Shown here: piece after piece, positions 1 through 64,000 of the stretch
How the letters are laid out: each line of letters opens with the position of its first letter
How positions within the stretch are numbered: position 1 is the stretch's first letter
NCBI GenBank assembly: GCA_965178125.1
Contig: CBCXTV010000001.1
Coordinates: 248,001-312,000 of the forward strand
Origin: Bilabrum cf. latius
Lineage: Eukaryota
DNA length: 64,000 nt
Direction of reading: 5' to 3'
The notes under the pieces: generated by a model
Told to the model about the DNA's origin: nothing
What the model saw: the letters and a program-made list of their open reading frames with translations, nothing else
The model's database searches: none
Position numbers and translations under genes: made by a program

Positions 1-184
1 GGAGGTCACCACATGAGCATGTCGGCCGGCAGCTCGCAAACCCCACCTGCGTCTATAACTGCGAACGCCTCCTTGACCTGCGGACCTACCCAGCGCACTG
101 AGCAGACAACGCATTTGTGGTCCCCCTCCACGTCGGCATGGGCTTGAAGTGGTACCTCAGGAGGATTTCACTTGCGCCGGCCCC

Positions 185-1085
185 CAGGATTTCGCCAAAA
201 ATGGCCGATCCGCACAAGGAATTTAAGTTGCGGCGACACAGCTCGGACCCTGGCTTTTTTTTGGCTGTTTCGGGGCCCCAAGAGGGCTCCCGGCCCCAAA
301 AAGGGCAAAACGCGAGGTTGTGGTGGAAAAAATGGGCCCCAAGGAGTCTCCAAACGACGCAAAACGCCACGTTGTGGTGGATTTTAGAGCCCCTAAATCG
401 CCCAAAAAAGACGCAAAACGCCACGTGGTGGTGGATTTTAGAGCCCCTAAATCGCCAAAAAAGACGCAAAACGCCACGTTGTAGTGGATTTTAGAGCCCC
501 TAAATCGCCCAAAAAAGACGCAAAACGCCACGTTGTGGTGTTTTTTTTGAGCGTTTTCGGGGGGCTCGGAAGGGGACCCCCCCAGGATTTGGCCAAAAAT
601 GGCCGATCCACACAAGGACTTTAAGTTGCGGCGACACAGTTCGGGCCCCGGTTTGTTTTTGCGGTTTGGGGGCCCCGAGAGGGCTCCCGGCCCCAAAAAG
701 GGCAAAACGCGAGGTTGTGGTGGAAAAATGGGCCCCAGGCAGCCCCAAACGACGCAAAACGCCACGTTGTGGTGGATTTTAGAGCCCTAAATCGCCCAAA
801 AAAGACGCAAAACGCCACGTTGTCGTGGATTTTAGAGCCCTAAATCGCCCCAAAGAGACGCAAAACGCCACGTTGTAGTGGATTTTAGAGCCCCTAAACC
901 GCCCTAAAAAGACGCCAAACGCCACGTTGTGGTGTTTTTTTTGAGCGTTTTGGGGGGCCCGGAAGGGGACCCCCCCAGGATTTGGCCCAAAATGGCCGAT
1001 CCACACAAGGAATTTAAGTTGCGGCGACACAGTTCGGGCCCCGGGGTTTGTTTTGCTGTTTGGGGGCCCCAAGAGGGCTCCCGGG
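185..1085. repeat. Nested tandem repeat: 53-54 bp monomers inside ~395-bp higher-order units
   Basis: GACGCAAAACGCCACGTTGTGGTGGATTTTAGAGCCCCTAAATCGCCCAAAAAA starts at 356, 410, 463, 517 and again from 751; block CAGGATTT..AAAATGGCCGATCC.CACAAGGA at 185, 583, 976. Confidence 0.95.
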
Positions 1086-4074
1086 AGGCCCTAGAGTGGC
1101 CCTTCTCCGCTTCAATTCCTGTCCCAAATCCGATTCCCATTTCGAGACCGAAAAAGGTGACCCGGAAAACGACGGTACTCTCCGTCACTCCATCTGGCGG
1201 CGAAAATTGCCTCAGTTTCCGGTCCCCGATTCTGGGCCCAGGGACCCCCGAAATTCCCGATTCCGCGCAGTGCCGAAAGCTCGACATAAACCACAAACAC
1301 GACACACAACACAACACGATAGCGCCTCCCCACGCGCGGGATTGGGTCCTTCCGCTCGCTGCATGTGAGCTGCAGTGTGTTCTTGCCGGGAATGTCACTG
1401 GAAGTCGCGCTGCAGTCTGCTCAGGGCGCCTTATGACCATGAAGGCGTCTCAGCACCCGCGACGGCAAGAGGGGGCACGCACGACGTTGCGAAGCACCCG
1501 CCCTGGGTGAAGAAACTGCGTATCCACAGGAGTCACGTTCAGGTGCGCGAGAATTGGAAAGGCGGGGTAACTGGTGCAGAGGAGCTTGTTCGCAGCGCGG
1601 CTTCCACCAGCGCCGCTGACGGTAAGATGCATCGGTCTCGGTACATGAGTCGGCACGGTGTTGCGTGATTGACTTCACGATGCGGGAGTGTGCAGCCTTC
1701 CGCAGCGGGAGAATTGTATCTCCCCACGACCGCCGAAAAAAAAAAGAAGGCTATGCTGGACTCGTTCCAGGGAAGGCTATGCGATGAGTATCTCTAGGCG
1801 CTTTCCGGAAGACCCACCCACTACACGCTGGTCAGCCCTCCCAAGCGGGAGTGAACCGCGGATCCGCGGGCCCGTGAGCGCTGCTGCTACGATCATTTCT
1901 GCCCGTTTGACTCTCGCCCACTCTTGCCGTGACCAAAGACGCGCAGATCCTTATGACGCATGACACCTCGTCGAGGTGTCGAGACTGCCTCACATTCCCG
2001 TTACAAAGACCCACAGCACTGCGACAACGAAATCGGTCACGAAGAGAGCAAGAGGCCGCGCACCTGAGCATCACAAAAACCCCGAGAGACATAAACAACA
2101 CCGTCCCGTGAAGTCCCTGCGACGAGGGGATGCTAAGCGGCTCCCACGGCGGCTCCTCTGCGGGAAAAGCTGCCGCAGACCTCGAGATGGGATGCACATG
2201 ACTGCGAAGATTGCGGAACTCGTCCGAAGCCGGTCGCACGAGGGTCACAGCGAATGGAGGCATATCTATGAAATAGAGTCTGCGTGCAAAGCAGCATTCC
2301 AACGATCGTCCGCATTCTTCCGAGCAAATCCTTGGGAGCACACATCCTGCGGACGACATCTCTTTTCTATCCACCCCAGCGTACTCCCCGCACACACTTC
2401 TCGCGAATGATTGAGAATTCTGTGCGGCACATGTAATATCAGGCTACCATGATACGCGGAATGGCGTGCTATTGCTCGCACGTTCGTGCGCCCCCTTCCG
2501 AATGCGCTTACCACATCACTATGTTCGTCGGCAACCGTATACACCGTAGGGGTCTTCCCTCCGACACCAAGCGTACACGACTGGCCGTAATAGCGCAGCG
2601 TAGATGTTTCGGACGTCGCCCAGGACAAGTGTCGACGCCCGGTTCGTCACGATCACTACGTGTGCACTTCACTCACCGCCCTCCAGCCGCTAGACTTCTT
2701 TTGGAGCGCGACATCCTACGACGCGCTATGACACGTAGCCGTAAACCGCAGACGGCCTCGCGTTCACTGCTTGCAGCGCAAGAGCGTGAACAAGAACCGC
2801 CCGCGTGGCACACCTTCGCAGGCGCGGAAGACAAAAAGTTCCTTCTAAGCTTGTATTCGGGTCCGAAAGCCAAATTCCACTTCGGGGTCGAGAAGGGCGA
2901 CCCGGGAAATCACCGTACGCTCTGTGAATCCATTTCCCGGGGAAAGTCCCCGAGTTCCCGCTACCCGGTCCCAGGCCCAGCGACCCAGGAAAGTTCCCGT
3001 CCCCCCGCATGCGGAAACCTCCCACGAAGCACGCCCACCTCACGCTTCACACGCAAAAGTCCAGGAGTCAAATCCATTCCGGACCCAGCAGTTCACCCCC
3101 CGTGACGATTGGGAAAGGCTCTTGCACACACCTTCTCGTCCGAGCAGTCTATGGAGCACACACCTGTCTTCGTTGCCTTTTCCGGCCAAAAATGCAGGGA
3201 GTTCGAAGGGGAAGTAGCAAGCGCGGAAGACCGCTTTCGAAACGCAGGTGCTCAGGGAAAAACAACCAGAGCGTCCCTGATCCTCGGCAGAGCCGTCCAG
3301 GAGGGACGGGCACGGACGGGCATCGCAGATCTTGCAGCGCCACCATTCGCCGGGATGGGCGACCGGACGAGGGCGACCACAAGTACGTAGCGTGCGACGT
3401 CCGTCAGTCGCCATGTTGCGCTGATTCGCTTTCGCGGCACGACTTCCAGGGCCGGCCTTACTCACTCCTCGGAGTCCGCGTGTGGATTCTCCCCTGCGCA
3501 TGATCTGCCGCTCTAGATGCTACACAAAGATCCCGCTCGGATGACCCCCTCTGTGCATTCTGCAAGATTTTACGCGCCTCCATTCAATGCGCGAAGCATG
3601 CACCGCAGCACTCTGAGTCCGGTGACCACCTTCAATAGCGTGGGACAAATTCCGTCCGCGATGTGCATTCGGGCATGCTCCCCTTTCCGAGTCTCTGTGA
3701 CCCGTAGTGCGTCCGCGGCCAACGACTCAGGACTCCACGATGGTACGCACGAGTTGCATTCCTTGCACGAAGCGTGCGGAGAGAAAGCGATGCTCAGACA
3801 TCGAGGCGCTTGGAGGGTCTGCACGCGACATGCTTCGAGAGGCCATGCAAACATGCGAAACCAGAACTGAGGTTCCTCATCGTTCCTGCTGTCGAGCGCT
3901 CAATTGGGGCATCGGATCAGGACGAAGCTCGCGAAGAGAGGGCGCGGGTGTCCCCATCCAAAAATCCGCCGCCTTCAAGGCTCATGTTCCCGGATCCTGC
4001 ATTCGCGAGTTTCGGGAGCAGAAGTGCAAGATCGCCGCTGGACACACAGCGCATGCCATTTCCCGTCTCTGGAG

Positions 4075-6636
4075 ATGTCGGGCTTCCAGGCGCAATTCGG
4101 ACACCATCGCCAGGACCTCGGGAAGATGACATGTCTGCTGATCTGCAGGGAAGAGTCCCGCTTCGAGGAGTGGCGACAAAAAAAAGGGGCGCGAGAACTC
4201 CACGAGCACATGGGAGCGGTCCTTCGGCTCCCCAATCCAGTGTTTCCGCAGACCGACAGGGACCCAGATGGACGCGACATCGTCAAAGACCAGGCCCTCT
4301 TGGATATCTTCTCCGGCAAGATAACGGACTGGAGCAAATACAATCCGGCCACTGTTGGGGCGATCCAATCCCATCGAAACGCATGGCTGTGGGCTGAGAA
4401 CCACACGCCGACGGAATGGCTCATGGTTGTCGAAGATGATATCGAACCTCGCGAAGCATGCGTGGATCGGCTACTCGTAGTTCTTCACGCCATCGCGAAA
4501 AACCCCAAGGTGACGCAGATGGCCATGTTAGCGGGGTCAGAAGCACCGAGAATGGTCACCCTCCAGCGCGACAACTCCACCTCCATCCACAATTGCGAGC
4601 GCCTCTTGGACGTGCGGACCTATCCGGCGCACTGGGTAGACAACACATTTGTGGTCCCCTACCACGTCGGCATGGGCCTAAAGTGGTATCTCATCAGCCC
4701 GGAGGGGAGGAAGGCGCTCCTGAAGATGCGGATCCCGAACCGAAGCTTCGAACGCTGCGTCTGGCGCCGCCTCTTCGACACGTTCCAAGGGCCGGTATGG
4801 AAGTGGGGAGATTGCCTCCGCATGACATCTGTGCTGGCAGCCAGCCCGGTCCTCGCATCGACTCCCGAGAGCATGGACACGGAGTGGGGGGGCTCGGGAC
4901 GACGAAGTGCGGATGCAGGGCACAGTATGAAACCGTACATAATGGTCGACCCGAGTGAGGACTGGACTCTTGGCGAGCGATTAAACACATTGTCCGTCGT
5001 GATGTCCGTGTGCGCGGCCCTGAGTTGGGGGGTTGTCCTCGTCTGGGAAAAAACAGAGCGCGTGCCCATCTCCTACGAAGACTTGTGCGGTGTTCACGAG
5101 CACGCCGGCGAAACCAACACGTTCGTCCACCTCCTCCAGGACAAACGCGGCGGGTCGTATTCGTACTTCCTGAGGTACGGAGACATCCGCATCCACGTGG
5201 TGCAGCCGATGATGTGCATCCCCACCCTCGACAGAATGCTCGACATGGTAGCCCTGAAGAGGCCCAAGATGAACACCCTGCCTCCCTTGAAATGGCAGAC
5301 CGCTCGATGGATCCAAGTCAAGCAGAAGTGGATCGATAAACTCCACACGGAGATGCCGGGGGCCGAGCTGCCCTCATGGCTGGAGTGGCCACCCTCAACC
5401 CACGCGCTTGTCCTCTGCGACGACAGGGACTTGGCGGCGCACTGCCTCGAGGGGAGATGCCAAAAGGAGCAGCAGGAGTGGATGAACGACGGGAAGGACA
5501 ACAGCATCCAGCACTACATCCTTGAGGCAAAGCAAGCGCTGCAGAACGAGTTGGAAGACATCCTAAAGGGGGACAGCAGCTCACGCCTCGTCGTGATCCG
5601 CATGACAACCAAACTGCTGGGACAGGTCTGGGTGGACATGATGAAGCACCTCACGAAGCAGTTCGGGAAGCGCATCATAACGCCAACGTTCCTCCTCCCG
5701 AAAATGATCCCCAAAAGGAGGCACGACGAAAAGAACCCGAGTGATGATTGGATTACTTGGGGAGCATCCTTGGCGAAAACCGTGGGCCTCCTCACGCTCA
5801 TACCTCCGATGCAAGTGCACTATCCCATCATGAGCTGGACCGTGGCCTGGAACCACTTCATGTTTAAGGGCAGGAGTGCCACGGACACCGTGATCCCAGA
5901 CGTCATCCGAACTCTGTACGCTCCGCACAAGAGCAACAGGAAGCAGCTCCTCAAGAACGGCCCGCTGTGCCAGACGAGGCGCGCCGTGCTGGACTCGCCC
6001 GCACTGCGGGACATTGCGAACAACTACTCAAGGGCCAAGGACAAGACCTATAACCTCTTGAGTTATTCCAAATGGTTTGCCGAAGAAGCCATGTGGCACA
6101 TGATCAAGTACGCGGAAAGCACGCAGTGCATCGTCGACCCGTTCGTGAGCCGCCAGTGCCAAAAGGTCTTCGAGCACATCCCCTCGGACGACATCGGCCA
6201 TGCGGACGCCCGGCTCCGGTACAACCTTCAGGATGCCGACGACCGAGGTTACCGCTTCAACGCGGGGCATCTCTACACCGCGGTGCAGGGCATCAAAACG
6301 GTGAACATCGCATACAACAAGTGGCTCACCGAGCAGGCACAGAGTCATTCCGAATGGAGCTGGGGCAAAACGTTCATCAAGCTTGTGATCAACCAGTGGC
6401 GGCAGCAGCAGGGCAGTGAGCCGTATGACGTGGACGAGGAGGACTACGTGAGCCTTCCGCGGACCTTCCACGGGAATTCGTTGAAGCTCGCGAGGAGCGT
6501 AAGCCTCCAGGACACGAGATCCTGCTCCAGATCGTCCTCATCCTATTCCAGGTCGCCCTCCACCAACAGGACTGAGGCACAGCCTTCGAAGAGAGCGCGC
6601 CTGACCCCGGCACCCGGCGTAAAGCACGAGCCCTGA
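4075..6636 (+). CDS. Large protein with GT25-like glycosyltransferase domain and possible second (fucosyltransferase-like) GT motif
   Basis: Open frame 3904-6636, first ATG 4075. AIQSHRNAW...WLMVVEDD and YLISPEGRKALL resemble GT25 motifs (SH..W, LILEDD, Y.IS..GA..LL); LGERLNTL...WGVVLVW resembles GLGNRL fucosyltransferase-type motif; C-terminal SRSP and PSKRARL. Diverged paralogous fragments in the window conserve the protein sequence. Confidence 0.65.
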   Translation: MSGFQAQFGHHRQDLGKMTCLLICREESRFEEWRQKKGARELHEHMGAVLRLPNPVFPQTDRDPDGRDIVKDQALLDIFSGKITDWSKYNPATVGAIQSHRNAWLWAENHTPTEWLMVVEDDIEPREACVDRLLVVLHAIAKNPKVTQMAMLAGSEAPRMVTLQRDNSTSIHNCERLLDVRTYPAHWVDNTFVVPYHVGMGLKWYLISPEGRKALLKMRIPNRSFERCVWRRLFDTFQGPVWKWGDCLRMTSVLAASPVLASTPESMDTEWGGSGRRSADAGHSMKPYIMVDPSEDWTLGERLNTLSVVMSVCAALSWGVVLVWEKTERVPISYEDLCGVHEHAGETNTFVHLLQDKRGGSYSYFLRYGDIRIHVVQPMMCIPTLDRMLDMVALKRPKMNTLPPLKWQTARWIQVKQKWIDKLHTEMPGAELPSWLEWPPSTHALVLCDDRDLAAHCLEGRCQKEQQEWMNDGKDNSIQHYILEAKQALQNELEDILKGDSSSRLVVIRMTTKLLGQVWVDMMKHLTKQFGKRIITPTFLLPKMIPKRRHDEKNPSDDWITWGASLAKTVGLLTLIPPMQVHYPIMSWTVAWNHFMFKGRSATDTVIPDVIRTLYAPHKSNRKQLLKNGPLCQTRRAVLDSPALRDIANNYSRAKDKTYNLLSYSKWFAEEAMWHMIKYAESTQCIVDPFVSRQCQKVFEHIPSDDIGHADARLRYNLQDADDRGYRFNAGHLYTAVQGIKTVNIAYNKWLTEQAQSHSEWSWGKTFIKLVINQWRQQQGSEPYDVDEEDYVSLPRTFHGNSLKLARSVSLQDTRSCSRSSSSYSRSPSTNRTEAQPSKRARLTPAPGVKHEP

Positions 6637-7510
6637 CGACGAAATGCCGCAGAACAGCGCGTTGCGGGGAGACAAAGCTCCGCGGGCAACAGCAGAAGGC
6701 CGCCGAGCGCCGGAGTTGGAGGGTCACATAGTTCCATCGGTCCCATTCTCTCCGGAAGTCGCATAGCACGTAGAGATCCGCATGCTCTCGGTGCATGAAC
6801 GCTGGCAGCACGCAGTGCCAAAGTCGCAAAGCGCTTCAGAGTCACAAGTCCAGAAGTTCTTCTGCCAATGTGTGTCCTCTTCCCGCTCATGTGTGCATCC
6901 TCGGAGGAAGTCTGGAGATGACAGGACCCAGCACGCACCACATCAGAAGTCCTTTTTTAAAGCGGCATCGTCAGACAAAAATCTGGAACGCCCTTCCGCA
7001 AAAAAGAGTGCTGCCCACAGAAAAAAGGGAAACACCTGAGGCCCCAGAAGCCAAAGGGAGGACCGCGAAGGACGCAGTTTCGAGGTCACACTTTCCGGGA
7101 CCAGTTTTGAGCCCAAAAAGGGGTACACAAGAGGAAAACACGATGCGGGAGGCTTGAAATTGTCACCGAAAACGGGCCCAAAATTGGGACCCCTTTTTCG
7201 CAAATTTCGCAGCATCCAGACGACCCAGAAAGGCTTTCCCAGGCGCCGCCTCGAAGCTCACCTTCTCGCATGCAACCATGACGCAGCCCCACCTCCTCAT
7301 GCAGACGCGTCTGAGAGACCCCGCAGTGGAACTTCTCCCATTCTGCGCAGGAAGCACTTCAGTCTACAAGGACCCGCGCACTTCTTACCGCACCACCTCC
7401 ATGTGAAAGCACTTCTCGCGGAGTTTTTTTCGGGCCCAGGAATACAGCAACTGCCAGAAGCTTCGCACAGAAAAGCAGCCCACTCAGGAAGCAAACTCAC
7501 TGCACACCCC

Positions 7511-7981
7511 ATGGCGAGCGACGCAGAACCGGAGGACGCAATGCGGCTCGACTCCCCTAGAGATGCGGATGCAGCGGCGCCACCCGAAGCGACGGAGGCA
7601 GGATCACAGAAACCAGATCATGCGCAGCAGTTCTTCGAGGAGCCCTGCCCGAAAGACGGACACATGGAAGCGCCAGAGAAGACCGCCAAGACGGACGAAC
7701 CTGGCGACACACCCATGTTCGTCGACAAGTGGACGGCAGCGATCACACGCCTTACCGAGGAGCGCAAGGCTCTCAAGCTCGAGCAGCGGGCTAAAACGAA
7801 GGCCATCCGCAAAACCATCCGGCAGAAAAGGCGCACCATGAAGAACGCCAAAAAACTCACAGACGACGAGCTCGCCCAAATCGTGCTAGACAGGAAGATC
7901 TTGCAGTTGGTGCAAAAAGAAGAGATCGCAGCACGCAGCTCCGCCAACTCCTCAACGAGCCAGGCGAAGTCGACCTTGTGA
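7511..7981 (+). CDS. Hypothetical protein, acidic N-terminus and basic coiled-coil C-terminus
   Basis: ATG 7511 within ORF 7154-7981; helical K/R-rich segment AAITRLTEERKALKLEQRAKTKAIRKTIRQKRRTMKNAKKLTDDELAQIV. Confidence 0.6.
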   Translation: MASDAEPEDAMRLDSPRDADAAAPPEATEAGSQKPDHAQQFFEEPCPKDGHMEAPEKTAKTDEPGDTPMFVDKWTAAITRLTEERKALKLEQRAKTKAIRKTIRQKRRTMKNAKKLTDDELAQIVLDRKILQLVQKEEIAARSSANSSTSQAKSTL

Positions 7982-8340
7982 GAAGCGCTTCCCGTGTTCA
8001 GAGAACCGAGGATTACAGATAGACCCCGCGTCACAGAAGCCATCGCAAGAGGGCAGAGCGTCAAGTACAGCGCAGTCTTGACGGACACAGATAGCCCGAG
8101 CAGCACAAAGCAGCGGATGCGGCTGCCCAGCGGAGTCGCGCACTCGGACAGCATACACGGGACGTGCTGGCAGAAATCACTCAGTCCGCGAGCACCGTCG
8201 TCAAGAGCACGGGAGGGGCAGACTCGACATGCACAACTTTGAAAAACGGGAGGGCACGAAAGGAAGACAAATTTGGCATTAATCCTTGATTACCCCCGCC
8301 CCCCCGTAGAATCAGAGCGAGGAGATATGCTCGGAAGGTC

Positions 8341-8651
8341 CGGGGGGCAGTCGCAGAAAAGTGCACGCGAAAATAAGAGGAAAGGAGACCCCCCAAACCC
8401 ACGTAGTGCGACCCTCGGGGGTACCCTCTAAGGTACTAAGAATCCTTCCCCCGAAAATCGCACTACATCGGTCCCTGGCGTCGGGGAAAGCGGAAAAAAG
8501 GGGAGCACTACCGTGAAAAAATCCTGCATTTTACAGGAAAATCGGAGCACTACGTGTCAAAAACTGGGGGTTTTTGAGGTTTTTTTTCCAGAAAAACGGC
8601 ATTTTTTTATGTAAAAACCGCGCGAAACGAGCACTACCGAGCACTACATCG
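8341..8651. promoter_or_regulatory. Candidate replication origin: inverted repeat plus GAGCACTAC iteron-like repeats upstream of Rep
   Basis: GTAGTGCGA (8403-8411) / TCGCACTAC (8458-8466); GAGCACTAC at 8503, 8545, 8629, 8639; A/T runs; no canonical CRESS nonanucleotide seen. Confidence 0.5.
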
Positions 8652-9155
8652 CCTCCTCCAGTCGTGTTTCGCATTTTTTTCGCTGGCCGAAAATGTCTCC
8701 GAAGGCGCTGCCTCGAGGGGGGGTTCCGATGGCTGATTTTGGGCGTTCTGTTGTCGATTTCGCGTGCATTTCAGGTTGTCGGCGAGGCCTTTTTGGCGTA
8801 TGTCGCAGTTCGGATGCCCTCGAACGTCGTGTCTCATGTGGTATTCGCCGGTTTCTATGTTGGAGAAGGCGGTCGGTCGATCATCCTCTCTGGCAGGCTC
8901 CGAAGTGCGTTTGTGATCGTGCTAATTGCAACGCCATGCTTTCCTTCGTTGGCTTCGAGAATCCTTCCCTCGGAAGCGGTAGTACCTCGCCCAGGGCGGC
9001 ACGAGCTGCAGACTCAGCTGCCTCGGTGCTCATGTGTGTCCCGTGTCAGCAGTTTCGGTGTTACGAACAGCAAGGATTCTGGGCATTGCGTGTCGGAGGC
9101 AAGTGTTCTATCTTGAGGCATTCCGCGATTCGTCGAAGGATTATTTGCGCAAATA

Positions 9156-11441
9156 ATGTCGGCTCCGTTCAAGGGCGAAACGATGAGTTTGTCTGTTGCC
9201 GAGTCGCTGAAGTCCCGAGTCGCATCCTGCTCCTGGGATCCCGCGTGGGTTTCCGCGAGCTGCGTGCCGTGCGATGGCCTCCCCACAAGCCAGGAGTCAG
9301 AAGCGTCCACGACGGCGACCTCTGCTTTGTTAGGGGTGTCCGAGGCGTCCCCAACGTGCTCGTGTGGCCTCGGTGTCTCCAATTCGGTGGCTGCAGCGCG
9401 CGCGGCCGCTGTCCCGAGTTTTGGCTTTGACGATGCGGAGAACGACTTCGACGCCAGTCTCGACATGATTGAGGCCTCATGCGAGGTCGCATGCGAGGCA
9501 GAATGCGAGGGCGATCCGGGAGCCTGCTTGTTGTCCCACGGCAAGTCGAGCGGTCAGTGGCAGATCGGCGTAGTGGGTGAACGAGTCCTTTATGAGGGCC
9601 TCAGCGTTGAGGGCGACATTCCTGGCCGCGTTGCTGCCTCCGAAGCGCTCGCCGCGGGTGTCATCAATTTGGAACCCCCGTCAGAGGAAGTACTTTTGCC
9701 GGTGCAGCTTCTGCGGAGTAGTCAAGGTTACCGTGGGGTTCTGCCCATCGAGGATTCTGCGCCCGATGCGAGGGGGCGACCGCAGATGCTCATGCTCCCC
9801 GATTTCGTGCCCCGCGTGAAGAGGCGGCGTCTTCGGCAGAAGTGCGACCCTGCTGAGGGCGATGCAGCACCGAGTCTTGCGGCTCATCTCGGACCTCCGC
9901 CCGCGGCTCGTGCCGCGGCCGGAGCGTCTGGGCCGCAGCGCTCGACTGGAAGGCCTTCGACTCGTCCTATTGATAGTGTCATCTATCGTCTCCTGCGGGT
10001 TTTCCCTGACGATTTCAAGTTGGCGTTTCCGGCGTCGGTGTCACACCAGCGGAAGCGGTGCCTCATCAGGGAGGCGCTTCGCAATGTACCCGGTGACCGC
10101 ATGTGCATCTTGAAAGACTGGGCTGCGGGGGCGGAGGACACTCCTTGCCAGCTTCGTTTCGAGGAGCTCTTCCCGGAGCTTGCGCGGCAGCGGGACGAAG
10201 TTGTGAGGAATCCGGGATCGCACTCAGTGCCCGTGGGCGAGATTGTGCCTGCGTCCGACAAGAACACGAGGCGGGGAAGGGCCGTGATGCTTACCTTTCA
10301 CGGTCGCTGGGGTGTCGAAAAGGAGCCTGTGCGCGACATCATGTCGGCATCCGTGGCAAGGGGCGTCCTGAGGCGATTGGTTCTCGCGTCTCCGTTCTAT
10401 GTGGAGCTTTGGGCCACCTTCAAGGCATGGGCGCAGGACATCGCGCGGCGGATGATGTGGCCTCAGCTGTCCATGAAAATGGAGCTCTCCCTGCACCGCA
10501 AGCACGCCGCAAACTTGGTGCACTTCCACGTATGCATGACGGATTCCGAGAAGTCGCATCGTTGTCGCGTGGCGGAGGATTTCATGTGGGCCGGCAGCAG
10601 GCCGAATGTCGTCTACGGCTCCGGGCGGTCAGCGAAGGCGCAGGAACGTGGCGCGTCGGAGTTACACTATTATTGTCAAGCTCCCAAAGTCGGTGCGCTG
10701 CTTTGCGCCACGAACTACCGAGCCGGACGCGATTTCGTCGTCAATGGTAAGTTCGTGCACGCGTTGTTCGCACGCTTCAAAATGGATCCGGACGTCGCGA
10801 GAAGGGAACTCGTGGCGTATCGGTGTCGGGACGCCGAGAACTTAGTGCGCGCCATCGACTTCCACATACAGAATACCGCGGAGAGGAGAGAGGTGTGCGC
10901 GCAGGCCGCGGTGCACGTAGTGACGAAGCTCCGCCCCTTTAAGGTGGTGCCCGAAGTCGAGAAGTGGCGCGAGAGCTATCGTCAGGAGTGGTTCGCGCAC
11001 ATGCGCTTCAAGTTCCTTGTCTTGGTGGGGGACTCCCGGTTCGGGAAGACAGTGTACGCGCGGAATCTCTTCGGGAGCGAAAGGACTCTTGTTGTGAACT
11101 GTCAGGGCAGTGTGGAACCTCCGCTCCGTGGCTTCGATCGAAGTCGGCATGTGGCCATTGTGTTCGACGAGGCAAATGCCCTGTGGGTCGTCAACAACAA
11201 ACAGGTCTTTCAGGCTGGCCTTGACCCCTCCCTGCTCGGCCAGAGCAAGACGAACAGCCTCGCATACTCTGTGTGGCTCCACGGTATCGCCCTGATCATC
11301 TGCACGAATTCGTGGGGCTCTGACGTGACGGAGTCGGCGGACCGCGATTGGCTTGACAACAACTGCACGAAAGTGGAGGTGAAAGATCGGCTCTACTTCG
11401 ACGAGGACTTGTTGTCTCTCACGGATGTGCAGAAGAGCTGA
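9156..11441 (+). CDS. rep: CRESS-DNA-virus-like replication initiator Rep (HUH endonuclease + SF3 helicase)
   Basis: Motif I MLTFH, motif II VHFHVC (HUH), motif III YYCQAPK, Walker A GDSRFGKT (cf. geminivirus GDSRTGKT), Walker B IVFDE, motif C IICTN, C-terminal DWLDNNC...LY as in gemini/genomovirus Reps; ~370-aa N-terminal extension with KRRRLRQK. Confidence 0.9.
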   Translation: MSAPFKGETMSLSVAESLKSRVASCSWDPAWVSASCVPCDGLPTSQESEASTTATSALLGVSEASPTCSCGLGVSNSVAAARAAAVPSFGFDDAENDFDASLDMIEASCEVACEAECEGDPGACLLSHGKSSGQWQIGVVGERVLYEGLSVEGDIPGRVAASEALAAGVINLEPPSEEVLLPVQLLRSSQGYRGVLPIEDSAPDARGRPQMLMLPDFVPRVKRRRLRQKCDPAEGDAAPSLAAHLGPPPAARAAAGASGPQRSTGRPSTRPIDSVIYRLLRVFPDDFKLAFPASVSHQRKRCLIREALRNVPGDRMCILKDWAAGAEDTPCQLRFEELFPELARQRDEVVRNPGSHSVPVGEIVPASDKNTRRGRAVMLTFHGRWGVEKEPVRDIMSASVARGVLRRLVLASPFYVELWATFKAWAQDIARRMMWPQLSMKMELSLHRKHAANLVHFHVCMTDSEKSHRCRVAEDFMWAGSRPNVVYGSGRSAKAQERGASELHYYCQAPKVGALLCATNYRAGRDFVVNGKFVHALFARFKMDPDVARRELVAYRCRDAENLVRAIDFHIQNTAERREVCAQAAVHVVTKLRPFKVVPEVEKWRESYRQEWFAHMRFKFLVLVGDSRFGKTVYARNLFGSERTLVVNCQGSVEPPLRGFDRSRHVAIVFDEANALWVVNNKQVFQAGLDPSLLGQSKTNSLAYSVWLHGIALIICTNSWGSDVTESADRDWLDNNCTKVEVKDRLYFDEDLLSLTDVQKS

Positions 11442-11845
11442 CGCCGGCCGCTGAGGTTTTCAGTCCGGTTCACACGAGCGCCGGAGCCGCAGCGGCAGCC
11501 GCTTCGGTGCTCCTGAAGGTCTAATGTCCTCAATGCGTTTCGTGTGCAAAAAGGATGTGGTTTCTACATGGGGGCATTCCGCAAGTTTCATGTGGTCCGT
11601 CGCGTTCGTCCGGGGGAGTGCTTGCCTAGTATTGGGAGCTTGCCTGACACACACACACGTGGCACCCAGCCTGATGGGTTGCAAGTGTGTGTGTGTCTCC
11701 GCAGTGCCGCGGTTGGGACCCGGCGGGTCGTTTGCTTTTACGTCGCCGCGTCGCGCGCCGACGAGACATTTCTTGGTCTCAGAAGCCTCTGCTTCCGGTA
11801 GGCGCGCCGTGTACACTCGCGGGCCGAAGGTGGGTGCGTTGCTTG

Positions 11846-12538
11846 ATGGCCTACGTCGGTATCGCCGATGCACCGTATGTGCCCGTGGTTGCCGCGTCGA
11901 CCTCCGAGCACGCCCCGGAGGGCGAGGTGGAGATGATGCTTGCGCCTCTTGCCGGAGATGTCGGTTTCAAGCGGCCTCGCGTGTTTCCTCCCGGTTCGCG
12001 ACTTCTTCCTAAGTCGCCGGCCCATCCGGCGGTGCTCATAACAGCGCTCGGCAGTGAGGCACCCCAGGACACACAGTGCGTCGTTTGGTCGGACTCTAAG
12101 GCTTTCGACCTCGCGGAGTTTGTATGCTCTTCCTGCGGCTGCAATCGTGTCATGGCGGACCTGAATCATCGTATGCGTGATCGTCTCGTACGTCGCGTGC
12201 AGCGCACGCTTTATGCCGATGATTCTCCGTGCGGCAGGGGTGCGATTTCGTGTCGTGCTTGTCGCGAGAAGGCGCGCGACGCGGCGCCGAAGACGTCGAT
12301 TATGAACGCGGCGAACAAGAAGAAGATCTCGGGAACTCTTCGCATGCAGTTGGATCTCATTGTAGAGACCGGGGAGCGGAAGGGTCAGCGTTGTACTGCG
12401 GAGAAAATTCTGACATTGGGAACGATGAAGCAGCACAGGGTTTTCGAGAGGGACCTTTACGATGAGGCATGGCGCGGGCTTGTTCGTCTGTCTGGACGCG
12501 AGGCTTGGAGCGATGACGACTCGTGGTCTCCGCGTTGA
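11846..12538 (+). CDS. Hypothetical protein with CxxC pairs
   Basis: ATG 11846 within ORF 11687-12538; CSSCGC and CRAC motifs; intact in both full copies. Confidence 0.5.
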   Translation: MAYVGIADAPYVPVVAASTSEHAPEGEVEMMLAPLAGDVGFKRPRVFPPGSRLLPKSPAHPAVLITALGSEAPQDTQCVVWSDSKAFDLAEFVCSSCGCNRVMADLNHRMRDRLVRRVQRTLYADDSPCGRGAISCRACREKARDAAPKTSIMNAANKKKISGTLRMQLDLIVETGERKGQRCTAEKILTLGTMKQHRVFERDLYDEAWRGLVRLSGREAWSDDDSWSPR

Positions 12539-12744
12539 GCTTGCGTGACGGTTTTCCCTCTTAACCTGGCCTCTTGCGTGGCGCTGCTTCCGCGTGTGGC
12601 CTGAGCGTGCGACCTAAGCGTTCGGCCTGCTGTCGCGTGTGACCTGAGCGAACGGGCGCTCGACAGTATCCCGCGTTTGTTGCTTCTGGGGTTCAAGAAA
12701 CTTGTACTTTTTGGGCTGTACGGTGGTCAGTGGTGCACGGTTCG

Positions 12745-12872
12745 TTCGCAGCCTCCGCGTTGTTGGAAAGCTATGGTGGAGCATGGTTCTTTTCGCAGCC
12801 TCCGCGTTGTGATCAAGCTACGGTGGAGCATGGTTCGTGAGCATGGTTCTTTTCGCAGCCTCCGCGTTGTTG
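12745..12872. repeat. Short imperfect tandem repeat
   Basis: TTCGCAGCCTCCGCGTTGT three times, interspersed with GAGCATGGTTC; also at ~39942-40069. Confidence 0.85.
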
Positions 12873-13372
12873 ACACGTGAAAGCTACGCGAACGTGACCA
12901 CACAATAGGCCATACCCCAGGTGAAATCCGGACTCGGACATCCAGACGAAACGGCATCATGCACACTGTTGAACACACAAATGACACTGAGCTCCACCGT
13001 AACGTAACTTTCCATCACCACCTGGTTTATTTTCTCCGCGATGGCAGCTTAGCGGTGACGCTGTGTCTTCGGGCATGAAGGGGCAAATCTTTGATTTTTT
13101 GGGCCCTGTTTCGGTCACCGAAAAGTCGTGTGATTTCTGGCGCGCAGGAGGAGTGACGCAAGGTATTTCTGAACCGTTTTCCGGACGCTTTCCGGGCCTC
13201 CCATGTGACCGCTTTTTGCGTACCGAAACACGTTCCGCGCGTGAGGAGCAGATGCGGATCTCCGCGGGGTCCTAGTTGTGTCCTTTTTCGGGGGACGAAA
13301 TCGGGCGCACTTGTCGTGCCGATTCGTGGTCGTCTCTGAGACCGGCTGCGAGTCGGGAAAGGTGCCCGGGAG

Positions 13373-14665
13373 ATGCTCGTGTCCTTGGCTTCGTATTTCT
13401 CCGCGTATTCTTCAAACGCGGGCGCACGTCTCCTACCGATTCGTGGTCGGTTTCCGAGGCCGATCGCGAGTCGGGAAATGCGCCCGCGATGCGCTCTCGA
13501 TCTCGGAAAGGGCGGGAGTCCGTTCTTGCATTCGGAATGGGCGGGGAGTTGCTTTTCCTGGGAGCATGTGCGAGATTCCTTCTCCGCGGGTCCTCTTTCG
13601 GCTTCGGCAGTCAGCAGCGCACTCTGCGGGAACGGCATTCTCCGAGTCTCTTTGCCGATGATGTCTGAGGAGAAACCCTCCGAGAGCATTGCTGTTTCCT
13701 TGGGAGACGGCCGCAATCTTCGTGCGCGTCGAGGCGCCGGTGATATGGGAAACGAGGGCGGCATGTTGGCGCGCGAGGTCGACGCGCCGGCGGAGCACGC
13801 CGGCGCGGCGGCAAGCGTCGATGATTCGCTCGGCCCCCACATCGAGAGCGGCGGCGCGGAGGCGGCGTCCACGGGGATGCTCGGAGAGGAGAGCGGCAAG
13901 GCAGCGCCGAAGGAGGACGCCGAAGACGACGGCGGCAAGAAGACGGAGGAGGAGGATGCTCGCGGCGGTGGACGTGCTGTGGTGCCCGGAGGTAATGACG
14001 ACGTATGGACCAACGCAGCAGCTTGGAAGGCGGGTGGCGGCGTGGCAGCCGGGGCGGTCTCTGGCGCTGATAGCTGGGATCAATGGGGGACCCCTGCGAA
14101 GTCGTCATGGGGGGAGACGTACGTGCTGCGGCAGGTCGCGTCGGAGCCGGCGGAGGAGGCGACATGGACTTGCAACGCGTGCCAGTGCTGCAAGCCCCGG
14201 TCGGCGTACTTTAAGAAGTGGAAGGACTGGATCCAACCAGTTTGCCGGGTGTGTTGCGACAAGTTCGACAACGCGACGCCGTGGTGGGTGTGGTGCAAGA
14301 GCTGCAAAAACGAGTATCCGGCGTACCGATTTCCCCAGATCCGCCGGAAGAAGGAGAACTTGCGCTATTTCTTCCCTGAGGACTGGTGCGCGAAGTGCCT
14401 GGTTGCGCGTGGCTGGAGTCTCCATGATGTCCGTTCCTCTGCGGGTGAAGCGAAGCGTTGGGTGCCAAAAGCTGGCGCGAATACCGGTGACGGCGACAAC
14501 GACGCTCGTGCTCCCGCACGCGACGAGCTTCCTGCAGGAGGCGCCGCCTCCTGCAGCAACGCCGTGCGTCAGAGTTCTTCGCGTGACGAGGCCTTGGATG
14601 ACATCAAGCGGGCCATGGAGCTTCTCCAGAATGCGGAAAGGTTCCTCCTCACGATGCCAGCGTGA
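13373..14665 (+). CDS. Zinc-finger-like protein (two CxxC...CxxC modules, Stc1-like spacing)
   Basis: CNACQCCKPRSAYF...PVCRVC and WCKSCKNEYPAYRF...WCAKC; acidic low-complexity N-terminal part; true start may be ATG 13658. Confidence 0.65.
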   Translation: MLVSLASYFSAYSSNAGARLLPIRGRFPRPIASREMRPRCALDLGKGGSPFLHSEWAGSCFSWEHVRDSFSAGPLSASAVSSALCGNGILRVSLPMMSEEKPSESIAVSLGDGRNLRARRGAGDMGNEGGMLAREVDAPAEHAGAAASVDDSLGPHIESGGAEAASTGMLGEESGKAAPKEDAEDDGGKKTEEEDARGGGRAVVPGGNDDVWTNAAAWKAGGGVAAGAVSGADSWDQWGTPAKSSWGETYVLRQVASEPAEEATWTCNACQCCKPRSAYFKKWKDWIQPVCRVCCDKFDNATPWWVWCKSCKNEYPAYRFPQIRRKKENLRYFFPEDWCAKCLVARGWSLHDVRSSAGEAKRWVPKAGANTGDGDNDARAPARDELPAGGAASCSNAVRQSSSRDEALDDIKRAMELLQNAERFLLTMPA

Positions 14666-14865
14666 CGCGGGAGCTTCCCGAATGGGTCCGTCGTACTGTG
14701 AGGGCGCTCCGGAAGGAAGAGCGCGAGTGAGTCATCCTTGCGCCGAGGTGAGCGCGACGTCGGAGGAGCACGGTCGTTTGATTGGGAACGATATGGTCGG
14801 CAGAGTGTGAAAATCCGAGTTTCTCGTGCAGGATTGGGCAGCTCTCTAGATATCTTGCCTGGGAA

Positions 14866-15846
14866 GGGTGTGATGTGGTGGGAGCGCTTCCGCCTCACGT
14901 GGCAGACGTCCACACTTCCTGGTTCCCCGGCAGGCTGTTTGGCGAGACGGAGTGGCAAAGCATCCGCCTGCTGATTCCTACTTTGTTACCTCGATTGTGA
15001 GCTCGGAGCTTGGGGCGGAGGATTCTGCGGGCAGCTCATGTGTGCCTAGAGTGTCATCCCGCGACCCTCTGACTTCTGTTCGTGGCTTTACCTCTTCGCG
15101 CAGGAAGATTCCTCATGAGGCAAGCCCGGTCCGAACTCGCGTGGGATGCCGTGCGCTGGTGCGGCTTCCACTCATCCCCGGGGTGGGGAGCGCTGGGTAA
15201 AGGATCGTCTGTCCCTGCAAGTTTCGATTCGACGAGGTGCGGCAGCATGACGCGGACCGAGGTGAAGTCCTTTGTCCGCGATAGGTCGCCGCGTCGCGCG
15301 GTGGCGACCCCACAGCGCCCCAATCCCATTCCGGAGAGGGGGTGTGATGCAGTGGGAGCCCTTCCGCCTCACGTGACAGACGTTCACACTTCCTGGTTCC
15401 CATAAGGTCTTCAGCACAGCGCATGCGAGGCAGGCTGTTCGGCGAGACGTAGTGGCATCGCCCCCGCCTGCTCATTCCTACTTTGTTACCTCGATTGTCA
15501 GCTTGGGGCTCGGGGCGGCGGATTCAGCGGGCAGCTCATGTATGCTGGAGTGTCATCCCGCGACCTCTGACTTCTGTCCGTGGCTTTACCTCTTCGCGCA
15601 GGAAGATTCCTCATGAGGCAAGCCCGGTGCGAACTCCTGTGGGATGCCGTGCGCTGGTTCGGATTCCACTCATGCCCGATGTGGGGAGCGCTAGGGTAAA
15701 GGATCGTCTGTCCCTGCAAGTTTCGATTCGGCTCGAGTCAATGTGAGGAAGGAGAGGTGCGGCAGCATGACGCGGAACGAGGTGACGTCCTTTGTCCGCG
15801 ATAGGTCGCCGCGTCGCGCGGTGGCGACCCCGCAGCGCCCAAACCC
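14866..15846. repeat. Diverged ~475-bp tandem duplication
   Basis: GGGTGTGATG..GTGGGAGC.CTTCCGCCTCACGTG at ~14866 and ~15340, colinear through ..GCGACCCC.CAGCGCCC; also in copies 2 and 3. Confidence 0.9.
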
Positions 15847-16288
15847 CGCCCCGCCTAGTCCTCACTCGACAGCGGTGTCGAACCTGCAGCAGCGCTTCGA
15901 GAACATGCAGCAGCGTGCGGAAAGCTTGAGCGCTCAGCTGGAGTACGCCCAAAGTGTGATCAGGCTGCTCTCAGGCCTGTTGCGCGATGAGGCTCCTCGG
16001 TTCTATGCAGACTTTGATCCCGTGATTCGGCGTGCGATGTCTGGCGCAAGCGGCTCCGTTGCGGGTAGGTCTTTCCGTCTTGTGGACGGAGGCGTCATCC
16101 ACGGACCTGACACAGCAGTCGCTGCTCCTCCGCGTCGTCTCATCGTTGAGGTGCGTACGGACTGGGAGATGACCGAGACTGCCTCAACTGTGCTGGATTC
16201 CTCAGGATCAGACGACATGGGTTCCGAGGACTCGCCGCCGCCGACCGTCGTCCTCCCCAGCGGCGCGGCGGGCGCCGGCGGTGCCTAG
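15767..16288 (+). CDS. Hypothetical protein with short coiled coil
   Basis: VSNLQQRFENMQQRAESLSAQLEYAQSVIRLL heptad pattern; copies differ by a frame-preserving 3-nt indel. Confidence 0.45.
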   Translation: MTRNEVTSFVRDRSPRRAVATPQRPNPAPPSPHSTAVSNLQQRFENMQQRAESLSAQLEYAQSVIRLLSGLLRDEAPRFYADFDPVIRRAMSGASGSVAGRSFRLVDGGVIHGPDTAVAAPPRRLIVEVRTDWEMTETASTVLDSSGSDDMGSEDSPPPTVVLPSGAAGAGGA

Positions 16289-16862
16289 TCCTCGGCAGCT
16301 CCTGCATCGGAGCCTCCTGTCGAGATTCGATCGCGCAACGTCGTTCCTTACATTGCTTGCCGTCGCATGTGCCGGGCGGTGGTGGGTGTGCGTGTTCGCC
16401 GAAAGTTCCCGGCCTCGTCTTCCTCAGGAGAGCTCCTCGACCCGAAATTGGCAGCTCAGCGCTGCCGTGGCCGATACAGTACCCGTGCATGGCCAGTTGG
16501 CAGCTACGCGCTGCCGTTGCCAATGTCGTCCGCACGAGAGCAGAGTGGCAGCTCAGCGCAGGCGAGAAACCGCGCTCGCAATGCTGCGAGGTGTATTCAA
16601 TGCTGTGCACGTGTCTATCCCGCTCCCTGGTTTTGTCTCGCTTGCGCCAGTGTGACCGCAGCAGAGCGGGTGCTTCCCGTGCGTCTTCAGCTTTGAGCAC
16701 TCCTCCAGCGACAGGAAGGCATTCGCTTGCTCTCGCTCCCCGCCTGCGTCCTATCCCTCCCGGGTATCTTCAGAGGCCACAGGCAGTGCGAAGCTTGGCA
16801 GCGGGTCCGTCCGCGTCGTTTCGGCTGTGAGCGATCTTCTGCCCGGTTCCTCACGCGTCATA

Positions 16863-18464
16863 ATGTCCTCTGCTTCGGTGCCGGATCAGCTCGCACGGAT
16901 CAGTAAGGAGCTGAAGTGTCTCAGAGACGCGAGACAACGGGCGCGCAATGGGCTGCGCCATCCGTGGTTGCGCGCCATGGAGGCACAGGTCGCTGAGGTT
17001 ATTCGTCATCACCCCGGCGGTGGCGAGGCAGCTCTTCGAACCTATGTCTCTCGTCAGTTGCAGAGTCGACAGGTTTCCACGCGGACGGCTTCGCAGGAGG
17101 AGTTTCAAAGGCAGGTCGATGAGGAGGTCGCGCTCACCATGAGGCGCCCAGCTGAGGCGTGGCAGCGAAATCCTCTTCGCTCATGTCATCGAGAGTCCGT
17201 GGCACGCGCAGAGACCTTTCTCGCCGAGGCTTCTGTCGTTGCTTGGATCGACCATGTGAACGAGCAGCGTGGGTGTGCTCCAACTGGGAACATGGTTTTC
17301 GCCATGCTTGCGAGGATGGGCGTTCGCGCGGGGAAGGACTCGGCTCGACGGCAGTGGCTCCTGCGCTTCCGTCGTCGTTGGCGGCTTCGGCATGGCCGAT
17401 TGAAGAAGCAGCCCCCGGTAACACTCGATTACGTCAGACTCGCGTGTCGTGTCTTCTATCAGTGGATTGAATTCGCAGAAGCGCGAGTGCCCCCCAACCG
17501 CCGCCTCGTCTTTGTGAATTTCGATGAGTCCAGCGTGCCCTTTGCCTTTCCGGGAATGCGCGGGTACATCGCACCGAGGTCAGGAACGGAGCCCGCTTCG
17601 CTTGGTTCGCGCACGGAGCGCCTCGCCTCGAATAGCAATCGAGGATCGTACACCTTTCTGGGTTTTATTAGCGACTGCCCGGAAATCCAGCGACGACTCC
17701 CGCGTATACTCATCGGGAAGCACACGCGGCTGAGCAAGCGCTTGATGCGTGGGGCGCCGAACCAAATGGTGGACGGAATGGAAGTCTGGGCCCGAGAGAG
17801 CTCGTGGGTGACGCAGTCCCTCATGTTCGACATTCTGCGTCGGCTTTTCGCTTCTTGGATGGACATTCAGCATGAGATCTATCCAATAGTGATACTTGAC
17901 TGCGCGCCCCAACACATTTCCACTGAGATTGTGAACTTCGCACACGGCCTTGGCATGGATCTCGTGTTTATTCCTGGTCGACTCACCTTCCTGCTTCAGC
18001 CGTTGGACGTTCTCGTCTTTCAGCTTCTTAAGCGCGACCTTCGGGAGACGTGGATGCAGGAGCGCTCGCGTCATGAAGCGGGTCATGTCGATGTCTCTTG
18101 CCATCTCAGGGTTGTCGCTGAGTGCACGAAGAGAGTGCTCTCGTCTGGCTCGTGGCAAGGCGCTTTCGATATGACAGGCATTACCAGCGGCAGGCGCCGC
18201 TTGCATTCGACCCTACGGCGCTTGTTTGAGTGTGACATGGAGGACATCTCCAGCGATGCTCCGTCTGTCGACCAGCTCCGCTTCATCAGCAGTCCGCAGC
18301 AGCCTCTCCCGCACGATGCGCTCATCAACAGGGCCCCAGTCGCGTCCGGACACGCGGTCGACGGAGGCGTCCACGGTGGTAACGCTCGCCGCGTGCCTCG
18401 TGGCCGCAGACTAAACGGATGGACCCCCCGCGATCGCGCTCACCCCTCGGCGGCCATGCCGTGA
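16863..18464 (+). CDS. pogo/Tigger-type (Tc1/mariner superfamily) DD35D transposase with CENP-B-like HTH
   Basis: VNFDES (first D), ILDCAPQH (second D), FIPGRLTFLLQPLD..VF..LK (third D, 35 residues after the second); WI...RG...QWLLRFRRRW resembles the CENP-B HTH. ORF opens at GTG 16827, first ATG 16863. Confidence 0.9.
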   Translation: MSSASVPDQLARISKELKCLRDARQRARNGLRHPWLRAMEAQVAEVIRHHPGGGEAALRTYVSRQLQSRQVSTRTASQEEFQRQVDEEVALTMRRPAEAWQRNPLRSCHRESVARAETFLAEASVVAWIDHVNEQRGCAPTGNMVFAMLARMGVRAGKDSARRQWLLRFRRRWRLRHGRLKKQPPVTLDYVRLACRVFYQWIEFAEARVPPNRRLVFVNFDESSVPFAFPGMRGYIAPRSGTEPASLGSRTERLASNSNRGSYTFLGFISDCPEIQRRLPRILIGKHTRLSKRLMRGAPNQMVDGMEVWARESSWVTQSLMFDILRRLFASWMDIQHEIYPIVILDCAPQHISTEIVNFAHGLGMDLVFIPGRLTFLLQPLDVLVFQLLKRDLRETWMQERSRHEAGHVDVSCHLRVVAECTKRVLSSGSWQGAFDMTGITSGRRRLHSTLRRLFECDMEDISSDAPSVDQLRFISSPQQPLPHDALINRAPVASGHAVDGGVHGGNARRVPRGRRLNGWTPRDRAHPSAAMP

Positions 18465-19483
18465 CCTCGACCACGACCATGTCAGGGGCGAACGCGACTT
18501 CGTCAACCTCGAGCACGACCATCCCAGCGGCGAACGCGGCTTCCTCGATGGGATCCCTGACCCCGACGAAGCTTCCCCGACCTCGGCCACGTGAACCTGC
18601 AGGCGCATTCTTGCCCGATGTGCCCGCGCAGGTGGCGGCCTGCACGGCGTGGGCGCCACCGTTTCGTCGACCAGACAGCTCAGCCACTCCGGCGACGCGC
18701 GAGGCGGCAACGTCCACGTGCATCAATCCGTGGACCGCTCTCTCCTGGTATCCGACACCACCGCAGCCGACGGACCCCCCTTCCGACAGGCCTCGCGAGG
18801 TACCGAACCGGAGCTCCCGGCAGCAGCGCAGGCGTCATGCTTGGGGCGGCACGTGGGTGTTCGACGACGCCATTACGCTCAGCGATTGCGGGTCGAGGGT
18901 GCAGATCGACGCGCCGCAGTCGAAGCTCTTGGCGATGGTCCTGCCCCGGAAGTCGGGCCAGTGGATTCCTCGTAGGCTGCGCTCGCGTACGATCTGGTAT
19001 TTGGCTGGGGAGCAGTCGGCCGTGATCACCAACCTCAAGTGCCAGGCCTGCAGTCGGGTCAAGCACGCGGACAGCTTCAACCCGAAGAGCTTGCGTCGGG
19101 CTCAGTACTCGTTGCTGCATTCCCTGTGGCCCGGCTACATACGACGTACCGAGCGGTCTATTTGGTGCACGCAGTGTGCGGTGGAGGACCAGTTGATGCA
19201 GGGCAACTTTCCGGACGGCTACTGTTTCCGGATCCGCGCCACACTCGAAATTTGCCATCAAGATCGCGTCGCGGCCAAGCTGTTTGCAGTGCACGACAGT
19301 AACGCTCTCTTCGAGCAGATCCCGCTGAGCTCCCGTGCGGCCATGGACGTGGCGGAGCAGTTGCGCCGATACTGGCAGGATGCCGTGTCCTCAGACGGCC
19401 AGAGCAACATCTTCCACAGCGACCACGTTTCGACAGACGACGACTCTGAGTTCGCACCGGGCGGACCGGAGAGCGTGCCGTGA
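18419..19483 (+). CDS. Hypothetical protein, S/T/P-rich N-terminus and one zinc-finger-like module
   Basis: LKCQACSRVKHADSF...IWCTQC; overlaps transposase end by 46 nt; conserved in paralogous mosaic fragments. Confidence 0.6.
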   Translation: MDPPRSRSPLGGHAVTSTTTMSGANATSSTSSTTIPAANAASSMGSLTPTKLPRPRPREPAGAFLPDVPAQVAACTAWAPPFRRPDSSATPATREAATSTCINPWTALSWYPTPPQPTDPPSDRPREVPNRSSRQQRRRHAWGGTWVFDDAITLSDCGSRVQIDAPQSKLLAMVLPRKSGQWIPRRLRSRTIWYLAGEQSAVITNLKCQACSRVKHADSFNPKSLRRAQYSLLHSLWPGYIRRTERSIWCTQCAVEDQLMQGNFPDGYCFRIRATLEICHQDRVAAKLFAVHDSNALFEQIPLSSRAAMDVAEQLRRYWQDAVSSDGQSNIFHSDHVSTDDDSEFAPGGPESVP

Positions 19484-19683
19484 GGGACCGCAGCGACAGT
19501 AGCGTCGCTTAGGTGAGGAGCGGGTGCCAATGCTCTTTTGAAAATGGTGTGTCGTACGTACGGCAGGAGCCGTCGGTGGGAGCGGGGCGGATCCTGCGGG
19601 AAGTCGTGGAGACTGAGGGCAGAGACTCTCGGGTCGGTCAGGGTCTCATGTAACGTGCTGTTCACCGCAGAGGTATGTGCGGA

Positions 19684-19936
19684 TCTTGGTGGATCTCTCG
19701 AGGACATGGGTGGCATACCGTTGTGCATCCGTTCCCCGGGGGGGGCGGTCGCAGAAGAGTGCACACGAAAACAAGAGGAAAGGAGACCAACCCCCCAAAC
19801 CCACGTAGTGCGATCCTGGGGGGTACCCTATAAGGTACTAAGAATCCTTCTCCCGAAAATCGCACTACCTCGGGCCACAACGTCTTGGTGGATTCCTCGA
19901 GGACATGGGTGGCATACCGTTGTGCATCCGTTCCCC
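19684..19936. repeat. Second copy of the origin-like stem-loop (19738-19868) between 54-bp direct repeats
   Basis: 19738-19868 matches 8341-8466; GTAGTGCGAT 19805-19814 / ATCGCACTAC 19859-19868; flanks 19684-19737 and 19883-19936 nearly identical. Also at ~46885-47137 and ~60719-60971. Confidence 0.9.
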
Positions 19937-22703
19937 GTCGCTCCCTAACGTCTTCAGTGGCAGGTTCGGAAAAGACACCTCCGTAGGCACGCGACAAGTC
20001 CCGGTGAAGCGGGCTCGCACCGCGCTGGGCGGGAGATCGTGAGCGCTTAGAGGACCGGAGCTTTCGGGCGGGTGCGTGTCTCGACAAACTCCCTCTTGAC
20101 CACGGGCGGGGAACGTGTAGGGCGGAAGCTAAAGACACCGTAAGTAGCGGAGGGCTAACATTCCGTCCTTCGGTGAGAGCCAAAAGTTCGAGTCTGCGAG
20201 AGACTATTATACGAAGTTCTCCCCTCCTCATACGTGCGCATAGCCTCCTCACGCGGTAGCGCGAGCGCGGGACCCGGACCTGTCCCTGATGGGCGTGAAT
20301 CTGAACCCGGCGTACTCTCCTAGTCTGTCACTTCCACGACCTTGTTGTCGCGGAACCACTTGCACGGAGAGGAACCTGTCGTTCAAGCGGGTGCAGCCGG
20401 ACGCGCAGGTGTAGTGCATCGCCTTGCATATGTGCACGGCCAAGTAGATGCCGGAACCGTAGAGGTATCACACTTCCCGCGGAGCTTGGGTGGGTCTTTC
20501 GCTGCTGTCGTCTGCTCCAGAAGGTTTGCGCCAAAAACCGGAAAACTTCTAAGACAGAGGTGGGATGCCAGGAGCTCACGGTCCTGCCGGATTGGGGAGG
20601 TCCATGCCCACGCGAGCCGGGTACGCGTCCAAATCAACGCACAGAGCGGGAGCTGAGGGCGCCAAGGACGCTCACTGTCAGGCACACACAACGCGCACAG
20701 AATTCGTCATTTCGCGTTCAAAGCCTGCCAACGACGTGGCGCTTGGCGAAATGTGGTGGGTGGCGAAGATGTGGTACTTCGCCGTGCCTTTCTCTATGAC
20801 GGCCAAGCGTGCACTCGCCATCGCGCTCGGACGCCACAGGAAGAGATCCCAGCTCGCAGCTCCGCCGCCTCATCCAGGAGTAAGGCGAAGTCGAATCGTG
20901 AATAGCGCTTCGCACCTTCACAGAGCCGAGGATCACAGATAGGCCCCGCCTCACAGAACCCAGCGCCATAGGGCAGAGCGTGAAGTACCTGGCCGCTTGG
21001 CTTGGCCGGACCCCCGCCCGCCCTCCGCCGGCAGCTCCTCCCGTCCGTCCCTATGGAGGCAGATCCGCGTACCCATGCTGCGGCGGGATCCTGACACAAT
21101 CCGCTCCTCTTAGTGTGTGGCCGTGGGGCATGAGTGGAGCAGCATCGGGCCCTCACCAGCCGTGGAACGGAAGCAGCTCTCCGTGCGGCAGCTGTGCGAT
21201 GCACAGACCTCGTCCCAAAGATACGGATCCATTTTGCCGTCTTCCCGCGCATACTGCATCGCTCTGCAAAACTGCATTGCGCAGTGGATCCCCGAGCGTC
21301 GACTGCCAATAGCAGGCGGCCTCGCAAGGCCTTCATGGACGCAGGATTTGGGCTTCTTCATCGTAAATTTGGGGTCTGCTCAGCGCGCGAAAATTCCAAC
21401 GCTTCAAAATGATCCGGACGTCGCGAGAAGGGAACTCGTTGCTTGCTCACCTGTGCGGAGGGGTTGGATGCCCGATGTGCTAAAGAGAGGATACTGTCCG
21501 TCGGCGTTCTCTCTTCACCTTGTGCGGAAGGGTTGGGTGCCTGATTTCAGACAGAGAAGGTCTCGTCCGTTGGGAGCGCTTAGGAATACTTCCGGATGGG
21601 GCGTCCAGACGCGGTCCAGGACCTCCAGCTCGTCGGGGTCAATGTCGCCCGCGCCGTCCGTGCCTTTGACGCCTCTGGATCGATGATGCCCACGATCTTT
21701 GTCATCTCGGACGACACACGTCCCAGCTGCTCTTTGGTAGTGCATTACCTCATTGACCCCGAAGCGTTGAATATTTAATGAAGACCCTTCGGAAGCTGGC
21801 GAAGTTTGTCAGCTTGTCGGAGCGCAGCCTGGGTCCTTGTCAACAAACATGGAGGGTTTCGGGGCGGATTTCCAGCGTTCCGCCTTGATATCGAGTGCAC
21901 CTCGAGGTCGGGATCGAAGCGGGGCGGGCGGTTCGTCATCCTCTGTGATACGCTTAGGAGGCGCCGACTTGATGCCCACCTTGTCCCCCAATCACTCCAG
22001 ACGTAACTGGGGAACTCTTCCCGTCGTGGGCCGGGTACGCCTCCGAATCCCACGCGAGCCGTTCCCCACGGCGCACCGATAAGCGCCGCTGCAAGCGTAC
22101 CAAGAGGGGCGTACCAAGAGGTGCTTCCTTCGCTCGGCAGTGTGGCACTTCAAGCAGTAGAATGTGCCACTCCCAGCACGTAGGTGGAGTTTGCGAGCTG
22201 CCGGCCGACATGCTCGTGTGGTGACCTCCGGCGCACCGATAAGTGCCGCTGCAAGCGCACCAATACTACTTCGCTTGGGAGCGAGGCACTTTAAGCAATG
22301 CAGTGCGCCGGTTTTCGTGCACGCCCAGTCGCGCGGACGCCGCAGGTGGCTTGGCCGTAGGATAGAATTAGTGGCGGGTCGGTTTTGCATGTCTTCCCTC
22401 TCCTCTTGATATGGTACACAAAGGCAAGAGCCTGACGATGCAGACGGAACTCCTGGATTTCACCGCCACATTCCTAGTCAAGACAGCCCTCGACTAAACA
22501 GACGCCGAGTTATCTTGAGCAGCATCCCACGACGCAGTGATGTGGACGGCAAGGGTGATGCCATGCTTTCCGGGCCTCCCATGTGACCGCTTTTTGCGTA
22601 CCGAAACACTTTCCGGGGTCGACGCCCCGGCGGAACACGCCGGCGCGGCGGCAAGCGTCGATGTTGCGGGCGGCCCAGCCATGAGGTACATGATCAAGTA
22701 CAC

Positions 22704-22990
22704 GGAAAGCACGCAGAGCGTCGTCAATCCGTTCGTGAGCCGCGAGTTCCAAAAGGTCTTCGAGACATCCGCCCGGAAAGCACGCAGAGCATCGTCAATC
22801 CGTTCGTGAGCCGCGAGTTCCAGAAGGTCTTCGAGCACATCCCCCCGGAAAGCACGCAGAGCATCGTCAATCCGTTCGTGAGCCGCGAATTCCAGAAGGT
22901 CTTCGAGCACATCCCCCCGGAAAGCACGCAGAGCATCGTCAATCCGTTCGTGAGCCGCGAATTCCAAAAGGTCTTCGAGCACATCCCCCG
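22704..22990 (+). repeat. 60-bp tandem repeat derived from the GT gene (ESTQSIVNPFVSREFQKVFEHIP)
   Basis: CGGAAAGCACGCAGAGCATCGTCAATCCGTTCGTGAGCCGCGA.TTCCA.AAGGTCTTCGAGCACATCCCCC units; homologous to 6112-6183; further arrays at ~23273, ~49910, ~50753, ~63744. Confidence 0.9.
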
Positions 22991-25900
22991 GATGATGTCG
23001 AGCATGCGGACGCCCTGCTCCGGATGATGTCGGCCATGCGGACGCTCTTCCCAGACCTTGCGCGGCAGCGGGACGAAAATGGAGCTCTCCCTGCACCGCA
23101 AGCACGCCGGAAACCTGGTGCACTTCCACGTGTGCATGACGGACTCCGAGAGGTCGCATCGTTGTCGCGTGGCGGAGGATTTCATTTGGGCCGGCAGCAG
23201 GCCGAATGTCGTGTACGGCTTTAAGGTACCGAACCGGAGCTCCCGGCAGCAGCGCAGGCGGAGACATCCGCCCGGAAAGCACGCAGAGCATCGTCAATCC
23301 GTTCGTGAGCCGCGAGTTCCAGAAGGTCTTCGAGCACATCCCCCCGGAAAGCACGCAGAGCATCGTCAATCCGTTCGTGAGCCGCGAATTCCAGAAGGTC
23401 TTCGAGCACATCCCCCCGGAAAGCACGCAGAGCATCGTCAATCCGTTCGTGAGCCGCGAATTCCAAAAGGTCTTCGAGCACATCCCCCGGATGATGTCGA
23501 GCATGCGGACGCCCGGCTCCGGATGATGTCGGCCATGCGGACGCTCTTCCCAGACCTTGCGCGGCAGCGGGACGAAAATGGAGCTCTCCCTGCACCGCAA
23601 GCACGCCGGAAACCTGGTGCACTTCCACGTGTGCATGACGGACTCCGAGAGGTCGCATCGTTGTCGCGTGGCGGAGGATTTCATTTGGGCCGGCAGCAGG
23701 CCGAATGTCGTGTACGGCTTTAAGGTACCGAACCGGAGCTCCCGGCAGCAGCGCAGGCGGCATGCTTGGGGCGGCACGTGGATCTTCGACGACGCCATTA
23801 CGCTCAGCGATTGCGGGTCGAGGGTGCAGATCGACGCGCCGCAGTCGAAGGTCTTGGCGATGGTAATGCCCCGGAAGTCGGGCCAGTGGATTCCTCATAG
23901 GCTGCGCTCGCGTACGATCTGGTATTTGGGTGGGGAGCAGTCGGCCGTGATCACCAACCTCAAGTGCCAGGCCTGCCCCGGAAGTCGGGCCAGGGCATTC
24001 TCCGAGTCTCTTTGCCGATGATGTCTGAGGAGAAACCGTCCGAGAGCATTGCTGTTTCCTTGGGAGACGGCCGCAATCTTCGTGGGCGTCAAGGCGCCGG
24101 TAATATGGGAAACGAGGGCGGCATGTTGGCGCGCGAGGTCGACGCCCCGGCGGAGGGGGGGGGCCGTACGTGCCGTGACAGGTCGCGCCGGAGCCGGCGG
24201 AGGAGGCGACATGGACTTGCAACGCGTGCCAGGGCCTAAGCCCCGGTCAGAGTACTTCAAGAAGTGGAAGGACTGGATCCAACCAGTTTGCCGGGTGTGT
24301 TACGACAAGTTCGACAGCGCGACGCCGTGGTGGGTGAGGTGCAAGAACTGCAAAAACGAGTTTCCGGCGTACCGATTTCCCCAGATCCGCCGGAAGAGGG
24401 ACGGGCCTCGATCTCGGAAAGGGCGGGAGTCCGTTCTTGCATTCGGAATGGGCGGGGAGTTGCTTTTCCTGGGAGCATGTGCGAGATTCCTTCTCCGCGG
24501 GTCCTCTTTCGGCTTCGGCAGTCAGCAGCGCACTCTGCGGGAACGGCATTCTCCGAGTCTCTTTGCCGATGATGTCTGAGGAGAAACCGTCTGAAAGCAT
24601 TGCTGTTTCCTTGGGAGACGGCCGCAATCTTCGTGGGCGTCGAGGCGCCGGTGATATGGGAAACGAGGGCGGCATGTTGGCGCGCGAGGTCGACGCGCCG
24701 GCGGAGCACGCCGGCGCGGCGGCAAGCGTCGATGATTCGGGCGGCCCCCACATCGAGAGCGGCGGCGCGGAGGCGGCGTCCACGGGGATGCTCGGAGAGG
24801 AGAGCGGCAAGGCAGCGCCGAAGGAGGACGCCGAAGACGACGGCGGCAAGAAGACGGAGGAGGAGGATGCTCGCGGCGGTGGACGTGCTGTGGTGCCCGG
24901 AGGTAATGACGACGTATGGACCGACGCAGCAGCTTGGAAGGCGGGTGGCGGCGTGGCAGCCGGGGCGGTCTCTGGCGCTGATAGCTGGGCTCTATGGGGG
25001 ACCCCTGCGAAGTCGTCATGGGGGGAGACGTACGTGCCGCGGCAGGTCGCGTCGGAGCCGGCGGAGGAGGCGACATGGACTTGCAACGCGTGCCAGTGCT
25101 GCAAGCCCCGGTCGGCGTACTTCAAGAAGTGGAAGGACTGGATCCAACCAGTTTGCCGGGTGTGTTGCGACAAGTTCGACAACGCGACGCCGTGGTGGGT
25201 GTGGTGCAAGAACTGCAAAAACGAGTATCCGGCGTACCGATTTCCCCAGATCCGCCGGAAGAAGGAGAACTTGCGCTATTTCTTCCCTGAGGACTGGTGC
25301 GCGAAGTGCCTGGTTGCGCGTGGCTGGAGTCTCCATGATGTCCGTTCCTCTGCGGGTGAAGCGAAGCGTTGGGTGCCAAAAGCTGGCGCGAATACCGGTG
25401 ACGGCGACAACGACGCTCGTGCTCCCGCACGCGACGAGCTTCCTGCAGGAGGCGCCGCCTCCTGCAGCAACGCCGTGCATCAGAGTTCTTCGCGTGACGA
25501 GGCCTTGGATGACATCAACCGGGCCATGGAGCTTCTCCGGAATGCGGAGAAATTCATCTCCGCGATGCCATCGTGCATGCAGTGTGCGGTGCAGGACCAG
25601 TTGATGCAGGGCATCGTCAAAGACCAGGCCCTCTTGGATATCTTCTCCGGCAAGATAACGGACTGGATCAAATACCATCCGGCCACTCTTGGGGCGATCC
25701 AATCCTATCGAAACGCATGGCTGTGGGCCGACGGAATGGCTCATGGTTGTCGAGGATGATATCGAACCTCGCGAAGCATGCGTGGATCGGCTACTCGTAG
25801 TTCTTCACGCCATCGCGAAACCCCAAGGTGACGCAGATGGCCATGTTAGCGGGGTCAGAAGCACCGAGAATGGTCAGCCTCCAGCGCGGAAACTCACCTC

Positions 25901-26418
25901 ATGCACAACTGCGAGCGCCTCTTGGACGTGCGGACCTATCCGGCGCACTGGGTAGACAACACATTTGTGGTCCCCTTCCACGTGGGCATGGGCCTAAAGT
26001 GGTATCTCATCAGCCCGGAGGGGAGGAAGGCGCTCCTGAAGATGCGGATCCCGAACCGAAGCTTCGAACGCTGCGTCTGGCGCCGCATCTTCGACACGTT
26101 CCAAGGGCCGGTATGTAATGTCCGTCGTGATGTCCGTGTGCGCGGCCCTGAGTTGGGGGGTTGTCTCGTCTGGGAAAAAACAGAGCGCGTGCCCATCTCC
26201 TACGAAGACTTGTGCGGTGTTCACGAGCACGCCGGCGAAACCTCGAGTTTTGGCATCAAGATCGTGTCGCGGCCAGGCTGTACGACGGCGGCAAGAAGAC
26301 GGAGAAGGAGGATGCTCACGGTATCGCCCTGATCATCTGCACGACTTCGTGGGGCTCCATGACGTAACGGCGAGCGAGAACATTGACTGGTGGCGTGGCT
26401 GGAGGATCTCGGGAACAC

Positions 26419-26585
26419 ACGGCGGGCGAGCCGTTTTTCAAAAGGAGCACGGGTCCTTCGGGACGCCATTTCACTTACGGCGGGCGAGCCGTTTTCCGAA
26501 TGGTGCGGGGGTCCTACTGATGCACACGGCGATCGCTGGTTCACTCACGGCGGGCGAGCCGTTTTCCGAATGGTGCGGAGTCCTC
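26419..26585. repeat. Three ACGGC-GGGCGA-GCCGT-TTT mini-hairpin repeats
   Basis: At 26419, 26477, 26547; five copies in unit 2 (52588-52875) through a 139-bp duplication. Confidence 0.85.
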
Positions 26586-27098
26586 CAGATGACCACGGTG
26601 ATGGGTGGCAGCATGTCATAGGCGCGCCGTCGGAAGCTTCCCCTTCGAGTGCTGCCTAAAACTGAGAAACCTGGAGATCCTAGCATCGTATGGAGGCAAG
26701 AGGTAACACCTTGGGGTCCGTTCTCCGCTTCAATTCCTGTCCCAAATCCGATTCCCATTTCGAGACCGAAAAAGGTGACCCGGAAAACGACGGTACTTAT
26801 TTCTGAACCGTTTTCCGGACGCTTTCCGGGTCTCCCATGTGACCGCTTTTTGCGTACCGAAACACGTTCCGCGCGTGAGGAGCAGATGCGGATCTCCGCG
26901 GGGTCCTATTTGTGTCTTTTTTCGGGGACGAAATCGGGCGCACTTCTCGTGCCGATTTGTGGTCGTCTCTGAAACCGGCTGCGAGTCGGGAAAGGTGCCC
27001 GAGATGCTTGTGTCCTTGGCTTCGTATTTCTCCGCATATTCTTCAAACGCGGGCGGCAGTGGCTCCTGCGCGGGAGCTTCCCGAGTGGGTCCGTCGTG

Positions 27099-27295
27099 CA
27101 GTGCGCTGGGTAGGTCCGCAGGTCAAGGAGGCGCTCGCAGTTATAGACGTAGGTGGAGTTTGCGAGCTGCCGGCCGACATGCTCATGTGGTGACCGGAGG
27201 TCACCACATGAGCATGTCGGCCGGCAGCTCGCAAACCCCACCTGCGTCTATAACTGCGAACGCCTCCTTGACCTGCGGACCTACCCAGCGCACTG
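27099..27295. repeat. Long hairpin/palindrome, 97-bp arms with 3-nt GGA loop
   Basis: 27099-27195 is the reverse complement of 27199-27295 with 3 mismatches; loop 27196-27198. Confidence 0.95.
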
Positions 27296-27379
27296 AGCAG
27301 ACAACGCATTTGTGGTCCCCCTCCACGTCGGCATGGGCTTGAAGTGGTACCTCAGGAGGATTTCACTTGCGCCGGCCCC

Positions 27380-28281
27380 CAGGATTTCGCCAAAAATGGC
27401 CGATCCGCACAAGGAATTTAAGTTGCGGCGACACAGCTCGGACCCTGGCTTTTTTTTGGCTGTTTCGGGGCCCCAAGAGGGCTCCCGGCCCCAAAAAGGG
27501 CAAAACGCGAGGTTGTGGTGGAAAAAATGGGCCCCAAGGAGTCTCCAAACGACGCAAAACGCCACGTTGTGGTGGATTTTAGAGCCCCTAAATCGCCCAA
27601 AAAAGACGCAAAACGCCACGTGGTGGTGGATTTTAGAGCCCCTAAATCGCCAAAAAAGACGCAAAACGCCACGTTGTAGTGGATTTTAGAGCCCCTAAAT
27701 CGCCCAAAAAAGACGCAAAACGCCACGTTGTGGTGTTTTTTTTGAGCGTTTTCGGGGGGCTCGGAAGGGGACCCCCCCAGGATTTGGCCAAAAATGGCCG
27801 ATCCACACAAGGACTTTAAGTTGCGGCGACACAGTTCGGGCCCCGGTTTGTTTTTGCGGTTTGGGGGCCCCGAGAGGGCTCCCGGCCCCAAAAAGGGCAA
27901 AACGCGAGGTTGTGGTGGAAAAATGGGCCCCAGGCAGCCCCAAACGACGCAAAACGCCACGTTGTGGTGGATTTTAGAGCCCTAAATCGCCCAAAAAAGA
28001 CGCAAAACGCCACGTTGTCGTGGATTTTAGAGCCCTAAATCGCCCCAAAGAGACGCAAAACGCCACGTTGTAGTGGATTTTAGAGCCCCTAAACCGCCCT
28101 AAAAAGACGCCAAACGCCACGTTGTGGTGTTTTTTTTGAGCGTTTTGGGGGGGCCCGGAAGGGGACCCCCCCAGGATTTGGCCCAAAATGGCCGATCCAC
28201 ACAAGGAATTTAAGTTGCGGCGACACAGTTCGGGCCCCGGGGTTTGTTTTGCTGTTTGGGGGCCCCAAGAGGGCTCCCGGG
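27380..28281. repeat. Nested 54-bp/395-bp tandem repeat, copy 2
   Basis: Same array as 185-1085. Confidence 0.95.
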
Positions 28282-31270
28282 AGGCCCTAGAGTGGCCCTT
28301 CTCCGCTTCAATTCCTGTCCCAAATCCGATTCCCATTTCGAGACCGAAAAAGGTGACCCGGAAAACGACGGTACTCTCCGTCACTCCATCTGGCGGCGAA
28401 AATTGCCTCAGTTTCCGGTCCCCGATTCCGGGCCCAGGGACCCCCGAAATTCCCGATTCCGCGCAGTGCCGAAAGCTCGACATAAACCACAAACACGACA
28501 CACAACACAACACGATAGCGCCTCCCCACGCGCGGGATTGGGTCCTTCCGCTCGCTGCATGTGAGCTGCAGTGTGTTCTTGCCGGGAATGTCACTGGAAG
28601 TCGCGCTGCAGTCTGCTCAGGGCGCCTTATGACCATGAAGGCGTCTCAGCACCCGCGACGGCAAGAGGGGGCACGCACGACGTTGCGAAGCACCCGCCCT
28701 GGGTGAAGAAACTGCGTATCCACAGGAGTCACGTTCAGGTGCGCGAGAATTGGAAAGGCGGGGTAACTGGTGCAGAGGAGCTTGTTCGCAGCGCGGCTTC
28801 CACCAGCGCCGCTGACGGTAAGATGCATCGGTCTCGGTACATGAGTCGGCACGGTGTTGCGTGATTGACTTCACGATGCGGGAGTGTGCAGCCTTCCGCA
28901 GCGGGAGAATTGTATCTCCCCACGACCGCCGAAAAAAAAAAGAAGGCTATGCTGGACTCGTTCCAGGGAAGGCTATGCGATGAGTATCTCTAGGCGCTTT
29001 CCGGAAGACCCACCCACTACACGCTGGTCAGCCCTCCCAAGCGGGAGTGAACCGCGGATCCGCGGGCCCGTGAGCGCTGCTGCTACGATCATTTCTGCCC
29101 GTTTGACTCTCGCCCACTCTTGCCGTGACCAAAGACGCGCAGATCCTTATGACGCATGACACCTCGTCGAGGTGTCGAGACTGCCTCACATTCCCGTTAC
29201 AAAGACCCACAGCACTGCGACAACGAAATCGGTCACGAAGAGAGCAAGAGGCCGCGCACCTGAGCATCACAAAAACCCCGAGAGACATAAACAACACCGT
29301 CCCGTGAAGTCCCTGCGACGAGGGGATGCTAAGCGGCTCCCACGGCGGCTCCTCTGCGGGAAAAGCTGCCGCAGACCTCGAGATGGGATGCACATGACTG
29401 CGAAGATTGCGGAACTCGTCCGAAGCCGGTCGCACGAGGGTCACAGCGAATGGAGGCATATCTATGAAATAGAGTCTGCGTGCAAAGCAGCATTCCAACG
29501 ATCGTCCGCATTCTTCCGAGCAAATCCTTGGGAGCACACATCCTGCGGACGACATCTCTTTTCTATCCACCCCAGCGTACTCCCCGCACACACTTCTCGC
29601 GAATGATTGAGAATTCTGTGCGGCACATGTAATATCAGGCTACCATGATACGCGGAATGGCGTGCTATTGCTCGCACGTTCGTGCGCCCCCTTCCGAATG
29701 CGCTTACCACATCACTATGTTCGTCGGCAACCGTATACACCGTAGGGGTCTTCCCTCCGACACCAAGCGTACACGACTGGCCGTAATAGCGCAGCGTAGA
29801 TGTTTCGGACGTCGCCCAGGACAAGTGTCGACGCCCGGTTCGTCACGATCACTACGTGTGCACTTCACTCACCGCCCTCCAGCCGCTAGACTTCTTTTGG
29901 AGCGCGACATCCTACGACGCGCTATGACACGTAGCCGTAAACCGCAGACGGCCTCGCGTTCACTGCTTGCAGCGCAAGAGCGTGAACAAGAACCGCCCGC
30001 GTGGCACACCTTCGCAGGCGCGGAAGACAAAAAGTTCCTTCTAAGCTTGTATTCGGGTCCGAAAGCCAAATTCCACTTCGGGGTCGAGAAGGGCGACCCG
30101 GGAAATCACCGTACGCTCTGTGAATCCATTTCCCGGGGAAAGTCCCCGAGTTCCCGCTACCCGGTCCCAGGCCCAGCGACCCAGGAAAGTTCCCGTCCCC
30201 CCGCATGCGGAAACCTCCCACGAAGCACGCCCACCTCACGCTTCACACGCAAAAGTCCAGGAGTCAAATCCATTCCGGACCCAGCAGTTCACCCCCCGTG
30301 ACGATTGGGAAAGGCTCTTGCACACACCTTCTCGTCCGAGCAGTCTATGGAGCACACACCTGTCTTCGTTGCCTTTTCCGGCCAAAAATGCAGGGAGTTC
30401 GAAGGGGAAGTAGCAAGCGCGGAAGACCGCTTTCGAAACGCAGGTGCTCAGGGAAAAACAACCAGAGCGTCCCTGATCCTCGGCAGAGCCGTCCAGGAGG
30501 GACGGGCACGGACGGGCATCGCAGATCTTGCAGCGCCACCATTCGCCGGGATGGGCGACCGGACGAGGGCGACCACAAGTACGTAGCGTGCGACGTCCGT
30601 CAGTCGCCATGTTGCGCTGATTCGCTTTCGCGGCACGACTTCCAGGGCCGGCCTTACTCACTCCTCGGAGTCCGCGTGTGGATTCTCCCCTGCGCATGAT
30701 CTGCCGCTCTAGATGCTACACAAAGATCCCGCTCGGATGACCCCCTCTGTGCATTCTGCAAGATTTTACGCGCCTCCATTCAATGCGCGAAGCATGCACC
30801 GCAGCAGTCTGAGTCCGGTGACCACCTTCAATAGCGTGGGACAAATTCCGTCCGCGATGTGCATTCGGGCATGCTCCCCTTTCCGAGTCTCTGTGACCCG
30901 TAGTGCGTCCGCGGCCAACGACTCAGGACTCCACGATGGTACGCACGAGTTGCATTCCTTGCACGAAGCGTGCGGAGAGAAAGCGATGCTCAGACATCGA
31001 GGCGCTTGGAGGGTCTGCACGCGACATGCTTCGAGAGGCCATGCAAACATGCGAAACCAGAACTGAGGTTCCTCATCGTTCCTGCTGTCGAGCGCTCAAT
31101 TGGGGCATCGGATCAGGACGAAGCTCGCGAAGAGAGGGCGCGGGTGTCCCCATCCAAAAATCCGCCGCCTTCAAGGCTCATGTTCCCGGATCCTGCATTC
31201 GCGAGTTTCGGGAGCAGAAGTGCAAGATCGCCGCTGGACACACAGCGCATGCCATTTCCCGTCTCTGGAG

Positions 31271-33832
31271 ATGTCGGGCTTCCAGGCGCAATTCGGACAC
31301 CATCGCCAGGACCTCGGGAAGATGACATGTCTGCTGATCTGCAGGGAAGAGTCCCGCTTCGAGGAGTGGCGACAAAAAAAAGGGGCGCGAGAACTCCACG
31401 AGCACATGGGAGCGGTCCTTCGGCTCCCCAATCCAGTGTTTCCGCAGACCGACAGGGACCCAGATGGACGCGACATCGTCAAAGACCAGGCCCTCTTGGA
31501 TATCTTCTCCGGCAAGATAACGGACTGGAGCAAATACAATCCGGCCACTGTTGGGGCGATCCAATCCCATCGAAACGCATGGCTGTGGGCTGAGAACCAC
31601 ACGCCGACGGAATGGCTCATGGTTGTCGAAGATGATATCGAACCTCGCGAAGCATGCGTGGATCGGCTACTCGTAGTTCTTCACGCCATCGCGAAAAACC
31701 CCAAGGTGACGCAGATGGCCATGTTAGCGGGGTCAGAAGCACCGAGAATGGTCACCCTCCAGCGCGAAAACTCCACCTCCATCCACAATTGCGAGCGCCT
31801 CTTGGACGTGCGGACCTATCCGGCGCACTGGGTAGACAACACATTTGTGGTCCCCTACCACGTCGGCATGGGCCTAAAGTGGTATCTCATCAGCCCGGAG
31901 GGGAGGAAGGCGCTCCTGAAGATGCGGATCCCGAACCGAAGCTTCGAACGCTGCGTCTGGCGCCGCCTCTTCGACACGTTCCAAGGGCCGGTATGGAAGT
32001 GGGGAGATTGCCTCCGCATGACATCTGTGCTGGCAGCCAGCCCGGTCCTCGCATCGACTCCCGAGAGCATGGACACGGAGTGGGGGGGCTCGGGACGACG
32101 AAGTGCGGATGCAGGGCACAGTATGAAACCGTACATAATGGTCGACCCGAGTGACGACTGGACTCTTGGCGAGCGATTAAACACATTGTCCGTCGTGATG
32201 TCCGTGTGCGCGGCCCTGAGTTGGGGGGTTGTCCTCGTCTGGGAAAAAACAGAGCGCGTGCCCATCTCCTACGAAGACTTGTGCGGTGTTCACGAGCACG
32301 CCGGCGAAACCAACACGTTCGTCCACCTCCTCCAGGACAAACGCGGCGGGTCGTATTCGTACTTCCTGAGGTACGGAGACATCCGCATCCACGTGGTGCA
32401 GCCGATGATGTGCATCCCCACCCTCGACAGAATGCTCGACATGGTAGCCCTGAAGAGGCCCAAGATGAACACCCTGCCTCCCTTGAAATGGCAGACCGCT
32501 CGATGGATCCAAGTCAAGCAGAAGTGGATCGATAAACTCCACACGGAGATGCCGGGGGCCGAGCTGCCCTCATGGCTGGAGTGGCCACCCTCAACCCACG
32601 CGCTTGTCCTCTGCGACGACAGGGACTTGGCGGCGCACTGCCTCGAGGGGAGATGCCAAAAGGAGCAGCAGGAGTGGATGAACGACGGGAAGGACAACAG
32701 CATCCAGCACTACATCCTTGAGGCAAAGCAAGCGCTGCAGAACGAGTTGGAAGACATCCTAAAGGGGGACAGCAGCTCACGCCTCGTCGTGATCCGCATG
32801 ACAACCAAACTGCTGGGACAGGTCTGGGTGGACATGATGAAGCACCTCACGAAGCAGTTCGGGAAGCGCATCATAACGCCAACGTTCCTCCTCCCGAAAA
32901 TGATCCCCAAAAGGAGGCACGACGAAAAGAACCCGAGTGATGATTGGATTACTTGGGGAGCATCCTTGGCGAAAACCGTGGGCCTCCTCACGCTCATACC
33001 TCCGATGCAAGTGCACTATCCCATCATGAGCTGGACCGTGGCCTGGAACCACTTCATGTTTAAGGGCAGGACTGCCACGGACACCGTGATCCCAGACGTC
33101 ATCCGAACTCTGTACGCTCCGCACAAGAGCAACAGGAAGCAGCTCCTCAAGAACGGCCCGCTGTGCCAGACGAGGCGCGCCGTGCTGGACTCGCCCGCAC
33201 TGCGGGACATTGCGAACAACTACTCAAGGGCCAAGGACAAGACCTATAACCTCTTGAGTTATTCCAAATGGTTTGCCGAAGAAGCCATGTGGCACATGAT
33301 CAAGTACGCGGAAAGCACGCAGTGCATCGTCGACCCGTTCGTGAGCCGCCAGTGCCAAAAGGTCTTCGAGCACATCCCCTCGGACGACATCGGCCATGCG
33401 GACGCCCGGCTCCGGTACAACCTTCAGGATGCCGACGACCGAGGTTACCGCTTCAACGCGGGGCATCTCTACACCGCGGTGCAGGGCATCAAAACGGTGA
33501 ACATCGCATACAACAAGTGGCTCACCGAGCAGGCACAGAGTCATTCCGAATGGAGCTGGGGCAAAACGTTCATCAAGCTTGTGATCAACCAGTGGCGGCA
33601 GCAGCAGGGCAGTGAGCCGTATGACGTGGACGAGGAGGACTACGTGAGCCTTCCGCGGACCTTCCACGGGAATTCGTTGAAGCTCGCGAGGAGCGTAAGC
33701 CTCCAGGACACGAGATCCTGCTCCAGATCGTCCTCATCCTATTCCAGGTCGCCCTCCACCAACAGGACTGAGGCACAGCCTTCGAAGAGAGCGCGCCTGA
33801 CCCCGGCACCCGGCGTAAAGCACGAGCCCTGA
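31271..33832 (+). CDS. GT25-like glycosyltransferase protein, copy 2
   Basis: Near-identical to 4075-6636 (D>E, E>D, S>T changes). Confidence 0.65.
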   Translation: MSGFQAQFGHHRQDLGKMTCLLICREESRFEEWRQKKGARELHEHMGAVLRLPNPVFPQTDRDPDGRDIVKDQALLDIFSGKITDWSKYNPATVGAIQSHRNAWLWAENHTPTEWLMVVEDDIEPREACVDRLLVVLHAIAKNPKVTQMAMLAGSEAPRMVTLQRENSTSIHNCERLLDVRTYPAHWVDNTFVVPYHVGMGLKWYLISPEGRKALLKMRIPNRSFERCVWRRLFDTFQGPVWKWGDCLRMTSVLAASPVLASTPESMDTEWGGSGRRSADAGHSMKPYIMVDPSDDWTLGERLNTLSVVMSVCAALSWGVVLVWEKTERVPISYEDLCGVHEHAGETNTFVHLLQDKRGGSYSYFLRYGDIRIHVVQPMMCIPTLDRMLDMVALKRPKMNTLPPLKWQTARWIQVKQKWIDKLHTEMPGAELPSWLEWPPSTHALVLCDDRDLAAHCLEGRCQKEQQEWMNDGKDNSIQHYILEAKQALQNELEDILKGDSSSRLVVIRMTTKLLGQVWVDMMKHLTKQFGKRIITPTFLLPKMIPKRRHDEKNPSDDWITWGASLAKTVGLLTLIPPMQVHYPIMSWTVAWNHFMFKGRTATDTVIPDVIRTLYAPHKSNRKQLLKNGPLCQTRRAVLDSPALRDIANNYSRAKDKTYNLLSYSKWFAEEAMWHMIKYAESTQCIVDPFVSRQCQKVFEHIPSDDIGHADARLRYNLQDADDRGYRFNAGHLYTAVQGIKTVNIAYNKWLTEQAQSHSEWSWGKTFIKLVINQWRQQQGSEPYDVDEEDYVSLPRTFHGNSLKLARSVSLQDTRSCSRSSSSYSRSPSTNRTEAQPSKRARLTPAPGVKHEP

Positions 33833-34706
33833 CGACGAAATGCCGCAGAACAGCGCGTTGCGGGGAGACAAAGCTCCGCGGGCAACAGCAGAAGGCCGCC
33901 GAGCGCCGGAGTTGGAGGGTCACATAGTTCCATCGGTCCCATTCTCTCCGGAAGTCGCATAGCACGTAGAGATCCGCATGCTCTCGGTGCATGAACGCTG
34001 GCAGCACGCAGTGCCAAAGTCGCAAAGCGCTTCAGAGTCACAAGTCCAGAAGTTCTTCTGCCAATGTGTGTCCTCTTCCCGCTCATGTGTGCATCCTCGG
34101 AGGAAGTCTGGAGATGACAGGACCCAGCACGCACCACATCAGAAGTCCTTTTTTAAAGCGGCATCGTCAGACAAAAATCTGGAACGCCCTTCCGCAAAAA
34201 AGAGTGCTGCCCACAGAAAAAAGGGAAACACCTGAGGCCCCAGAAGCCAAAGGGAGGACCGCGAAGGACGCAGTTTCGAGGTCACACTTTCCGGGACCAG
34301 TTTTGAGCCCAAAAAGGGGTACACAAGAGGAAAACACGATGCGGGAGGCTTGAAATTGTCACCGAAAACGGGCCCAAAATTGGGACCCCTTTTTCGCAAA
34401 TTTCGCAGCATCCAGACGACCCAGAAAGGCTTTCCCAGGCGCCGCCTCGAAGCTCACCTTCTCGCATGCAACCATGACGCAGCCCCACCTCCTCATGCAG
34501 ACGCGTCTGAGAGACCCCGCAGTGGAACTTCTCCCATTCTGCGCAGGAAGCACTTCAGTCTACAAGGACCCGCGCACTTCTTACCGCACCACCTCCATGT
34601 GAAAGCACTTCTCGCGGAGTTTTTTTCGGGCCCAGGAATACAGCAACTGCCAGAAGCTTCGCACAGAAAAGCAGCCCACTCAGGAAGCAAACTCACTGCA
34701 CACCCC

Positions 34707-35177
34707 ATGGCGAGCGACGCAGAACCGGAGGACGCAATGCGGCTCGACTCCCCTAGAGATGCGGATGCAGCGGCGCCACCCGAAGCGACGGAGGCAGGAT
34801 CACAGAAACCAGATCATGCGCAGCAGTTCTTCGAGGAGCCCTGCCCGAAAGACGGACACATGGAAGCGCTAGAGAAGACCGCCAAGACGGACGAACCTGG
34901 CGACACACCCTTGTTCGTCGACAAGTGGACGGCAGCGATCACACGCCTTACCGAGGAGCGCAAGGCTCTCAAGCTCGAGCAGCGGGCTAAAACGAAGGCC
35001 ATCCGCAAAACCATCCGGCAGAAAAGGCGCACCATGAAGAACGCCAAAAAACTCACAGACGACGAGCTCGCCCAAATCGTGCTAGACAGGAAGATCTTGC
35101 AGTTGGTGCAAAAAGAAGAGATCGCAGCACGCAGCTCCGCCAACTCCTCAACGAGCCAGGCGAAGTCGACCTTGTGA
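34707..35177 (+). CDS. Basic coiled-coil hypothetical protein, copy 2
   Basis: Near-identical to 7511-7981. Confidence 0.6.
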   Translation: MASDAEPEDAMRLDSPRDADAAAPPEATEAGSQKPDHAQQFFEEPCPKDGHMEALEKTAKTDEPGDTPLFVDKWTAAITRLTEERKALKLEQRAKTKAIRKTIRQKRRTMKNAKKLTDDELAQIVLDRKILQLVQKEEIAARSSANSSTSQAKSTL

Positions 35178-35537
35178 GAAGCGCTTCCCGTGTTCAGAGA
35201 ACCGAGGATTACAGATAGACCCCGCGTCACAGAAGCCATCGCAAGAGGGCAGAGCGTCAAGTACAGCGCAGTCTTGACGGACACAGATAGCCCGAGCAGC
35301 ACAAAGCAGCGGATGCGGCTGCCCAGCGGAGTCGCGCACTCGGACAGCATACACGGGACGTGCTGGCAGAAATCACTCAGTCCGCGAGCACCGTCGTCAA
35401 GAGCACGGGAGGGGCAGACTCGACATGCACAACTTTGAAAAACGGGAGGGGCACGAAAGGAAGACAAATTTGGCATTAATCCTTGATTACCCCCGCCCCC
35501 CCGTAGAATCAGAGCGAGGAGATATGCTCGGAAGGTC

Positions 35538-35848
35538 CGGGGGGCAGTCGCAGAAAAGTGCACGCGAAAATAAGAGGAAAGGAGACCCCCCAAACCCACG
35601 TAGTGCGATCCTGGGTGGTACCCTCTAAGGTACTAAGAATCCTTCCCCCGAAAATCGCACTACATCGGTCCCTGGCGTCGGGGAAAGCGGAAAAAAGGGG
35701 AGCACTACCGTGAAAAAATCCTGCATTTTACAGGAAAATCGGAGCACTACGTGTCAAAAACTGGGGGTTTTTGAGGTTTTTTTTCCAGAAAAACGGCATT
35801 TTTTTATGTAAAAACCGCGCGAAACGAGCACTACCGAGCACTACATCG
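35538..35848. promoter_or_regulatory. Candidate origin with iterons, copy 2
   Basis: GTAGTGCGAT at 35600 ... ATCGCACTAC; same iteron-like repeats. Confidence 0.5.
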
Positions 35849-36353
35849 CCTCCTCCAGTCGTGTTTCGCATTTTTTTCGCTGGCCGAAAATGTCTCCGAA
35901 GGCGCTGCCTCGAGGGGGGGTTCCGATGGCTGATTTTGGGCGTTCTGTTGTCGATTTCGCGTGCATTTCAGGTTGTCGGCGAGGCCTTTTTGGCGTATGT
36001 CGCAGGTTCGGATGCCCTCGAACGTCGTGTCTCATGTGGTATTCGCCGGTTTCTATGTTGGAGAAGGCGGTCGGTCGGTCATCCTCTCTGGCAGGCTCCG
36101 AAGTGCGTTTGTGATCGTGCTAATTGCAACGCCATGCTTTCCTTCGTTGGCTTCGAGAATCCTTCCCTCGGAAGCGGTACTACCTCGCCCAGGGCGGCAC
36201 GAGCTGCAGACTCAGCTGCCTCGGTGCTCATGTGTGTCCCGTGTCAGCAGTTTCGGTGTTACGAACAGCAAGGATTCTGGGCATTGCGTGTCGGAGGCAA
36301 GTGTTCTATCTTGAGGCATTCCGCGATTCGTCGAAGGATTATTTGCGCAAATA

Positions 36354-38639
36354 ATGTCGGCTCCGTTCAAGGGCGAAACGATGAGTTTGTCTGTTGCCGA
36401 GTCGCTGAAGTCCCGAGTCGCATCCTGCTCCTGGGATCCCGCGTGGGTTTCCGCGAGCTGCGTGCCGTGCGATGGCCTCCCCACAAGCCAGGAGTCAGAA
36501 GCGTCCACGACGGCGACCTCTGCTTTGTTAGGGGTGTCCGAGGCGTCCCCAACGTGCTCGTGTGGCCTCGGTGTCTCCAATTCGGTGGCTGCAGCGCGCG
36601 CGGCCGCTGTCCCGAGTTTTGGCTTTGACGATGCGGAGAACGACTTCGACGCCAGTCTCGACATGATTGAGGCCTCATGCGAGGTCGCATGCGAGGCAGA
36701 ATGCGAGGGCGATCCGGGAGCCTGCTTGTTGTCCCACGGCAAGTCGAGCGGTCAGTGGCAGATCGGCGTAGTGGGTGAACGAGTCCTTTATGAGGGCCTC
36801 AGCGTTGAGGGCGACATTCCTGGCCGCGTTGCTGCCTCCGAAGCGCTCGCCGCGGGTGTCATCAATTTGGAACCCCCGTCAGAGGAAGTACTTTTGCCGG
36901 TGCAGCTTCTGCGGAGTAGTCAAGGTTACCGTGGGGTTCTGCCCATCGAGGATTCTGCGCCCGATGCGAGGGGGCGACCGCAGATGCTCATGCTTCCCGA
37001 TTTCGTGCCCCCCGTGAAGAGGCGGCGTCTTCGGCAGAAGTGCGACCCTGCTGAGGGCGATGCAGCACCGAGTCTTGCGGCTCATCTCGGACCTCCGCCC
37101 GCGGCTCGTGCCGCGGCCGGAGCGTCTGGGCCGCAGCGCTCGACTGGAAGGCCTTCGACTCGTCCTATTGATAGTGTCATCTATCGTCTCCTGCGGGTTT
37201 TCCCTGACGATTTCAAGTTGGCGTTTCCGGCGTCGGTGTCACACCAGCGGAAGCGGTGCCTCATCAGGGAGGCGCTTCGCAATGTACCCGGTGACCGCAT
37301 GTGCATCTTGAAAGACTGGGCTGCGGTGGCGGAGGACACTCCTTGCCAGCTTCGTTTCGAGGAGCTCTTCCCGGAGCTTGCGCGGCAGCGGGACGAAGTT
37401 GTGAGGAATCCGGGATCGCATTCAGTGCCCGTGGGCGAGATTGTGCCTGCGTCCGACAAGAACACGAGGCGGGGAAGGGCCGTGATGCTTACCTTTCACG
37501 GTCGCTGGGGTGTCGAAAAGGAGCCTGTGCGCGACATCATGTCGGCATCCGTGGCAAGGGGCGTCCTGAGGCGATTGGTTCTCGCGTCTCCGTTCTATGT
37601 GGAGCTTTGGGCCACCTTCAAGGCATGGGCGCAGGACATCGCGCGGCGGATGATGTGGCCTCAGCTGTCCATGAAAATGGAGCTCTCCCTGCACCGCAAG
37701 CACGCCGCAAACTTGGTGCACTTCCACGTATGCATGACGGATTCCGAGAAGTCGCATCGTTGTCGCGTGGCGGAGGATTTCATGTGGGCCGGCAGCAGGC
37801 CGAATGTCGTCTACGGCTCCGGGCGGTCAGCGAAGGCGCAGGAACGTGGCGCGTCGGAGTTACACTATTATTGTCAAGCTCCCAAAGTCGGTGCGCTGCT
37901 TTGCGCCACGAACTACCGAGCCGGACGCGATTTCGTCGTCAATGGTAAGTTCGTGCACGCGTTGTTCGCACGCTTCAAAATGGATCCGGACGTCGCGAGA
38001 AGGGAACTCGTGGCGTATCGGTGTCGGGACGCCGAGAACTTAGTGCGCGCCATCGACTTCCACATACAGAATGCCGCGGAGAGGAGAGAGGTGTGCGCGC
38101 AGGCCGCGGTGCACGTAGTGACGAAGCTCCGCCCCTTTAAGGTGGTGCCCGAAGTCGAGAAGTGGCGCGAGAGCTATCGTCAGGAGTGGTTCGCGCACAT
38201 GCGCTTCAAGTTCCTTGTCTTGGTGGGGGACTCCCGGTTCGGGAAGACAGTGTACGCGCGGAATCTCTTCGGGAGCGAAAGGACTCTTGTTGTGAACTGT
38301 CAGGGCAGTGTGGAACCTCCGCTCCGTGGCTTCGATCGAAGTCGGCATGTGGCCATTGTGTTCGACGAGGCAAATGCCCTGTGGGTCGTCAACAACAAAC
38401 AGGTCTTTCAGGCTGGCCTTGACCCCTCCCTGCTCGGCCAGAGCAAGACGAACAGCCTCGCATACTCTGTGTGGCTCCACGGTATCGCCCTGATCATCTG
38501 CACGAATTCGTGGGGCTCTGACGTGACGGAGTCGGTGGACCGCGAGTGGCTTGACAACAACTGTACGAAAGTGGAGGTGAAAGATCGGCTCTACTTCGAC
38601 GAGGACTTGTTGTCTCTCACGGATGTGCAGAAGAGCTGA
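36354..38639 (+). CDS. rep: CRESS-like Rep, copy 2
   Basis: Intact 761-aa ORF, all motifs retained, about five amino-acid differences from copy 1. Confidence 0.9.
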   Translation: MSAPFKGETMSLSVAESLKSRVASCSWDPAWVSASCVPCDGLPTSQESEASTTATSALLGVSEASPTCSCGLGVSNSVAAARAAAVPSFGFDDAENDFDASLDMIEASCEVACEAECEGDPGACLLSHGKSSGQWQIGVVGERVLYEGLSVEGDIPGRVAASEALAAGVINLEPPSEEVLLPVQLLRSSQGYRGVLPIEDSAPDARGRPQMLMLPDFVPPVKRRRLRQKCDPAEGDAAPSLAAHLGPPPAARAAAGASGPQRSTGRPSTRPIDSVIYRLLRVFPDDFKLAFPASVSHQRKRCLIREALRNVPGDRMCILKDWAAVAEDTPCQLRFEELFPELARQRDEVVRNPGSHSVPVGEIVPASDKNTRRGRAVMLTFHGRWGVEKEPVRDIMSASVARGVLRRLVLASPFYVELWATFKAWAQDIARRMMWPQLSMKMELSLHRKHAANLVHFHVCMTDSEKSHRCRVAEDFMWAGSRPNVVYGSGRSAKAQERGASELHYYCQAPKVGALLCATNYRAGRDFVVNGKFVHALFARFKMDPDVARRELVAYRCRDAENLVRAIDFHIQNAAERREVCAQAAVHVVTKLRPFKVVPEVEKWRESYRQEWFAHMRFKFLVLVGDSRFGKTVYARNLFGSERTLVVNCQGSVEPPLRGFDRSRHVAIVFDEANALWVVNNKQVFQAGLDPSLLGQSKTNSLAYSVWLHGIALIICTNSWGSDVTESVDREWLDNNCTKVEVKDRLYFDEDLLSLTDVQKS

Positions 38640-39043
38640 CGCCGGCCGCTGAGGTTTTCAGTCCGGTTCACACGAGCGCCGGAGCCGCAGCGGCAGCCGC
38701 TTCGGTGCTCCTGAAGGTCTAATGTCCTCAATGCGTTTCGTGTGCAAAAAGGATGTGGTTTCTACATGGGGGCATTCCGCAAGTTTCATGTGGTCCGTCG
38801 CGTTCGTCCGGGGGAGTGCTTGCCTAGTATTGGGAGCTTGCCTGACACACACACACGTGGCACCCAGCCTGATGGGTTGCAAGTGTGTGTGTGTCTCCGC
38901 AGTGCCGCGGTTGGGACCCGGCGGGTCGTTTGCTTTTACGTCGCCGCGTCGCGCGCCGACGAGACATTTCTTGGTCTCAGAAGCCTCTGCTTCCGGTAGG
39001 CGCGCCGTGTACGCTCGCGGGCCGAAGGTGGGTGCGTTGCTTG

Positions 39044-39736
39044 ATGGCCTACGTCGGTATCGCCGATGCACCGTATGTGCCCGTGGTTGCCGCGTCGACC
39101 TCCGAGCACGCCCCGGAGGGCGAGGTGGAGATGATGCTTGCGCCTCTTGCCGGAGATGTCGGTTTCAAGCGGCCTCGCGTGTTTCCTCCCGGTTCGCGAC
39201 TTCTTCCTAAGTCGCCGGCCCATCCGGCGGTGCTCATAACAGCGCTCGGCAGTGAGGCACCCCAGGACACACAGTGCGTCGTTTGGTCGGACTCTAAGGC
39301 TTTCGACCTCGCGGAGTTTGTATGCTCTTCCTGCGGCTGCAATCGTGTCATGGCGGACCTGAATCATCGTATGCGTGATCGTCTCGTACGTCGCGTGCAG
39401 CGCACGCTTTATGCCGATGATTCTCCGTGCGGCAGGGGTGCGATTTCGTGTCGTGCTTGTCGCGAGAAGGCGCGCGACGCGGCGCCGAAGACGTCGATTA
39501 TGAACGCGGCGAACAAGAAGAAGATCTCGGGAACTCTTCGCATGCAGTTGGATCTCATTGTAGAGACCGGGGAGCGGAAGGGTCAGCGTTGTACTGCGGA
39601 GAAAATTCTGACATTGGGAACGATGAAGCAGCACAGGGTTTTCGAGAGGGACCTTTACGATGAGGCATGGCGCGGGCTTGTTCGTCTGTCTGGACGCGAG
39701 GCTTGGAGCGATGACGACTCGTGGTCTCCGCGTTGA
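39044..39736 (+). CDS. Hypothetical CxxC protein, copy 2
   Basis: Same translation as 11846-12538. Confidence 0.5.
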   Translation: MAYVGIADAPYVPVVAASTSEHAPEGEVEMMLAPLAGDVGFKRPRVFPPGSRLLPKSPAHPAVLITALGSEAPQDTQCVVWSDSKAFDLAEFVCSSCGCNRVMADLNHRMRDRLVRRVQRTLYADDSPCGRGAISCRACREKARDAAPKTSIMNAANKKKISGTLRMQLDLIVETGERKGQRCTAEKILTLGTMKQHRVFERDLYDEAWRGLVRLSGREAWSDDDSWSPR

Positions 39737-40569
39737 GCTTGCGTGACGGTTTTCCCTCTTAACCTGGCCTCTTGCGTGGCGCTGCTTCCGCGTGTGGCCT
39801 GAGCGTGCGACCTGAGCGTTCGGCCTGCTGTCGCGTGTGACCTGAGCGAACGGGCGCTCGACAGTATCCCGCGTTTGTTGCTCTGGGGTTCAAGAAACTT
39901 GTACTTTTTGGGCTGTACGGTGGTCAGTGGTGCACGGTTCGTTCGCAGCCTCCGCGTTGTTGGAAAGCTATGGTGGAGCATGGTTCTTTTCGCAGCCTCC
40001 GCGTTGTGATCAAGCTACGGTGGAGCATGGTTCGTGAGCATGGTTCTTTTCGCAGCCTCCGCGTTGTTGACACGTGAAAGCTACGCGAACGTGACCACAC
40101 AATAGGCCATACCCCAGGTGAAATCCGGACTCGGACATCCAGACGAAACGGCATCATGCACACTGTTGAACACACAAATGACACTGAGCTCCACCGTAAC
40201 GTAACTTTCCATCACCACCTGGTTTATTTTCTCCGCGATGGCAGCTTGGCGGTGACGCTGTGTCTTCGGGCATGAAGGGGCAAATCTTTGGTTTTTTGGG
40301 CCCTGTTTCGGTCACCGAAAAGTCGTGTGATTTCTGGCGCGCAGGAGGAGTGACGCAAGGTATTTCTGAACCGTTTTCCGGACGCTTTCCGGGCCTCCCA
40401 TGTGACCGCTTTTTGCGTACCGAAACACGTTCCGCGCGTGAGGAGCAGATGCGGATCTCCGCGGGGTCCTAGTTGTGTCCTTTTTCGGGGGACGAAATCG
40501 GGCGCACTTGTCGTGCCGATTCGTGGTCGTCTCTGAGACCGGCTGCGAGTCGGGAAAGGTGCCCGGGAG

Positions 40570-41862
40570 ATGCTCGTGTCCTTGGCTTCGTATTTCTCCG
40601 CGTATTCTTCAAACGCGGGCGCACGTCTCCTACCGATTCGTGGTCGGTTTCCGAGGCCGATCGCGAGTCGGGAAATGCGCCCGCGATGCGCTCTCGATCT
40701 CGGAAAGGGCGGGAGTCCGTTCTTGCATTCGGAATGGGCGGGGAGTTGCTTTTCCTGGGAGCATGTGCGAGATTCCTTCTCCGCGGGTCCTCTTTCGGCT
40801 TCGGCAGTCAGCAGCGCACTCTGCGGGAACGGCATTCTCCGAGTCTCTTTGCCGATGATGTCTGAGGAGAAACCGTCCGAGAGCATTGCTGTTTCCTTGG
40901 GAGACGGCCGCAATCTTCGTGGGCGTCGAGGCGCCGGTGATATGGGAAACGAGGGCGGCATGTTGGCGCGCGAGGTCGACGCCCCGGCGGAGCACGCCGG
41001 CGCGGCGGCAAGCGTCGATGATTCGGGCGGCCCCCACATCGAGAGCGGCGGCGCGGAGGCGGCGTCCACGGGGATGCTCGGAGAGGAGAGCGGCAAGGCA
41101 GCGCCGAAGGAGGACGCCGAAGACGACGGCGGCAAGAAGACGGAGGAGGAGGATGCTCGCGGCGGTGGACGTGCTGTGGTGCCCGGAGGTAATGACGACG
41201 TATGGACCGACGCAGCAGCTTGGAAGGCGGGTGGCGGCGTGGCAGCCGGGGCGGTCTCTGGCGCTGATAGCTGGGTTCTATGGGGGACCCCTGCGAAGTC
41301 GTCATGGGGGGAGACGTACGTGCCGCGGCAGGTCGCGTCGGAGCCGGCGGAGGAGGCGACATGGACTTGCAACGCGTGCCAGTGCTGCAAGCCCCGGTCG
41401 GCGTACTTCAAGAAGTGGAAGGACTGGATCCAACCAGTTTGCCGGGTGTGTTGCGACAAGTTCGACAACGCGACGCCGTGGTGGGTGTGGTGCAAGAACT
41501 GCAAAAACGAGTATCCGGCGTACCGATTTCCCCAGATCCGCCGGAAGAAGGAGAACTTGCGCTATTTCTTCCCTGAGGACTGGTGCGCGAAGTGCCTGGT
41601 TGCGCGTGGCTGGAGTCTCCATGATGTCCGTTCCTCTGCGGGTGAAGCGAAGCGTTGGGTGCCAAAAGCTGGCGCGAATACCGGTGACGGCGACAACGAC
41701 GCTCGTGCTCCCGCACGCGACGAGCTTCCTGCAGGAGGCGCCGCCTCCTGCAGCAACGCCGTGCGTCAGAGTTCTTCGCGTGACGAGGCCTTGGATGACA
41801 TCAAGCGGGCCATGGAGCTTCTCCAGAATGCGGAAAGGTTCCTCCTCACGATGCCAGCGTGA
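40570..41862 (+). CDS. Zinc-finger-like protein, copy 2
   Basis: Intact 430-aa ORF; several substitutions versus copy 1. Confidence 0.65.
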   Translation: MLVSLASYFSAYSSNAGARLLPIRGRFPRPIASREMRPRCALDLGKGGSPFLHSEWAGSCFSWEHVRDSFSAGPLSASAVSSALCGNGILRVSLPMMSEEKPSESIAVSLGDGRNLRGRRGAGDMGNEGGMLAREVDAPAEHAGAAASVDDSGGPHIESGGAEAASTGMLGEESGKAAPKEDAEDDGGKKTEEEDARGGGRAVVPGGNDDVWTDAAAWKAGGGVAAGAVSGADSWVLWGTPAKSSWGETYVPRQVASEPAEEATWTCNACQCCKPRSAYFKKWKDWIQPVCRVCCDKFDNATPWWVWCKNCKNEYPAYRFPQIRRKKENLRYFFPEDWCAKCLVARGWSLHDVRSSAGEAKRWVPKAGANTGDGDNDARAPARDELPAGGAASCSNAVRQSSSRDEALDDIKRAMELLQNAERFLLTMPA

Positions 41863-42964
41863 CGCGGGAGCTTCCCGAATGGGTCCGTCGTACTGTGAGG
41901 GCGCTCCGGAAGGAAGAGCGCGAGTGAGTCATCCTTGCGCCGAGGTGAGCGCGACGTCGGAGGAGTACGGTCGTTTGATTGGGAACGATATGGTCGGCAG
42001 AGTGTGAAAATCCGAGTTTCTCGTGCAGGATTGGGCAGCTCTCTAGATATCTTGCCTGGGAAGGGTGTGATGTGGTGGGAGCGCTTCCGCCTCACGTGGC
42101 AGACGTCCACACTTCCTGGTTCCCCGGCAGGCTGTTTGGCGAGACGGAGTGGCAAAGCATCCGCCTGCTGATTCCTACTTTGTTACCTCGATTGTGAGCT
42201 CGGAGCTTGGGGCGGAGGATTCTGCGGGCAGCTCATGTGTGCCTAGAGTGTCATCCCGCGACCCTCTGACTTCTGTTCGTGGCTTTACCTCTTCGCGCAG
42301 GAAGATTCCTCATGAGGCAAGCCCGGTCCGAACTCGCGTGGGATGCCGTGCGCTGGTGCGGCTTCCACTCATCCCCGGGGTGGGGAGCGCTGGGTAAAGG
42401 ATCGTCTGTCCCTGCAAGTTTCGATTCGGCGAGGTGCGGCAGCATGACGCGGACCGAGGTGAAGTCCTTTGTCCGCGATAGGTCGCCGCGTCGCGCGGTG
42501 GCGACCCCACAGCGCCCAAATCCCATTCCGGAGAGGGGGTGTGATGCAGTGGGAGCCCTTCCGCCTCACGTGACAGACGTTCACACTTCCTGGTTCCCAT
42601 AAGGTCTTCAGCACAGCGCATGCGAGGCAGGCTGTTCGGCGAGACGTAGTGGCATCGCCCCCGCCTGCTCATTCCTACTTTGTTACCTCGATTGTCAGCT
42701 TGGGGCTCGGGGGCGGCGGATTCAGCGGGCAGCTCATGTATGCTGGAGTGTCATCCCGCGACCTCTGACTTCTGTCCGTGGCTTTACCTCTTCGCGCAGG
42801 AAGATTCCTCATGAGGCAAGCCCGGTGCGAACTCCTGTGGGATGCCGTGCGCTGGTTCGGATTCCACTCATGCCCGATGTGGGGAGCGCTAGGGTAAAGG
42901 ATCGTCTGTCCCTGCAAGTTTCGATTCGGCTCGAGTCAATGTGAGGAAGGAGAGGTGCGGCAGC

Positions 42965-43489
42965 ATGACGCGGAACGAGGTGACGTCCTTTGTCCGCGAT
43001 AGGTCGCCGCGTCGCGCGGTGGCGACCCCGCAGCGCCCAAACCCCGCCCCGCCAGCGAGTCCTCACTCGACAGCGGTGTCGAACCTGCAGCAGCGCTTCG
43101 AGAACATGCAGCAGCGTGCGGAAAGCTTGAGCGCTCAGCTGGAGTACGCCCAAAGTGTGATCAGGCTGCTCTCAGGCCTGTTGCGCGATGAGGCTCCTCG
43201 GTTCCATGCAGACTTTGATCCCGTGATTCGGCGTGCGATGTCTGGCGCAAGCGGCTCCGTTGCGGGTAGGTCTTTCCGTCTTGTGGACGGAGGCGTCATC
43301 CACGGACCTGACACAGCAGTCGCTGCTCCTCCGCGTCGTCTCATCGTTGAGGTGCGTACGGACTGGGAGATGACCGAGACTGCCTCAACTGTGCTGGATT
43401 CCTCAGGATCAGACGACATGGGTTCCGAGGACTCGCCGCCGCCGACCGTCGTTCTCCCCAGCGGCGCGGCGGGCGCCGGCGGTGCCTAG
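42965..43489 (+). CDS. Coiled-coil hypothetical protein, copy 2
   Basis: As 15767-16288. Confidence 0.45.
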   Translation: MTRNEVTSFVRDRSPRRAVATPQRPNPAPPASPHSTAVSNLQQRFENMQQRAESLSAQLEYAQSVIRLLSGLLRDEAPRFHADFDPVIRRAMSGASGSVAGRSFRLVDGGVIHGPDTAVAAPPRRLIVEVRTDWEMTETASTVLDSSGSDDMGSEDSPPPTVVLPSGAAGAGGA

Positions 43490-44063
43490 TCCTCGGCAGC
43501 TCCTGCATCGGAGCCTCCTGTCGAGATTCGATCGCGCAACGTCGTTCCTTACATTGCTTGCCGTCGCATGTGCCGGGCGGTGGTGGGTGTGCGTGTTCGC
43601 CGAAAGTTCCCGGCCTCGTCTTCCTCAGGAGAGCTCCTCGACCCGAAATTGGCAGCTCAGCGCTGCCGTGGCCGATACAGTACCCGTGCACGGCCAGTTG
43701 GCAGCTACGCGCTGCCGTTGCCAATGTCGTCCGCACGAGAGCAGAGTGGCAGCTCAGCGCAGGCGAGAAACCGCGCTCGCAATGCTGCGAGGTGTATTCA
43801 ATGCTGTGCACGTGTCTATCCCTCTCCCTGGTTTTGTCTCGCTTGCGCCAGTGTGACCGCAGCAGAGCGGGTGCTTCCCGTGCGTCTTCAGCTTTGAGCA
43901 CTCCTCCAGCGACAGGAAGGCATTCGCTTGCTCTCGCTCCCCGCCTGCGTCCTATCCCTCCCGGGTATCTTCAGAGGCCACAGGCAGTGCGAAGCTTGGC
44001 AGCGGGTCCGTCCGCGTCGTTTCGGCTGTGAGCGATCTTCTGCCCGGTTCCTCACGCGTCATA

Positions 44064-45665
44064 ATGTCCTCTGCTTCGGTGCCGGATCAGCTCGCACGGA
44101 TCAGTAAGGAGCTGAAGTGTCTCAGAGACGCGAGACAACGGGCGCGCAATGGGCTGCGCCATCCGTGGTTGCGCGCCATGGAGGCACAGGTCGCTGAGGT
44201 TATTCGTCATCACCCCGGAGGTGGCGAGGCAGCTCTTCGAACCTATGTCTCTCGTCAGTTGCAGAGTCGACAGGTTTCCACGCGGACGGCTTCGCAGGAG
44301 GAGTTTCAAAGGCAGGTCGATGAGGAGGTCGCGCTCACCATGAGGCGCCCAGCTGAGGCGTGGCAGCGAAATCCTCTTCGCTCATGTCATCGAGAGTCCG
44401 TGGCACGCGCAGAGACCTTTCTCGCCGAGGCTTCTGTCGTTGCTTGGATCGACCATGTGAACGAGCAGCGTGGGTGTGCTCCAACTGGGAACATGGTTTT
44501 CGCCATGCTTGCGAGGATGGGCGTTCGCGCGGGGAAGGACTCGGCTCGACGGCAGTGGCTCCTGCGCTTCCGTCGTCGTTGGCGGCTTCGGCATGGCCGA
44601 TTGAAGAAGCAGCCCCCGGTAACACTCGATTACGTCAGACTCGCGTGTCGTGTCTTCTATCAGTGGATTGAATTCGCAGAAGCGCGAGTGCCCCCCAACC
44701 GCCGCCTCGTCTTTGTGAACTTCGATGAGTCCAGCGTGCCCTTTGCCTTTCCGGGAATGCGCGGGTACATCGCACCGAGGTCAGGAACGGAGCCCGCTTC
44801 GCTTGGTTCGCGCACGGAGCGCCTCGCCTCGAATAGCAATCGAGGATCGTACACCTTTCTGGGTTTTATTAGCGACTGCCCGGAAATCCAGCGACGACTC
44901 CCGCGTATACTCATCGGGAAGCACACGCGGCTGAGCAAGCGCTTGATGCGTGGGGCGCCGAACCAAATGGTGGACGGAATGGAAGTCTGGGCCCGAGAGA
45001 GCTCGTGGGTGACGCAGTCCCTCATGTTCGACATTCTGCGTCGGCTTTTCGCTTCTTGGATGGACATTCAGCATGAGATCTATCCAATAGTGATACTTGA
45101 CTGCGCGCCCCAACACATTTCCACTGAGATTGTGAACTTCGCACACGGCCTTGGCATGGATCTCGTGTTTATTCCTGGTCGACTCACCTTCTTGCTTCAG
45201 CCGTTGGACGTTCTCGTCTTTCAGCTTCTTAAGCGCGACCTTCGGGAGACGTGGATGCAGGAGCGCTCGCGTCATGAAGCGGGTCATGTCGATGTCTCTT
45301 GCCATCTCAGGGTTGTCGCTGAGTGCACGAAGAGAGTGCTCTCGTCTGGCTCGTGGCAAGGCGCTTTCGATATGACAGGCATTACCAGCGGCAGGCGCCG
45401 CTTGCATTCGACCCTACGGCGCTTGTTTGAGTGTGACATGGAGGACATCTCCAGCGATGCTCCGTCTGTCGACCAGCTCCGCTTCATCAGCAGTCCGCAG
45501 CAGCCTCTCCCGCACGATGCGCTCATCAACAGGGCCCCAGTCGCGTCCGGACACGGGGTCGACGGAGGCGTCCACGGTGGTAACGCTCGCCGCGTGCCTC
45601 GTGGCCGCAGACTAAACGGATGGACCCCCCGCGATCGCGCTCACCCCTCGGCGGCCATGCCGTGA
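44064..45665 (+). CDS. pogo-type DD35D transposase, copy 2
   Basis: Intact; catalytic triad retained. Confidence 0.9.
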   Translation: MSSASVPDQLARISKELKCLRDARQRARNGLRHPWLRAMEAQVAEVIRHHPGGGEAALRTYVSRQLQSRQVSTRTASQEEFQRQVDEEVALTMRRPAEAWQRNPLRSCHRESVARAETFLAEASVVAWIDHVNEQRGCAPTGNMVFAMLARMGVRAGKDSARRQWLLRFRRRWRLRHGRLKKQPPVTLDYVRLACRVFYQWIEFAEARVPPNRRLVFVNFDESSVPFAFPGMRGYIAPRSGTEPASLGSRTERLASNSNRGSYTFLGFISDCPEIQRRLPRILIGKHTRLSKRLMRGAPNQMVDGMEVWARESSWVTQSLMFDILRRLFASWMDIQHEIYPIVILDCAPQHISTEIVNFAHGLGMDLVFIPGRLTFLLQPLDVLVFQLLKRDLRETWMQERSRHEAGHVDVSCHLRVVAECTKRVLSSGSWQGAFDMTGITSGRRRLHSTLRRLFECDMEDISSDAPSVDQLRFISSPQQPLPHDALINRAPVASGHGVDGGVHGGNARRVPRGRRLNGWTPRDRAHPSAAMP

Positions 45666-46684
45666 CCTCGACCACGACCATGTCAGGGGCGAACGCGACT
45701 TCGTCAACCTCGAGCACGACCATCCCAGCGGCGAACGCGGCTTCCTCGATGGGATCCCTGACCCCGACGAAGCTTCCCCGACCTCGGCCACGTGAACCTG
45801 CAGGCGCATTCTTGCCCGATGTGCCCGCGCAGGTGGCGGCCTGCACGGCGTGGGCGCCACCGTTTCGTCGACCAGACAGCTCAGCCACTCCGGCGACGCG
45901 CGAGGCGGCAACGTCCACGTGCATCAATCCGTGGACCGCTCTCTCCTGGTATCCGACACCACCGCAGCCGACGGACCCCCCTTCCGACAGGCCTCGCGAG
46001 GTACCGAACCGGAGCTCCCGGCAGCAGCGCAGGCGTCATGCTTGGGGCGGCACGTGGGTGTTCGACGACGCCATTACGCTCAGCGATTGCGGGTCGAGGG
46101 TGCAGATCGACGCGCCGCAGTCGAAGCTCTTGGCGATGGTCGTGCCCCGGAAGTCGGGCCAGTGGATTCCTCGTAGGCTGCGCTCGCGTACGATCTGGTA
46201 TTTGGCTGGGGAGCAGTCGGCCGTGATCACCAACCTCAAGTGCCAGGCCTGCAGTCGGGTCAAGCACGCGGACAGCTTCAACCCGAAGAGCTTGCGTCGG
46301 GCTCAGTACTCGTTGCTGCATTCCCTGTGGCCCGGCTACATACGACGTACCGAGCGGTCTATTTGGTGCACGCAGTGTGCGGTGGAGGACCAGTTGATGC
46401 AGGGCAACTTTCCGGACGGCTACTGTTTCCGGATCCGCGCCACACTCGAAATTTGCCATCAAGATCGCGTCGCGGCCAAGCTGTTTGCAGTGCACGACAG
46501 TAACGCTCTCTTCGAGCAGATCCCGCTGAGCTCCCGTGCGGCCATGGACGTGGCGGAGCAGTTGCGCCGATACTGGCAGGATGCCGTGTCCTCAGACGGC
46601 CAGAGCAACATCTTCCACAGCGACCACGTTTCGACAGACGACGACTCTGAGTTCGCACCGGGCGGACCGGAGAGCGTGCCGTGA
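45620..46684 (+). CDS. Zinc-finger-like hypothetical protein, copy 2
   Basis: As 18419-19483. Confidence 0.6.
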   Translation: MDPPRSRSPLGGHAVTSTTTMSGANATSSTSSTTIPAANAASSMGSLTPTKLPRPRPREPAGAFLPDVPAQVAACTAWAPPFRRPDSSATPATREAATSTCINPWTALSWYPTPPQPTDPPSDRPREVPNRSSRQQRRRHAWGGTWVFDDAITLSDCGSRVQIDAPQSKLLAMVVPRKSGQWIPRRLRSRTIWYLAGEQSAVITNLKCQACSRVKHADSFNPKSLRRAQYSLLHSLWPGYIRRTERSIWCTQCAVEDQLMQGNFPDGYCFRIRATLEICHQDRVAAKLFAVHDSNALFEQIPLSSRAAMDVAEQLRRYWQDAVSSDGQSNIFHSDHVSTDDDSEFAPGGPESVP

Positions 46685-49600
46685 GGGACCGCAGCGACAG
46701 TAGCGTCGCTTAGGTGAGGAGCGGGTGCCAATGCTCTTTTGAAAATGGTGTGTCGTACGTACGGCAGGAGCCGTCGGTGGGAGCGGGGCGGATCCTGCGG
46801 GAAGTCGTGGAGACTGAGGGCAGAGACTCTCGGGTCGGTCAGGGTCTCATGTAACGTGCTGTTCACCGCAGAGGTATGTGCGGATCTTGGTGGATCTCTC
46901 GAGGACATGGGTGGCATACCGTTGTGCATCCGTTCCCCGGGGGGGGCGGTCGCAGAAGAGTGCACACGAAAACAAGAGGAAAGGAGACCAACCCCCCAAA
47001 CCCACGTAGTGCGATCCTGGGGGGTACCCTATAAGGTACTAAGAATCCTTCTCCCGAAAATCGCACTACCTCGGGCCACAACGTCTTGGTGGATTCCTCG
47101 AGGACATGGGTGGCATACCGTTGTGCATCCGTTCCCCGTCGCTCCCTAACGTCTTCAGTGGCAGGTTCGGAAAAGACACCTCCGTAGGCACGCGACAAGT
47201 CCCGGTGAAGCGGGCTCGCACCGCGCTGGGCGGGAGATCGTGAGCGCTTAGAGGACCGGAGCTCTCGGGCGGGTGCGTGTCTCGACAAACTCCCTCTTGA
47301 CCACGGGCGGGGAACGTGTAGGGCGGAAGCTAAAGACACCGTAAGTAGCGGAGGGCTAACATTCCGTCCTTCGGTGAGAGCCAAAAGTTCGAGTCTGCGA
47401 GAGACTATTATACGAAGTTCTCCCCTCCTCATACGTGCGCATAGCCTCCTCACGCGGTAGCGCGAGCGCGGGACCCGGACCTGTCCCTGATGGGCGTGAA
47501 TCTGAACCCGGCGTACTCTCCTAGTCTGTCACTTCCACGACCTTGTTGTCGCGGAACCACTTGCACGGAGAGGAACCTGTCGTTCAAGCGGGTGCAGCCG
47601 GACGCGCAGGTGTAGTGCATCGCCTTGCATATGTGCACGGCCAAGTAGATGCCGGAACCGTAGAGGTATCACACTTCCCGCGGAGCTTGGGTGGGTCTTT
47701 CGCTGCTGTCGTCTGCTCCAGAAGGTTTGCGCCAAAAACCGGAAAACTTCTAAGACAGAGGTGGGATGCCAGGAGCTCACGGTCCTGCCGGATTGGGGAG
47801 GTCCATGCCCACGCGAGCCGGGTACGCGTCCAAATCAACGCACAGAGCGGGAGCTGACGGCGCCAAGGACGCTCACTGTCAGGCACACACAACGCGGAAA
47901 CCACAGAATTCGTCATTTCGCGTTCAAAGCCTGCCAACGACGTGGTGCTTGGCGAAATGTGGTGGGTGGCGAAGATGTGGTACTTCGCCGTGCCTTTCTC
48001 TATGACGGCCAAGCGTGCACTCGCCATCGCGCTCGGACGCCACAGGAAGAGATCCCAGCACGCAGCTCCGCCGCCTCATCCAGGAGTAAGGCGAAGTCGA
48101 ATCGTGAATAGCGCTTCGCACCTTCACAGAGCCGAGGATCACAGATAGGCCCCGCCTCACAGAACCCAGCGCCATAGGGCAGAGCGTGAAGTACCTGGCC
48201 GCTTGGCTTGGCCGGACCCCCGCCCGCCCTCCGCCGGCAGCTCCTCCCGTCCGTCCCTATGGAGGCAGATCCGCGTACCCATGCTGCGGCGGGATCCTGA
48301 CACAATCCGCTCCTCTTAGTGTGTGGCCGTGGGGCATGAGTGGAGCAGCATCGGGCCCTCACCAGCCGTGGAACGGAAGCAGCTCTCCGTGCGGCAGCTG
48401 TGCGATGCACAGACCTCGTCCCAAAGATACGGATCCATTTTGCCGTCTTCCCGCGCATACTGCATCGCTCTGCAAAACTGCATTGCGCAGTGGATCCCCG
48501 AGCGTCGACTGCCAATAGCAGGCGGCCTCGCAAGGCCTTCATGGACGCAGGATTTGGGCTTCTTCATCGTAAATTTGGGGTCTGCTCAGCGCGCGAAAAT
48601 TCCAACGCTTCAAAATGATCCGGACGTCGCGAGAAGGGAACTCGTTGCTTGCTCACCTGTGCGGAGGGGTTGGATGCCCGATGTGCTAAAGAGAGGATAC
48701 TGTCCGTCGGCGTTCTCTCTTCACCTTGTGCGGAAGGGTTGGGTGCCTGATTTCAGACAGAGAAGGTCTCGTCCGTTGGGAGCGCTTAGGAATACTTCCG
48801 GATGGGGCGTCCAGACGCGGTCCAGGACCTCCAGCTCGTCGGGGTCAATGTCGCCCGCGCCGTCCGTGCCTTTGACGCCCTCTGGATCGATGATGCCCAC
48901 GATCTTTGTCATCTCGGACGACACACGTCCCAGCTGCTCTTTGGTAGTGCATTACCTCATTGACCCCGAAGCGTTGAATATTTAATGAAGACCCTTCGGA
49001 AGCTGACGAAGTTTGTCAGCTTGTCGGAGCGCAGCCTGGGTCCTTGTCAACAAACATGGAGGGTTTCGGGGCGGATTTCCAGCGTTCCGCCTTGATATCG
49101 AGTGCACCTCGAGGTCGGGATCGAAGCGGGGCGGGCGGTTCGTCATCCTCTGTGATACGCTTAGGAGGCGCCGACTTGATGCCCACCTTGTCCCCCAATC
49201 ACTCCAGACGTAACTGGGGAACTCTACCCGTCGTGGGCCGGGTACGCCTCCGAATCCCACGCGAGCCGTTCCCCACGGCGCACCGATAAGCGCCGCTGCA
49301 AGCGTACCAAGAGGGGCGTACCAAGAGGTGCTTCCTTCGCTCGGCAGTGTGGCACTTCAAGCAGTAGAATGTGCCACTCCCAGCACGTAGGTGGAGTTTG
49401 CGAGCTGCCGGCCGACATGCTCGTGTGGTGACCTCCGGCGCACCGATAAGTGCCGCTGCAAGCGCACCAATACTACTTCGCTTGGGAGCGTGGCACTTTA
49501 AGCAATGCAGTGCGCCGGTTTTCGTGCACGCCCAGTCGCGCGGACGCCGCAGGTGGCTTGGCGGTAGGATAGAATTAGTGGCGGGTCGGTTTTGCATGTC

Positions 49601-49771
49601 TTCCCTCTCCTCTTGATATGGTACACAAAGGCAAGAGCCTGACGATGCAGACGGAACTCCTGGATTTCACCGCCACATTCCTAGTCAAGACAGCCCTCGA
49701 CTAAACAGACGCCGAGTTATCTTGAGCAGCATCCCACGACGCAGTGATGTGGACGGCAAGGGTGATGCCAT

Positions 49772-52700
49772 GCTTTCCGGGCCTCCCATGTGACCGCTTT
49801 TTGCGTACCGAAACACTTTCCGAGGTCGACGCCCCGGCGGAGCACGCCGGCGCGGCGGCAAGCGTCGATGTTGCGGGCGGCCCAGCCATGAGGTACATGA
49901 TCAAGTACGCGGAAAGCACGCAGAGCGTCGTCAATCCGTTCGTGAGCCGCGAGTTCCAAAAGGTCTTCGAGCACATCCGCCCGGAAAGCACGCAGAGCAT
50001 CGTCAATCCGTTCGTGAGCCGCGAGTTCCAGAAGGTCTTCGAGCACATCCCCCCGGAAAGCACGCAGAGCATCGTCAATCCGTTCGTGAGCCGCGAATTC
50101 CAAAAGGTCTTCGAGCACATCCCCCGGATGATGTCGAGCATGCGGACGCCCTGCTCCGGATGATGTCGGCCATGCGGACGCTCTTCCCAGACCTTGCGCG
50201 GCAGCGGGACGAAAATGGAGCTCTCCCTGCACCGCAAGCACGCCGGAAACCTGGTGCACTTCCACGTATGCATGACGGACTCCGAGAGGTCGCATCGTTG
50301 TCGCGTGGCGGAGGATTTCATTTGGGCCGGCAGCAGGCCGAATGTCGTGTACGGCTTTTAGGTACCGAACCCGAGCTCCCGGCAGCAGCGCAGGCGGCAT
50401 GCTTGGGGCGGCACGTGGATCTTCGACGACGCCATTACGCTAAGCGATTGCGGGTCGAGGGTGCAGATCGGCGCGCCGCAGTCGAAGCTCTTGGCGATGG
50501 TCGTGCCCCGGAAGTCGGGCCAGGGCATTCTCCGAGTCTCTTTGCCGATGATGTCTGAGGAGAAACCGTCCGAGAGCATTGCTGTTTCCTTGGGAGACGG
50601 CCGCAATCTTCGTGGGCGTCAAGGCGCCGGTAATATGGGAAACGAGGGCGGCATGTTGGCGCGCGAGGTCGACGCCCCGGCGGAGCACGCCGGCGCGGCG
50701 GCAAGCGTCGATGTTGCGGGCGGCCCAGCCATGAGGCACATGATCAAGTACGCGGAAAGCACGCAGAGCGTTGTCAATCCGTTCGTGAGCCGCGAGTTCC
50801 AAAAGGTCTTCGAGCACATCCCCCCGGAAAGCACGCAGAGCGTCGTCAATCCGTTCGTGAGCCGCGAGTTCCAGAAGGTCTTCGAGCACATCCCCCCGGA
50901 AAGCACGCAGAGCATCGTCAATCCGTTCGTGAGCCGCGAGTTCCAAAAGGTCTTCGAGCACATCCCCCGGATGATGTCGAGCATGCGGACGCCCTGCTCC
51001 GGATGATGTCGGCCATGCGGACGCTCTTCCCAGACCTTGCGCGGCAGCGGGACGAAAATGGAGCTCTCCCTGCACCGCAAGCACGCCGGAAACCTGGTGC
51101 ACTTCCACGTATGCATGACGGACTCCGAGAGGTCGCATCGTTGTCGCGTGGCGGAGGATTTCATTTGGGCCGGCAGCAGGCCGAATGTCGTGTACGACGT
51201 ATGGTCAGACGCAGCCGCTTGGAAGGCGGGTGGCGGCGTGGCAGACGGGAAGGATGTCGGAACCTGGGGTTCATGGAAGACGCCTGCGAAGTCGTCATGG
51301 GGGGAGCCGTACGTGCCGTGGCAGGTCGCGCCGGAGCCGGCGGAGGAGGCGACATGGACTTGCAACGCGTGCCAGGGCCTAAGCCCCGGTCAGAGTACTT
51401 CAAGAAGTGGAAGGACTGGATCCAACCAGTTTGCCGGGTGTGTTGCGACAAGTTCGACAACGCGACGCCGTGGTGGGTGAGGTGCAAGAACTGCAAAAAC
51501 GAGTATCCGGCGTACCGATTTCCCCAGAACCGCCGGAAGAAGGAGAACCTGCGCTATTTCTTCCCTGAGGACTGGTGCGCGAAGTGCCTGGTTGCGCGTG
51601 GCTGGAGTCTCCATGATGTCCGTTCCTCTGCGGGTGAAGCGAAGCGTTGGGTGCCAAAAGCTGGCGCGAATACCGGTGACGGCGACAACGACGCTCGTGC
51701 TCCCGCACGCGACGAGCCTCCTGCAGGAGGCGCCGCCTCCTGCAGCAACGCCGTGCGTCAGAGTCCTTCGCGTGACGAGGCCTTGGATGACATCAACCGG
51801 GCCATGGAGCTTCTCCGGAATGCGGAGAAATTCATCTCCGCGATGCCATCGTGCATGCAGTGTGCGGTGCAGGACCAGTTGATGCAGGGCATCGTCAAAG
51901 ACCAGGCCCTCTTGGATATCTTCTCCGGCAAGATAACGGACTGGATCAAATACCATCCGGCCACTCTTGGGGCGATCCAATCCCATCGAAACGCATGGCT
52001 GTGGGCTGAGAACCACACGCCGACGGAATGGCTCATGGTTGTCGAGGATGATATCGAACCTCGCGAAGCATGCGTGGATCGGCTACTCGTAGTTCTTCAC
52101 GCCATCGCGAAAACCCCAAGGTGACGCAGATGGCCATGTTAGCGGGGTCAGAAGCACCGAGAATGGTCAGCCTCCAGCGCGGAAACTCCACCTCCATCCA
52201 CAACTGCGAGCGCCTCTTGGACGTGCGGACCTATCCGGCGCACTGGGTAGACAACACATTTGTGGTCCCCTACCACGTCGGCATGGGCCTAAAGTGGTAT
52301 CTCATCAGCCCGGAGGGGAGGAAGGCGCTCCTGAAGATGCGGATCCCGAACCGAAGCTTCGAACGCTGCGTCTGGCGCCGCCTCTTCGACACGTTCCACG
52401 CCGGCGAAACCTCGAGTTTTGGCATCAAGATCGTGTCGCGGCCAGGCTGTACGACGGCGGCAAGAAGACGGAGAAGGAGGATGCTCACGGTATCGCCCTG
52501 ATCATCTGCACGACTTCGTGGGGCTCCATGACGTAACGGCGAGCGAGAACATTGACTGGTGGCGTGGCTGGAGGATCTCGGGAACACACGGCGGGCGAGC
52601 CGTTTTTCAAAAGGAGCACGGGTCCTTCGGGACGCCATTTCACTTACGGCGGGCGAGCCGTTTTCCGAATGGTGCGGGGGTCCTACTGATGCACACGGCG

Positions 52701-53199
52701 ATCGCTGGTTCACTCACGGCGGACACACGGCGGGCGAGCCGTTTTTCAAAAGGAGCACGGGTCCTTCGGGACGCCATTTCACTTACGGCGGGCGAGCCGT
52801 TTTCCGAATGGTGCGGGGGTCCTACTGATGCACACGGCGATCGCTGGTTCACTCACGGCGGGCGAGCCGTTTTCCGAATGGTGCGGAGTCCTCCAGATGA
52901 CCACGGTGATGGGTGGCAGCATGTCATAGGCGCGCCGTCGGAAGCTTCCCCTTCGAGTGCTGCCTAAAACTGAGAAACCTGGAGATCCTAGCATCGTATG
53001 GAGGCAAGAGGTAACACCTTGGGGTCCGTTCTCCGCTTCAATTCCTGTCCCAAATCCGATTCCCATTTCGAGACCGAAAAAGGTGACCCGGAAAACGACG
53101 GTACTTATTTCTGAACCGTTTTCCGGACGCTTTCCGGGCCTCCCATGTGACCGCTTTTTGCGTACCGAAACACGTTCCGCGCGTGAGGAGCAGATGCGG
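49772..53199 (+). pseudogene. Mosaic zone, copy 2 (different arrangement)
   Basis: Same donor genes, different order, junctions and copy numbers. Confidence 0.9.
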
Positions 53200-54104
53200 G
53201 GATTTCGCCAAAAATGGCCGATCCGCACAAGGAATTTAAGTTGCGGCGACACAGCTCGGACCCCGGCTTTTTTTTGGCTGTTTCGGGGCCCCAAGAGGGC
53301 TCCCGGCCCCAAAAAGGGCAAAACGCGAGGTTGTGGTGGAAAAAATGGGCCCCAAGGAGCCCCCAAACGACGCAAAACGCCACGTTGTGGTGGATTTTAG
53401 AGCCCCTAAATCGCCCAAAAAAGACGCAAAACGCCACGTGGTGGTGGATTTTAGAGCCCCTAAATCGCCAAAAAAGACGCAAAACGCCACGTTGTAGTGG
53501 ATTTTAGAGCCCCTAAATCGCCCAAAAAAGACGCAAAACGCCACGTTGTGGTGTTTTTTTTGAGCGTTTTCGGGGGGCTCGGAAGGGGACCCCCCCAGGA
53601 TTTGGCCAAAAATGGCCGATCCACACAAGGACTTTAAGTTGCGGCGACACAGTTCGGGCCCCGGTTTGTTTTTGCGGTTTGGGGGCCCCGAGAGGGCTCC
53701 CGGCCCCAAAAAGGGCAAAACGCGAGGTTGTGGTGGAAAAAATGGGCCCCAGGCAGCCCCCAAACGACGCAAAACGCCACGTTGTGGTGGATTTTAGAGC
53801 CCCTAAATCGCCCAAAAAAGACGCAAAACGCCACGTTGTGGTGGATTTTAGAGCCCCTAAATCGCCCCAAAGAGACGCAAAACGCCACGTTGTAGTGGAT
53901 TTTAGAGCCCCTAAACCGCCCTAAAAAGACGCAAAACGCCACGTTGTGGTGTTTTTTTTTTGAGCGTTTTGGGGGGGCCCGGAAGGGGACCCCCCCAGAT
54001 TTGGCCCAAAATGGCCGATCCACACAAGGAATTTAAGTTGCGGCGACACAGTTCGGGCCCCGGGGTTTGTTTTGCTGTTTGGGGGCCCCAAGAGGGCTCC
54101 CGGG
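53200..54104. repeat. Nested 54-bp/395-bp tandem repeat, copy 3
   Basis: Same array with small homopolymer-length and SNP differences. Confidence 0.95.
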
Positions 54105-54403
54105 AGGCCCTAGAGTGGCCCTTCTCCGCTTCAATTCCTGTCCCAAATCCGATTCCCATTTCGAGACCGAAAAAGGTGACCCGGAAAACGACGGTATTTC
54201 TGAACCGTTTTCCGGACGCTTTCCGGGCCTCCCATGTGACCGCTTTTTGCGTACCGAAACACGTTCCGCGCGTGAGGAGCAGATGCGGATCTCCGCGGGG
54301 TCCTAGTTGTGTCCTTTTTCGGGGGACGAAATCGGGCGCACTTGTCGTGCCGATTCGTGGTCGTCTCTGAGACCGGCTGCGAGTCGGGAAAGGTGCCCGG
54401 GAG

Positions 54404-55696
54404 ATGCTCGTGTCCTTGGCTTCGTATTTCTCCGCGTATTCTTCAAACGCGGGCGCACGTCTCCTACCGATTCGTGGTCGGTTTCCGAGGCCGATCGCGA
54501 GTCGGGAAATGCGCCCGCGATGCGCTCTCGATCTCGGAAAGGGCGGGAGTCCGTTCTTGCATTCGGAATGGGCGGGGAGTTGCTTTTCCTGGGAGCATGT
54601 GCGAGATTCCTTCTCCGCGGGTCCTCTTTCGGCTTCGGCAGTCAGCAGCGCACTCTGCGGGAACGGCATTCTCCGAGTCTCTTTGCCGATGATGTCTGAG
54701 GAGAAACCGTCCGAGAGCATTGCTGTTTCCTTGGGAGACGGCCGCAATCTTCGTGGGCGTCGAGGCGCCGGTGATATGGGAAACGAGGGCGGCATGTTGG
54801 CGCGCGAGGTCGACGCCCCGGCGGAGCACGCCGGCGCGGCGGCAAGCGTCGATGATTCGGGCGGCCCCCACATCGAGAGCGGCGGCGCGGAGGCGGCGTC
54901 CACGGGGATGCTCGGAGAGGAGAGCGGCAAGGCAGCGCCGAAGGAGGACGCCGAAGACGACGGCGGCAAGAAGACGGAGGAGGAGGATGCTCGCGGCGGT
55001 GGACGTGCTGTGGTGCCCGGAGGTAATGACGACGTATGGACCGACGCAGCAGCTTGGAAGGCGGGTGGCGGCGTGGCAGCCGGGGCGGTCTCTGGCGCTG
55101 ATAGCTGGGTTCTATGGGGGACCCCTGCGAAGTCGTCATGGGGGGAGACGTACGTGCCGCGGCAGGTCGCGCCGGAGCCGGCGGAGGAGGCGACATGGAC
55201 TTGCAACGCGTGCCAGTGCTGCAAGCCCCGGTCGGCGTACTTCAAGAAGTGGAAGGACTGGATCCAACCAGTTTGCCGGGTGTGTTGCGACAAGTTCGAC
55301 AACGCGACGCCGTGGTGGGTGTGGTGCAAGAACTGCAAAAACGAGTATCCGGCGTACCGATTTCCCCAGATCCGCCGGAAGAAGGAGAACCTGCGCTATT
55401 TCTTCCCTGAGGACTGGTGCGCGAAGTGCCTGGTTGCGCGTGGCTGGAGTCTCCATGATGTCCGTTCCTCTGCGGGTGAAGCGAAGCGTTGGGTGCCAAA
55501 AGCTGGCGCGAATACCGGTGACGGCGACAACGACGCTCGTGCTCCCGCACGCGACGAGCTTCCTGCAGGAGGCGCCGCCTCCTGCAGCAACGCCGTGCGT
55601 CAGAGTTCTTCGCGTGACGAGGCCTTGGATGACATCAAGCGGGCCATGGAGCTTCTCCAGAATGCGGAAAGGTTCCTCCTCACGATGCCAGCGTGA
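54404..55696 (+). CDS. Zinc-finger-like protein, copy 3
   Basis: Intact 430-aa ORF. Confidence 0.65.
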   Translation: MLVSLASYFSAYSSNAGARLLPIRGRFPRPIASREMRPRCALDLGKGGSPFLHSEWAGSCFSWEHVRDSFSAGPLSASAVSSALCGNGILRVSLPMMSEEKPSESIAVSLGDGRNLRGRRGAGDMGNEGGMLAREVDAPAEHAGAAASVDDSGGPHIESGGAEAASTGMLGEESGKAAPKEDAEDDGGKKTEEEDARGGGRAVVPGGNDDVWTDAAAWKAGGGVAAGAVSGADSWVLWGTPAKSSWGETYVPRQVAPEPAEEATWTCNACQCCKPRSAYFKKWKDWIQPVCRVCCDKFDNATPWWVWCKNCKNEYPAYRFPQIRRKKENLRYFFPEDWCAKCLVARGWSLHDVRSSAGEAKRWVPKAGANTGDGDNDARAPARDELPAGGAASCSNAVRQSSSRDEALDDIKRAMELLQNAERFLLTMPA

Positions 55697-56798
55697 CGCG
55701 GGAGCTTCCCGAATGGGTCCGTCGTACTGTGAGGGCGCTCCGGAAGGAAGAGCGCGAGTGAGTCATCCTTGCGCCGAGGTGAGCGCGACGTCGGAGGAGC
55801 ACGGTCGTTTGATTGGGAACGATATGGTCGGCAGAGTGTGAAAATCCGAGTTTCTCGTGCAGGATTGGGCAGCTCTCTAGATATCTTGCCTGGGAAGGGT
55901 GTGATGCGGTGGGAGCGCTTCCGCCTCACGTGGCAGACGTCCACACTTCCTGGTTCCCCGGCAGGCTGTTTGGCGAGACGGAGTGGCAAAGCATCCGCCT
56001 GCTGATTCCTACTTTGTTACCTCGATTGTGAGCTCGGAGCTTGGGGCGGAGGATTCTGCGGGCAGCTCATGTGTGCCTAGAGTGTCATCCCGCGACCCTC
56101 TGACTTCTGTTCGTGGCTTTACCTCTTCGCGCAGGAAGATTCCTCATGAGGCAAGCCCGGTCCGAACTCGCGTGGGATGCCGTGCGCTGGTGCGGCTTCC
56201 ACTCATCCCCGGGGTGGGGAGCGCTGGGTAAAGGATCGTCTGTCCCTGCAAGTTTCGATTCGGCGAGGTGCGGCAGCATGACGCGGACCGAGGTGAAGTC
56301 CTTTGTCCGCGATAGGTCGCCGCGTCGCGCGGTGGCGACCCCACAGCGCCCAAATCCCATTCCGGAGAGGGGGTGTGATGCAGTGGGAGCCCTTCCGCCT
56401 CACGTGACAGACGTTCACACTTCCTGGTTCCCATAAGGTCTTCAGCACAGCGCATGCGAGGCAGGCTGTTCGGCGAGACGTAGTGGCATCGCCCCCGCCT
56501 GCTCATTCCTACTTTGTTACCTCGATTGTCAGCTTGGGGCTCGGGGGCGGCGGATTCAGCGGGCAGCTCATGTATGCTGGAGTGTCATCCCGCGACCTCT
56601 GACTTCTGTCCGTGGCTTTACCTCTTCGCGCAGGAAGATTCCTCATGAGGCAAGCCCGGTGCGAACTCCTGTGGGATGCCGTGCGCTGGTTCGGATTCCA
56701 CTCATGCCCGATGTGGGGAGCGCTAGGGTAAAGGATCGTCTGTCCCTGCAAGTTTCGATTCGGCTCGAGTCAATGTGAGGAAGGAGAGGTGCGGCAGC

Positions 56799-57323
56799 AT
56801 GACGCGGAACGAGGTGACGTCCTTTGTCCGCGATAGGTCGCCGCGTCGCGCGGTGGCGACCCCGCAGCGCCCAAACCCCGCCCCGCCAGCGAGTCCTCAC
56901 TCGACAGCGGTGTCGAACCTGCAGCAGCGCTTCGAGAACATGCAGCAGCGTGCGGAAAGCTTGAGCGCTCAGCTGGAGTACGCCCAAAGTGTGATCAGGC
57001 TGCTCTCAGGCCTGTTGCGCGATGAGGCTCCTCGGTTCCATGCAGACTTTGATCCCGTGATTCGGCGTGCGATGTCTGGCGCAAGCGGCTCCGTTGCGGG
57101 TAGGTCTTTCCGTCTTGTGGACGGAGGCGTCATCCACGGACCTGACACAGCAGTCGCTGCTCCTCCGCGTCGTCTCATCGTTGAGGTGCGTACGGACTGG
57201 GAGATGACCGAGACTGCCTCAACTGTGCTGGATTCCTCAGGATCAGACGACATGGGTTCCGAGGACTCGCCGCCGCCGACCGTCGTCCTCCCCAGCGGCG
57301 CGGCGGGCGCCGGCGGTGCCTAG
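56799..57323 (+). CDS. Coiled-coil hypothetical protein, copy 3
   Basis: As 15767-16288. Confidence 0.45.
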   Translation: MTRNEVTSFVRDRSPRRAVATPQRPNPAPPASPHSTAVSNLQQRFENMQQRAESLSAQLEYAQSVIRLLSGLLRDEAPRFHADFDPVIRRAMSGASGSVAGRSFRLVDGGVIHGPDTAVAAPPRRLIVEVRTDWEMTETASTVLDSSGSDDMGSEDSPPPTVVLPSGAAGAGGA

Positions 57324-57897
57324 TCCTCGGCAGCTCCTGCATCGGAGCCTCCTGTCGAGATTCGATCGCGCAACGTCGTTCCTTACATTGCTTGCCGTCG
57401 CATGTGCCGGGCGGTGGTGGGTGTGCGTGTTCGCCGAAAGTTCCCGGCCTCGTCTTCCTCAGGAGAGCTCCTCGACCCGAAATTGGCAGCTCAGCGCTGC
57501 CGTGGCCGATACAGTACCCGTGCACGGCCAGTTGGCAGCTACGCGCTGCCGTTGCCAATGTCGTCCGCACGAGAGCAGAGTGGCAGCTCAGCGCAGGCGA
57601 GAAACCGCGCTCGCAATGCTGCGAGGTGTATTCAATGCTGTGCACGTGTCTATCCCTCTCCCTGGTTTTGTCTCGCTTGCGCCAGTGTGACCGCAGCAGA
57701 GCGGGTGCTTCCCGTGCGTCTTCAGCTTTGAGCACTCCTCCAGCGACAGGAAGGCATTCGCTTGCTCTCGCTCCCCGCCTGCGTCCTATCCCTCCCGGGT
57801 ATCTTCAGAGGCCACAGGCAGTGCGAAGCTTGGCAGCGGGTCCGTCCGCGTCGTTTCGGCTGTGAGCGATCTTCTGCCCGGTTCCTCACGCGTCATA

Positions 57898-59499
57898 ATG
57901 TCCTCTGCTTCGGTGCCGGATCAGCTCGCACGGATCAGTAAGGAGCTGAAGTGTCTCAGAGACGCGAGACAACGGGCGCGCAATGGGCTGCGCCATCCGT
58001 GGTTGCGCGCCATGGAGGCACAGGTCGCTGAGGTTATTCGTCATCACCCCGGAGGTGGCGAGGCAGCTCTTCGAACCTATGTCTCTCGTCAGTTGCAGAG
58101 TCGACAGGTTTCCACGCGGACGGCTTCGCAGGAGGAGTTTCAAAGGCAGGTCGATGAGGAGGTCGCGCTCACCATGAGGCGCCCAGCTGAGGCGTGGCAG
58201 CGAAATCCTCTTCGCTCATGTCATCGAGAGTCCGTGGCACGCGCAGAGGCCTTTCTCGCCGAGGCTTCTGTCGTTGCTTGGATCGACCATGTGAACGAGC
58301 AGCGTGGGTGTGCTCCAACTGGGAACATGGTTTTCGCCATGCTTGCGAGGATGGGCGTTCGCGCGGGGAAGGACTCGGCTCGACGGCAGTGGCTCCTGCG
58401 CTTCCGTCGTCGTTGGCGGCTTCGGCATGGCCGATTGAAGAAGCAGCCCCCGGTAACACTCGATTACGTCAGACTCGCGTGTCGTGTCTTCTATCAGTGG
58501 ATTGAATTCGCAGAAGCGCGAGTGCCCCCCAACCGCCGCCTCGTCTTTGTGAACTTCGATGAGTCCAGCGTGCCCTTTGCCTTTCCGGGAATGCGCGGGT
58601 ACATCGCACCGAGGTCAGGAACGGAGCCCGCTTCGCTTGGTTCGCGCACGGAGCGCCTCGCCTCGAATAGCAATCGAGGATCGTACACCTTTCTGGGTTT
58701 TATTAGCGACTGCCCGGAAATCCAGCGACGACTCCCGCGTATACTCATCGGGAAGCACACGCGGCTGAGCAAGCGCTTGATGCGTGGGGCGCCGAACCAA
58801 ATGGTGGACGGAATGGAAGTCTGGGCCCGAGAGAGCTCGTGGGTGACGCAGTCCCTCATGTTCGACATTCTGCGTCGGCTTTTCGCTTCTTGGATGGACA
58901 TTCAGCATGAGATCTATCCAATAGTGATACTTGACTGCGCGCCCCAACACATTTCCACTGAGATTGTGAACTTCGCACACGGCCTTGGCATGGATCTCGT
59001 GTTTATTCCTGGTCGACTCACCTTCTTGCTTCAGCCGTTGGACGTTCTCGTCTTTCAGCTTCTTAAGCGCGACCTTCGGGAGACGTGGATGCAGGAGCGC
59101 TCGCGTCATGAAGCGGGTCATGTCGATGTCTCTTGCCATCTCAGGGTTGTCGCTGAGTGCACGAAGAGAGTGCTCTCGTCTGGCTCGTGGCAAGGCGCTT
59201 TCGATATGACAGGCATTACCAGCGGCAGGCGCCGCTTGCATTCGACCCTACGGCGCTTGTTTGAGTGTGACATGGAGGACATCTCCAGCGATGCTCCGTC
59301 TGTCGACCAGCTCCGCTTCATCAGCAGTCCGCAGCAGCCTCTCCCGCACGATGCGCTCATCAACAGGGCCCCAGTCGCGTCCGGACACGGGGTCGACGGA
59401 GGCGTCCACGGTGGTAACGCTCGCCGCGTGCCTCGTGGCCGCAGACTAAACGGATGGACCCCCCGCGATCGCGCTCACCCCTCGGCGGCCATGCCGTGA
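57898..59499 (+). CDS. pogo-type DD35D transposase, copy 3
   Basis: Intact; catalytic triad retained. Confidence 0.9.
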   Translation: MSSASVPDQLARISKELKCLRDARQRARNGLRHPWLRAMEAQVAEVIRHHPGGGEAALRTYVSRQLQSRQVSTRTASQEEFQRQVDEEVALTMRRPAEAWQRNPLRSCHRESVARAEAFLAEASVVAWIDHVNEQRGCAPTGNMVFAMLARMGVRAGKDSARRQWLLRFRRRWRLRHGRLKKQPPVTLDYVRLACRVFYQWIEFAEARVPPNRRLVFVNFDESSVPFAFPGMRGYIAPRSGTEPASLGSRTERLASNSNRGSYTFLGFISDCPEIQRRLPRILIGKHTRLSKRLMRGAPNQMVDGMEVWARESSWVTQSLMFDILRRLFASWMDIQHEIYPIVILDCAPQHISTEIVNFAHGLGMDLVFIPGRLTFLLQPLDVLVFQLLKRDLRETWMQERSRHEAGHVDVSCHLRVVAECTKRVLSSGSWQGAFDMTGITSGRRRLHSTLRRLFECDMEDISSDAPSVDQLRFISSPQQPLPHDALINRAPVASGHGVDGGVHGGNARRVPRGRRLNGWTPRDRAHPSAAMP

Positions 59500-60518
59500 C
59501 CTCGACCACGACCATGTCAGGGGCGAACGCGACTTCGTCAACCTCGAGCACGACCATCCCAGCGGCGAAGGCGGCTTCCTCGATGGGATCCCTGACCCCG
59601 ACGAAGCTTCCCCGACCTCGGCCACGTGAACCTGCAGGCGCATTCTTGCCCGATGTGCCCGCGCAGGTGGCGGCCTGCACGGCGTGGGCGCCACCGTTTC
59701 GTCGACCAGACAGCTCAGCCACTCCGGCGACGCGCGAGGCGGCAACGTCCACGTGCATCAATCCGTGGACCGCTCTCTCCTGGTATCCGACACCACCGCA
59801 GCCGACGGACCCCCCTTCCGACAGGCCTCGCGAGGTACCGAACCGGAGCTCCCGGCAGCAGCGCAGGCGTCATGCTTGGGGCGGCACGTGGGTGTTCGAC
59901 GACGCCATTACGCTCAGCGATTGCGGGTCGAGGGTGCAGATCGACGCGCCGCAGTCGAAGCTCTTGGCGATGGTCGTGCCCCGGAAGTCGGGCCAGTGGA
60001 TTCCTCGTAGGCTGCGCTCGCGTACGATCTGGTATTTGGCTGGGGAGCAGTCGGCCGTGATCACCAACCTCAAGTGCCAGGCCTGCAGTCGGGTCAAGCA
60101 CGCGGACAGCTTCAACCCGAAGAGCTTGCGTCGGGCTCAGTACTCGTTGCTGCATTCCCTGTGGCCCGGCTACATACGACGTACCGAGCGGTCTATTTGG
60201 TGCACGCAGTGTGCGGTGGAGGACCAGTTGATGCAGGGCAACTTTCCGGACGGCTACTGTTTCCGGATCCGCGCCACACTCGAAATTTGCCATCAAGATC
60301 GCGTCGCGGCCAAGCTGTTTGCAGTGCACGACAGTAACGCTCTCTTCGAGCAGATCCCGCTGAGCTCCCGTGCGGCCATGGACGTGGCGGAGCAGTTGCG
60401 CCGATACTGGCAGGATGCCGTGTCCTCAGACGGCCAGAGCAACATCTTCCACAGCGACCACGTTTCGACAGACGACGACTCTGAGTTCGCACCGGGCGGA
60501 CCGGAGAGCGTGCCGTGA
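59454..60518 (+). CDS. Zinc-finger-like hypothetical protein, copy 3
   Basis: As 18419-19483. Confidence 0.6.
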   Translation: MDPPRSRSPLGGHAVTSTTTMSGANATSSTSSTTIPAAKAASSMGSLTPTKLPRPRPREPAGAFLPDVPAQVAACTAWAPPFRRPDSSATPATREAATSTCINPWTALSWYPTPPQPTDPPSDRPREVPNRSSRQQRRRHAWGGTWVFDDAITLSDCGSRVQIDAPQSKLLAMVVPRKSGQWIPRRLRSRTIWYLAGEQSAVITNLKCQACSRVKHADSFNPKSLRRAQYSLLHSLWPGYIRRTERSIWCTQCAVEDQLMQGNFPDGYCFRIRATLEICHQDRVAAKLFAVHDSNALFEQIPLSSRAAMDVAEQLRRYWQDAVSSDGQSNIFHSDHVSTDDDSEFAPGGPESVP

Positions 60519-63500
60519 GGGACCGCAGCGACAGTAGCGTCGCTTAGGTGAGGAGCGGGTGCCAATGCTCTTTTGAAAATGGTGTGTCGTACGTACGGCA
60601 GGAGCCGTCGGTGGGAGCGGGGCGGATCCTGCGGGAAGTCGTGGAGACTGAGGGCAGAGACTCTCGGGTCGGTCAGGGTCTCATGTAACGTGCTGTTCAC
60701 CGCAGAGGTATGTGCGGATCTTGGTGGATCTCTCGAGGACATGGGTGGCATACCGTTGTGCATCCGTTCCCCGGGGGGGGCGGTCGCAGAAGAGTGCACA
60801 CGAAAACAAGAGGAAAGGAGACCAACCCCCCAAACCCACGTAGTGCGATCCTGGGGGGTACCCTATAAGGTACTAAGAATCCTTCTCCCGAAAATCGCAC
60901 TACCTCGGGCCACAACGTCTTGGTGGATTCCTCGAGGACATGGGTGGCATACCGTTGTGCATCCGTTCCCCGTCGCTCCCTAACGTCTTCAGTGGCAGGT
61001 TCGGAAAAGACACCTCCGTAGGCACGCGACAAGTCCCGGTGAAGCGGGCTCGCACCGCGCTGGGCGGGAGATCGTGAGCGCTTAGAGGACCGGAGCTCTC
61101 GGGCGGGTGCGTGTCTCGACAAACTCCCTCTTGACCACGGGCGGGGAACGTGTAGGGCGGAAGCTAAAGACACCGTAAGTAGCGGAGGGCTAACATTCCG
61201 TCCTTCGGTGAGAGCCAAAAGTTCGAGTCTGCGAGAGACTATTATACGAAGTTCTCCCCTCCTCATACGTGCGCATAGCCTCCTCACGCGGTAGCGCGAG
61301 CGCGGGACCCGGACCTGTCCCTGATGGGCGTGAATCTGAACCCGGCGTACTCTCCTAGTCTGTCACTTCCACGACCTTGTTGTCGCGGAACCACTTGCAC
61401 GGAGAGGAACCTGTCGTTCAAGCGGGTGCAGCCGGACGCGCAGGTGTAGTGCATCGCCTTGCATATGTGCACGGCCAAGTAGATGCCGGAACCGTAGAGG
61501 TATCACACTTCCCGCGGAGCTTGGGTGGGTCTTTCGCTGCTGTCGTCTGCTCCAGAAGGTTTGCGCCAAAAACCGGAAAACTTCTAAGACAGAGGTGGGA
61601 TGCCAGGAGCTCACGGTCCTGCCGGATTGGGGAGGTCCATGCCCACGCGAGCCGGGTACGCGTCCAAATCAACGCACAGAGCGGGAGCTGACGGCGCCAA
61701 GGACGCTCACTGTCAGGCACACACAACGCGGAAACCACAGAATTCGTCATTTCGCGTTCAAAGCCTGCCAACGACGTGGTGCTTGGCGAAATGTGGTGGG
61801 TGGCGAAGATGTGGTACTTCGCCGTGCCTTTCTCTATGACGGCCAAGCGTGCACTCGCCATCGCGCTCGGACGCCACAGGAAGAGATCCCAGCACGCAGC
61901 TCCGCCGCCTCATCCAGGAGTAAGGCGAAGTCGAATCGTGAATAGCGCTTCGCACCTTCACAGAGCCGAGGATCACAGATAGGCCCCGCCTCACAGAACC
62001 CAGCGCCATAGGGCAGAGCGTGAAGTACCTGGCCGCTTGGCTTGGCCGGACCCCCGCCCGCCCTCCGCCGGCAGCTCCTCCCGTCCGTCCCTATGGAGGC
62101 AGATCCGCGTACCCATGCTGCGGCGGGATCCTGACACAATCCGCTCCTCTTAGTGTGTGGCCGTGGGGCATGAGTGGAGCAGCATCGGGCCCTCACCAGC
62201 CGTGGAACGGAAGCAGCTCTCCGTGCGGCAGCTGTGCGATGCACAGACCTCGTCCCAAAGATACGGATCCATTTTGCCGTCTTCCCGCGCATACTGCATC
62301 GCTCTGCAAAACTGCATTGCGCAGTGGATCCCCGAGCGTCGACTGCCAATAGCAGGCGGCCTCGCAAGGCCTTCATGGACGCAGGATTTGGGCTTCTTCA
62401 TCGTAAATTTGGGGTCTGCTCAGCGCGCGAAAATTCCAACGCTTCAAAATGATCCGGACGTCGCGAGAAGGGAACTCGTTGCTTGCTCACCTGTGCGGAG
62501 GGGTTGGATGCCCGATGTGCTAAAGAGAGGATACTGTCCGTCGGCGTTCTCTCTTCACCTTGTGCGGAAGGGTTGGGTGCCTGATTTCAGACAGAGAAGG
62601 TCTCGTCCGTTGGGAGCGCTTAGGAATACTTCCGGATGGGGCGTCCAGACGCGGTCCAGGACCTCCAGCTCGTCGGGGTCAATGTCGCCCGCGCCGTCCG
62701 TGCCTTTGACGCCCTCTGGATCGATGATGCCCACGATCTTTGTCATCTCGGACGACACACGTCCCAGCTGCTCTTTGGTAGTGCATTACCTCATTGACCC
62801 CGAAGCGTTGAATATTTAATGAAGACCCTTCGGAAGCTGACGAAGTTTGTCAGCTTGTCGGAGCGCAGCCTGGGTCCTTGTCAACAAACATGGAGGGTTT
62901 CGGGGCGGATTTCCAGCGTTCCGCCTTGATATCGAGTGCACCTCGAGGTCGGGATCGAAGCGGGGCGGGCGGTTCGTCATCCTCTGTGATACGCTTAGGA
63001 GGCGCCGACTTGATGCCCACCTTGTCCCCCAATCACTCCAGACGTAACTGGGGAACTCTACCCGTCGTGGGCCGGGTACGCCTCCGAATCCCACGCGAGC
63101 CGTTCCCCACGGCGCACCGATAAGCGCCGCTGCAAGCGTACCAAGAGGGGCGTACCAAGAGGTGCTTCCTTCGCTCGGCAGTGTGGCACTTCAAGCAGTA
63201 GAATGTGCCACTCCCAGCACGTAGGTGGAGTTTGCGAGCTGCCGGCCGACATGCTCGTGTGGTGACCTCCGGCGCACCGATAAGTGCCGCTGCAAGCGCA
63301 CCAATACTACTTCGCTTGGGAGCGTGGCACTTTAAGCAATGCAGTGCGCCGGTTTTCGTGCACGCCCAGTCGCGCGGACGCCGCAGGTGGCTTGGCGGTA
63401 GGATAGAATTAGTGGCGGGTCGGTTTTGCATGTCTTCCCTCTCCTCTTGATATGGTACACAAAGGCAAGAGCCTGACGATGCAGACGGAACTCCTGGATT

Positions 63501-63605
63501 TCACCGCCACATTCCTAGTCAAGACAGCCCTCGACTAAACAGACGCCGAGTTATCTTGAGCAGCATCCCACGACGCAGTGATGTGGACGGCAAGGGTGAT
63601 GCCAT

Positions 63606-64000
63606 GCTTTCCGGGCCTCCCATGTGACCGCTTTTTGCGTACCGAAACACTTTCCGAGGTCGACGCCCCGGCGGAGCACGCCGGCGCGGCGGCAAGCGTC
63701 GATGTTGCGGGCGGCCCAGCCATGAGGTACATGATCAAGTACGCGGAAAGCACGCAGAGCGTCGTCAATCCGTTCGTGAGCCGCGAGTTCCAAAAGGTCT
63801 TCGAGCACATCCGCCCGGAAAGCACGCAGAGCATCGTCAATCCGTTCGTGAGCCGCGAGTTCCAGAAGGTCTTCGAGCACATCCCCCCGGAAAGCACGCA
63901 GAGCATCGTCAATCCGTTCGTGAGCCGCGAATTCCAAAAGGTCTTCGAGCACATCCCCCGGATGATGTCGAGCATGCGGACGCCCTGCTCCGGATGATGT
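63606..64000 (+). pseudogene. Start of mosaic zone, copy 3
   Basis: Matches 49772-50166. Confidence 0.85.

Follow-up and report, generated by a model that had tools for sequence, protein, structure and literature searches.

Two nearly identical copies of a 12-kb module, carrying a viral-type Rep gene together with a probable glycosyltransferase gene, lie in the 64,000-nucleotide stretch of Bilabrum cf. latius DNA (contig CBCXTV010000001.1) that was analysed here and is referred to below as the window. Their presence raises the question of whether such a gene set travels as a DNA transposon and, if so, what moves it. An initial annotation had described a TA on either side of the module, an empty site and an excision-like third allele within the same window. 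The five sites concerned, and the bounds of the module, are as follows.

1176..1177, left TA of the duplicated target of module copy 1, from flank alignment
1178..13163, plus strand, module copy 1 (11,986 bp), bounds fixed against the empty paralog
13164..13165, right TA of the duplicated target of module copy 1, from flank alignment
28372..40362, plus strand, module copy 2 including its two TAs, all three frames open
54191..54202, unoccupied site ACGG-TA-TTTCTG in unit 3, within a hairpin loop
26794..26799, TACTTA scar, in which the two outermost nt of the left end stand between two TAs, located in an older paralog (335 bp, 26720-27055) of the site
53102..53107, the same TACTTA scar in the duplicated spacer, from flank alignment

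The filled allele reads ACGG-TA(1176-1177)-CTCTCCGTCACTCC...GGAGTGACGCAAGG-TA(13164-13165)-TTTCTG, and a TA is found on either side of both filled copies, the second of which spans 28374-40360 when its TAs are left off. By comparison, the empty allele ACGGTATTTCTG at 54191-54202 contains one TA only (54195-54196). The flanks of all five sites align unambiguously: the left 78 bp are 100% identical in all five, and homology on the right extends for ~260 bp in the scar-bearing copy at 26794 and for only ~95 bp in the copy at 53102, where it ends at position 53199. When checked on the sequence, the strings and coordinates first given for the filled, empty and third alleles were base-exact. The direct repeat at the module junctions is the 4-bp GGTA, so a microhomology deletion would yield the same empty allele. 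The initial annotation had raised this caveat itself; it is confirmed by the junctions and counts against a transposon.

The breakpoints defined in this way coincide with a pair of inverted repeats.

1178..1239, plus strand, left terminal inverted repeat, imperfect, ~62 nt, with the core CGTCACTCC at 1183-1191
13102..13163, minus strand, right terminal inverted repeat, with the core at 13150-13158

At register 0, the two module ends match at 11/14 and 14/20 positions, and the exact 9-nt core CGTCACTCC is located 5 nt in from each tip in the same register. When 200,000 pairs of positions were drawn at random from the window, 11/14 was attained by a fraction of 1.15e-4, 14/20 by 7e-5 and a 9-nt core by 6e-5 (P ~1e-4). 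A gapped comparison of the 62-nt ends scored 17 against -9.4 +/- 4.7, with none of 5000 random pairs scoring as high. Within the window the core is confined to the four module ends (4 matches versus 0.78 expected); the end motif was not found elsewhere in it, and neither 200-bp module end has a further copy there. The inverted repeats at the module breakpoints are genuine and beyond chance, and their identity, originally put at about two-thirds, amounts to ~40/62 in the gapped alignment. Over their outermost 5 nt, the two ends share only 2/5 positions, which is counted against a transposon, such poorly matched tips being unusual for active Tc1/mariner elements.

How much the two filled copies can tell us is limited by the history of the region. 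Positions 1-22921 and 27196-50128 form a tandem segmental duplication with 99.67% identity. The identical flanks of the filled copies, also counted against a transposon, arise because both copies belong to this one 27.2-kb duplication, and the 64-kb window therefore provides no independent insertion. The modules themselves are 99.8% identical (24 substitutions and 3 indels); 10 of the 13 inter-copy substitutions in the three module frames are non-synonymous and so do not point to selection on the cargo since the duplication, which is counted against the transposon reading as well. The units are related in a mosaic fashion. Of 52 variable columns in the right flank, 45 place units 2 and 3 together and unit 1 apart; in the left flank, units 1 and 2 go together and unit 3 stands apart (12 columns separate unit 3 and one separates unit 1). 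Recombination among units has therefore occurred, and it could have moved or removed the module without a transposase; for the same reason, the empty site may go back to an ancestral state, to excision or to recombination. Thus the empty allele is exact as a string, but its reading as a plain pre-insertion site is not borne out. Unit 3 is also missing 490 bp just upstream, matching 26892-27381, and the two spacers (22921-27382 and 50128-53200) are pieced together from fragments of units and modules, with numerous deletions. Fragments of module relatives with 81-99% identity are scattered through both spacers and both flanks. Rfam and tRNA scans returned nothing, and the dinoflagellate spliced-leader motif is absent.

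The third allele bears on excision. It is longer by 4 bp and consists of TA, two terminal nucleotides of the module and TA, the form of a Tc1-type excision footprint. In the part of a study of Tc1 that was consulted, 78% of somatic excisions left TATGTA or TACATA (PMC12632400), and the scar in the window has the form of those scars, in agreement with the initial annotation. The segments 52723-53199 and 26415-26891 are 99.8% identical; since the scar-bearing spacers have been duplicated, the two scars represent one event. Duplication of the TA in the empty sequence yields the filled junctions, which TACTTA cannot give rise to, and the order is therefore empty, filled, scar. TACTTA was accordingly rejected as the ancestral target: a TA-duplicating insertion at either of its TAs fails to give the filled junctions.

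What the module carries was assessed from its open reading frames, of which only two or three in 12 kb look coding.

9156..11441, plus strand, 761-aa Rep gene, with a low-complexity N-terminal half followed by HUH endonuclease and SF3 helicase
36354..38639, Rep gene of module copy 2, open frame
4126..6636, plus strand, 836-aa gene whose N-terminal domain is probably a GT25-like glycosyltransferase (GT-A fold), with a DXD-like VVEDD
31322..33832, probable glycosyltransferase gene of module copy 2, open frame
7040..7978, plus strand, possible third gene, a 313-codon open frame with a basic coiled-coil-like C-terminus and no Pfam match

From position 10272, the Rep gene encodes the HUH motifs MLTF, HFH and YYCQAPK followed by the SF3 motifs GDSRFGKT, IVFDE and ICTN. 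The catalytic motifs are intact in both module copies, and H98, H100, Y148, K153 and GKT are invariant in 27 sequences. The predicted structure (pLDDT 90.8) matched AAV2 Rep68 (E 2.4e-8) as well as the Reps of vientovirus and TYLCV; matches to predicted CRESS Reps had E values of 2e-15 to 1e-10, and its atlas neighbours score 0.97. The modelled fold confirms that Rep combines an HUH endonuclease with an SF3 helicase as in CRESS-DNA viruses, and together with the motifs it upholds the original designation as a viral-type Rep. Curated Rep families (Viral_Rep, Gemini_AL1 and the like) gave no match to the query and no Pfam Rep family reached threshold, with PF23343 being matched weakly by 4 of the 27 homologs (best E 0.0017). 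Likewise, none of the 50 matches from a word search had a Pfam domain, and PDB sequence searches with Rep alone and with the 27-sequence profile returned nothing significant. For the family, a threshold of E <=1e-3 gives 1364 cluster representatives, and one of E <=1e-30 gives 213. As judged from these sequence comparisons, Rep is an intact member of a large, unnamed and uncurated family of CRESS-like Reps. A search of prokaryote genome contigs for related loci with an 8-sequence alignment gave a single 1,859-bp MAG contig, without context.

The probable glycosyltransferase gene has a coding-type GC3 (0.77) and eight homologs. Pfam gave no match for the query, and two of the eight homologs matched GT25 (PF01755) below the cut-off of 24 bits (E 0.0053 and 0.043). 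Its atlas neighbours, at 0.90, are GT25/GT11 clusters of Nucleocytoviricota, and a low-confidence model (pLDDT 53.7) matched the folds of COLGALT1, mimivirus R655 and a GT25 galactosyltransferase (E 3.5e-4 to 4.5e-3); a PDB search with the profile found nothing. The N-terminal domain of the 836-aa protein is probably a GT25-like glycosyltransferase. A 98% variant, differing at 18 of the 836 residues, occurs on another record of 25,927 bp, and this variant and the scattered fragments of module relatives point to a family history beyond the locus. The 25,927-bp record also contains the pogo-type protein cluster. In a Pfam search of the 94 frames of at least 70 aa between 1100 and 13300, none reached the cut-off (five noise-level matches, E 0.015-0.044), and no capsid, polymerase or integrase family was detected. 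No DDE transposase was detected inside the module, either in this search of the 94 frames or by tblastn with the pogo protein (nothing better than E 7.4). Lacking a DDE transposase of its own, the module, if a transposon, would have to be moved in trans.

No DDE transposase other than that of the neighbouring pogo-type gene lies in the window, which makes this gene the obvious candidate mobiliser.

16827..18464, plus strand, pogo-type DDE_1 transposase gene, located outside the module, with further copies at 44028-45665 and 57862-59499
20313..20335, plus strand, possible relic of a left-type terminus (TA-CTCTCC, a 6-nt insert, GTCACTTCC), found in each of the three units

This gene is intact, encodes a DD35D protein and is located 3.5 kb from the module. 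Its product matches PF03184 (DDE_1) with E 2.2e-11 and 44 bits (cut-off 22), and the triad comprises the D of NFDES, D358 and D394, 35 residues separating the last two. Both of these are invariant in six of six aligned homologs (27-83% identity), and the first D (NFDE) is present in the five that cover the region. Among Pfam families, no N-terminal helix-turn-helix of the CENP-B/psq type was matched in the 545- or 602-aa frames, although a divergent one may be present. Around the open reading frame, no TA-flanked inverted repeat of at least 14/20 was found in 50 x 102 TA pairs, no convincing inverted repeat brackets it, and the frame itself shows no similarity to the module ends. The relic at 20313, which faces away from the pogo-type frame, is suggestive only: in an anchored alignment its P value of 3e-4 per position does not reach significance across the whole window. 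The initial proposal that this transposase may mobilise the module is right in placing the gene outside the module, but nothing ties that gene to the ends. That the pogo-type protein acts on the module in trans is purely our inference.

Several other explanations could account for parts of this picture. One is that Rep itself integrated and excised the module by single-strand HUH chemistry, as in IS200/IS605-type and rolling-circle elements: Rep would nick behind the GGTA in the target's hairpin loop and behind the one at the right end of the module, releasing a circle and resealing the donor precisely, and the apparent TA duplication would be part of a 4-nt cleavage motif. The intact catalytic motifs of the encoded Rep, a direct repeat that exceeds TA and an empty allele identical to a perfect resealing all fit this scheme. 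So does the position of the insertion point, within the 15-nt loop of a hairpin with a perfect 10-bp stem (arms 54181-54190 and 54206-54215); the 27.2-kb unit contains seven perfect hairpins of this kind, which collapse to three distinct sequences including the target. Nevertheless, the hairpin is of modest stability in thermodynamic terms (z -1.97; 9 of 200 shuffled sequences fold equally well), and the two extra matching bases (GG) are expected by chance about once in 16 cases. Nor does the canonical CRESS nonanucleotide, in the commonly quoted form used for our search, occur with fewer than two mismatches, and none of the 35 two-mismatch matches (24.7 expected) is at a junction. Single-strand HUH transposons have both ends on one strand and lack symmetric inverted ends, so the ends of the module are not expected under this scheme, which also leaves the TA-CT-TA scar without a natural origin. 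We consider Rep-mediated movement unlikely.

It is also unlikely that no transposition took place at all. The 12 kb would then be ordinary content of the tandem unit, lost from unit 3 by GGTA microhomology deletion or unequal recombination, with TACTTA an unrelated 4-bp indel and the inverted ends coincidental. Such an account is in keeping with a highly rearranged region of patchwork spacers and many deletions, with the additional loss upstream in unit 3 and the mosaic copies, and with the 4-bp microhomology at the breakpoints. However, it requires three independent coincidences at one point, namely in-register inverted repeats, flanking TAs, and a 4-bp indel that falls in a paralog at precisely this dinucleotide and repeats TA plus the first two bases of the module. 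Another unlikely reading follows the logic of parvoviruses, bidnaviruses or polintons: a linear element of viral or plasmid-like type, with inverted terminal repeats, would have become endogenous in a single integration by host repair at a TA microhomology and would now be immobile. The viral-type Rep, the giant-virus proteins that are the nearest feature-space neighbours of the glycosyltransferase, the terminal inverted repeats and the absence of an integrase or transposase inside the module all speak for it. Against it are the lack of any capsid, polymerase or integrase family in the 94 frames and the mere two or three coding-looking frames in 12 kb. Moreover, a one-off integration does not account for the scar allele; that allele implies that the element was removed cleanly, and at the same TA.

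The anatomy proposed at the outset, with a TA duplication, inverted ends at the exact breakpoints, an unoccupied paralog and a scar of TA, 2 nt and TA, is indeed that of the Tc1/mariner/pogo type, and the module is probably a non-autonomous cargo element of this type with Rep and the probable glycosyltransferase aboard. It would be a class II cut-and-paste, TA-targeting transposon whose own DDE transposase was lost or never present, and its cargo, which in the simplest view includes Rep, would comprise the CRESS-DNA-virus-like Rep, the probable GT25-like glycosyltransferase and possibly a third gene. On this model, the target would have been a TA situated within the loop of a hairpin-forming sequence and duplicated when the module was inserted, and the filled site would have been copied by segmental duplication, two steps that can be read directly from the window. 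At the older paralog, the form of the scar suggests excision with a 2-nt stagger and rejoining of the ends to give TA-CT-TA. Unit 3 would be a surviving empty paralog joined to the filled units by recombination, or else the product of precise loss through the TA/GGTA repeat, and the neighbouring intact pogo-type DD35D gene may be the mobiliser. One further point counts against this model: at 12 kb, the module is large for the Tc1/mariner/pogo superfamily. SB efficiency is said to drop as cargo lengthens, according to the passage of PMC2874221 that deals with it. A more elaborate possibility, which we regard as unlikely, is a virus-transposon chimera: a replicon with a CRESS-like Rep and Tc1/mariner/pogo-type ends, moved between TA sites (with hairpin targets preferred) by a DDE transposase and amplified by Rep as an episome from the excised 12-kb copy.

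Compared with known systems, the module resembles Tc1/mariner/pogo (ITm) elements and their non-autonomous derivatives in its TA duplication, terminal inverted repeats and scar, and MITEs in its reliance on a transposase supplied in trans. It differs from the non-autonomous derivatives in being a 12-kb element with a large coding cargo and not a transposase-gene deletion derivative, and from the superfamily generally in that its terminal 5 nt are poorly matched and that the window contains no autonomous partner with matching ends. [quoted passage not shown] A CRESS-DNA virus genome was rejected as an identity for the module, which is 12 kb, chromosomal and linear-ended and has neither a capsid family nor a canonical origin nonanucleotide. 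Helitrons end in 5'-TC...CTRR-3' and insert between A and T without duplication. A Helitron is ruled out by the SF3 helicase fold, the CT...GG ends and the duplicated flanking TA. Helitron RepHel proteins, as outlined in PMC10288648, fuse a Y2 Rep to a Pif1-type SF1B helicase. According to the sections consulted of the same source (Craig 2023), replitrons encode a Y1 Rep distantly related to CRESS-DNA Reps and without a helicase, and have short direct end repeats, other families being without target duplication. Like them, the module would be a eukaryotic mobile element that encodes a Rep related to those of CRESS-DNA viruses; its SF3 helicase, inverted ends and TA duplication rule out a replitron as described there.

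A close parallel is the geminivirus-like transposon of Tuber melanosporum, for which the available text of Liu et al. (2011, PMC3198968) reports 37-bp terminal inverted repeats, a CRESS/geminivirus-type Rep that is interrupted, two internal transposase ORFs, no obvious target duplication and 42 copies. Both have terminal inverted repeats and a Rep of this type, the module probably being a DNA transposon as well, and from that account a Rep-carrying transposon with such ends has a precedent in truffle. By contrast, the module has no internal transposase, a clear TA duplication, an intact Rep, a probable glycosyltransferase in addition and, in the window, two linked copies. Teratorn, as characterised in the consulted part of PMC10175614, is a 180-kb fusion between a piggyBac element and a herpesvirus, with a transposase gene of its own. 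It would share with the module a cut-and-paste backbone joined to viral genes, although the module is far from 180 kb and has no transposase of its own. Our literature search found no description of a TA-flanked inverted-repeat element with an SF3-helicase Rep and a glycosyltransferase, and one may nevertheless exist.

Because a single site occurs in the window in three states, filled, unoccupied and scarred, the locus comes close to an excision assay performed by nature, and the module is thereby a clean candidate for a large cargo-carrying transposon with TA targets and terminal inverted repeats. If such Reps commonly travel in these elements, part of the eukaryotic "endogenous ssDNA virus" signal would be transposon cargo and not viral integration. 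The virus-transposon chimera, if true, would be a small-Rep analogue of Teratorn in which replication of the ssDNA type is linked with cut-and-paste integration. The module would also offer a testable case of viral replication genes combining with DDE transposition.

The initial annotation had described a TA-flanked 12-kb module together with an empty site and an excision-like footprint in the same window. All three are present as described, and every string and coordinate held when checked on the sequence. The features concerned are the following.

1178-13163: module copy 1, 11,986 bp, with TA before (1176-1177) and TA after (13164-13165)
28372-40362: module copy 2, including both TAs
4126-6636: GT gene of the module, 836 aa
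9156-11441: Rep gene of the module, with motifs MLTF, HFH, YYCQAPK, GDSRFGKT, IVFDE and ICTN
54191-54202: empty site in unit 3, ACGG-TA-TTTCTG
26794-26799 and 53102-53107: scar allele TACTTA, two paralogs

Module boundaries were set by comparing filled with empty sites, independently of any similarity between the ends. To the left of the TA, 78 bp are identical across all five aligned sites, and the right flank of the first scar copy can be aligned for ~260 bp at ~96% identity to the main copies. Only ~95 bp of the right flank are alignable in the second scar copy, where homology ends at 53199. When a TA-duplicating insertion is introduced into the empty sequence, both filled junctions are reproduced exactly. 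TACTTA was also considered as the insertion target, and insertion at either of its TAs fails to give the filled junctions. Because of this failure, the scar allele is taken as derived, either from the filled allele or from the empty one via an unrelated 4-bp gain. It reads TA, then CT (the two terminal bases at the left end of the module), then TA again; for Tc1, 78% of somatic excisions are reported to leave TATGTA or TACATA, a 4-bp gain (PMC12632400). The spacer segments holding the two scars are 99.8% identical to each other, and both scars therefore represent one event. Of all copies of the site, the scar paralog has diverged furthest, so the module either was at this TA before that older duplication or entered paralogous copies of the site more than once. 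Either way, this one dinucleotide must have been the site of two or more events.

Read inward, the module ends match at 11/14 and 14/20 positions and share a 9-nt exact core, CGTCACTCC, located 5 nt from each tip; these levels were reached by fractions of 1.15e-4, 7e-5 and 6e-5, respectively, of 200,000 random pairs of window positions. A gapped alignment of the 62-nt ends scored 17 compared with -9.4 +/- 4.7 for random pairs, and none of 5000 such pairs scored as high. Within the window, the core is confined to the four module ends (4 matches vs 0.78 expected), as are the end 16-mers with up to 3 mismatches, whose 4 matches were reached by none of 100 shuffles. The weak point is the outermost 5 nt, where just 2 positions agree. 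The core is equidistant from both tips only if the element is taken to start and stop immediately inside the two TAs, which supports the reading of the junctions as a TA duplication. A left-end-like string (TA-CTCTCC, a 6-nt insert, then GTCACTTCC) was also observed following a TA at 20313-20335, as well as at 47514 and 61348. Judging from its sequence, it may be a relic left-type terminus of an older module relative; an alignment test of this string was not significant over the whole window.

The filled copies lie inside a tandem segmental duplication (1-22921 corresponds to 27196-50128 at 99.67% identity) and therefore reflect one insertion that was copied, not two. Between them, 24 substitutions and 3 indels are spread evenly over the length of the module. 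In the third unit, 53200-54196 is joined directly to 54193-63962 without the module. Across the right flank (13164-22900), 45 of the 52 variable columns pair unit 2 with unit 3 to the exclusion of unit 1, with five of the remainder isolating unit 3 and two isolating unit 2, and pairwise mismatches number 7 (units 2/3), 38 (1/2) and 41 (1/3). In the left flank, however, unit 3 is set apart by 12 columns and unit 1 by one. No informative site lies closer to the junction than 199 bp on the left and 514 bp on the right. In addition, a 490-bp stretch immediately upstream of its left flank is missing from unit 3. In spacer 1 these 490 bp (26892-27381) lie between the scar paralog and a set of 394-bp repeats, and they are absent from spacer 2 (53199/53200), which therefore constitutes a second indel between units 3 and 2, only 1 kb from the empty site. 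Given the conflicting flank groupings and the indels, the units are mosaics produced by recombination. Three origins are possible for the empty unit, namely a paralog that has stayed unoccupied, a precise loss after excision (joined through the TA), or a deletion between copies of the 4-bp repeat GGTA. The 394-bp tandem repeat (2.3 copies, with 53-54-bp sub-repeats) occupies 181-1084, 27376-28280 and 53200-54103, stops ~90 bp left of the insertion site, and accounts for most of the sites at which unit 3 departs from the other two units.

The spacers (22921-27382 and 50128-53200) are a patchwork of unit and module pieces, the latter corresponding to 4278-4802, 4991-5115, 6087-6219 (several times), 10166-10199, 10475-10620 (several times) and 11280-11331 at 82-99% identity. 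Module-like pieces are found in the flanks as well (8342-8474 resembles 19740-19876, 7919-8068 resembles 20840-20988, and 4564-4693 resembles 30-159), and the neighborhood thus looks like a graveyard of module relatives. The first of these pairs, ~135 bp at ~90% identity between module interior and right flank, includes an imperfect hairpin with 25-nt arms and had no match in Rfam. A 72-bp tandem array of 3-4 copies at 22703-22989 and 23264-23488, within a 499-bp tandem duplication (22762-23760), originates from a GT gene fragment (~6113-6188), and thus represents amplification of part of a cargo gene within the spacer. Two right-flank frames with coding-type GC3 (13340-14662 and 18383-19480) encode cysteine-rich, zinc-finger-like CxxC proteins with no Pfam match; partial duplicates of the former occur in both spacers (92-98% identity), the one in spacer 1 being almost complete and that in spacer 2 shorter.

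A codon-position GC pattern of coding type is confined to three frames of the module, all of them open in both copies. Ten of the 13 substitutions between the copies in these frames change a residue, a pattern that does not demonstrate purifying selection after the duplication. The description of the Rep as viral-type was borne out by its fold and its atlas neighbors. An AlphaFold model built from 27 sequences (pLDDT 90.8) matched AAV2 Rep68 (E 2.4e-8), with further fold matches to vientovirus Rep, papillomavirus E1, SV40 large T antigen, B19 NS1 and TYLCV Rep; predicted CRESS-DNA virus Reps matched at E 2e-15 to 1e-10, and the atlas neighbors were Cressdnaviricota Rep clusters (0.97). Pfam did not recognize the Rep query and assigned no domain to any of its 50 word-search relatives (≤42% identity), with PF23343 matching weakly in 4 of 27 relatives. 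An exhaustive search yielded 1364 cluster representatives at E ≤1e-3, 896 at ≤1e-10 and 213 at ≤1e-30, many of them 600-735 aa long with the Rep part C-terminal, as in the window Rep. The sole relative in the prokaryote genome collection (31% identity) lies at 626-1678 of a 1,859-bp proteobacterial MAG contig (L001), probably a viral or eukaryotic piece that ended up in the bin. A hairpin with 23-nt (CA)n/(TG)n arms is located 200 bp downstream of the Rep stop codon (11646-11697), and a nonanucleotide-like word with 2 mismatches (11627-11635) lies 11 nt upstream of it, outside the loop. For the GT protein, two of 8 relatives gave sub-threshold Pfam GT25 matches, the atlas neighbors were giant-virus GT25/GT11 clusters (0.90), and a low-confidence model (pLDDT 53.7) matched COLGALT1, mimivirus R655 and a GT25 enzyme. 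This weak but concordant evidence suggests a GT25-like N-terminal domain.

No DDE domain was found in the module. The only one in the window is that of the pogo-type DDE_1 frame at 16827-18464, in the right flank, which is intact in all three units; in a 6-sequence alignment its second and third catalytic D are invariant and 35 residues apart. A word search returned just 6 relatives of this protein. Its cluster is on a 25,927-bp record, and the record of a 98% GT variant (P0054; 18 of 836 residues differ from the window GT, whose copies differ at 3) is likewise 25,927 bp, which makes it probable that a second record links the GT and pogo-type genes. The initial annotation proposed that the pogo transposase may mobilize the module. 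None of 5100 TA-flanked pairs at the pogo-type ORF reached 14/20, none of the listed inverted repeats brackets it, no likeness to the module ends was found in its region, and the possible relic left-type end at 20313 points away from it. The pogo-type gene is therefore only a candidate mobilizer, a role that we infer.

A Rep-mediated (HUH) mechanism is a rival that we keep alive, and it draws on a feature that the initial annotation did not mention. The unoccupied site forms a hairpin with a perfect 10-bp stem (arms CCGGAAAACG, 54181-54190, and CGTTTTCCGG, 54206-54215) and the TA inside its 15-nt loop; at module copy 1 the arms lie on either side of the insertion, at 1161-1170 and 13175-13184. 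Perfect hairpins with 10-bp stems and 3-20-nt loops are rare; the 27.2-kb unit has 7, which reduce to 3 different sequences, the scar copy of the site among them. The folding energy stands out only modestly (z -1.97; 9 of 200 shuffles fold as well). The hairpin may mark a preferred target or a site nicked by Rep. It is the hairpin, the GGTA repeat and the Rep gene of the module in combination that keep the rival in play. However, a Rep-mediated mechanism explains neither the symmetric ends nor the scar.

A search of titles and abstracts returned no description of this combination of features. [quoted passage not shown] The module differs in Rep architecture and ends from Replitrons, as outlined in PMC10288648, and likewise from Helitrons. 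As far as a single locus allows, the transposon anatomy has good support. We favor, with some reserve, the full model of a non-autonomous TA/TIR cargo transposon, and hold a TA/TIR insertion by itself to be more probable still. The anatomy of the module is that of a non-autonomous member of the Tc1/mariner/pogo group, but one unusual in its size and its large protein-coding cargo.

Follow-up and report, generated by a model that had tools for sequence, protein, structure and literature searches.

Genes and repeats of the locus

The window, i.e. the whole 64,000-nt stretch of DNA that was analyzed, consists of a 27.2-kb unit repeated in tandem, with 2.4 units that are 99.7% identical. A previous sequence-only reading had overlooked this array and described a ~130-bp element that occurs twice (copies A and B) around an interval carrying genes for Rep and a transposase. 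As the window is a tandem array, the A/B pair recurs, with A present again at ~35539 and B both at 46941 and at 60775. The features referred to below are listed with coordinates and strand.

8342..8471, plus strand: first copy (A) of the ~130-bp element, made up of a purine-rich leader of 60 nt and a hairpin after it; 90.3% identical to 19740-19873 (blastn)
8403..8466, plus strand: hairpin proper of copy A, with arms GTAGTGCGA (8403-8411) and TCGCACTAC (8458-8466)
8503..8647, plus strand: iteron block, exact GAGCACTAC at 8503, 8545, 8629 and 8639
9156..11441, plus strand: Rep gene, 761 aa; predicted HUH endonuclease, linker and S3H helicase, all within aa 380-761
16827..18464, plus strand: pogo-type DDE_1 transposase ORF, 545 aa (Pfam PF03184, E 2.2e-11, 44.1 bits, cut-off 22)
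19684..19738, plus strand: left copy of the 55-bp direct repeat flanking B (96% identity, spacing 199; repeat search)
19739..19882, plus strand: copy B, a 144-bp insert of leader and hairpin; iterons absent on its 3' side
19805-19813 / 19860-19868, plus strand: hairpin arms of copy B
19883..19937, plus strand: right copy of the 55-bp direct repeat flanking B (repeat search)
27099..27295, no strand assigned: palindrome where units 1 and 2 meet (arms of 97 nt, 97% complementary, 3-nt gap)
35539..35668, plus strand: copy A of unit 2 (stem arms 35600/35655; iterons 35700, 35742, 35826, 35836)
46941..47074, plus strand: copy B of unit 2
60775..60908, plus strand: copy B of unit 3, a unit without copy A and without the Rep gene

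The palindrome marks the 27.2-kb unit that holds Rep, A and B, and its arms are degenerate copies of a piece of orf910 located at 4564-4693. Only two large variants were found, namely a deletion of 1178-13161 in unit 3, which occurred at GGTA microhomology, and a loss of ~490 bp at the unit 2/3 junction. No variant in the window has its breakpoint at the hairpin of A or B. Microhomology is also seen at the patchwork junctions. Splicing was rejected as the source of these junctions, since orf910 reads through the "missing" segment 4800-4990 and an AG acceptor is absent.

The transposase assigned to the interval between A and B is indeed present: the DDE_1 ORF alone passes the Pfam cut-off among the 118 ORFs of at least 110 aa. 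The "ZnF genes" assigned to the same interval did not hold up, as these are Cys-rich ORFs whose sole Pfam match is Stc1 below threshold (E 0.051). No capsid was recognized among the 118 ORFs scanned with Pfam, nor among the seven ORFs scanned with PHROGs. Unlike in pogo/Tc1-mariner elements, A and B are direct rather than terminal inverted repeats around the DDE transposase. They were rejected as ends of a DDE transposon because of this orientation and because no terminal inverted repeats were found. A search for inverted repeats flanking 16.1-18.5 kb yielded no convincing candidates, the best pairs reaching 80-84% over 20-25 nt.

The Rep gene encodes an HUH endonuclease with a superfamily-3 helicase at the fold level

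Judged by its predicted fold, the 761-aa ORF is a true HUH and superfamily-3 helicase (S3H) Rep, in agreement with the sequence-only reading. The AF2 model (pLDDT 95.1, pTM 0.83) was compared by Foldseek with BFVD, where it matched CRESS Reps at full length over 330-390 columns (E 3e-11 to 1e-7) and also parvovirus NS1. Comparison with PDB returned AAV2 Rep68 (466 columns, E 6e-6), papillomavirus E1, B19 NS1 and vientovirus Rep. The helicase resembles S3H folds such as E1, Rep40 and NS1 in these comparisons.

At the sequence level, Rep had no match in Pfam (E ≤ 10) or in PHROGs, and searches of PDB with the sequence and with a 12-sequence profile returned nothing meaningful. A PDB match to allophycocyanin (E 0.91) is noise; with a 115-sequence Rep profile, a match to RBX1 (E 0.007) was spurious and the remaining ones were to generic P-loop proteins. 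Homologues of Rep were nevertheless numerous: a first search detected 11, and the profile search extended these to 2448 cluster representatives at E ≤ 1e-3, the closest homologues being 53% identical. None of the 59 scanned homologues carries a Rep or viral helicase domain of Pfam, and two of the 59 gave sub-threshold matches to the P-loop families AAA_16 or Rad17. In an alignment of 115 sequences, the Rep of the window keeps all invariant (10/10) and near-invariant (14/14) columns. The conserved residues include E64, H77/H79 (HFH), Y127/K132 (YYCQAPK), GKT, D292/E293 and N339, and Y127 is the single invariant, catalytic Tyr of the family. The columns of HxH, Y..K, Walker A/B and motif C are all invariant or close to it. 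With every family-invariant residue retained, Rep looks functional as judged from its sequence, and the gene is likewise intact in unit 2 (36354-38639).

In the literature searched, we found no characterized origin for any member of this Rep family. A scan of genome contigs returned a single related contig, which is almost wholly ORF over its 1859 bp; a branched hairpin at its 3' end is of limited stability (z -2.2, 7/200 shuffles as stable) and was not counted as evidence.

Copies A and B share hairpin arms and core

In a blastn comparison of 8241-8760 with the window, 8342-8471 matched 19740-19873 with 90.3% of 134 columns identical (E 3e-45); both lie on the plus strand, which confirms the direct duplication. 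In a repeat search, this match falls into two stretches free of gaps, one of 49 nt (92%) and one of 87 nt (93%), whose spacings are 11398 and 11402, in line with the reported separation of ~11.4 kb. GTAGTGCGA is present at 8403 and 19805, TCGCACTAC at 8458 and 19860, and TAAGGTACTAAG at 8429 and 19831. The reported inverted repeat is thus present, and its 9-bp arms are unchanged in all copies. Between the arms lies an interior of 46 nt, comprising an inner stem and two mini-hairpins. The arms and a core of 19 nt, TAAGGTACTAAGAATCCTT, are identical in 5/5 copies, while the other positions vary, including those of the inner stem. Copy A of unit 2 has three substitutions within 8 nt of the inner stem, 2/3 of which are B-like. 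The inner-stem changes in B and in unit-2 copy A are not compensated, i.e. the inner stem is not maintained.

Folding of 8395-8475 as DNA gave -18.1 kcal/mol for the plus strand (z -4.63) and -22.7 kcal/mol for the minus strand (z -7.35), with 0/200 shuffles equally stable in either case. The corresponding values for copy B are -16.3 kcal/mol (z -3.92) and -17.6 kcal/mol (z -4.21). Ranked against 5444 sliding 80-nt windows, copy A came 29th on the minus and 426th on the plus strand, and copy B 361st to 945th. By simple arithmetic, several 9-bp inverted repeats within 60 nt are expected by chance per unit. The stem by itself is therefore within chance and not thermodynamically exceptional, and the significance of the element rests on its duplication and on the iterons that carry the stem sequence.

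Copy B is flanked by its own 55-bp duplication, which argues that it arrived as a 144-bp insert rather than as the end of an 11.4-kb element, and that the direct repeats A and B are not element termini. The flanks of A and of B have no duplication in common. Moreover, B belongs to a group of at least 20 short copies on the same strand that are scattered through 19.7-27.2 kb, and the bracketing by A and B thus need not be designed. A degenerate partial copy of the module is located at 8958-8989 (24/32 positions) and does not fold (z -0.5). Beyond A, B and this partial copy, no further copies were found in the 27-kb unit, and a search of the A/B module revealed neither terminal inverted repeats nor a poly(A) tail nor any part resembling a tRNA.

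Iterons and a skew minimum adjoin copy A

Four repeats sharing the stem sequence had been reported to follow the first copy. Indeed, exact GAGCACTAC occurs eight times in the window, always on the plus strand and always in the blocks after A in units 1 and 2. Each of these units has four, all inside 145 bp on the 3' side of A, 37-181 nt past the stem; none follow B. The 7-nt iteron core GCACTAC also forms the 3' stem arm and is present in inverted orientation in the 5' arm. The presence of the iteron core in both arms links the hairpin to this locus and to a DNA-binding protein that is multimeric. Successive GCACTAC starts are 45, 42, 84 and 10 nt apart. The 27.2-kb unit contains seven GCACTAC motifs, of which five lie in 8460-8647, one in B and one at 5511; none is found across 19870-27195. 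A T-rich/A-rich tract (~8556-8620) separates the second and third iterons, and the distance from the end of the 3' stem arm to the Rep ATG at 9156 is 690 nt, close to the ~700 bp given before. As also reported before, the exact nonamer NANTATTAC is absent from the window. Matches with one mismatch number 28 versus 25.65 expected by chance, with none in A or B.

The cumulative keto skew, (G+T)-(A+C), is V-shaped, and its minimum falls between the second and third iterons in unit 1 (8564) as well as in unit 2 (35761). The plus strand has T>A and G>C starting at 8564 and ending at about 18.3 kb, i.e. roughly over the A-to-B interval; the plateau of the skew starts about 1.4 kb short of B. At 4-fold sites of genes on the same strand, the A:T ratio is 100:48 for the two genes to the left versus 154:272 for the five to the right (Fisher 4e-11). 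An excess of T over A and of G over C is the direction expected for a strand that is repeatedly exposed as ssDNA. Differing ancestry of two gene sets, or a bias linked to expression, could instead account for the switch in strand composition.

Several other identities of the element were examined. A small RNA gene was rejected, as no tRNA or tmRNA was found and no Rfam family reached gathering score in the whole window; an Rfam match in 8250-8750 is at chance level (E 0.52). A bacterial promoter scan of 7900-9300 returned no promoter-like sites. The same region has five terminator-like sites versus 1.8 expected, all on the minus strand, which we do not read as meaningful. A relic of the dinoflagellate spliced leader, queried as a sequence motif, gave no match at up to three mismatches, and a plasmid or phage origin was dismissed after tblastn against PLSDB and INPHARED returned no match.

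Comparison with known replication and transposition systems

The locus resembles circoviruses and other CRESS viruses in that its Rep combines HUH endonuclease, linker and S3H helicase at the fold level, and in that stem-loop, direct repeats and Rep ORF follow each other on one strand. Iterated repeats that are candidate Rep-binding sites adjoin the stem-loop. According to the available text on the elk circovirus origin, repeats overlap the stem in opposing orientation and have further copies downstream (PMC7659335), and in the window the repeat is likewise found in both stem arms in opposing orientation. However, the window lacks NANTATTAC at the stem-loop apex, the interior is branched and 46 nt long instead of a ~10-nt loop, and the iterons, each 9 nt in length, extend across 145 bp. 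Motifs II and III of Rep read HFH and YYCQAPK, and no Pfam Rep model matches; in addition, a 27.2-kb tandem unit without a recognizable capsid gene contrasts with a circle of 2-6 kb.

In geminiviruses, it is established that a unit lying between two stem-loops can be released by replication, and the available text on a begomovirus indicates that a repeated stem-loop of 41 nt without iterons is enough (PMC2585570). The window shares with this system two same-strand stem-loops flanking a Rep gene. Release from the window is hypothetical: it shows neither a junction nor a released form, and the interval of 11.4 kb includes a DDE transposase.

The geminivirus-like element of Tuber melanosporum (Liu et al. 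2011) is described in the available text as having ORFs for a Rep-like protein and for transposases between terminal inverted repeats, and as recently amplified in a eukaryotic genome (PMC3198968). The window similarly has Rep, a DDE_1 ORF and 97-nt inverted unit ends. In contrast to the Tuber element, as far as described there, its Rep belongs to an unnamed family instead of being recognizably geminiviral, its inverted ends are copies of an internal gene fragment and its copies are arranged head-to-tail instead of dispersed; the term "stem-loop" does not occur in the available text of PMC3198968.

Parvoviruses, including AAV, also combine an HxH-type HUH domain with S3H, in keeping with the Foldseek matches to Rep68 and NS1. 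The hairpin of the window is predicted to be branched (Y/T-shaped) with repeated motifs nearby that resemble Rep sites. The Rep-binding element and nick site of AAV are based on GAGC repeats. Unlike parvoviral hairpins, those of the window are internal and direct rather than terminal and inverted, and there is no linear genome of 4-6 kb.

IS200/IS605 elements carry a subterminal hairpin at either end, both on the same strand; a small Y1 HUH transposase recognizes them, and the target is not duplicated. Same-strand hairpins are present in the window too, but the enzyme is a large HUH-S3H Rep. Replitrons and Helitrons also employ HUH enzymes. The former have short direct terminal repeats, a hairpin at the right end and a Y1 transposase without helicase, and the latter a Y2 Rep joined to a helicase of the SF1B (Pif1-like) type, according to the available text of PMC10288648. 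The Rep of the window differs from the Replitron enzyme by its S3H helicase, and the direct repeats are not element termini; it differs from Helitrons by its single invariant Tyr and, again, the S3H helicase.

Discussion

From the anatomy of copy A, the fold of Rep, the iteron distribution and the position of the skew minimum we infer binding, nicking and origin activity. We regard it as an even call that A and the iteron/T-rich block (about 8342-8650) are the candidate cis recognition region of Rep, most likely its origin, and probably an autoregulated upstream region. In this scenario, Rep oligomers would bind the GCACTAC-core repeats, two of which are inverted in the stem arms and four direct downstream. 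The T-rich tract would melt and the hairpin extrude, the HUH domain would nick one strand within the invariant GGTAC-containing core, and the S3H helicase would then power unwinding. Several observations count against an origin: NANTATTAC is missing, the stem has 9 bp, the interior is branched and 46 nt long, and the inner stem is not maintained. Moreover, the iterons are spread over 145 bp and do not abut the stem as in circoviruses. The origin-like character previously ascribed to both copies applies to A, which has hairpin, stem-sharing iterons, T-rich tract and skew minimum, but not to B, the iteron-less 144-bp insert. Copy B would be a secondary product, a copy of leader and hairpin that was inserted 11.4 kb downstream with a 55-bp duplication, probably by the same copy-and-paste process as the at least 20 other short pieces in the unit. 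It could also serve as a second nick or termination site.

A dispersed or mobile repeat, or a portable host promoter module without a role in replication, could account for the position of A 5' of a gene, for the degenerate partial copy and for B, which behaves as an insertion with target duplication. GAGCACTAC would then represent transcription-factor sites for Rep, and B a separate insertion. A and B are 90% identical versus 99.7% for the units, and the donor may therefore be another genomic copy. We consider this explanation unlikely: the iteron core lies within both stem arms, the skew minimum coincides with the block, the 27-kb unit yielded no copies beyond A, B and the partial one, and terminal inverted repeats, a poly(A) tail and anything resembling a tRNA were looked for and not found.

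It is rather improbable that the element has no function, with a chance stem and both copies being debris of the microhomology-driven scrambling and amplification behind the 27.2-kb array. The at least 20 other same-strand short duplications, concentrated in 19.7-27.2 kb, the microhomology at junctions and the statistically unremarkable 9-bp stem fit such debris. However, scrambling leaves unexplained four exact 9-mers within 145 bp whose core is common to both arms; these also coincide with the skew minimum, and the adjoining intact Rep keeps every family-invariant residue.

The sequence-only reading had proposed paired origins, in which Rep would nick A, displace the plus strand up to B and religate it, releasing an 11.4-kb circle with Rep, the Cys-rich ORFs and the DDE transposase as cargo; IS200/IS605-like peel-and-paste between the same-strand hairpins would be an alternative route. 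Release is mechanistically possible: A and B lie on the same strand with unchanged arms and core, the plus strand with T>A and G>C spans roughly A to B, and the missing iterons do not disqualify B, given that the 41-nt begomovirus stem-loop sufficed for release in the available text of PMC2585570. Although the geminivirus precedent is thus established, the window does not support such an event, as its 2.4 units contain no circle junction, no solo product, nothing indicative of an 11.4-kb product and no variant with a hairpin breakpoint. The same-strand bracketing stands, but the array offers equally valid intervals from A to A (27.2 kb) and from B to A (15.8 kb). The skew plateau before B, the private 55-bp duplication of B and its membership in the scattered short copies also speak against pairing, and so does unit-2 copy A, which has a short B-like patch instead of the left/right chimera expected at a nick site. 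Taken together, we consider paired origins improbable.

A farther-reaching proposal is a large eukaryotic Rep replicon or mobile element of a new kind. For its origin, a very large, unnamed HUH-S3H Rep family (2448 cluster representatives) would rely on a branched hairpin that lacks the nonamer and is accompanied by 9-nt iterons; Rep would nick at sites resembling GGTA(C), and this nicking would amplify the 27.2-kb unit head-to-tail, spread solo hairpin modules such as B and, by template switching, yield the same-strand patchwork of gene fragments; and the A/B pair could shed a Rep-carrying circle of 11.4 kb. That all of this applies jointly is doubtful in our estimation.

If A is a working origin, a very large Rep family that escapes Pfam would gain a concrete cis element, in which a stem of 9 bp and a core with GGTAC are combined with iterons carrying GCACTAC, and one unlike the canonical nonamer origin by which CRESS-like replicons are recognized in sequence data. 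In that case, A would also connect a Rep of viral type with a eukaryotic 27-kb unit that is amplified in tandem and carries a DDE transposase, and would bear on how replication modules of ssDNA viruses are co-opted by, or become, large mobile or amplifying elements. Even with an inert element, the locus remains a clean case of a Rep gene inside a microhomology-scrambled amplicon.

Tandem array of 27.2-kb units carrying a duplicated hairpin element

The hairpin element upstream of the Rep gene (copy A, 8342–8471) recurs in direct orientation ~11.4 kb downstream (copy B, 19740–19873), as had been claimed from sequence alone. Comparison of 8241–8760 with the window by blastn gave 90.3% identity over 134 columns on the same strand, and a repeat search resolved the match into two gap-free blocks of 49 nt (92%) and 87 nt (93%), with spacings of 11398 and 11402 nt. 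The inverted-repeat arms described by the sequence-only reading are present as well: GTAGTGCGA and TCGCACTAC lie at 8403/8458 in A and at 19805/19860 in B, with TAAGGTACTAAG at 8429 and 19831, respectively. Its four repeats following A (GAGCACTAC at 8503, 8545, 8629 and 8639; referred to as iterons) were found, and the distance to Rep, estimated at ~700 bp, is 690 nt from the hairpin end to the ATG at 9156. A canonical nonamer, reported to be missing, is indeed absent from the window in exact form (NANTATTAC, 0 matches); its 28 one-mismatch matches compare with a chance expectation of 25.65, and none of them lies inside A or B.

Self-comparison by blastn revealed a feature that the sequence-only reading had missed. 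In the window, a 27.2-kb unit is repeated head to tail ~2.4 times, and the A–B interval is nested within it. Positions 1–22921 match 27196–50128 with 99.67% identity, 13162–22921 pair with 54193–63962, and identity between units amounts to 99.5–99.9%. Since the array is tandem, A and B recur along the window.

Features of the array
1–27195: unit 1
27196–53012: unit 2
53013–64000: unit 3, without an equivalent of 1178–13161 and thus without A and Rep
3904–6636: orf910, 910 aa
9156–11441 (+): Rep, 761 aa
16827–18464: DDE_1 transposase, 545 aa
35600/35655: A-type stems of unit 2
46941–47074 and 60775–60908: B-type copies
27099–27295: palindrome at the unit 1/2 junction, 97-nt arms
330–940, 27524–28104 and 53342–53926: arrays of 53–54-nt tandem repeats

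The palindrome arms correspond to a piece from inside orf910 (4564–4693), of which they are degenerate copies. At the unit 2/3 junction ~490 bp are missing, the palindrome included. Base 1 of the window coincides with the centre of the junction palindrome, suggesting that the contig or the window begins at a fold-back point. Near each unit start, two arrays of the 53–54-nt repeats, with ~3.5 copies each, are located within a 394-bp higher-order repeat; these could represent another protein-binding array.

Anatomy of copy A

When folded as single-stranded DNA, region 8395–8475 forms a 9-bp outer stem, a 7-bp inner stem and two mini-hairpins. Fold energies were -18.1 kcal/mol for the + strand (z -4.63) and -22.7 kcal/mol for the - strand (z -7.35), and none of 200 shuffles was as stable on either strand. 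Copy B folds more weakly (+ strand: -16.3 kcal/mol, z -3.92; - strand: -17.6 kcal/mol, z -4.21). When the unit was scanned for folding in 5444 sliding windows of 80 nt with RNA parameters, A ranked 29th on the - strand and 426th on the + strand, while B ranked 361st to 945th. Judged by these ranks, the stem is real, yet not extraordinary.

The arms and the 19-nt core TAAGGTACTAAGAATCCTT are unchanged in 5/5 copies, and the inner stem varies among copies without compensation. Copy A of unit 2 carries three substitutions within 8 nt, two of which are B-like, the remainder of 340 nt being identical; this cluster could stem from gene conversion over a short patch, or the site could be a local hot spot. 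The substitutions are located at 35609–35617, i.e. in the 5' half of the inner stem.

Exact GAGCACTAC iterons follow A, but not B: all eight copies in the window reside in two A-associated blocks on the + strand. Their core, GCACTAC, is at the same time the 3' arm of the hairpin, and its inverted form is the 5' arm. GCACTAC occurs seven times per unit, five times within 8460–8647 and once in B, and none follows B up to the unit end. Successive cores are spaced by 45, 42, 84 and 10 nt, and a T-rich/A-rich tract (~8556–8620) separates iterons 2 and 3. This layout parallels that of circovirus origins, for which PMC7659335 describes hexamer repeats that can lie across the stem, oppositely oriented, and are repeated downstream of it. 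At 8958–8989, ~170 nt 5' of the Rep ATG, the right half of the hairpin is present a third time in degenerate form. This copy matches at 24/32 positions, including a 12-nt exact stretch (AGAATCCTTCCC), and shows no folding (z -0.5).

Identification of Rep by its fold

The neighbouring ORF had been taken for a Rep gene, and this assignment holds at the level of the fold, whereas no sequence library names the protein. Pfam returned nothing even at E<=10, PHROGs gave no match, and the PDB searched by sequence yielded nothing meaningful. The family is large: a word-seeded search retrieved 11 homologues, and a profile search among 1.84 billion representatives detected 2448 members at E<=1e-3, of which 720 reach E<=1e-30, counted as representatives at 50% clustering (P0001–P0155 are used as handles for family members). 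The closest homologues, P0001 and P0002, share 53% identity with it and come from contigs of 9.5 and 14.5 kb. A Rep or viral-helicase Pfam domain was detectable in 0/59 homologues scanned. It was structure prediction alone that identified the protein as an HUH-S3H Rep.

The AlphaFold2 model, computed from an alignment of 115 sequences, reached a pLDDT of 95.1 and a pTM of 0.83. Foldseek aligned it with CRESS-DNA Reps in BFVD over 330–390 columns (E 3e-11 to 1e-7; genomovirus, geminivirus, crucivirus and unclassified) and also with parvovirus NS1. In the PDB, full-length AAV2 Rep68 was matched over 466 columns (E 6e-6), and further fold matches comprised papillomavirus E1, B19 NS1 and vientovirus Rep. 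The TM-scores were low (0.25–0.37), which we attribute to domain orientation. Alignments showed that the window protein has kept all family-invariant residues. The motifs encompass a motif I-like LTWNGxWG, an invariant Glu, HxH (HFH in the window protein), GHYYxQxxK with invariant Tyr and Lys, as well as Walker A (GxSxxGKT), Walker B (FDE) and C(S/T)N. Both unit 1 and unit 2 carry an intact copy of the gene. A Replitron or Helitron is excluded by the helicase type, following the account in PMC10288648. A search at abstract level, which does not prove absence from print, yielded no account of the Rep family or of an origin belonging to it.

The sole related locus retrieved is L001; this 1859-bp contig, listed as part of a proteobacterial MAG, consists almost entirely of an ORF encoding a 567-aa Rep homologue. 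Just 3' of this ORF, positions 1765–1859 fold into a stem that encloses two hairpins (z -2.2; 7/200 shuffles equally stable), a signal too weak to speak of conservation. A 22-nt motif of this region is also present inside the ORF.

Other genes of the unit

The proposed transposase proved to be a DDE_1 (pogo-type) ORF, the only one to pass the Pfam cut-off among 118 stop-to-stop ORFs of >=110 aa in unit 1. The designation of further ORFs as ZnF genes could not be upheld: they are Cys-rich, and a match to Stc1 remained below threshold (E 0.051). For orf910, eight unnamed homologues of 767–859 aa were found with E down to 0, along with a weak, glucosyltransferase-like PHROG match (E 0.0016). ORFs with a coding-like GC1>GC2<GC3 pattern are located on the + strand without exception. 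Plasmid or phage matches were not obtained, which together with the DDE_1 family points to a eukaryotic source.

Strand composition switches within the iteron block

The cumulative (G+T)-(A+C) curve of unit 1 reaches its minimum (-810) at 8564, climbs to ~+160 at 18.5 kb and then forms a plateau. Unit 2 yields a curve of the same shape with the minimum at 35761. An effect of gene orientation is ruled out as the cause, because the genes on both flanks are on the + strand. At 4-fold sites, the A:T ratio is 100:48 in the two left genes vs 154:272 in the five right genes (Fisher 4e-11), and the G:C ratio is 189:222 vs 473:432 (p 0.04). Synonymous sites of orf910 favor A over T, and the Rep-side genes show the opposite. 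In bacterial and human skew jumps, an excess of G and T on the outward strands is the polarity of replication origins. By analogy, the polarity of the switch would be that of a replication origin; equally, it could mark where two gene sets that differ in ancestry meet.

Copy B and the proposed 11.4-kb circle

Copy B is part of a 144-bp piece (19739–19882) sitting between two 55-bp copies that are 96% identical, the simplest reading being an insertion with a long flanking duplication. It is one among at least 20 short same-strand duplications within the unit, whose targets are mostly packed into 19.7–27.2 kb, a patchwork of pieces of orf910, Rep, a Cys-rich ORF and others. The patchwork (19700–27195) comprises at least 20 same-strand copies of 37–1169 bp sourced from 1100–19205, including Rep fragments 10163–10199, 10475–10620, 10772–10813 and 11276–11331. 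Within it, 22700–23760 contains a 72-nt tandem repeat inside a 499-bp duplication, with an orf910 piece (6087–6219) fused to Rep and orf354 fragments; the tandem repeat yields long spurious ORFs on both strands. No duplication is common to the flanks of A and B, and A...B does not resemble a single inserted element.

The sequence-only reading had proposed release of an 11.4-kb circle with Rep, ZnF genes and transposase between A and B. Geminivirus replicational release, reported in PMC2585570 also for a 41-nt stem-loop repeat alone, is a true precedent for this idea. The window shows no 11.4-kb product, and its large variants do not involve A or B. In unit 3 the deletion has its junction, 1177|13162, in a GGTA microhomology (54190–54200). 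These two sites are also connected in the tail of unit 1 (26797|26798; 26790–26805), the two junctions differing by 4 nt; either the rearrangement recurred or it was inherited. Neither A nor B takes part in these two junctions or in the deletion at the unit 2/3 junction. Moreover, A of unit 2 carries a short B-like patch and is not the left/right chimera expected under nick-to-nick release. Of the earlier interpretation, the Rep and the origin-like nature of A stand; the circle lacks support, and copy B is likely to be incidental.

GGTA lies <=6 nt from 5/39 patchwork boundaries (source side: 1180, 4800, 11283, 13164 and 18798) vs 0.73 expected (P 0.0006, 20000 random draws), a figure to be read with three caveats: the motif was picked post hoc, a single junction contributes two of the boundaries (one from each side), and one boundary was refined by eye. 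The hairpin core holds GGTAC twice. GGTA at the boundaries may hint at a motif resembling a Rep nick site.

A candidate origin for Rep

The combination of Rep, transposase and inverted ends in amplified eukaryotic DNA has a precedent in Tuber melanosporum, where PMC3198968 describes an amplified element with a Rep gene, transposase ORFs and inverted ends. From the observed anatomy, Rep fold and skew, we infer the following course of binding, nicking and initiation. Once Rep is bound to the six GCACTAC cores, melting of the T-rich tract and extrusion of the hairpin would follow, and the HUH domain would nick within the invariant core. Copy B would be a by-product, which could, but need not, serve as a second nick or termination site. 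Taken together, A and its iteron block are best supported as the cognate recognition region of Rep, and most likely they are its replication origin.

Follow-up and report, generated by a model that had tools for sequence, protein, structure and literature searches.

The mosaic zone at the right end of a repeated mobile element is best explained, at a probability of roughly 0.55, as an inherited, unconstrained scar of break repair or fork restart with template switching that is still a hotspot of rearrangement. A rearrangement-prone repair scar is the most likely reading, ahead of a working gene or a library. By self-comparison, the window, meaning the whole 64-kb stretch of DNA that was analysed, is a head-to-tail array of one mobile element with terminal inverted repeats, a DDE (pogo-type) transposase and a Rep, in units of about 27 kb:

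1-27195: unit 1
27196-53199: unit 2
from 53200: unit 3, a short form without 1180-13163

The array could be the assembler's path through mixed circular or variant copies. The bodies of units 1 and 2 are 99.67% identical, and across 22.9 kb they differ by 76 small changes, with a largest indel of 5 bp. The genes that matter for the mosaic are the following:

3904-6636, + strand: GT, 910 aa, with an N-terminal domain of GT-A fold closest to GT25 collagen galactosyltransferase and mimivirus R655
9156-11441, + strand: Rep, 761 aa, with an HUH nuclease domain and SF3 helicase; the top fold match is full-length AAV2 Rep68
13373-14665, + strand: ZnF1, 430 aa, CxxC-rich, the commonest copied source
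16827-18464, + strand: DDE_1 (pogo-type) transposase (Pfam DDE_1, E = 2e-11)
18419-19483, + strand: ZnF2, 354 aa, CxxC-rich

The labels GT, Rep, ZnF1 and ZnF2 are supported by fold or Pfam. A family search with ZnF1 gave no match, the sole match of ZnF2 was a sub-threshold one to Stc1 (E = 0.05), and relatives likewise carry PF03184.

BLAST copies of the unit body (1-22564) tile 4213 of the 4631 bp (91%) of zone 1, taken as 22565-27195, and 32 of the 35 rows lie on the + strand, while the three on the minus strand are accounted for by the right palindrome arm and a 25-mer that is self-complementary. Zone 2 (49772-53199) is covered over 2884 of 3428 bp, with 23 of 24 rows on the + strand. The mosaic pieces are 29-1169 bp long and 87.5-100% identical to their sources. 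A sequence-only reading had described a same-strand patchwork of GT, Rep and zinc-finger sequence that includes the Rep HUH motif. Both points are borne out, and the Rep piece 10475-10620 (aa 440-489) contains the two invariant histidines, H..H, at Rep aa 456 and 458. By source coordinates, the zone reads as follows:

22565-27098, + strand: zone 1 mosaic, blocks a to s
blocks a and b: 13187-13237; 13777-13836
block c: GT 6087-6219 with 72-bp repeats
blocks d and e: Rep 10166-10199; Rep 10475-10620
blocks f, then g, h and i: ZnF2 from 18798 (source piece 18798-19051); ZnF1
blocks j, k and l: ZnF2 19165-19205; GT 4278-4799; GT 4991-5115
blocks m, n and o: ZnF2 19244-19283; ZnF1 13926-13965; Rep 11280-11331
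blocks p, q, r and s: unmatched; non-coding 1103-1179; 13164-13424; 14666-14694
ZnF1 with its flanks as a whole: several pieces from 13164-14694
22762-23760, + strand: tandem duplication specific to zone 1, 499 bp, 2.0 copies, 99% matches
22703-22989 (4.0 copies) and 23264-23488 (3.1 copies): 72-bp (24-codon) repeats of GT 6113-6188, within the block of the 499-bp duplication
24407-25575, + strand: copy of ZnF1 13496-14664, 98% identical to its source overall, left junction 14355/filler/13496
26371-26720, + strand: block p, 350 bp, the sole stretch of the zone for which no source exists in the unit
26721-27097, + strand: zone 1 tail, 1103-1179 joined directly to 13164-13424, then 14666-14694

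Block p contains three 58-70-bp repeats (five in zone 2), and in each of them a short GC hairpin precedes a T-run; this motif occurs 15 times against 0.08 expected. Outside the zone, same-strand pieces are sparse; some lie in the unit ends, at 39-159, and the others are these:

19740-19873, + strand: from 8342-8471 (90%)
20840-20988, + strand: from 7919-8068 (81%)
21399-21439, + strand: from Rep 10772-10813 (98%)
22178-22229, + strand: extra right-end piece that repeats, on the same strand, the final 49-52 nt of the right end and sits some 340 bp ahead of the zone

As the same reading had supposed, scrambling is not spread evenly over the unit: all bins from 23 to 26 kb are fully duplicated sequence, body bins are duplicated just where they are the source of pieces or hold local tandem repeats, and the sparse pieces lie at 19.7-22.3 kb and in the unit ends.

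Nine junctions and the block order are common to zones 1 and 2, namely 13237/13777, 13836/6087, 6219/filler/10166, 10199/10475, 10620/18798, 19205/4278, 19283/13926, 13965/11280 and 1179/13164. Since the zones agree in junctions and order, the mosaic must be ancestral, and the units did not each scramble it anew. The ancestor shared by units 1 and 2 already carried this chain of about 17 junctions, its blocks being arranged as a b C d e f G' j k l m n o p q r s. The proposal that the order differs between units therefore held only for differences made by duplications, deletions and one fresh ZnF1 patch. As the identity of the pieces to their sources ranges so widely while the bodies are nearly identical, the pieces are of different ages and mostly predate the unit duplication.

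The agreement between zones also bears on an assembly artefact, in which chimeric joins would have arisen from a very high-copy, variant-rich repeat. Run X1 places 18743 short contigs (mostly about 80-400 bp) on 7 kb, 5567 of them fitting two places, and no short-contig piece listed in this comparison of short contigs spans the whole stretch, all of which would suit such an artefact. We nevertheless regard it as very improbable, since nine junctions are independently reproduced in the two zones and a 0-difference contig spanning 26213-26506 crosses four junctions in runs X4 and X8, from two studies. A contig in run X7, from a third study, spans 26330-26506 and one junction, and P0033, from another assembly record, reproduces the two further junctions of a ZnF1>ZnF2>GT fusion at 99.2%. 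The 0-12% divergence of blocks from their sources would likewise be unexpected for chimeras of present-day reads.

The zone has kept changing since the common ancestor through unequal exchange between internal repeats, deletions and at least one patch from the ZnF1 gene. Zone 2 shows its own additions and losses, including a 139-bp duplication in p and loss of the end with the palindrome:

49772-53199, + strand: zone 2 mosaic, with an 843-bp duplication (49821-50353 and 50664-51196) and new junctions 10617/13998 and 4787/5101

At least eight structural differences separate the zones, against none over 5 bp in the 22.9 kb of body, a contrast in rearrangement rate that could be exaggerated by homogenisation of the bodies through gene conversion. 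The differences comprise the 499-bp and 843-bp duplications, a change in 72-bp copy number, deletions at 13795/14109, 10617/13998 and 4787/5101, the ZnF1 patch, the 139-bp duplication and the terminal deletion. In the table of variable sites, the ZnF1 block of zone 1 is source-type for about 1.08 kb (to about 25487) and zone-type from about 25519, sharing ten variants with zone 2 in its last 60 bp, and its left side is a filler junction. This pattern marks the block as a recent patch from the gene into an older, diverged copy, made by one-sided homologous repair. The one clear conversion tract therefore runs from gene to zone, which, together with the lack of coding constraint described below, counts against the suggestion that the zone is a library of donor cassettes. 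The patch, the templated fillers and the excess of structural events do support the earlier idea of a template-switching hotspot.

At the 17 ancestral junctions, microhomology of 2-4 bp was found at four (aligned junctions were read by eye; exact-run figures are inflated by nearby point differences), and the other joins are either blunt (0-1 bp) or contain fillers of 3-20 bp. The GAA joining 10199 to Rep 10475 is exact as first reported, although the statement that joins are often at microhomologies was too strong. Three fillers are templated within the unit: that between f and g repeats exactly a 17-mer located 107 bp upstream within the same block, that between c and d re-copies sequence about 25 nt upstream with 3 of 20 mismatches, and that between r and s is an exact 13-mer (18 nt with flanks) identical to 17351-17363 of the DDE gene. 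The last of these, a 13-18-nt filler at 27054-27071, is all that zone 1 contains of the transposase gene. The reported absence of transposase fragments thus stands for anything larger than a filler, an absence that is not significant (p = 0.30), and fails for the 13-nt filler itself.

Blunt, microhomologous and templated-filler junctions together fit repair with template switching. Breaks or stalled forks near the right end would have led to repeated illegitimate end joining and to short-range and ectopic template switching, for which the many same-orientation copies of the element would have served as templates. The outcome would be a string of gene pieces, all in direct orientation, whose joins are blunt, share 1-4 bp of microhomology or contain templated fillers. 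The zone would have no function of its own, and with nothing there under selection its rearrangements would persist. The direct orientation of every piece sits less easily with this account, as classic MMBIR/FoSTeS events usually contain inversions.

Uniform orientation is what would be expected of jumps along one template strand, and it raises the possibility of rolling-circle or recombination-dependent replication driven by Rep, with copy-choice jumps on a circular or concatemeric template leaving deleted "mini-units" locked between full units. The unit does encode an HUH plus SF3 Rep whose fold best matches AAV2 Rep68. There is also local collinearity (block i runs to 14664 and s from 14666; j runs to 19205 and m from 19244), and the run q, r, i, s follows the order of the short form. 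The junction 1179/13164, present in the tail of zone 1 and in zone 2 (53105/53106), also defines the short-form unit 3 (at 54196), so that a deleted form has propagated, and units meet end to end across a 3-nt spacer, like a copied circle junction. Rearranged defective DNAs are known in eukaryotic ssDNA viruses, according to the part of PMC3187698 consulted. We consider this route unlikely overall, as the mosaic is inherited within each unit and is no separate molecule, and no left end lies between the supposed mini-units, the piece at 22178-22229 being the one extra right-end piece. No common motif that could be a nick site was found among the 43 breakpoints examined, ascending and descending jumps, counted from the block list, number 10 to 7 and are no better than random, and no origin was identified. 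The likeness to defective-interfering CRESS DNA noted earlier therefore holds in that the zone is made of the element's own rearranged sequence, but it is an analogy only, given that the zone is part of the units and lacks a breakpoint motif; a defective-interfering-like origin is possible. The palindrome described below and the hairpin-plus-T-run repeats in block p are candidate replication origins for Rep.

The four source ORFs make up 33% of the body yet yield 12 of the 16 ancestral pieces (p = 6e-4, a value that may be inflated by non-independent ZnF1 pieces and by unannotated genes). Pure break repair does not predict this enrichment. A further rival reading of the zone is the capture of fragments to build novel chimeric proteins, much as in exon shuffling by Helitrons or Pack-MULEs. 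Two consecutive in-frame junctions do create an open frame:

24338-25756, + strand: fused open frame of 473 codons, ZnF1 aa 42-431, ZnF2 aa 249-263 and GT from aa 125 onward

P0033, called as a protein, carries the same fusion, with 99.2% identity across 24572-25756. According to excerpts of PMC4778049 and PMC4528327, Helitrons pick up fragments of genes and produce chimeric transcripts. However, in-frame junctions between coding pieces (7 of 14) are not above chance (p = 0.15), and differences between fragments and genes fall evenly on codon positions 1, 2 and 3 (45/42/44). Neither result gives a sign of coding constraint on the fragments. The fragments also come from the element's own genes and not from host genes, zone 2 breaks the fused frame differently, and the high G+C makes long open frames frequent on either strand. 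Protein capture is thus very improbable.

The coding enrichment could be read as the mark of a self-regulatory locus. In that case a one-strand archive would be transcribed, starting from the end or palindrome, into antisense or small RNAs or decoys that lower the expression of GT, Rep and ZnF and thereby control copy number. The strictly uniform orientation would suit this, as would the re-use of the same blocks in the mosaics of diverged copies: P0056 and P0044, ORFs of such copies, are also mosaics, and P0056 re-uses the c and o blocks in their zone-type form. Mosaics in diverged copies are long-lived in the family, which could hint at retention and so speaks against a scar. Stc1, the match of ZnF2, is a zinc-finger adaptor that couples RNAi to heterochromatin in fission yeast, but the match is below threshold. 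Fragments up to 12% off their targets decay neutrally, the zone gains duplications and deletions freely from one unit to the next, and the same-strand layout gives no fold-back double strand and no inverted copies for double-stranded RNA, except for the GT-like arms of the terminal palindrome (about 80% to GT). A self-regulatory locus is accordingly improbable; a small-RNA role of the zone is possible. Hints of a maintained archive are the coding-piece enrichment, the ZnF1 block refreshed from its gene and the block re-use in diverged mosaics. Such an archive, beside the terminal palindrome, would be continually renewed from the genes and would supply regulatory RNA or defective templates that compete with the element. 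That a previously undescribed family of large eukaryotic elements, with a parvovirus/CRESS-like Rep, a pogo-type transposase and a GT25-like glycosyltransferase, limits its own copy number in this way is improbable to a similar degree.

Zone 1 directly adjoins a long palindrome, of which the right repeat (27099-27195) is one arm:

27099-27295, no strand: palindrome at the unit 1/unit 2 junction, 197 bp, near-perfect, with 97-nt arms, 97% complementary, and a 3-nt spacer

Towards its outer end each arm resembles GT 4555-4634 (about 80% similarity), and as single-stranded DNA the palindrome has a predicted fold of -136 kcal/mol (z -28). Long palindromes are known fragile sites (PMC7999016 and PMC3855049, in the portions consulted). 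At the unit 2/unit 3 boundary a 490-bp deletion took out the palindrome, and the resulting joint is present in a contig of run X1. The rearrangement events are spread over the 4.5 kb beside the palindrome, which, together with the internal repeats, would make the zone prone to breakage. The link, however, consists of adjacency and one deletion, and the palindrome, formed by abutted inverted element ends, may itself be functional.

The zone is thus best read as junk, but as unusually legible junk, in which about 17 ancestral junctions and at least eight later events can be put in order. It is a natural record of break repair and template switching reshaping a high-copy element beside a long palindrome. 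It also flags its carrier, a 27-kb tandem unit that encodes a pogo-type DDE transposase and a GT25-like glycosyltransferase alongside its Rep68-like HUH/SF3 initiator; a literature search found no published description of an element combining such a Rep, transposase and glycosyltransferase. Should the zone prove to produce regulatory RNA or to behave as a defective competitor, it would be a device of a new kind by which a mobile element limits itself.

Among known systems, Drosophila flamenco is a uni-strand piRNA cluster packed with transposon fragments, and the zone resembles it in that its transposon fragments are all in one orientation. Unlike such a cluster, the zone lies in every unit and not at a single host locus, and all its matched pieces come from the carrying element, with block p alone sourceless. 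It differs from Helitron or Pack-MULE capture in the same respect, as its pieces derive from its own GT, Rep, ZnF1 and ZnF2.

The geminivirus- or nanovirus-type genome is about one tenth the size of the ~27-kb unit. As the consulted sections of PMC3187698 describe the defective DNAs of geminiviruses, nanoviruses and other Rep-encoding ssDNA viruses, they share with the zone deleted or rearranged genes of the helper in direct orientation, a nearby HUH/SF3 Rep and a propagated deleted form. The zone, in contrast, is part of array units and no independent circle, it has no recognised origin stem-loop, and its unit also carries a transposase.

Derivatives of DDE transposons by abortive gap repair (Ds-like; MITE birth from Tc1/mariner, in the excerpted text of PMC3814204) are alike in their DDE parent with terminal inverted repeats, their microhomology or filler junctions and their pieces in the parent's orientation. 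They have one to few junctions, whereas about 17 are chained in 4.5 kb here. In addition, the zone has a right repeat only, with no left end preceding it, and lies inside each full-length unit that also encodes a Rep, not in a separate short element. With palindrome-associated fragile sites, as far as the parts of PMC7999016 and PMC3855049 cover them, the zone shares arms of about 100 bp with a 3-nt spacer at the edge of an unstable region and a unit boundary that lost its palindrome by deletion, although the palindrome here comes from abutted inverted ends of a mobile element.

FoSTeS/MMBIR, as portrayed in extracts of PMC2621351, matches the zone in placing several switches in one small region, with 0-4 bp of microhomology and fillers copied either from sequence at a distance of 25-110 bp or from a different gene in the unit. 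The zone departs from it in having microhomology of at least 2 bp at only a minority of junctions, no inverted segments, paralogous mobile-element copies as templates, and events accumulated over time instead of in one burst. Polymerase-theta-type end joining leaves templated insertions, and the zone is alike in combining 0-4 bp of microhomology with templated fillers.

Self-comparison showed that the window is made up of a head-to-tail array of ~27.2-kb units, and that the right end of each of the first two units (zone 1, 22565-27195; zone 2, 49772-53199) is a mosaic of pieces of the unit's own genes. The evidence fits a zone that would be an inherited, unconstrained scar and still a rearrangement hotspot. 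Positions 1-22921 of unit 1 (1-27195) align with 27196-50128 of unit 2 (27196-53199) at 99.67% identity over 22,935 columns, and over this interval the unit bodies have 76 small differences and no indel longer than 5 bp, as expected from the sequence-only reading, which had described the rest of the unit as nearly invariant. Every recognisable gene in the window lies on the + strand:

3904-6636, + strand, glycosyltransferase-like gene (GT)
9156-11441, + strand, Rep gene
13373-14665, + strand, first zinc-finger gene (ZnF1)
16827-18464, + strand, DDE transposase gene; Pfam DDE_1, E = 2e-11; pogo-like neighbourhood in Atlas
18419-19483, + strand, second zinc-finger gene (ZnF2)

The earlier labels for these genes hold, the transposase by Pfam, Rep and GT by predicted fold, and both zinc-finger genes by their CxxC-rich sequence. 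Rep (761 aa) had no sequence match in Pfam or the PDB; its H..H pair, Y..K motif, GKT and DE are kept across 11 aligned relatives, and its AlphaFold model (pLDDT 83.7) matched full-length AAV2 Rep68 best (E = 6e-8), followed by a CRESS virus Rep, papillomavirus E1 and B19 NS1. GT also had no sequence match in Pfam or the PDB; a model of its N-terminal domain (pLDDT 82) matched GT25 collagen galactosyltransferase and mimivirus R655, and Glyco_transf_25 was weakly matched by two of 17 GT relatives. The proposed identities of Rep and GT rest on these predicted folds. ZnF1 and ZnF2 were assigned to no family, and a sub-threshold likeness of ZnF2 to the Stc1 zinc-finger domain (E = 0.051, 14.6 bits versus a cut-off of 24.8) may serve as a lead only. 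Unit 1 thus carries, on one strand, a Rep68-like HUH/SF3 Rep, a pogo-type DDE_1 transposase, a GT25-like glycosyltransferase and two CxxC-rich proteins. Since relatives of Rep (P0002, 51%) and of the transposase (P0014, 50%) are each found on 14,535-bp contigs, the pairing of Rep and transposase may be conserved. Our literature search found no relevant description of an element pairing such a Rep with a DDE transposase, although one may still exist.

Unit 3 (53200-64000) is a short form without 1180-13163, in which the left part, 187-~1179, passes directly into ~13162-13164 onward at junction 54196. As it reads 187-1177 and then directly 13162 onward, it is without the ~12 kb bearing GT and Rep. 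By eye, the aligned junctions revealed copies of a 9-nt inverted repeat lying a few bases in from either end of the missing segment, and therefore the GT-Rep module might itself be an insertion, instead of having been deleted from the short form. The body also contains tandem repeats at the left end (181-1084; 398-bp period, 93%, with nested ~53-bp repeats) and downstream of ZnF1 (14929-15847; 500-bp period, 87%). Within the window there were no Rfam matches at the gathering threshold, no tRNAs by ARAGORN and no dinoflagellate spliced-leader relics with up to three mismatches allowed. Rep relatives were absent from viral contigs, and the terminal-repeat pattern from viral and genome contigs; just two short metagenome contigs were recovered, with an 85% transposase relative and without the zone.

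When zone 1 was compared by BLAST with the body of unit 1 (1-22564), 4213 of 4631 bp were tiled and 32 of 35 rows were on the + strand; for zone 2 the values were 2884 of 3428 bp and 23 of 24 rows. A self-complementary 25-mer and the terminal palindrome's right arm account for the minus-strand rows. The pieces, 29-1169 bp long, derive from GT, Rep, ZnF1 with its flanks, ZnF2 and 1103-1179, and one Rep piece covers aa 440-489 with the H..H pair, which bears out the proposal of same-strand pieces of GT, Rep (including the HUH motif) and both zinc-finger genes. Scrambling spread evenly over the unit was not seen: the 23-26 kb bins consist wholly of duplicated sequence, and duplicated bins in the body are confined to mosaic sources or local tandem repeats. 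The bin survey gave these outliers of the mosaic:

19740-19873, 20840-20988, 21399-21439 and 22178-22229, + strand, sparse same-strand outliers
39-159, left end of the unit, GT-like at 83%

The sole part of the zone without a source is block p (26371-26720; letters a to s denote zone blocks in order), for which nothing in the rest of the unit scored below E = 0.04 by blastn or tblastx. The window has 15 occurrences, versus 0.08 expected, of a motif in which a T-run follows a short GC hairpin (26418-26610, 52587-52920, 13174 and, on the minus strand, 8238). They cluster within block p, in 58-70-bp repeats, and one lies just past the junction of 1179 with 13164; the motif may serve as a promoter element or as an iteron bound by a protein.

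Identity of the blocks to their source genes ranges from 87.5 to 100%, differences between fragments and genes are split 45/42/44 by codon position, and junctions are in frame in seven of 14 cases (p = 0.15), so that frame preservation was rejected as evidence of coding. The fragments thus decay free of coding constraint and were deposited at different times. None of ten zone ORFs was present in the protein collection by exact look-up. A regulatory role for the zone is nevertheless possible: four ORFs, which make up 33% of the body, supplied 12 of the 16 ancestral pieces (p = 6e-4), and relatives contain these blocks again, but the arrangement forms no double-stranded RNA.

Judged by eye on aligned junctions, with point divergence allowed for, microhomology of 2-4 bp is present at four of 17 junctions (GAA, where 10199 meets 10475; CA; GTG; CGGA), and the rest are blunt or contain 3-20 bp of filler; an exact-run script over-calls fillers at joints with a nearby mismatch. 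The GAA join described by the sequence-only reading is thus confirmed, but such joins are not frequent. Three fillers are templated:

17-mer, identical to ZnF2 18945-18961, its template 107 bp upstream within the same block
20-mer, a re-copy of GT 6191-6210 differing at three positions
13-mer, identical to 17351-17363 of the transposase gene

Apart from the 13-mer, no sequence in the zone derives from the transposase gene, and the reported lack of transposase fragments stands for larger pieces only; the absence of such pieces was rejected as a meaningful signal (p = 0.30). The junction of 1179 with 13164, which defines the short-form unit 3, also lies in the tail of each zone. The main rival to a scar is Rep-driven copy-choice, which would make the zone akin to defective DNA. 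The unit encodes a Rep, the pieces are in direct orientation and the short form has propagated, but the mosaic itself is not a separate molecule, lacks left ends and has no motif at its breakpoints: no shared motif or nick site was seen at 43 breakpoints, where the best 4-mer enrichment was 6.6-fold on seven counts.

Zone 1 ends in a palindrome (27099-27295) with 97-nt arms, 97% complementary, and a 3-nt spacer, made of the abutted inverted ends of neighbouring units and folding at -136 kcal/mol (z -28). The inner part of both terminal inverted repeats (39-159, 27099-27178) is ~80% similar to GT 4555-4693, and the arms therefore themselves arose from a GT fragment by inverted duplication.

The sequence-only reading had the order of pieces differing between units 1 and 2; the zones were not independently scrambled, as nine junctions and the block order are common to both. 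From shared versus private junctions we reconstruct the blocks of the ancestor in the order a b C d e f G' (13634-14664) j k l m n o p q r s and then the right end. The private changes are:

zone 1, 499-bp tandem duplication, 99% matches
zone 1, one extra 72-bp repeat
zone 1, deletion joining 13795 to 14109
zone 1, patch from the ZnF1 gene (variable-site table)
zone 2, 843-bp duplication
zone 2, deletions joining 10617 to 13998 and 4787 to 5101
zone 2, perfect 139-bp duplication in p
zone 2, terminal deletion of ~490 bp, removing the palindrome

While these changes arose, the unit bodies gained their 76 small differences. Unequal exchange involving both copies of block b accounts for the 843-bp duplication. 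In the variable-site table the zone-1 ZnF1 block is of the source type over 13496 to ~14576 and has ten zone-2-type variants at 14608-14660, and the older ZnF1 copy persists as zone-1 block h, 97% identical to zone 2. This pattern indicates that a break in the old copy was mended from the intact gene, through homology at the right-hand side and with a filler junction at the left. Comparison of the ZnF1 copies (13496-14664, 40693-41861, 54527-55695) revealed ~9 private changes in unit 1, and two states (14141, 14360) shared by the unit 3 copy and the zone-2 copy, which may reflect a short zone-to-gene conversion or an old polymorphism.

Part of 22000-27400 was present in 17 coded sequencing runs from 13 studies, none of them listed as RNA, and half or more of its words in 10 of the 17. 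Besides two sediment metagenomes, the runs bear at least 11 organism codes that differ from one another; this may mean that the carrier is a widespread associate or contaminant, or that different hosts share the element. Short contigs were compared in four runs. In X4, X7 and X8, from other studies, most were at least 99% alike; X4 and X8 each have a zero-difference contig over 26213-26506, crossing four junctions, and X7 has a contig over 26330-26506. Both zone-2-specific joints (26101 to 26228 and 26891 to 27382) are present in X1, where low-depth joints with sides under 30 letters were excluded as evidence. P0033, from another assembly record, is 99.2% identical to the fused ZnF1-ZnF2-GT frame at 24572-25756. 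The proposed array and the remaining junctions rest on the window and on duplication in two units. In X1, a summed word depth in the 1e5 range, which is no copy number and from which none was derived, and 18,743 contigs over 7 kb (21500-28500) point to a very high-copy, variant-rich family. Over the same interval, T in the window and C elsewhere was the commonest difference (12-17 places per run versus 1-7 for other classes); the changes private to single units (34, 2 and 5) were of mixed spectrum and did not confirm this excess.

A search with GT as query gave two ORFs that are different mosaics. In P0056, a c block of zone type (92.6% to zone copies versus 61% to GT itself) is linked to a piece from the ZnF2 N-terminus and to the end of a zone-type o block. 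P0044 combines pieces that resemble the left end or GT with others resembling 8310-8471 and with Rep 11231-11308. A mosaic make-up is thus shared by the element's family and long-lived. P0040 was left out as independent evidence, since it matches one of the window's zone-2 ORFs at 100% identity.

The scar would have been assembled by illegitimate joining with short templated insertions, by ectopic homologous repair with the genes as donors and by unequal exchange among the zone's own repeats, with breakage provoked by the palindrome as trigger. Since the zone lies against a long palindrome that has been lost at one boundary, we infer that such breakage is the most economical trigger. Known systems for comparison are the microhomology-mediated miniaturisation of a Tc1/mariner element (PMC3814204), MMBIR (PMC2621351), palindrome fragility (PMC7999016, PMC3855049), Helitron capture (PMC4778049, PMC4528327) and recombination in ssDNA viruses (PMC3187698).
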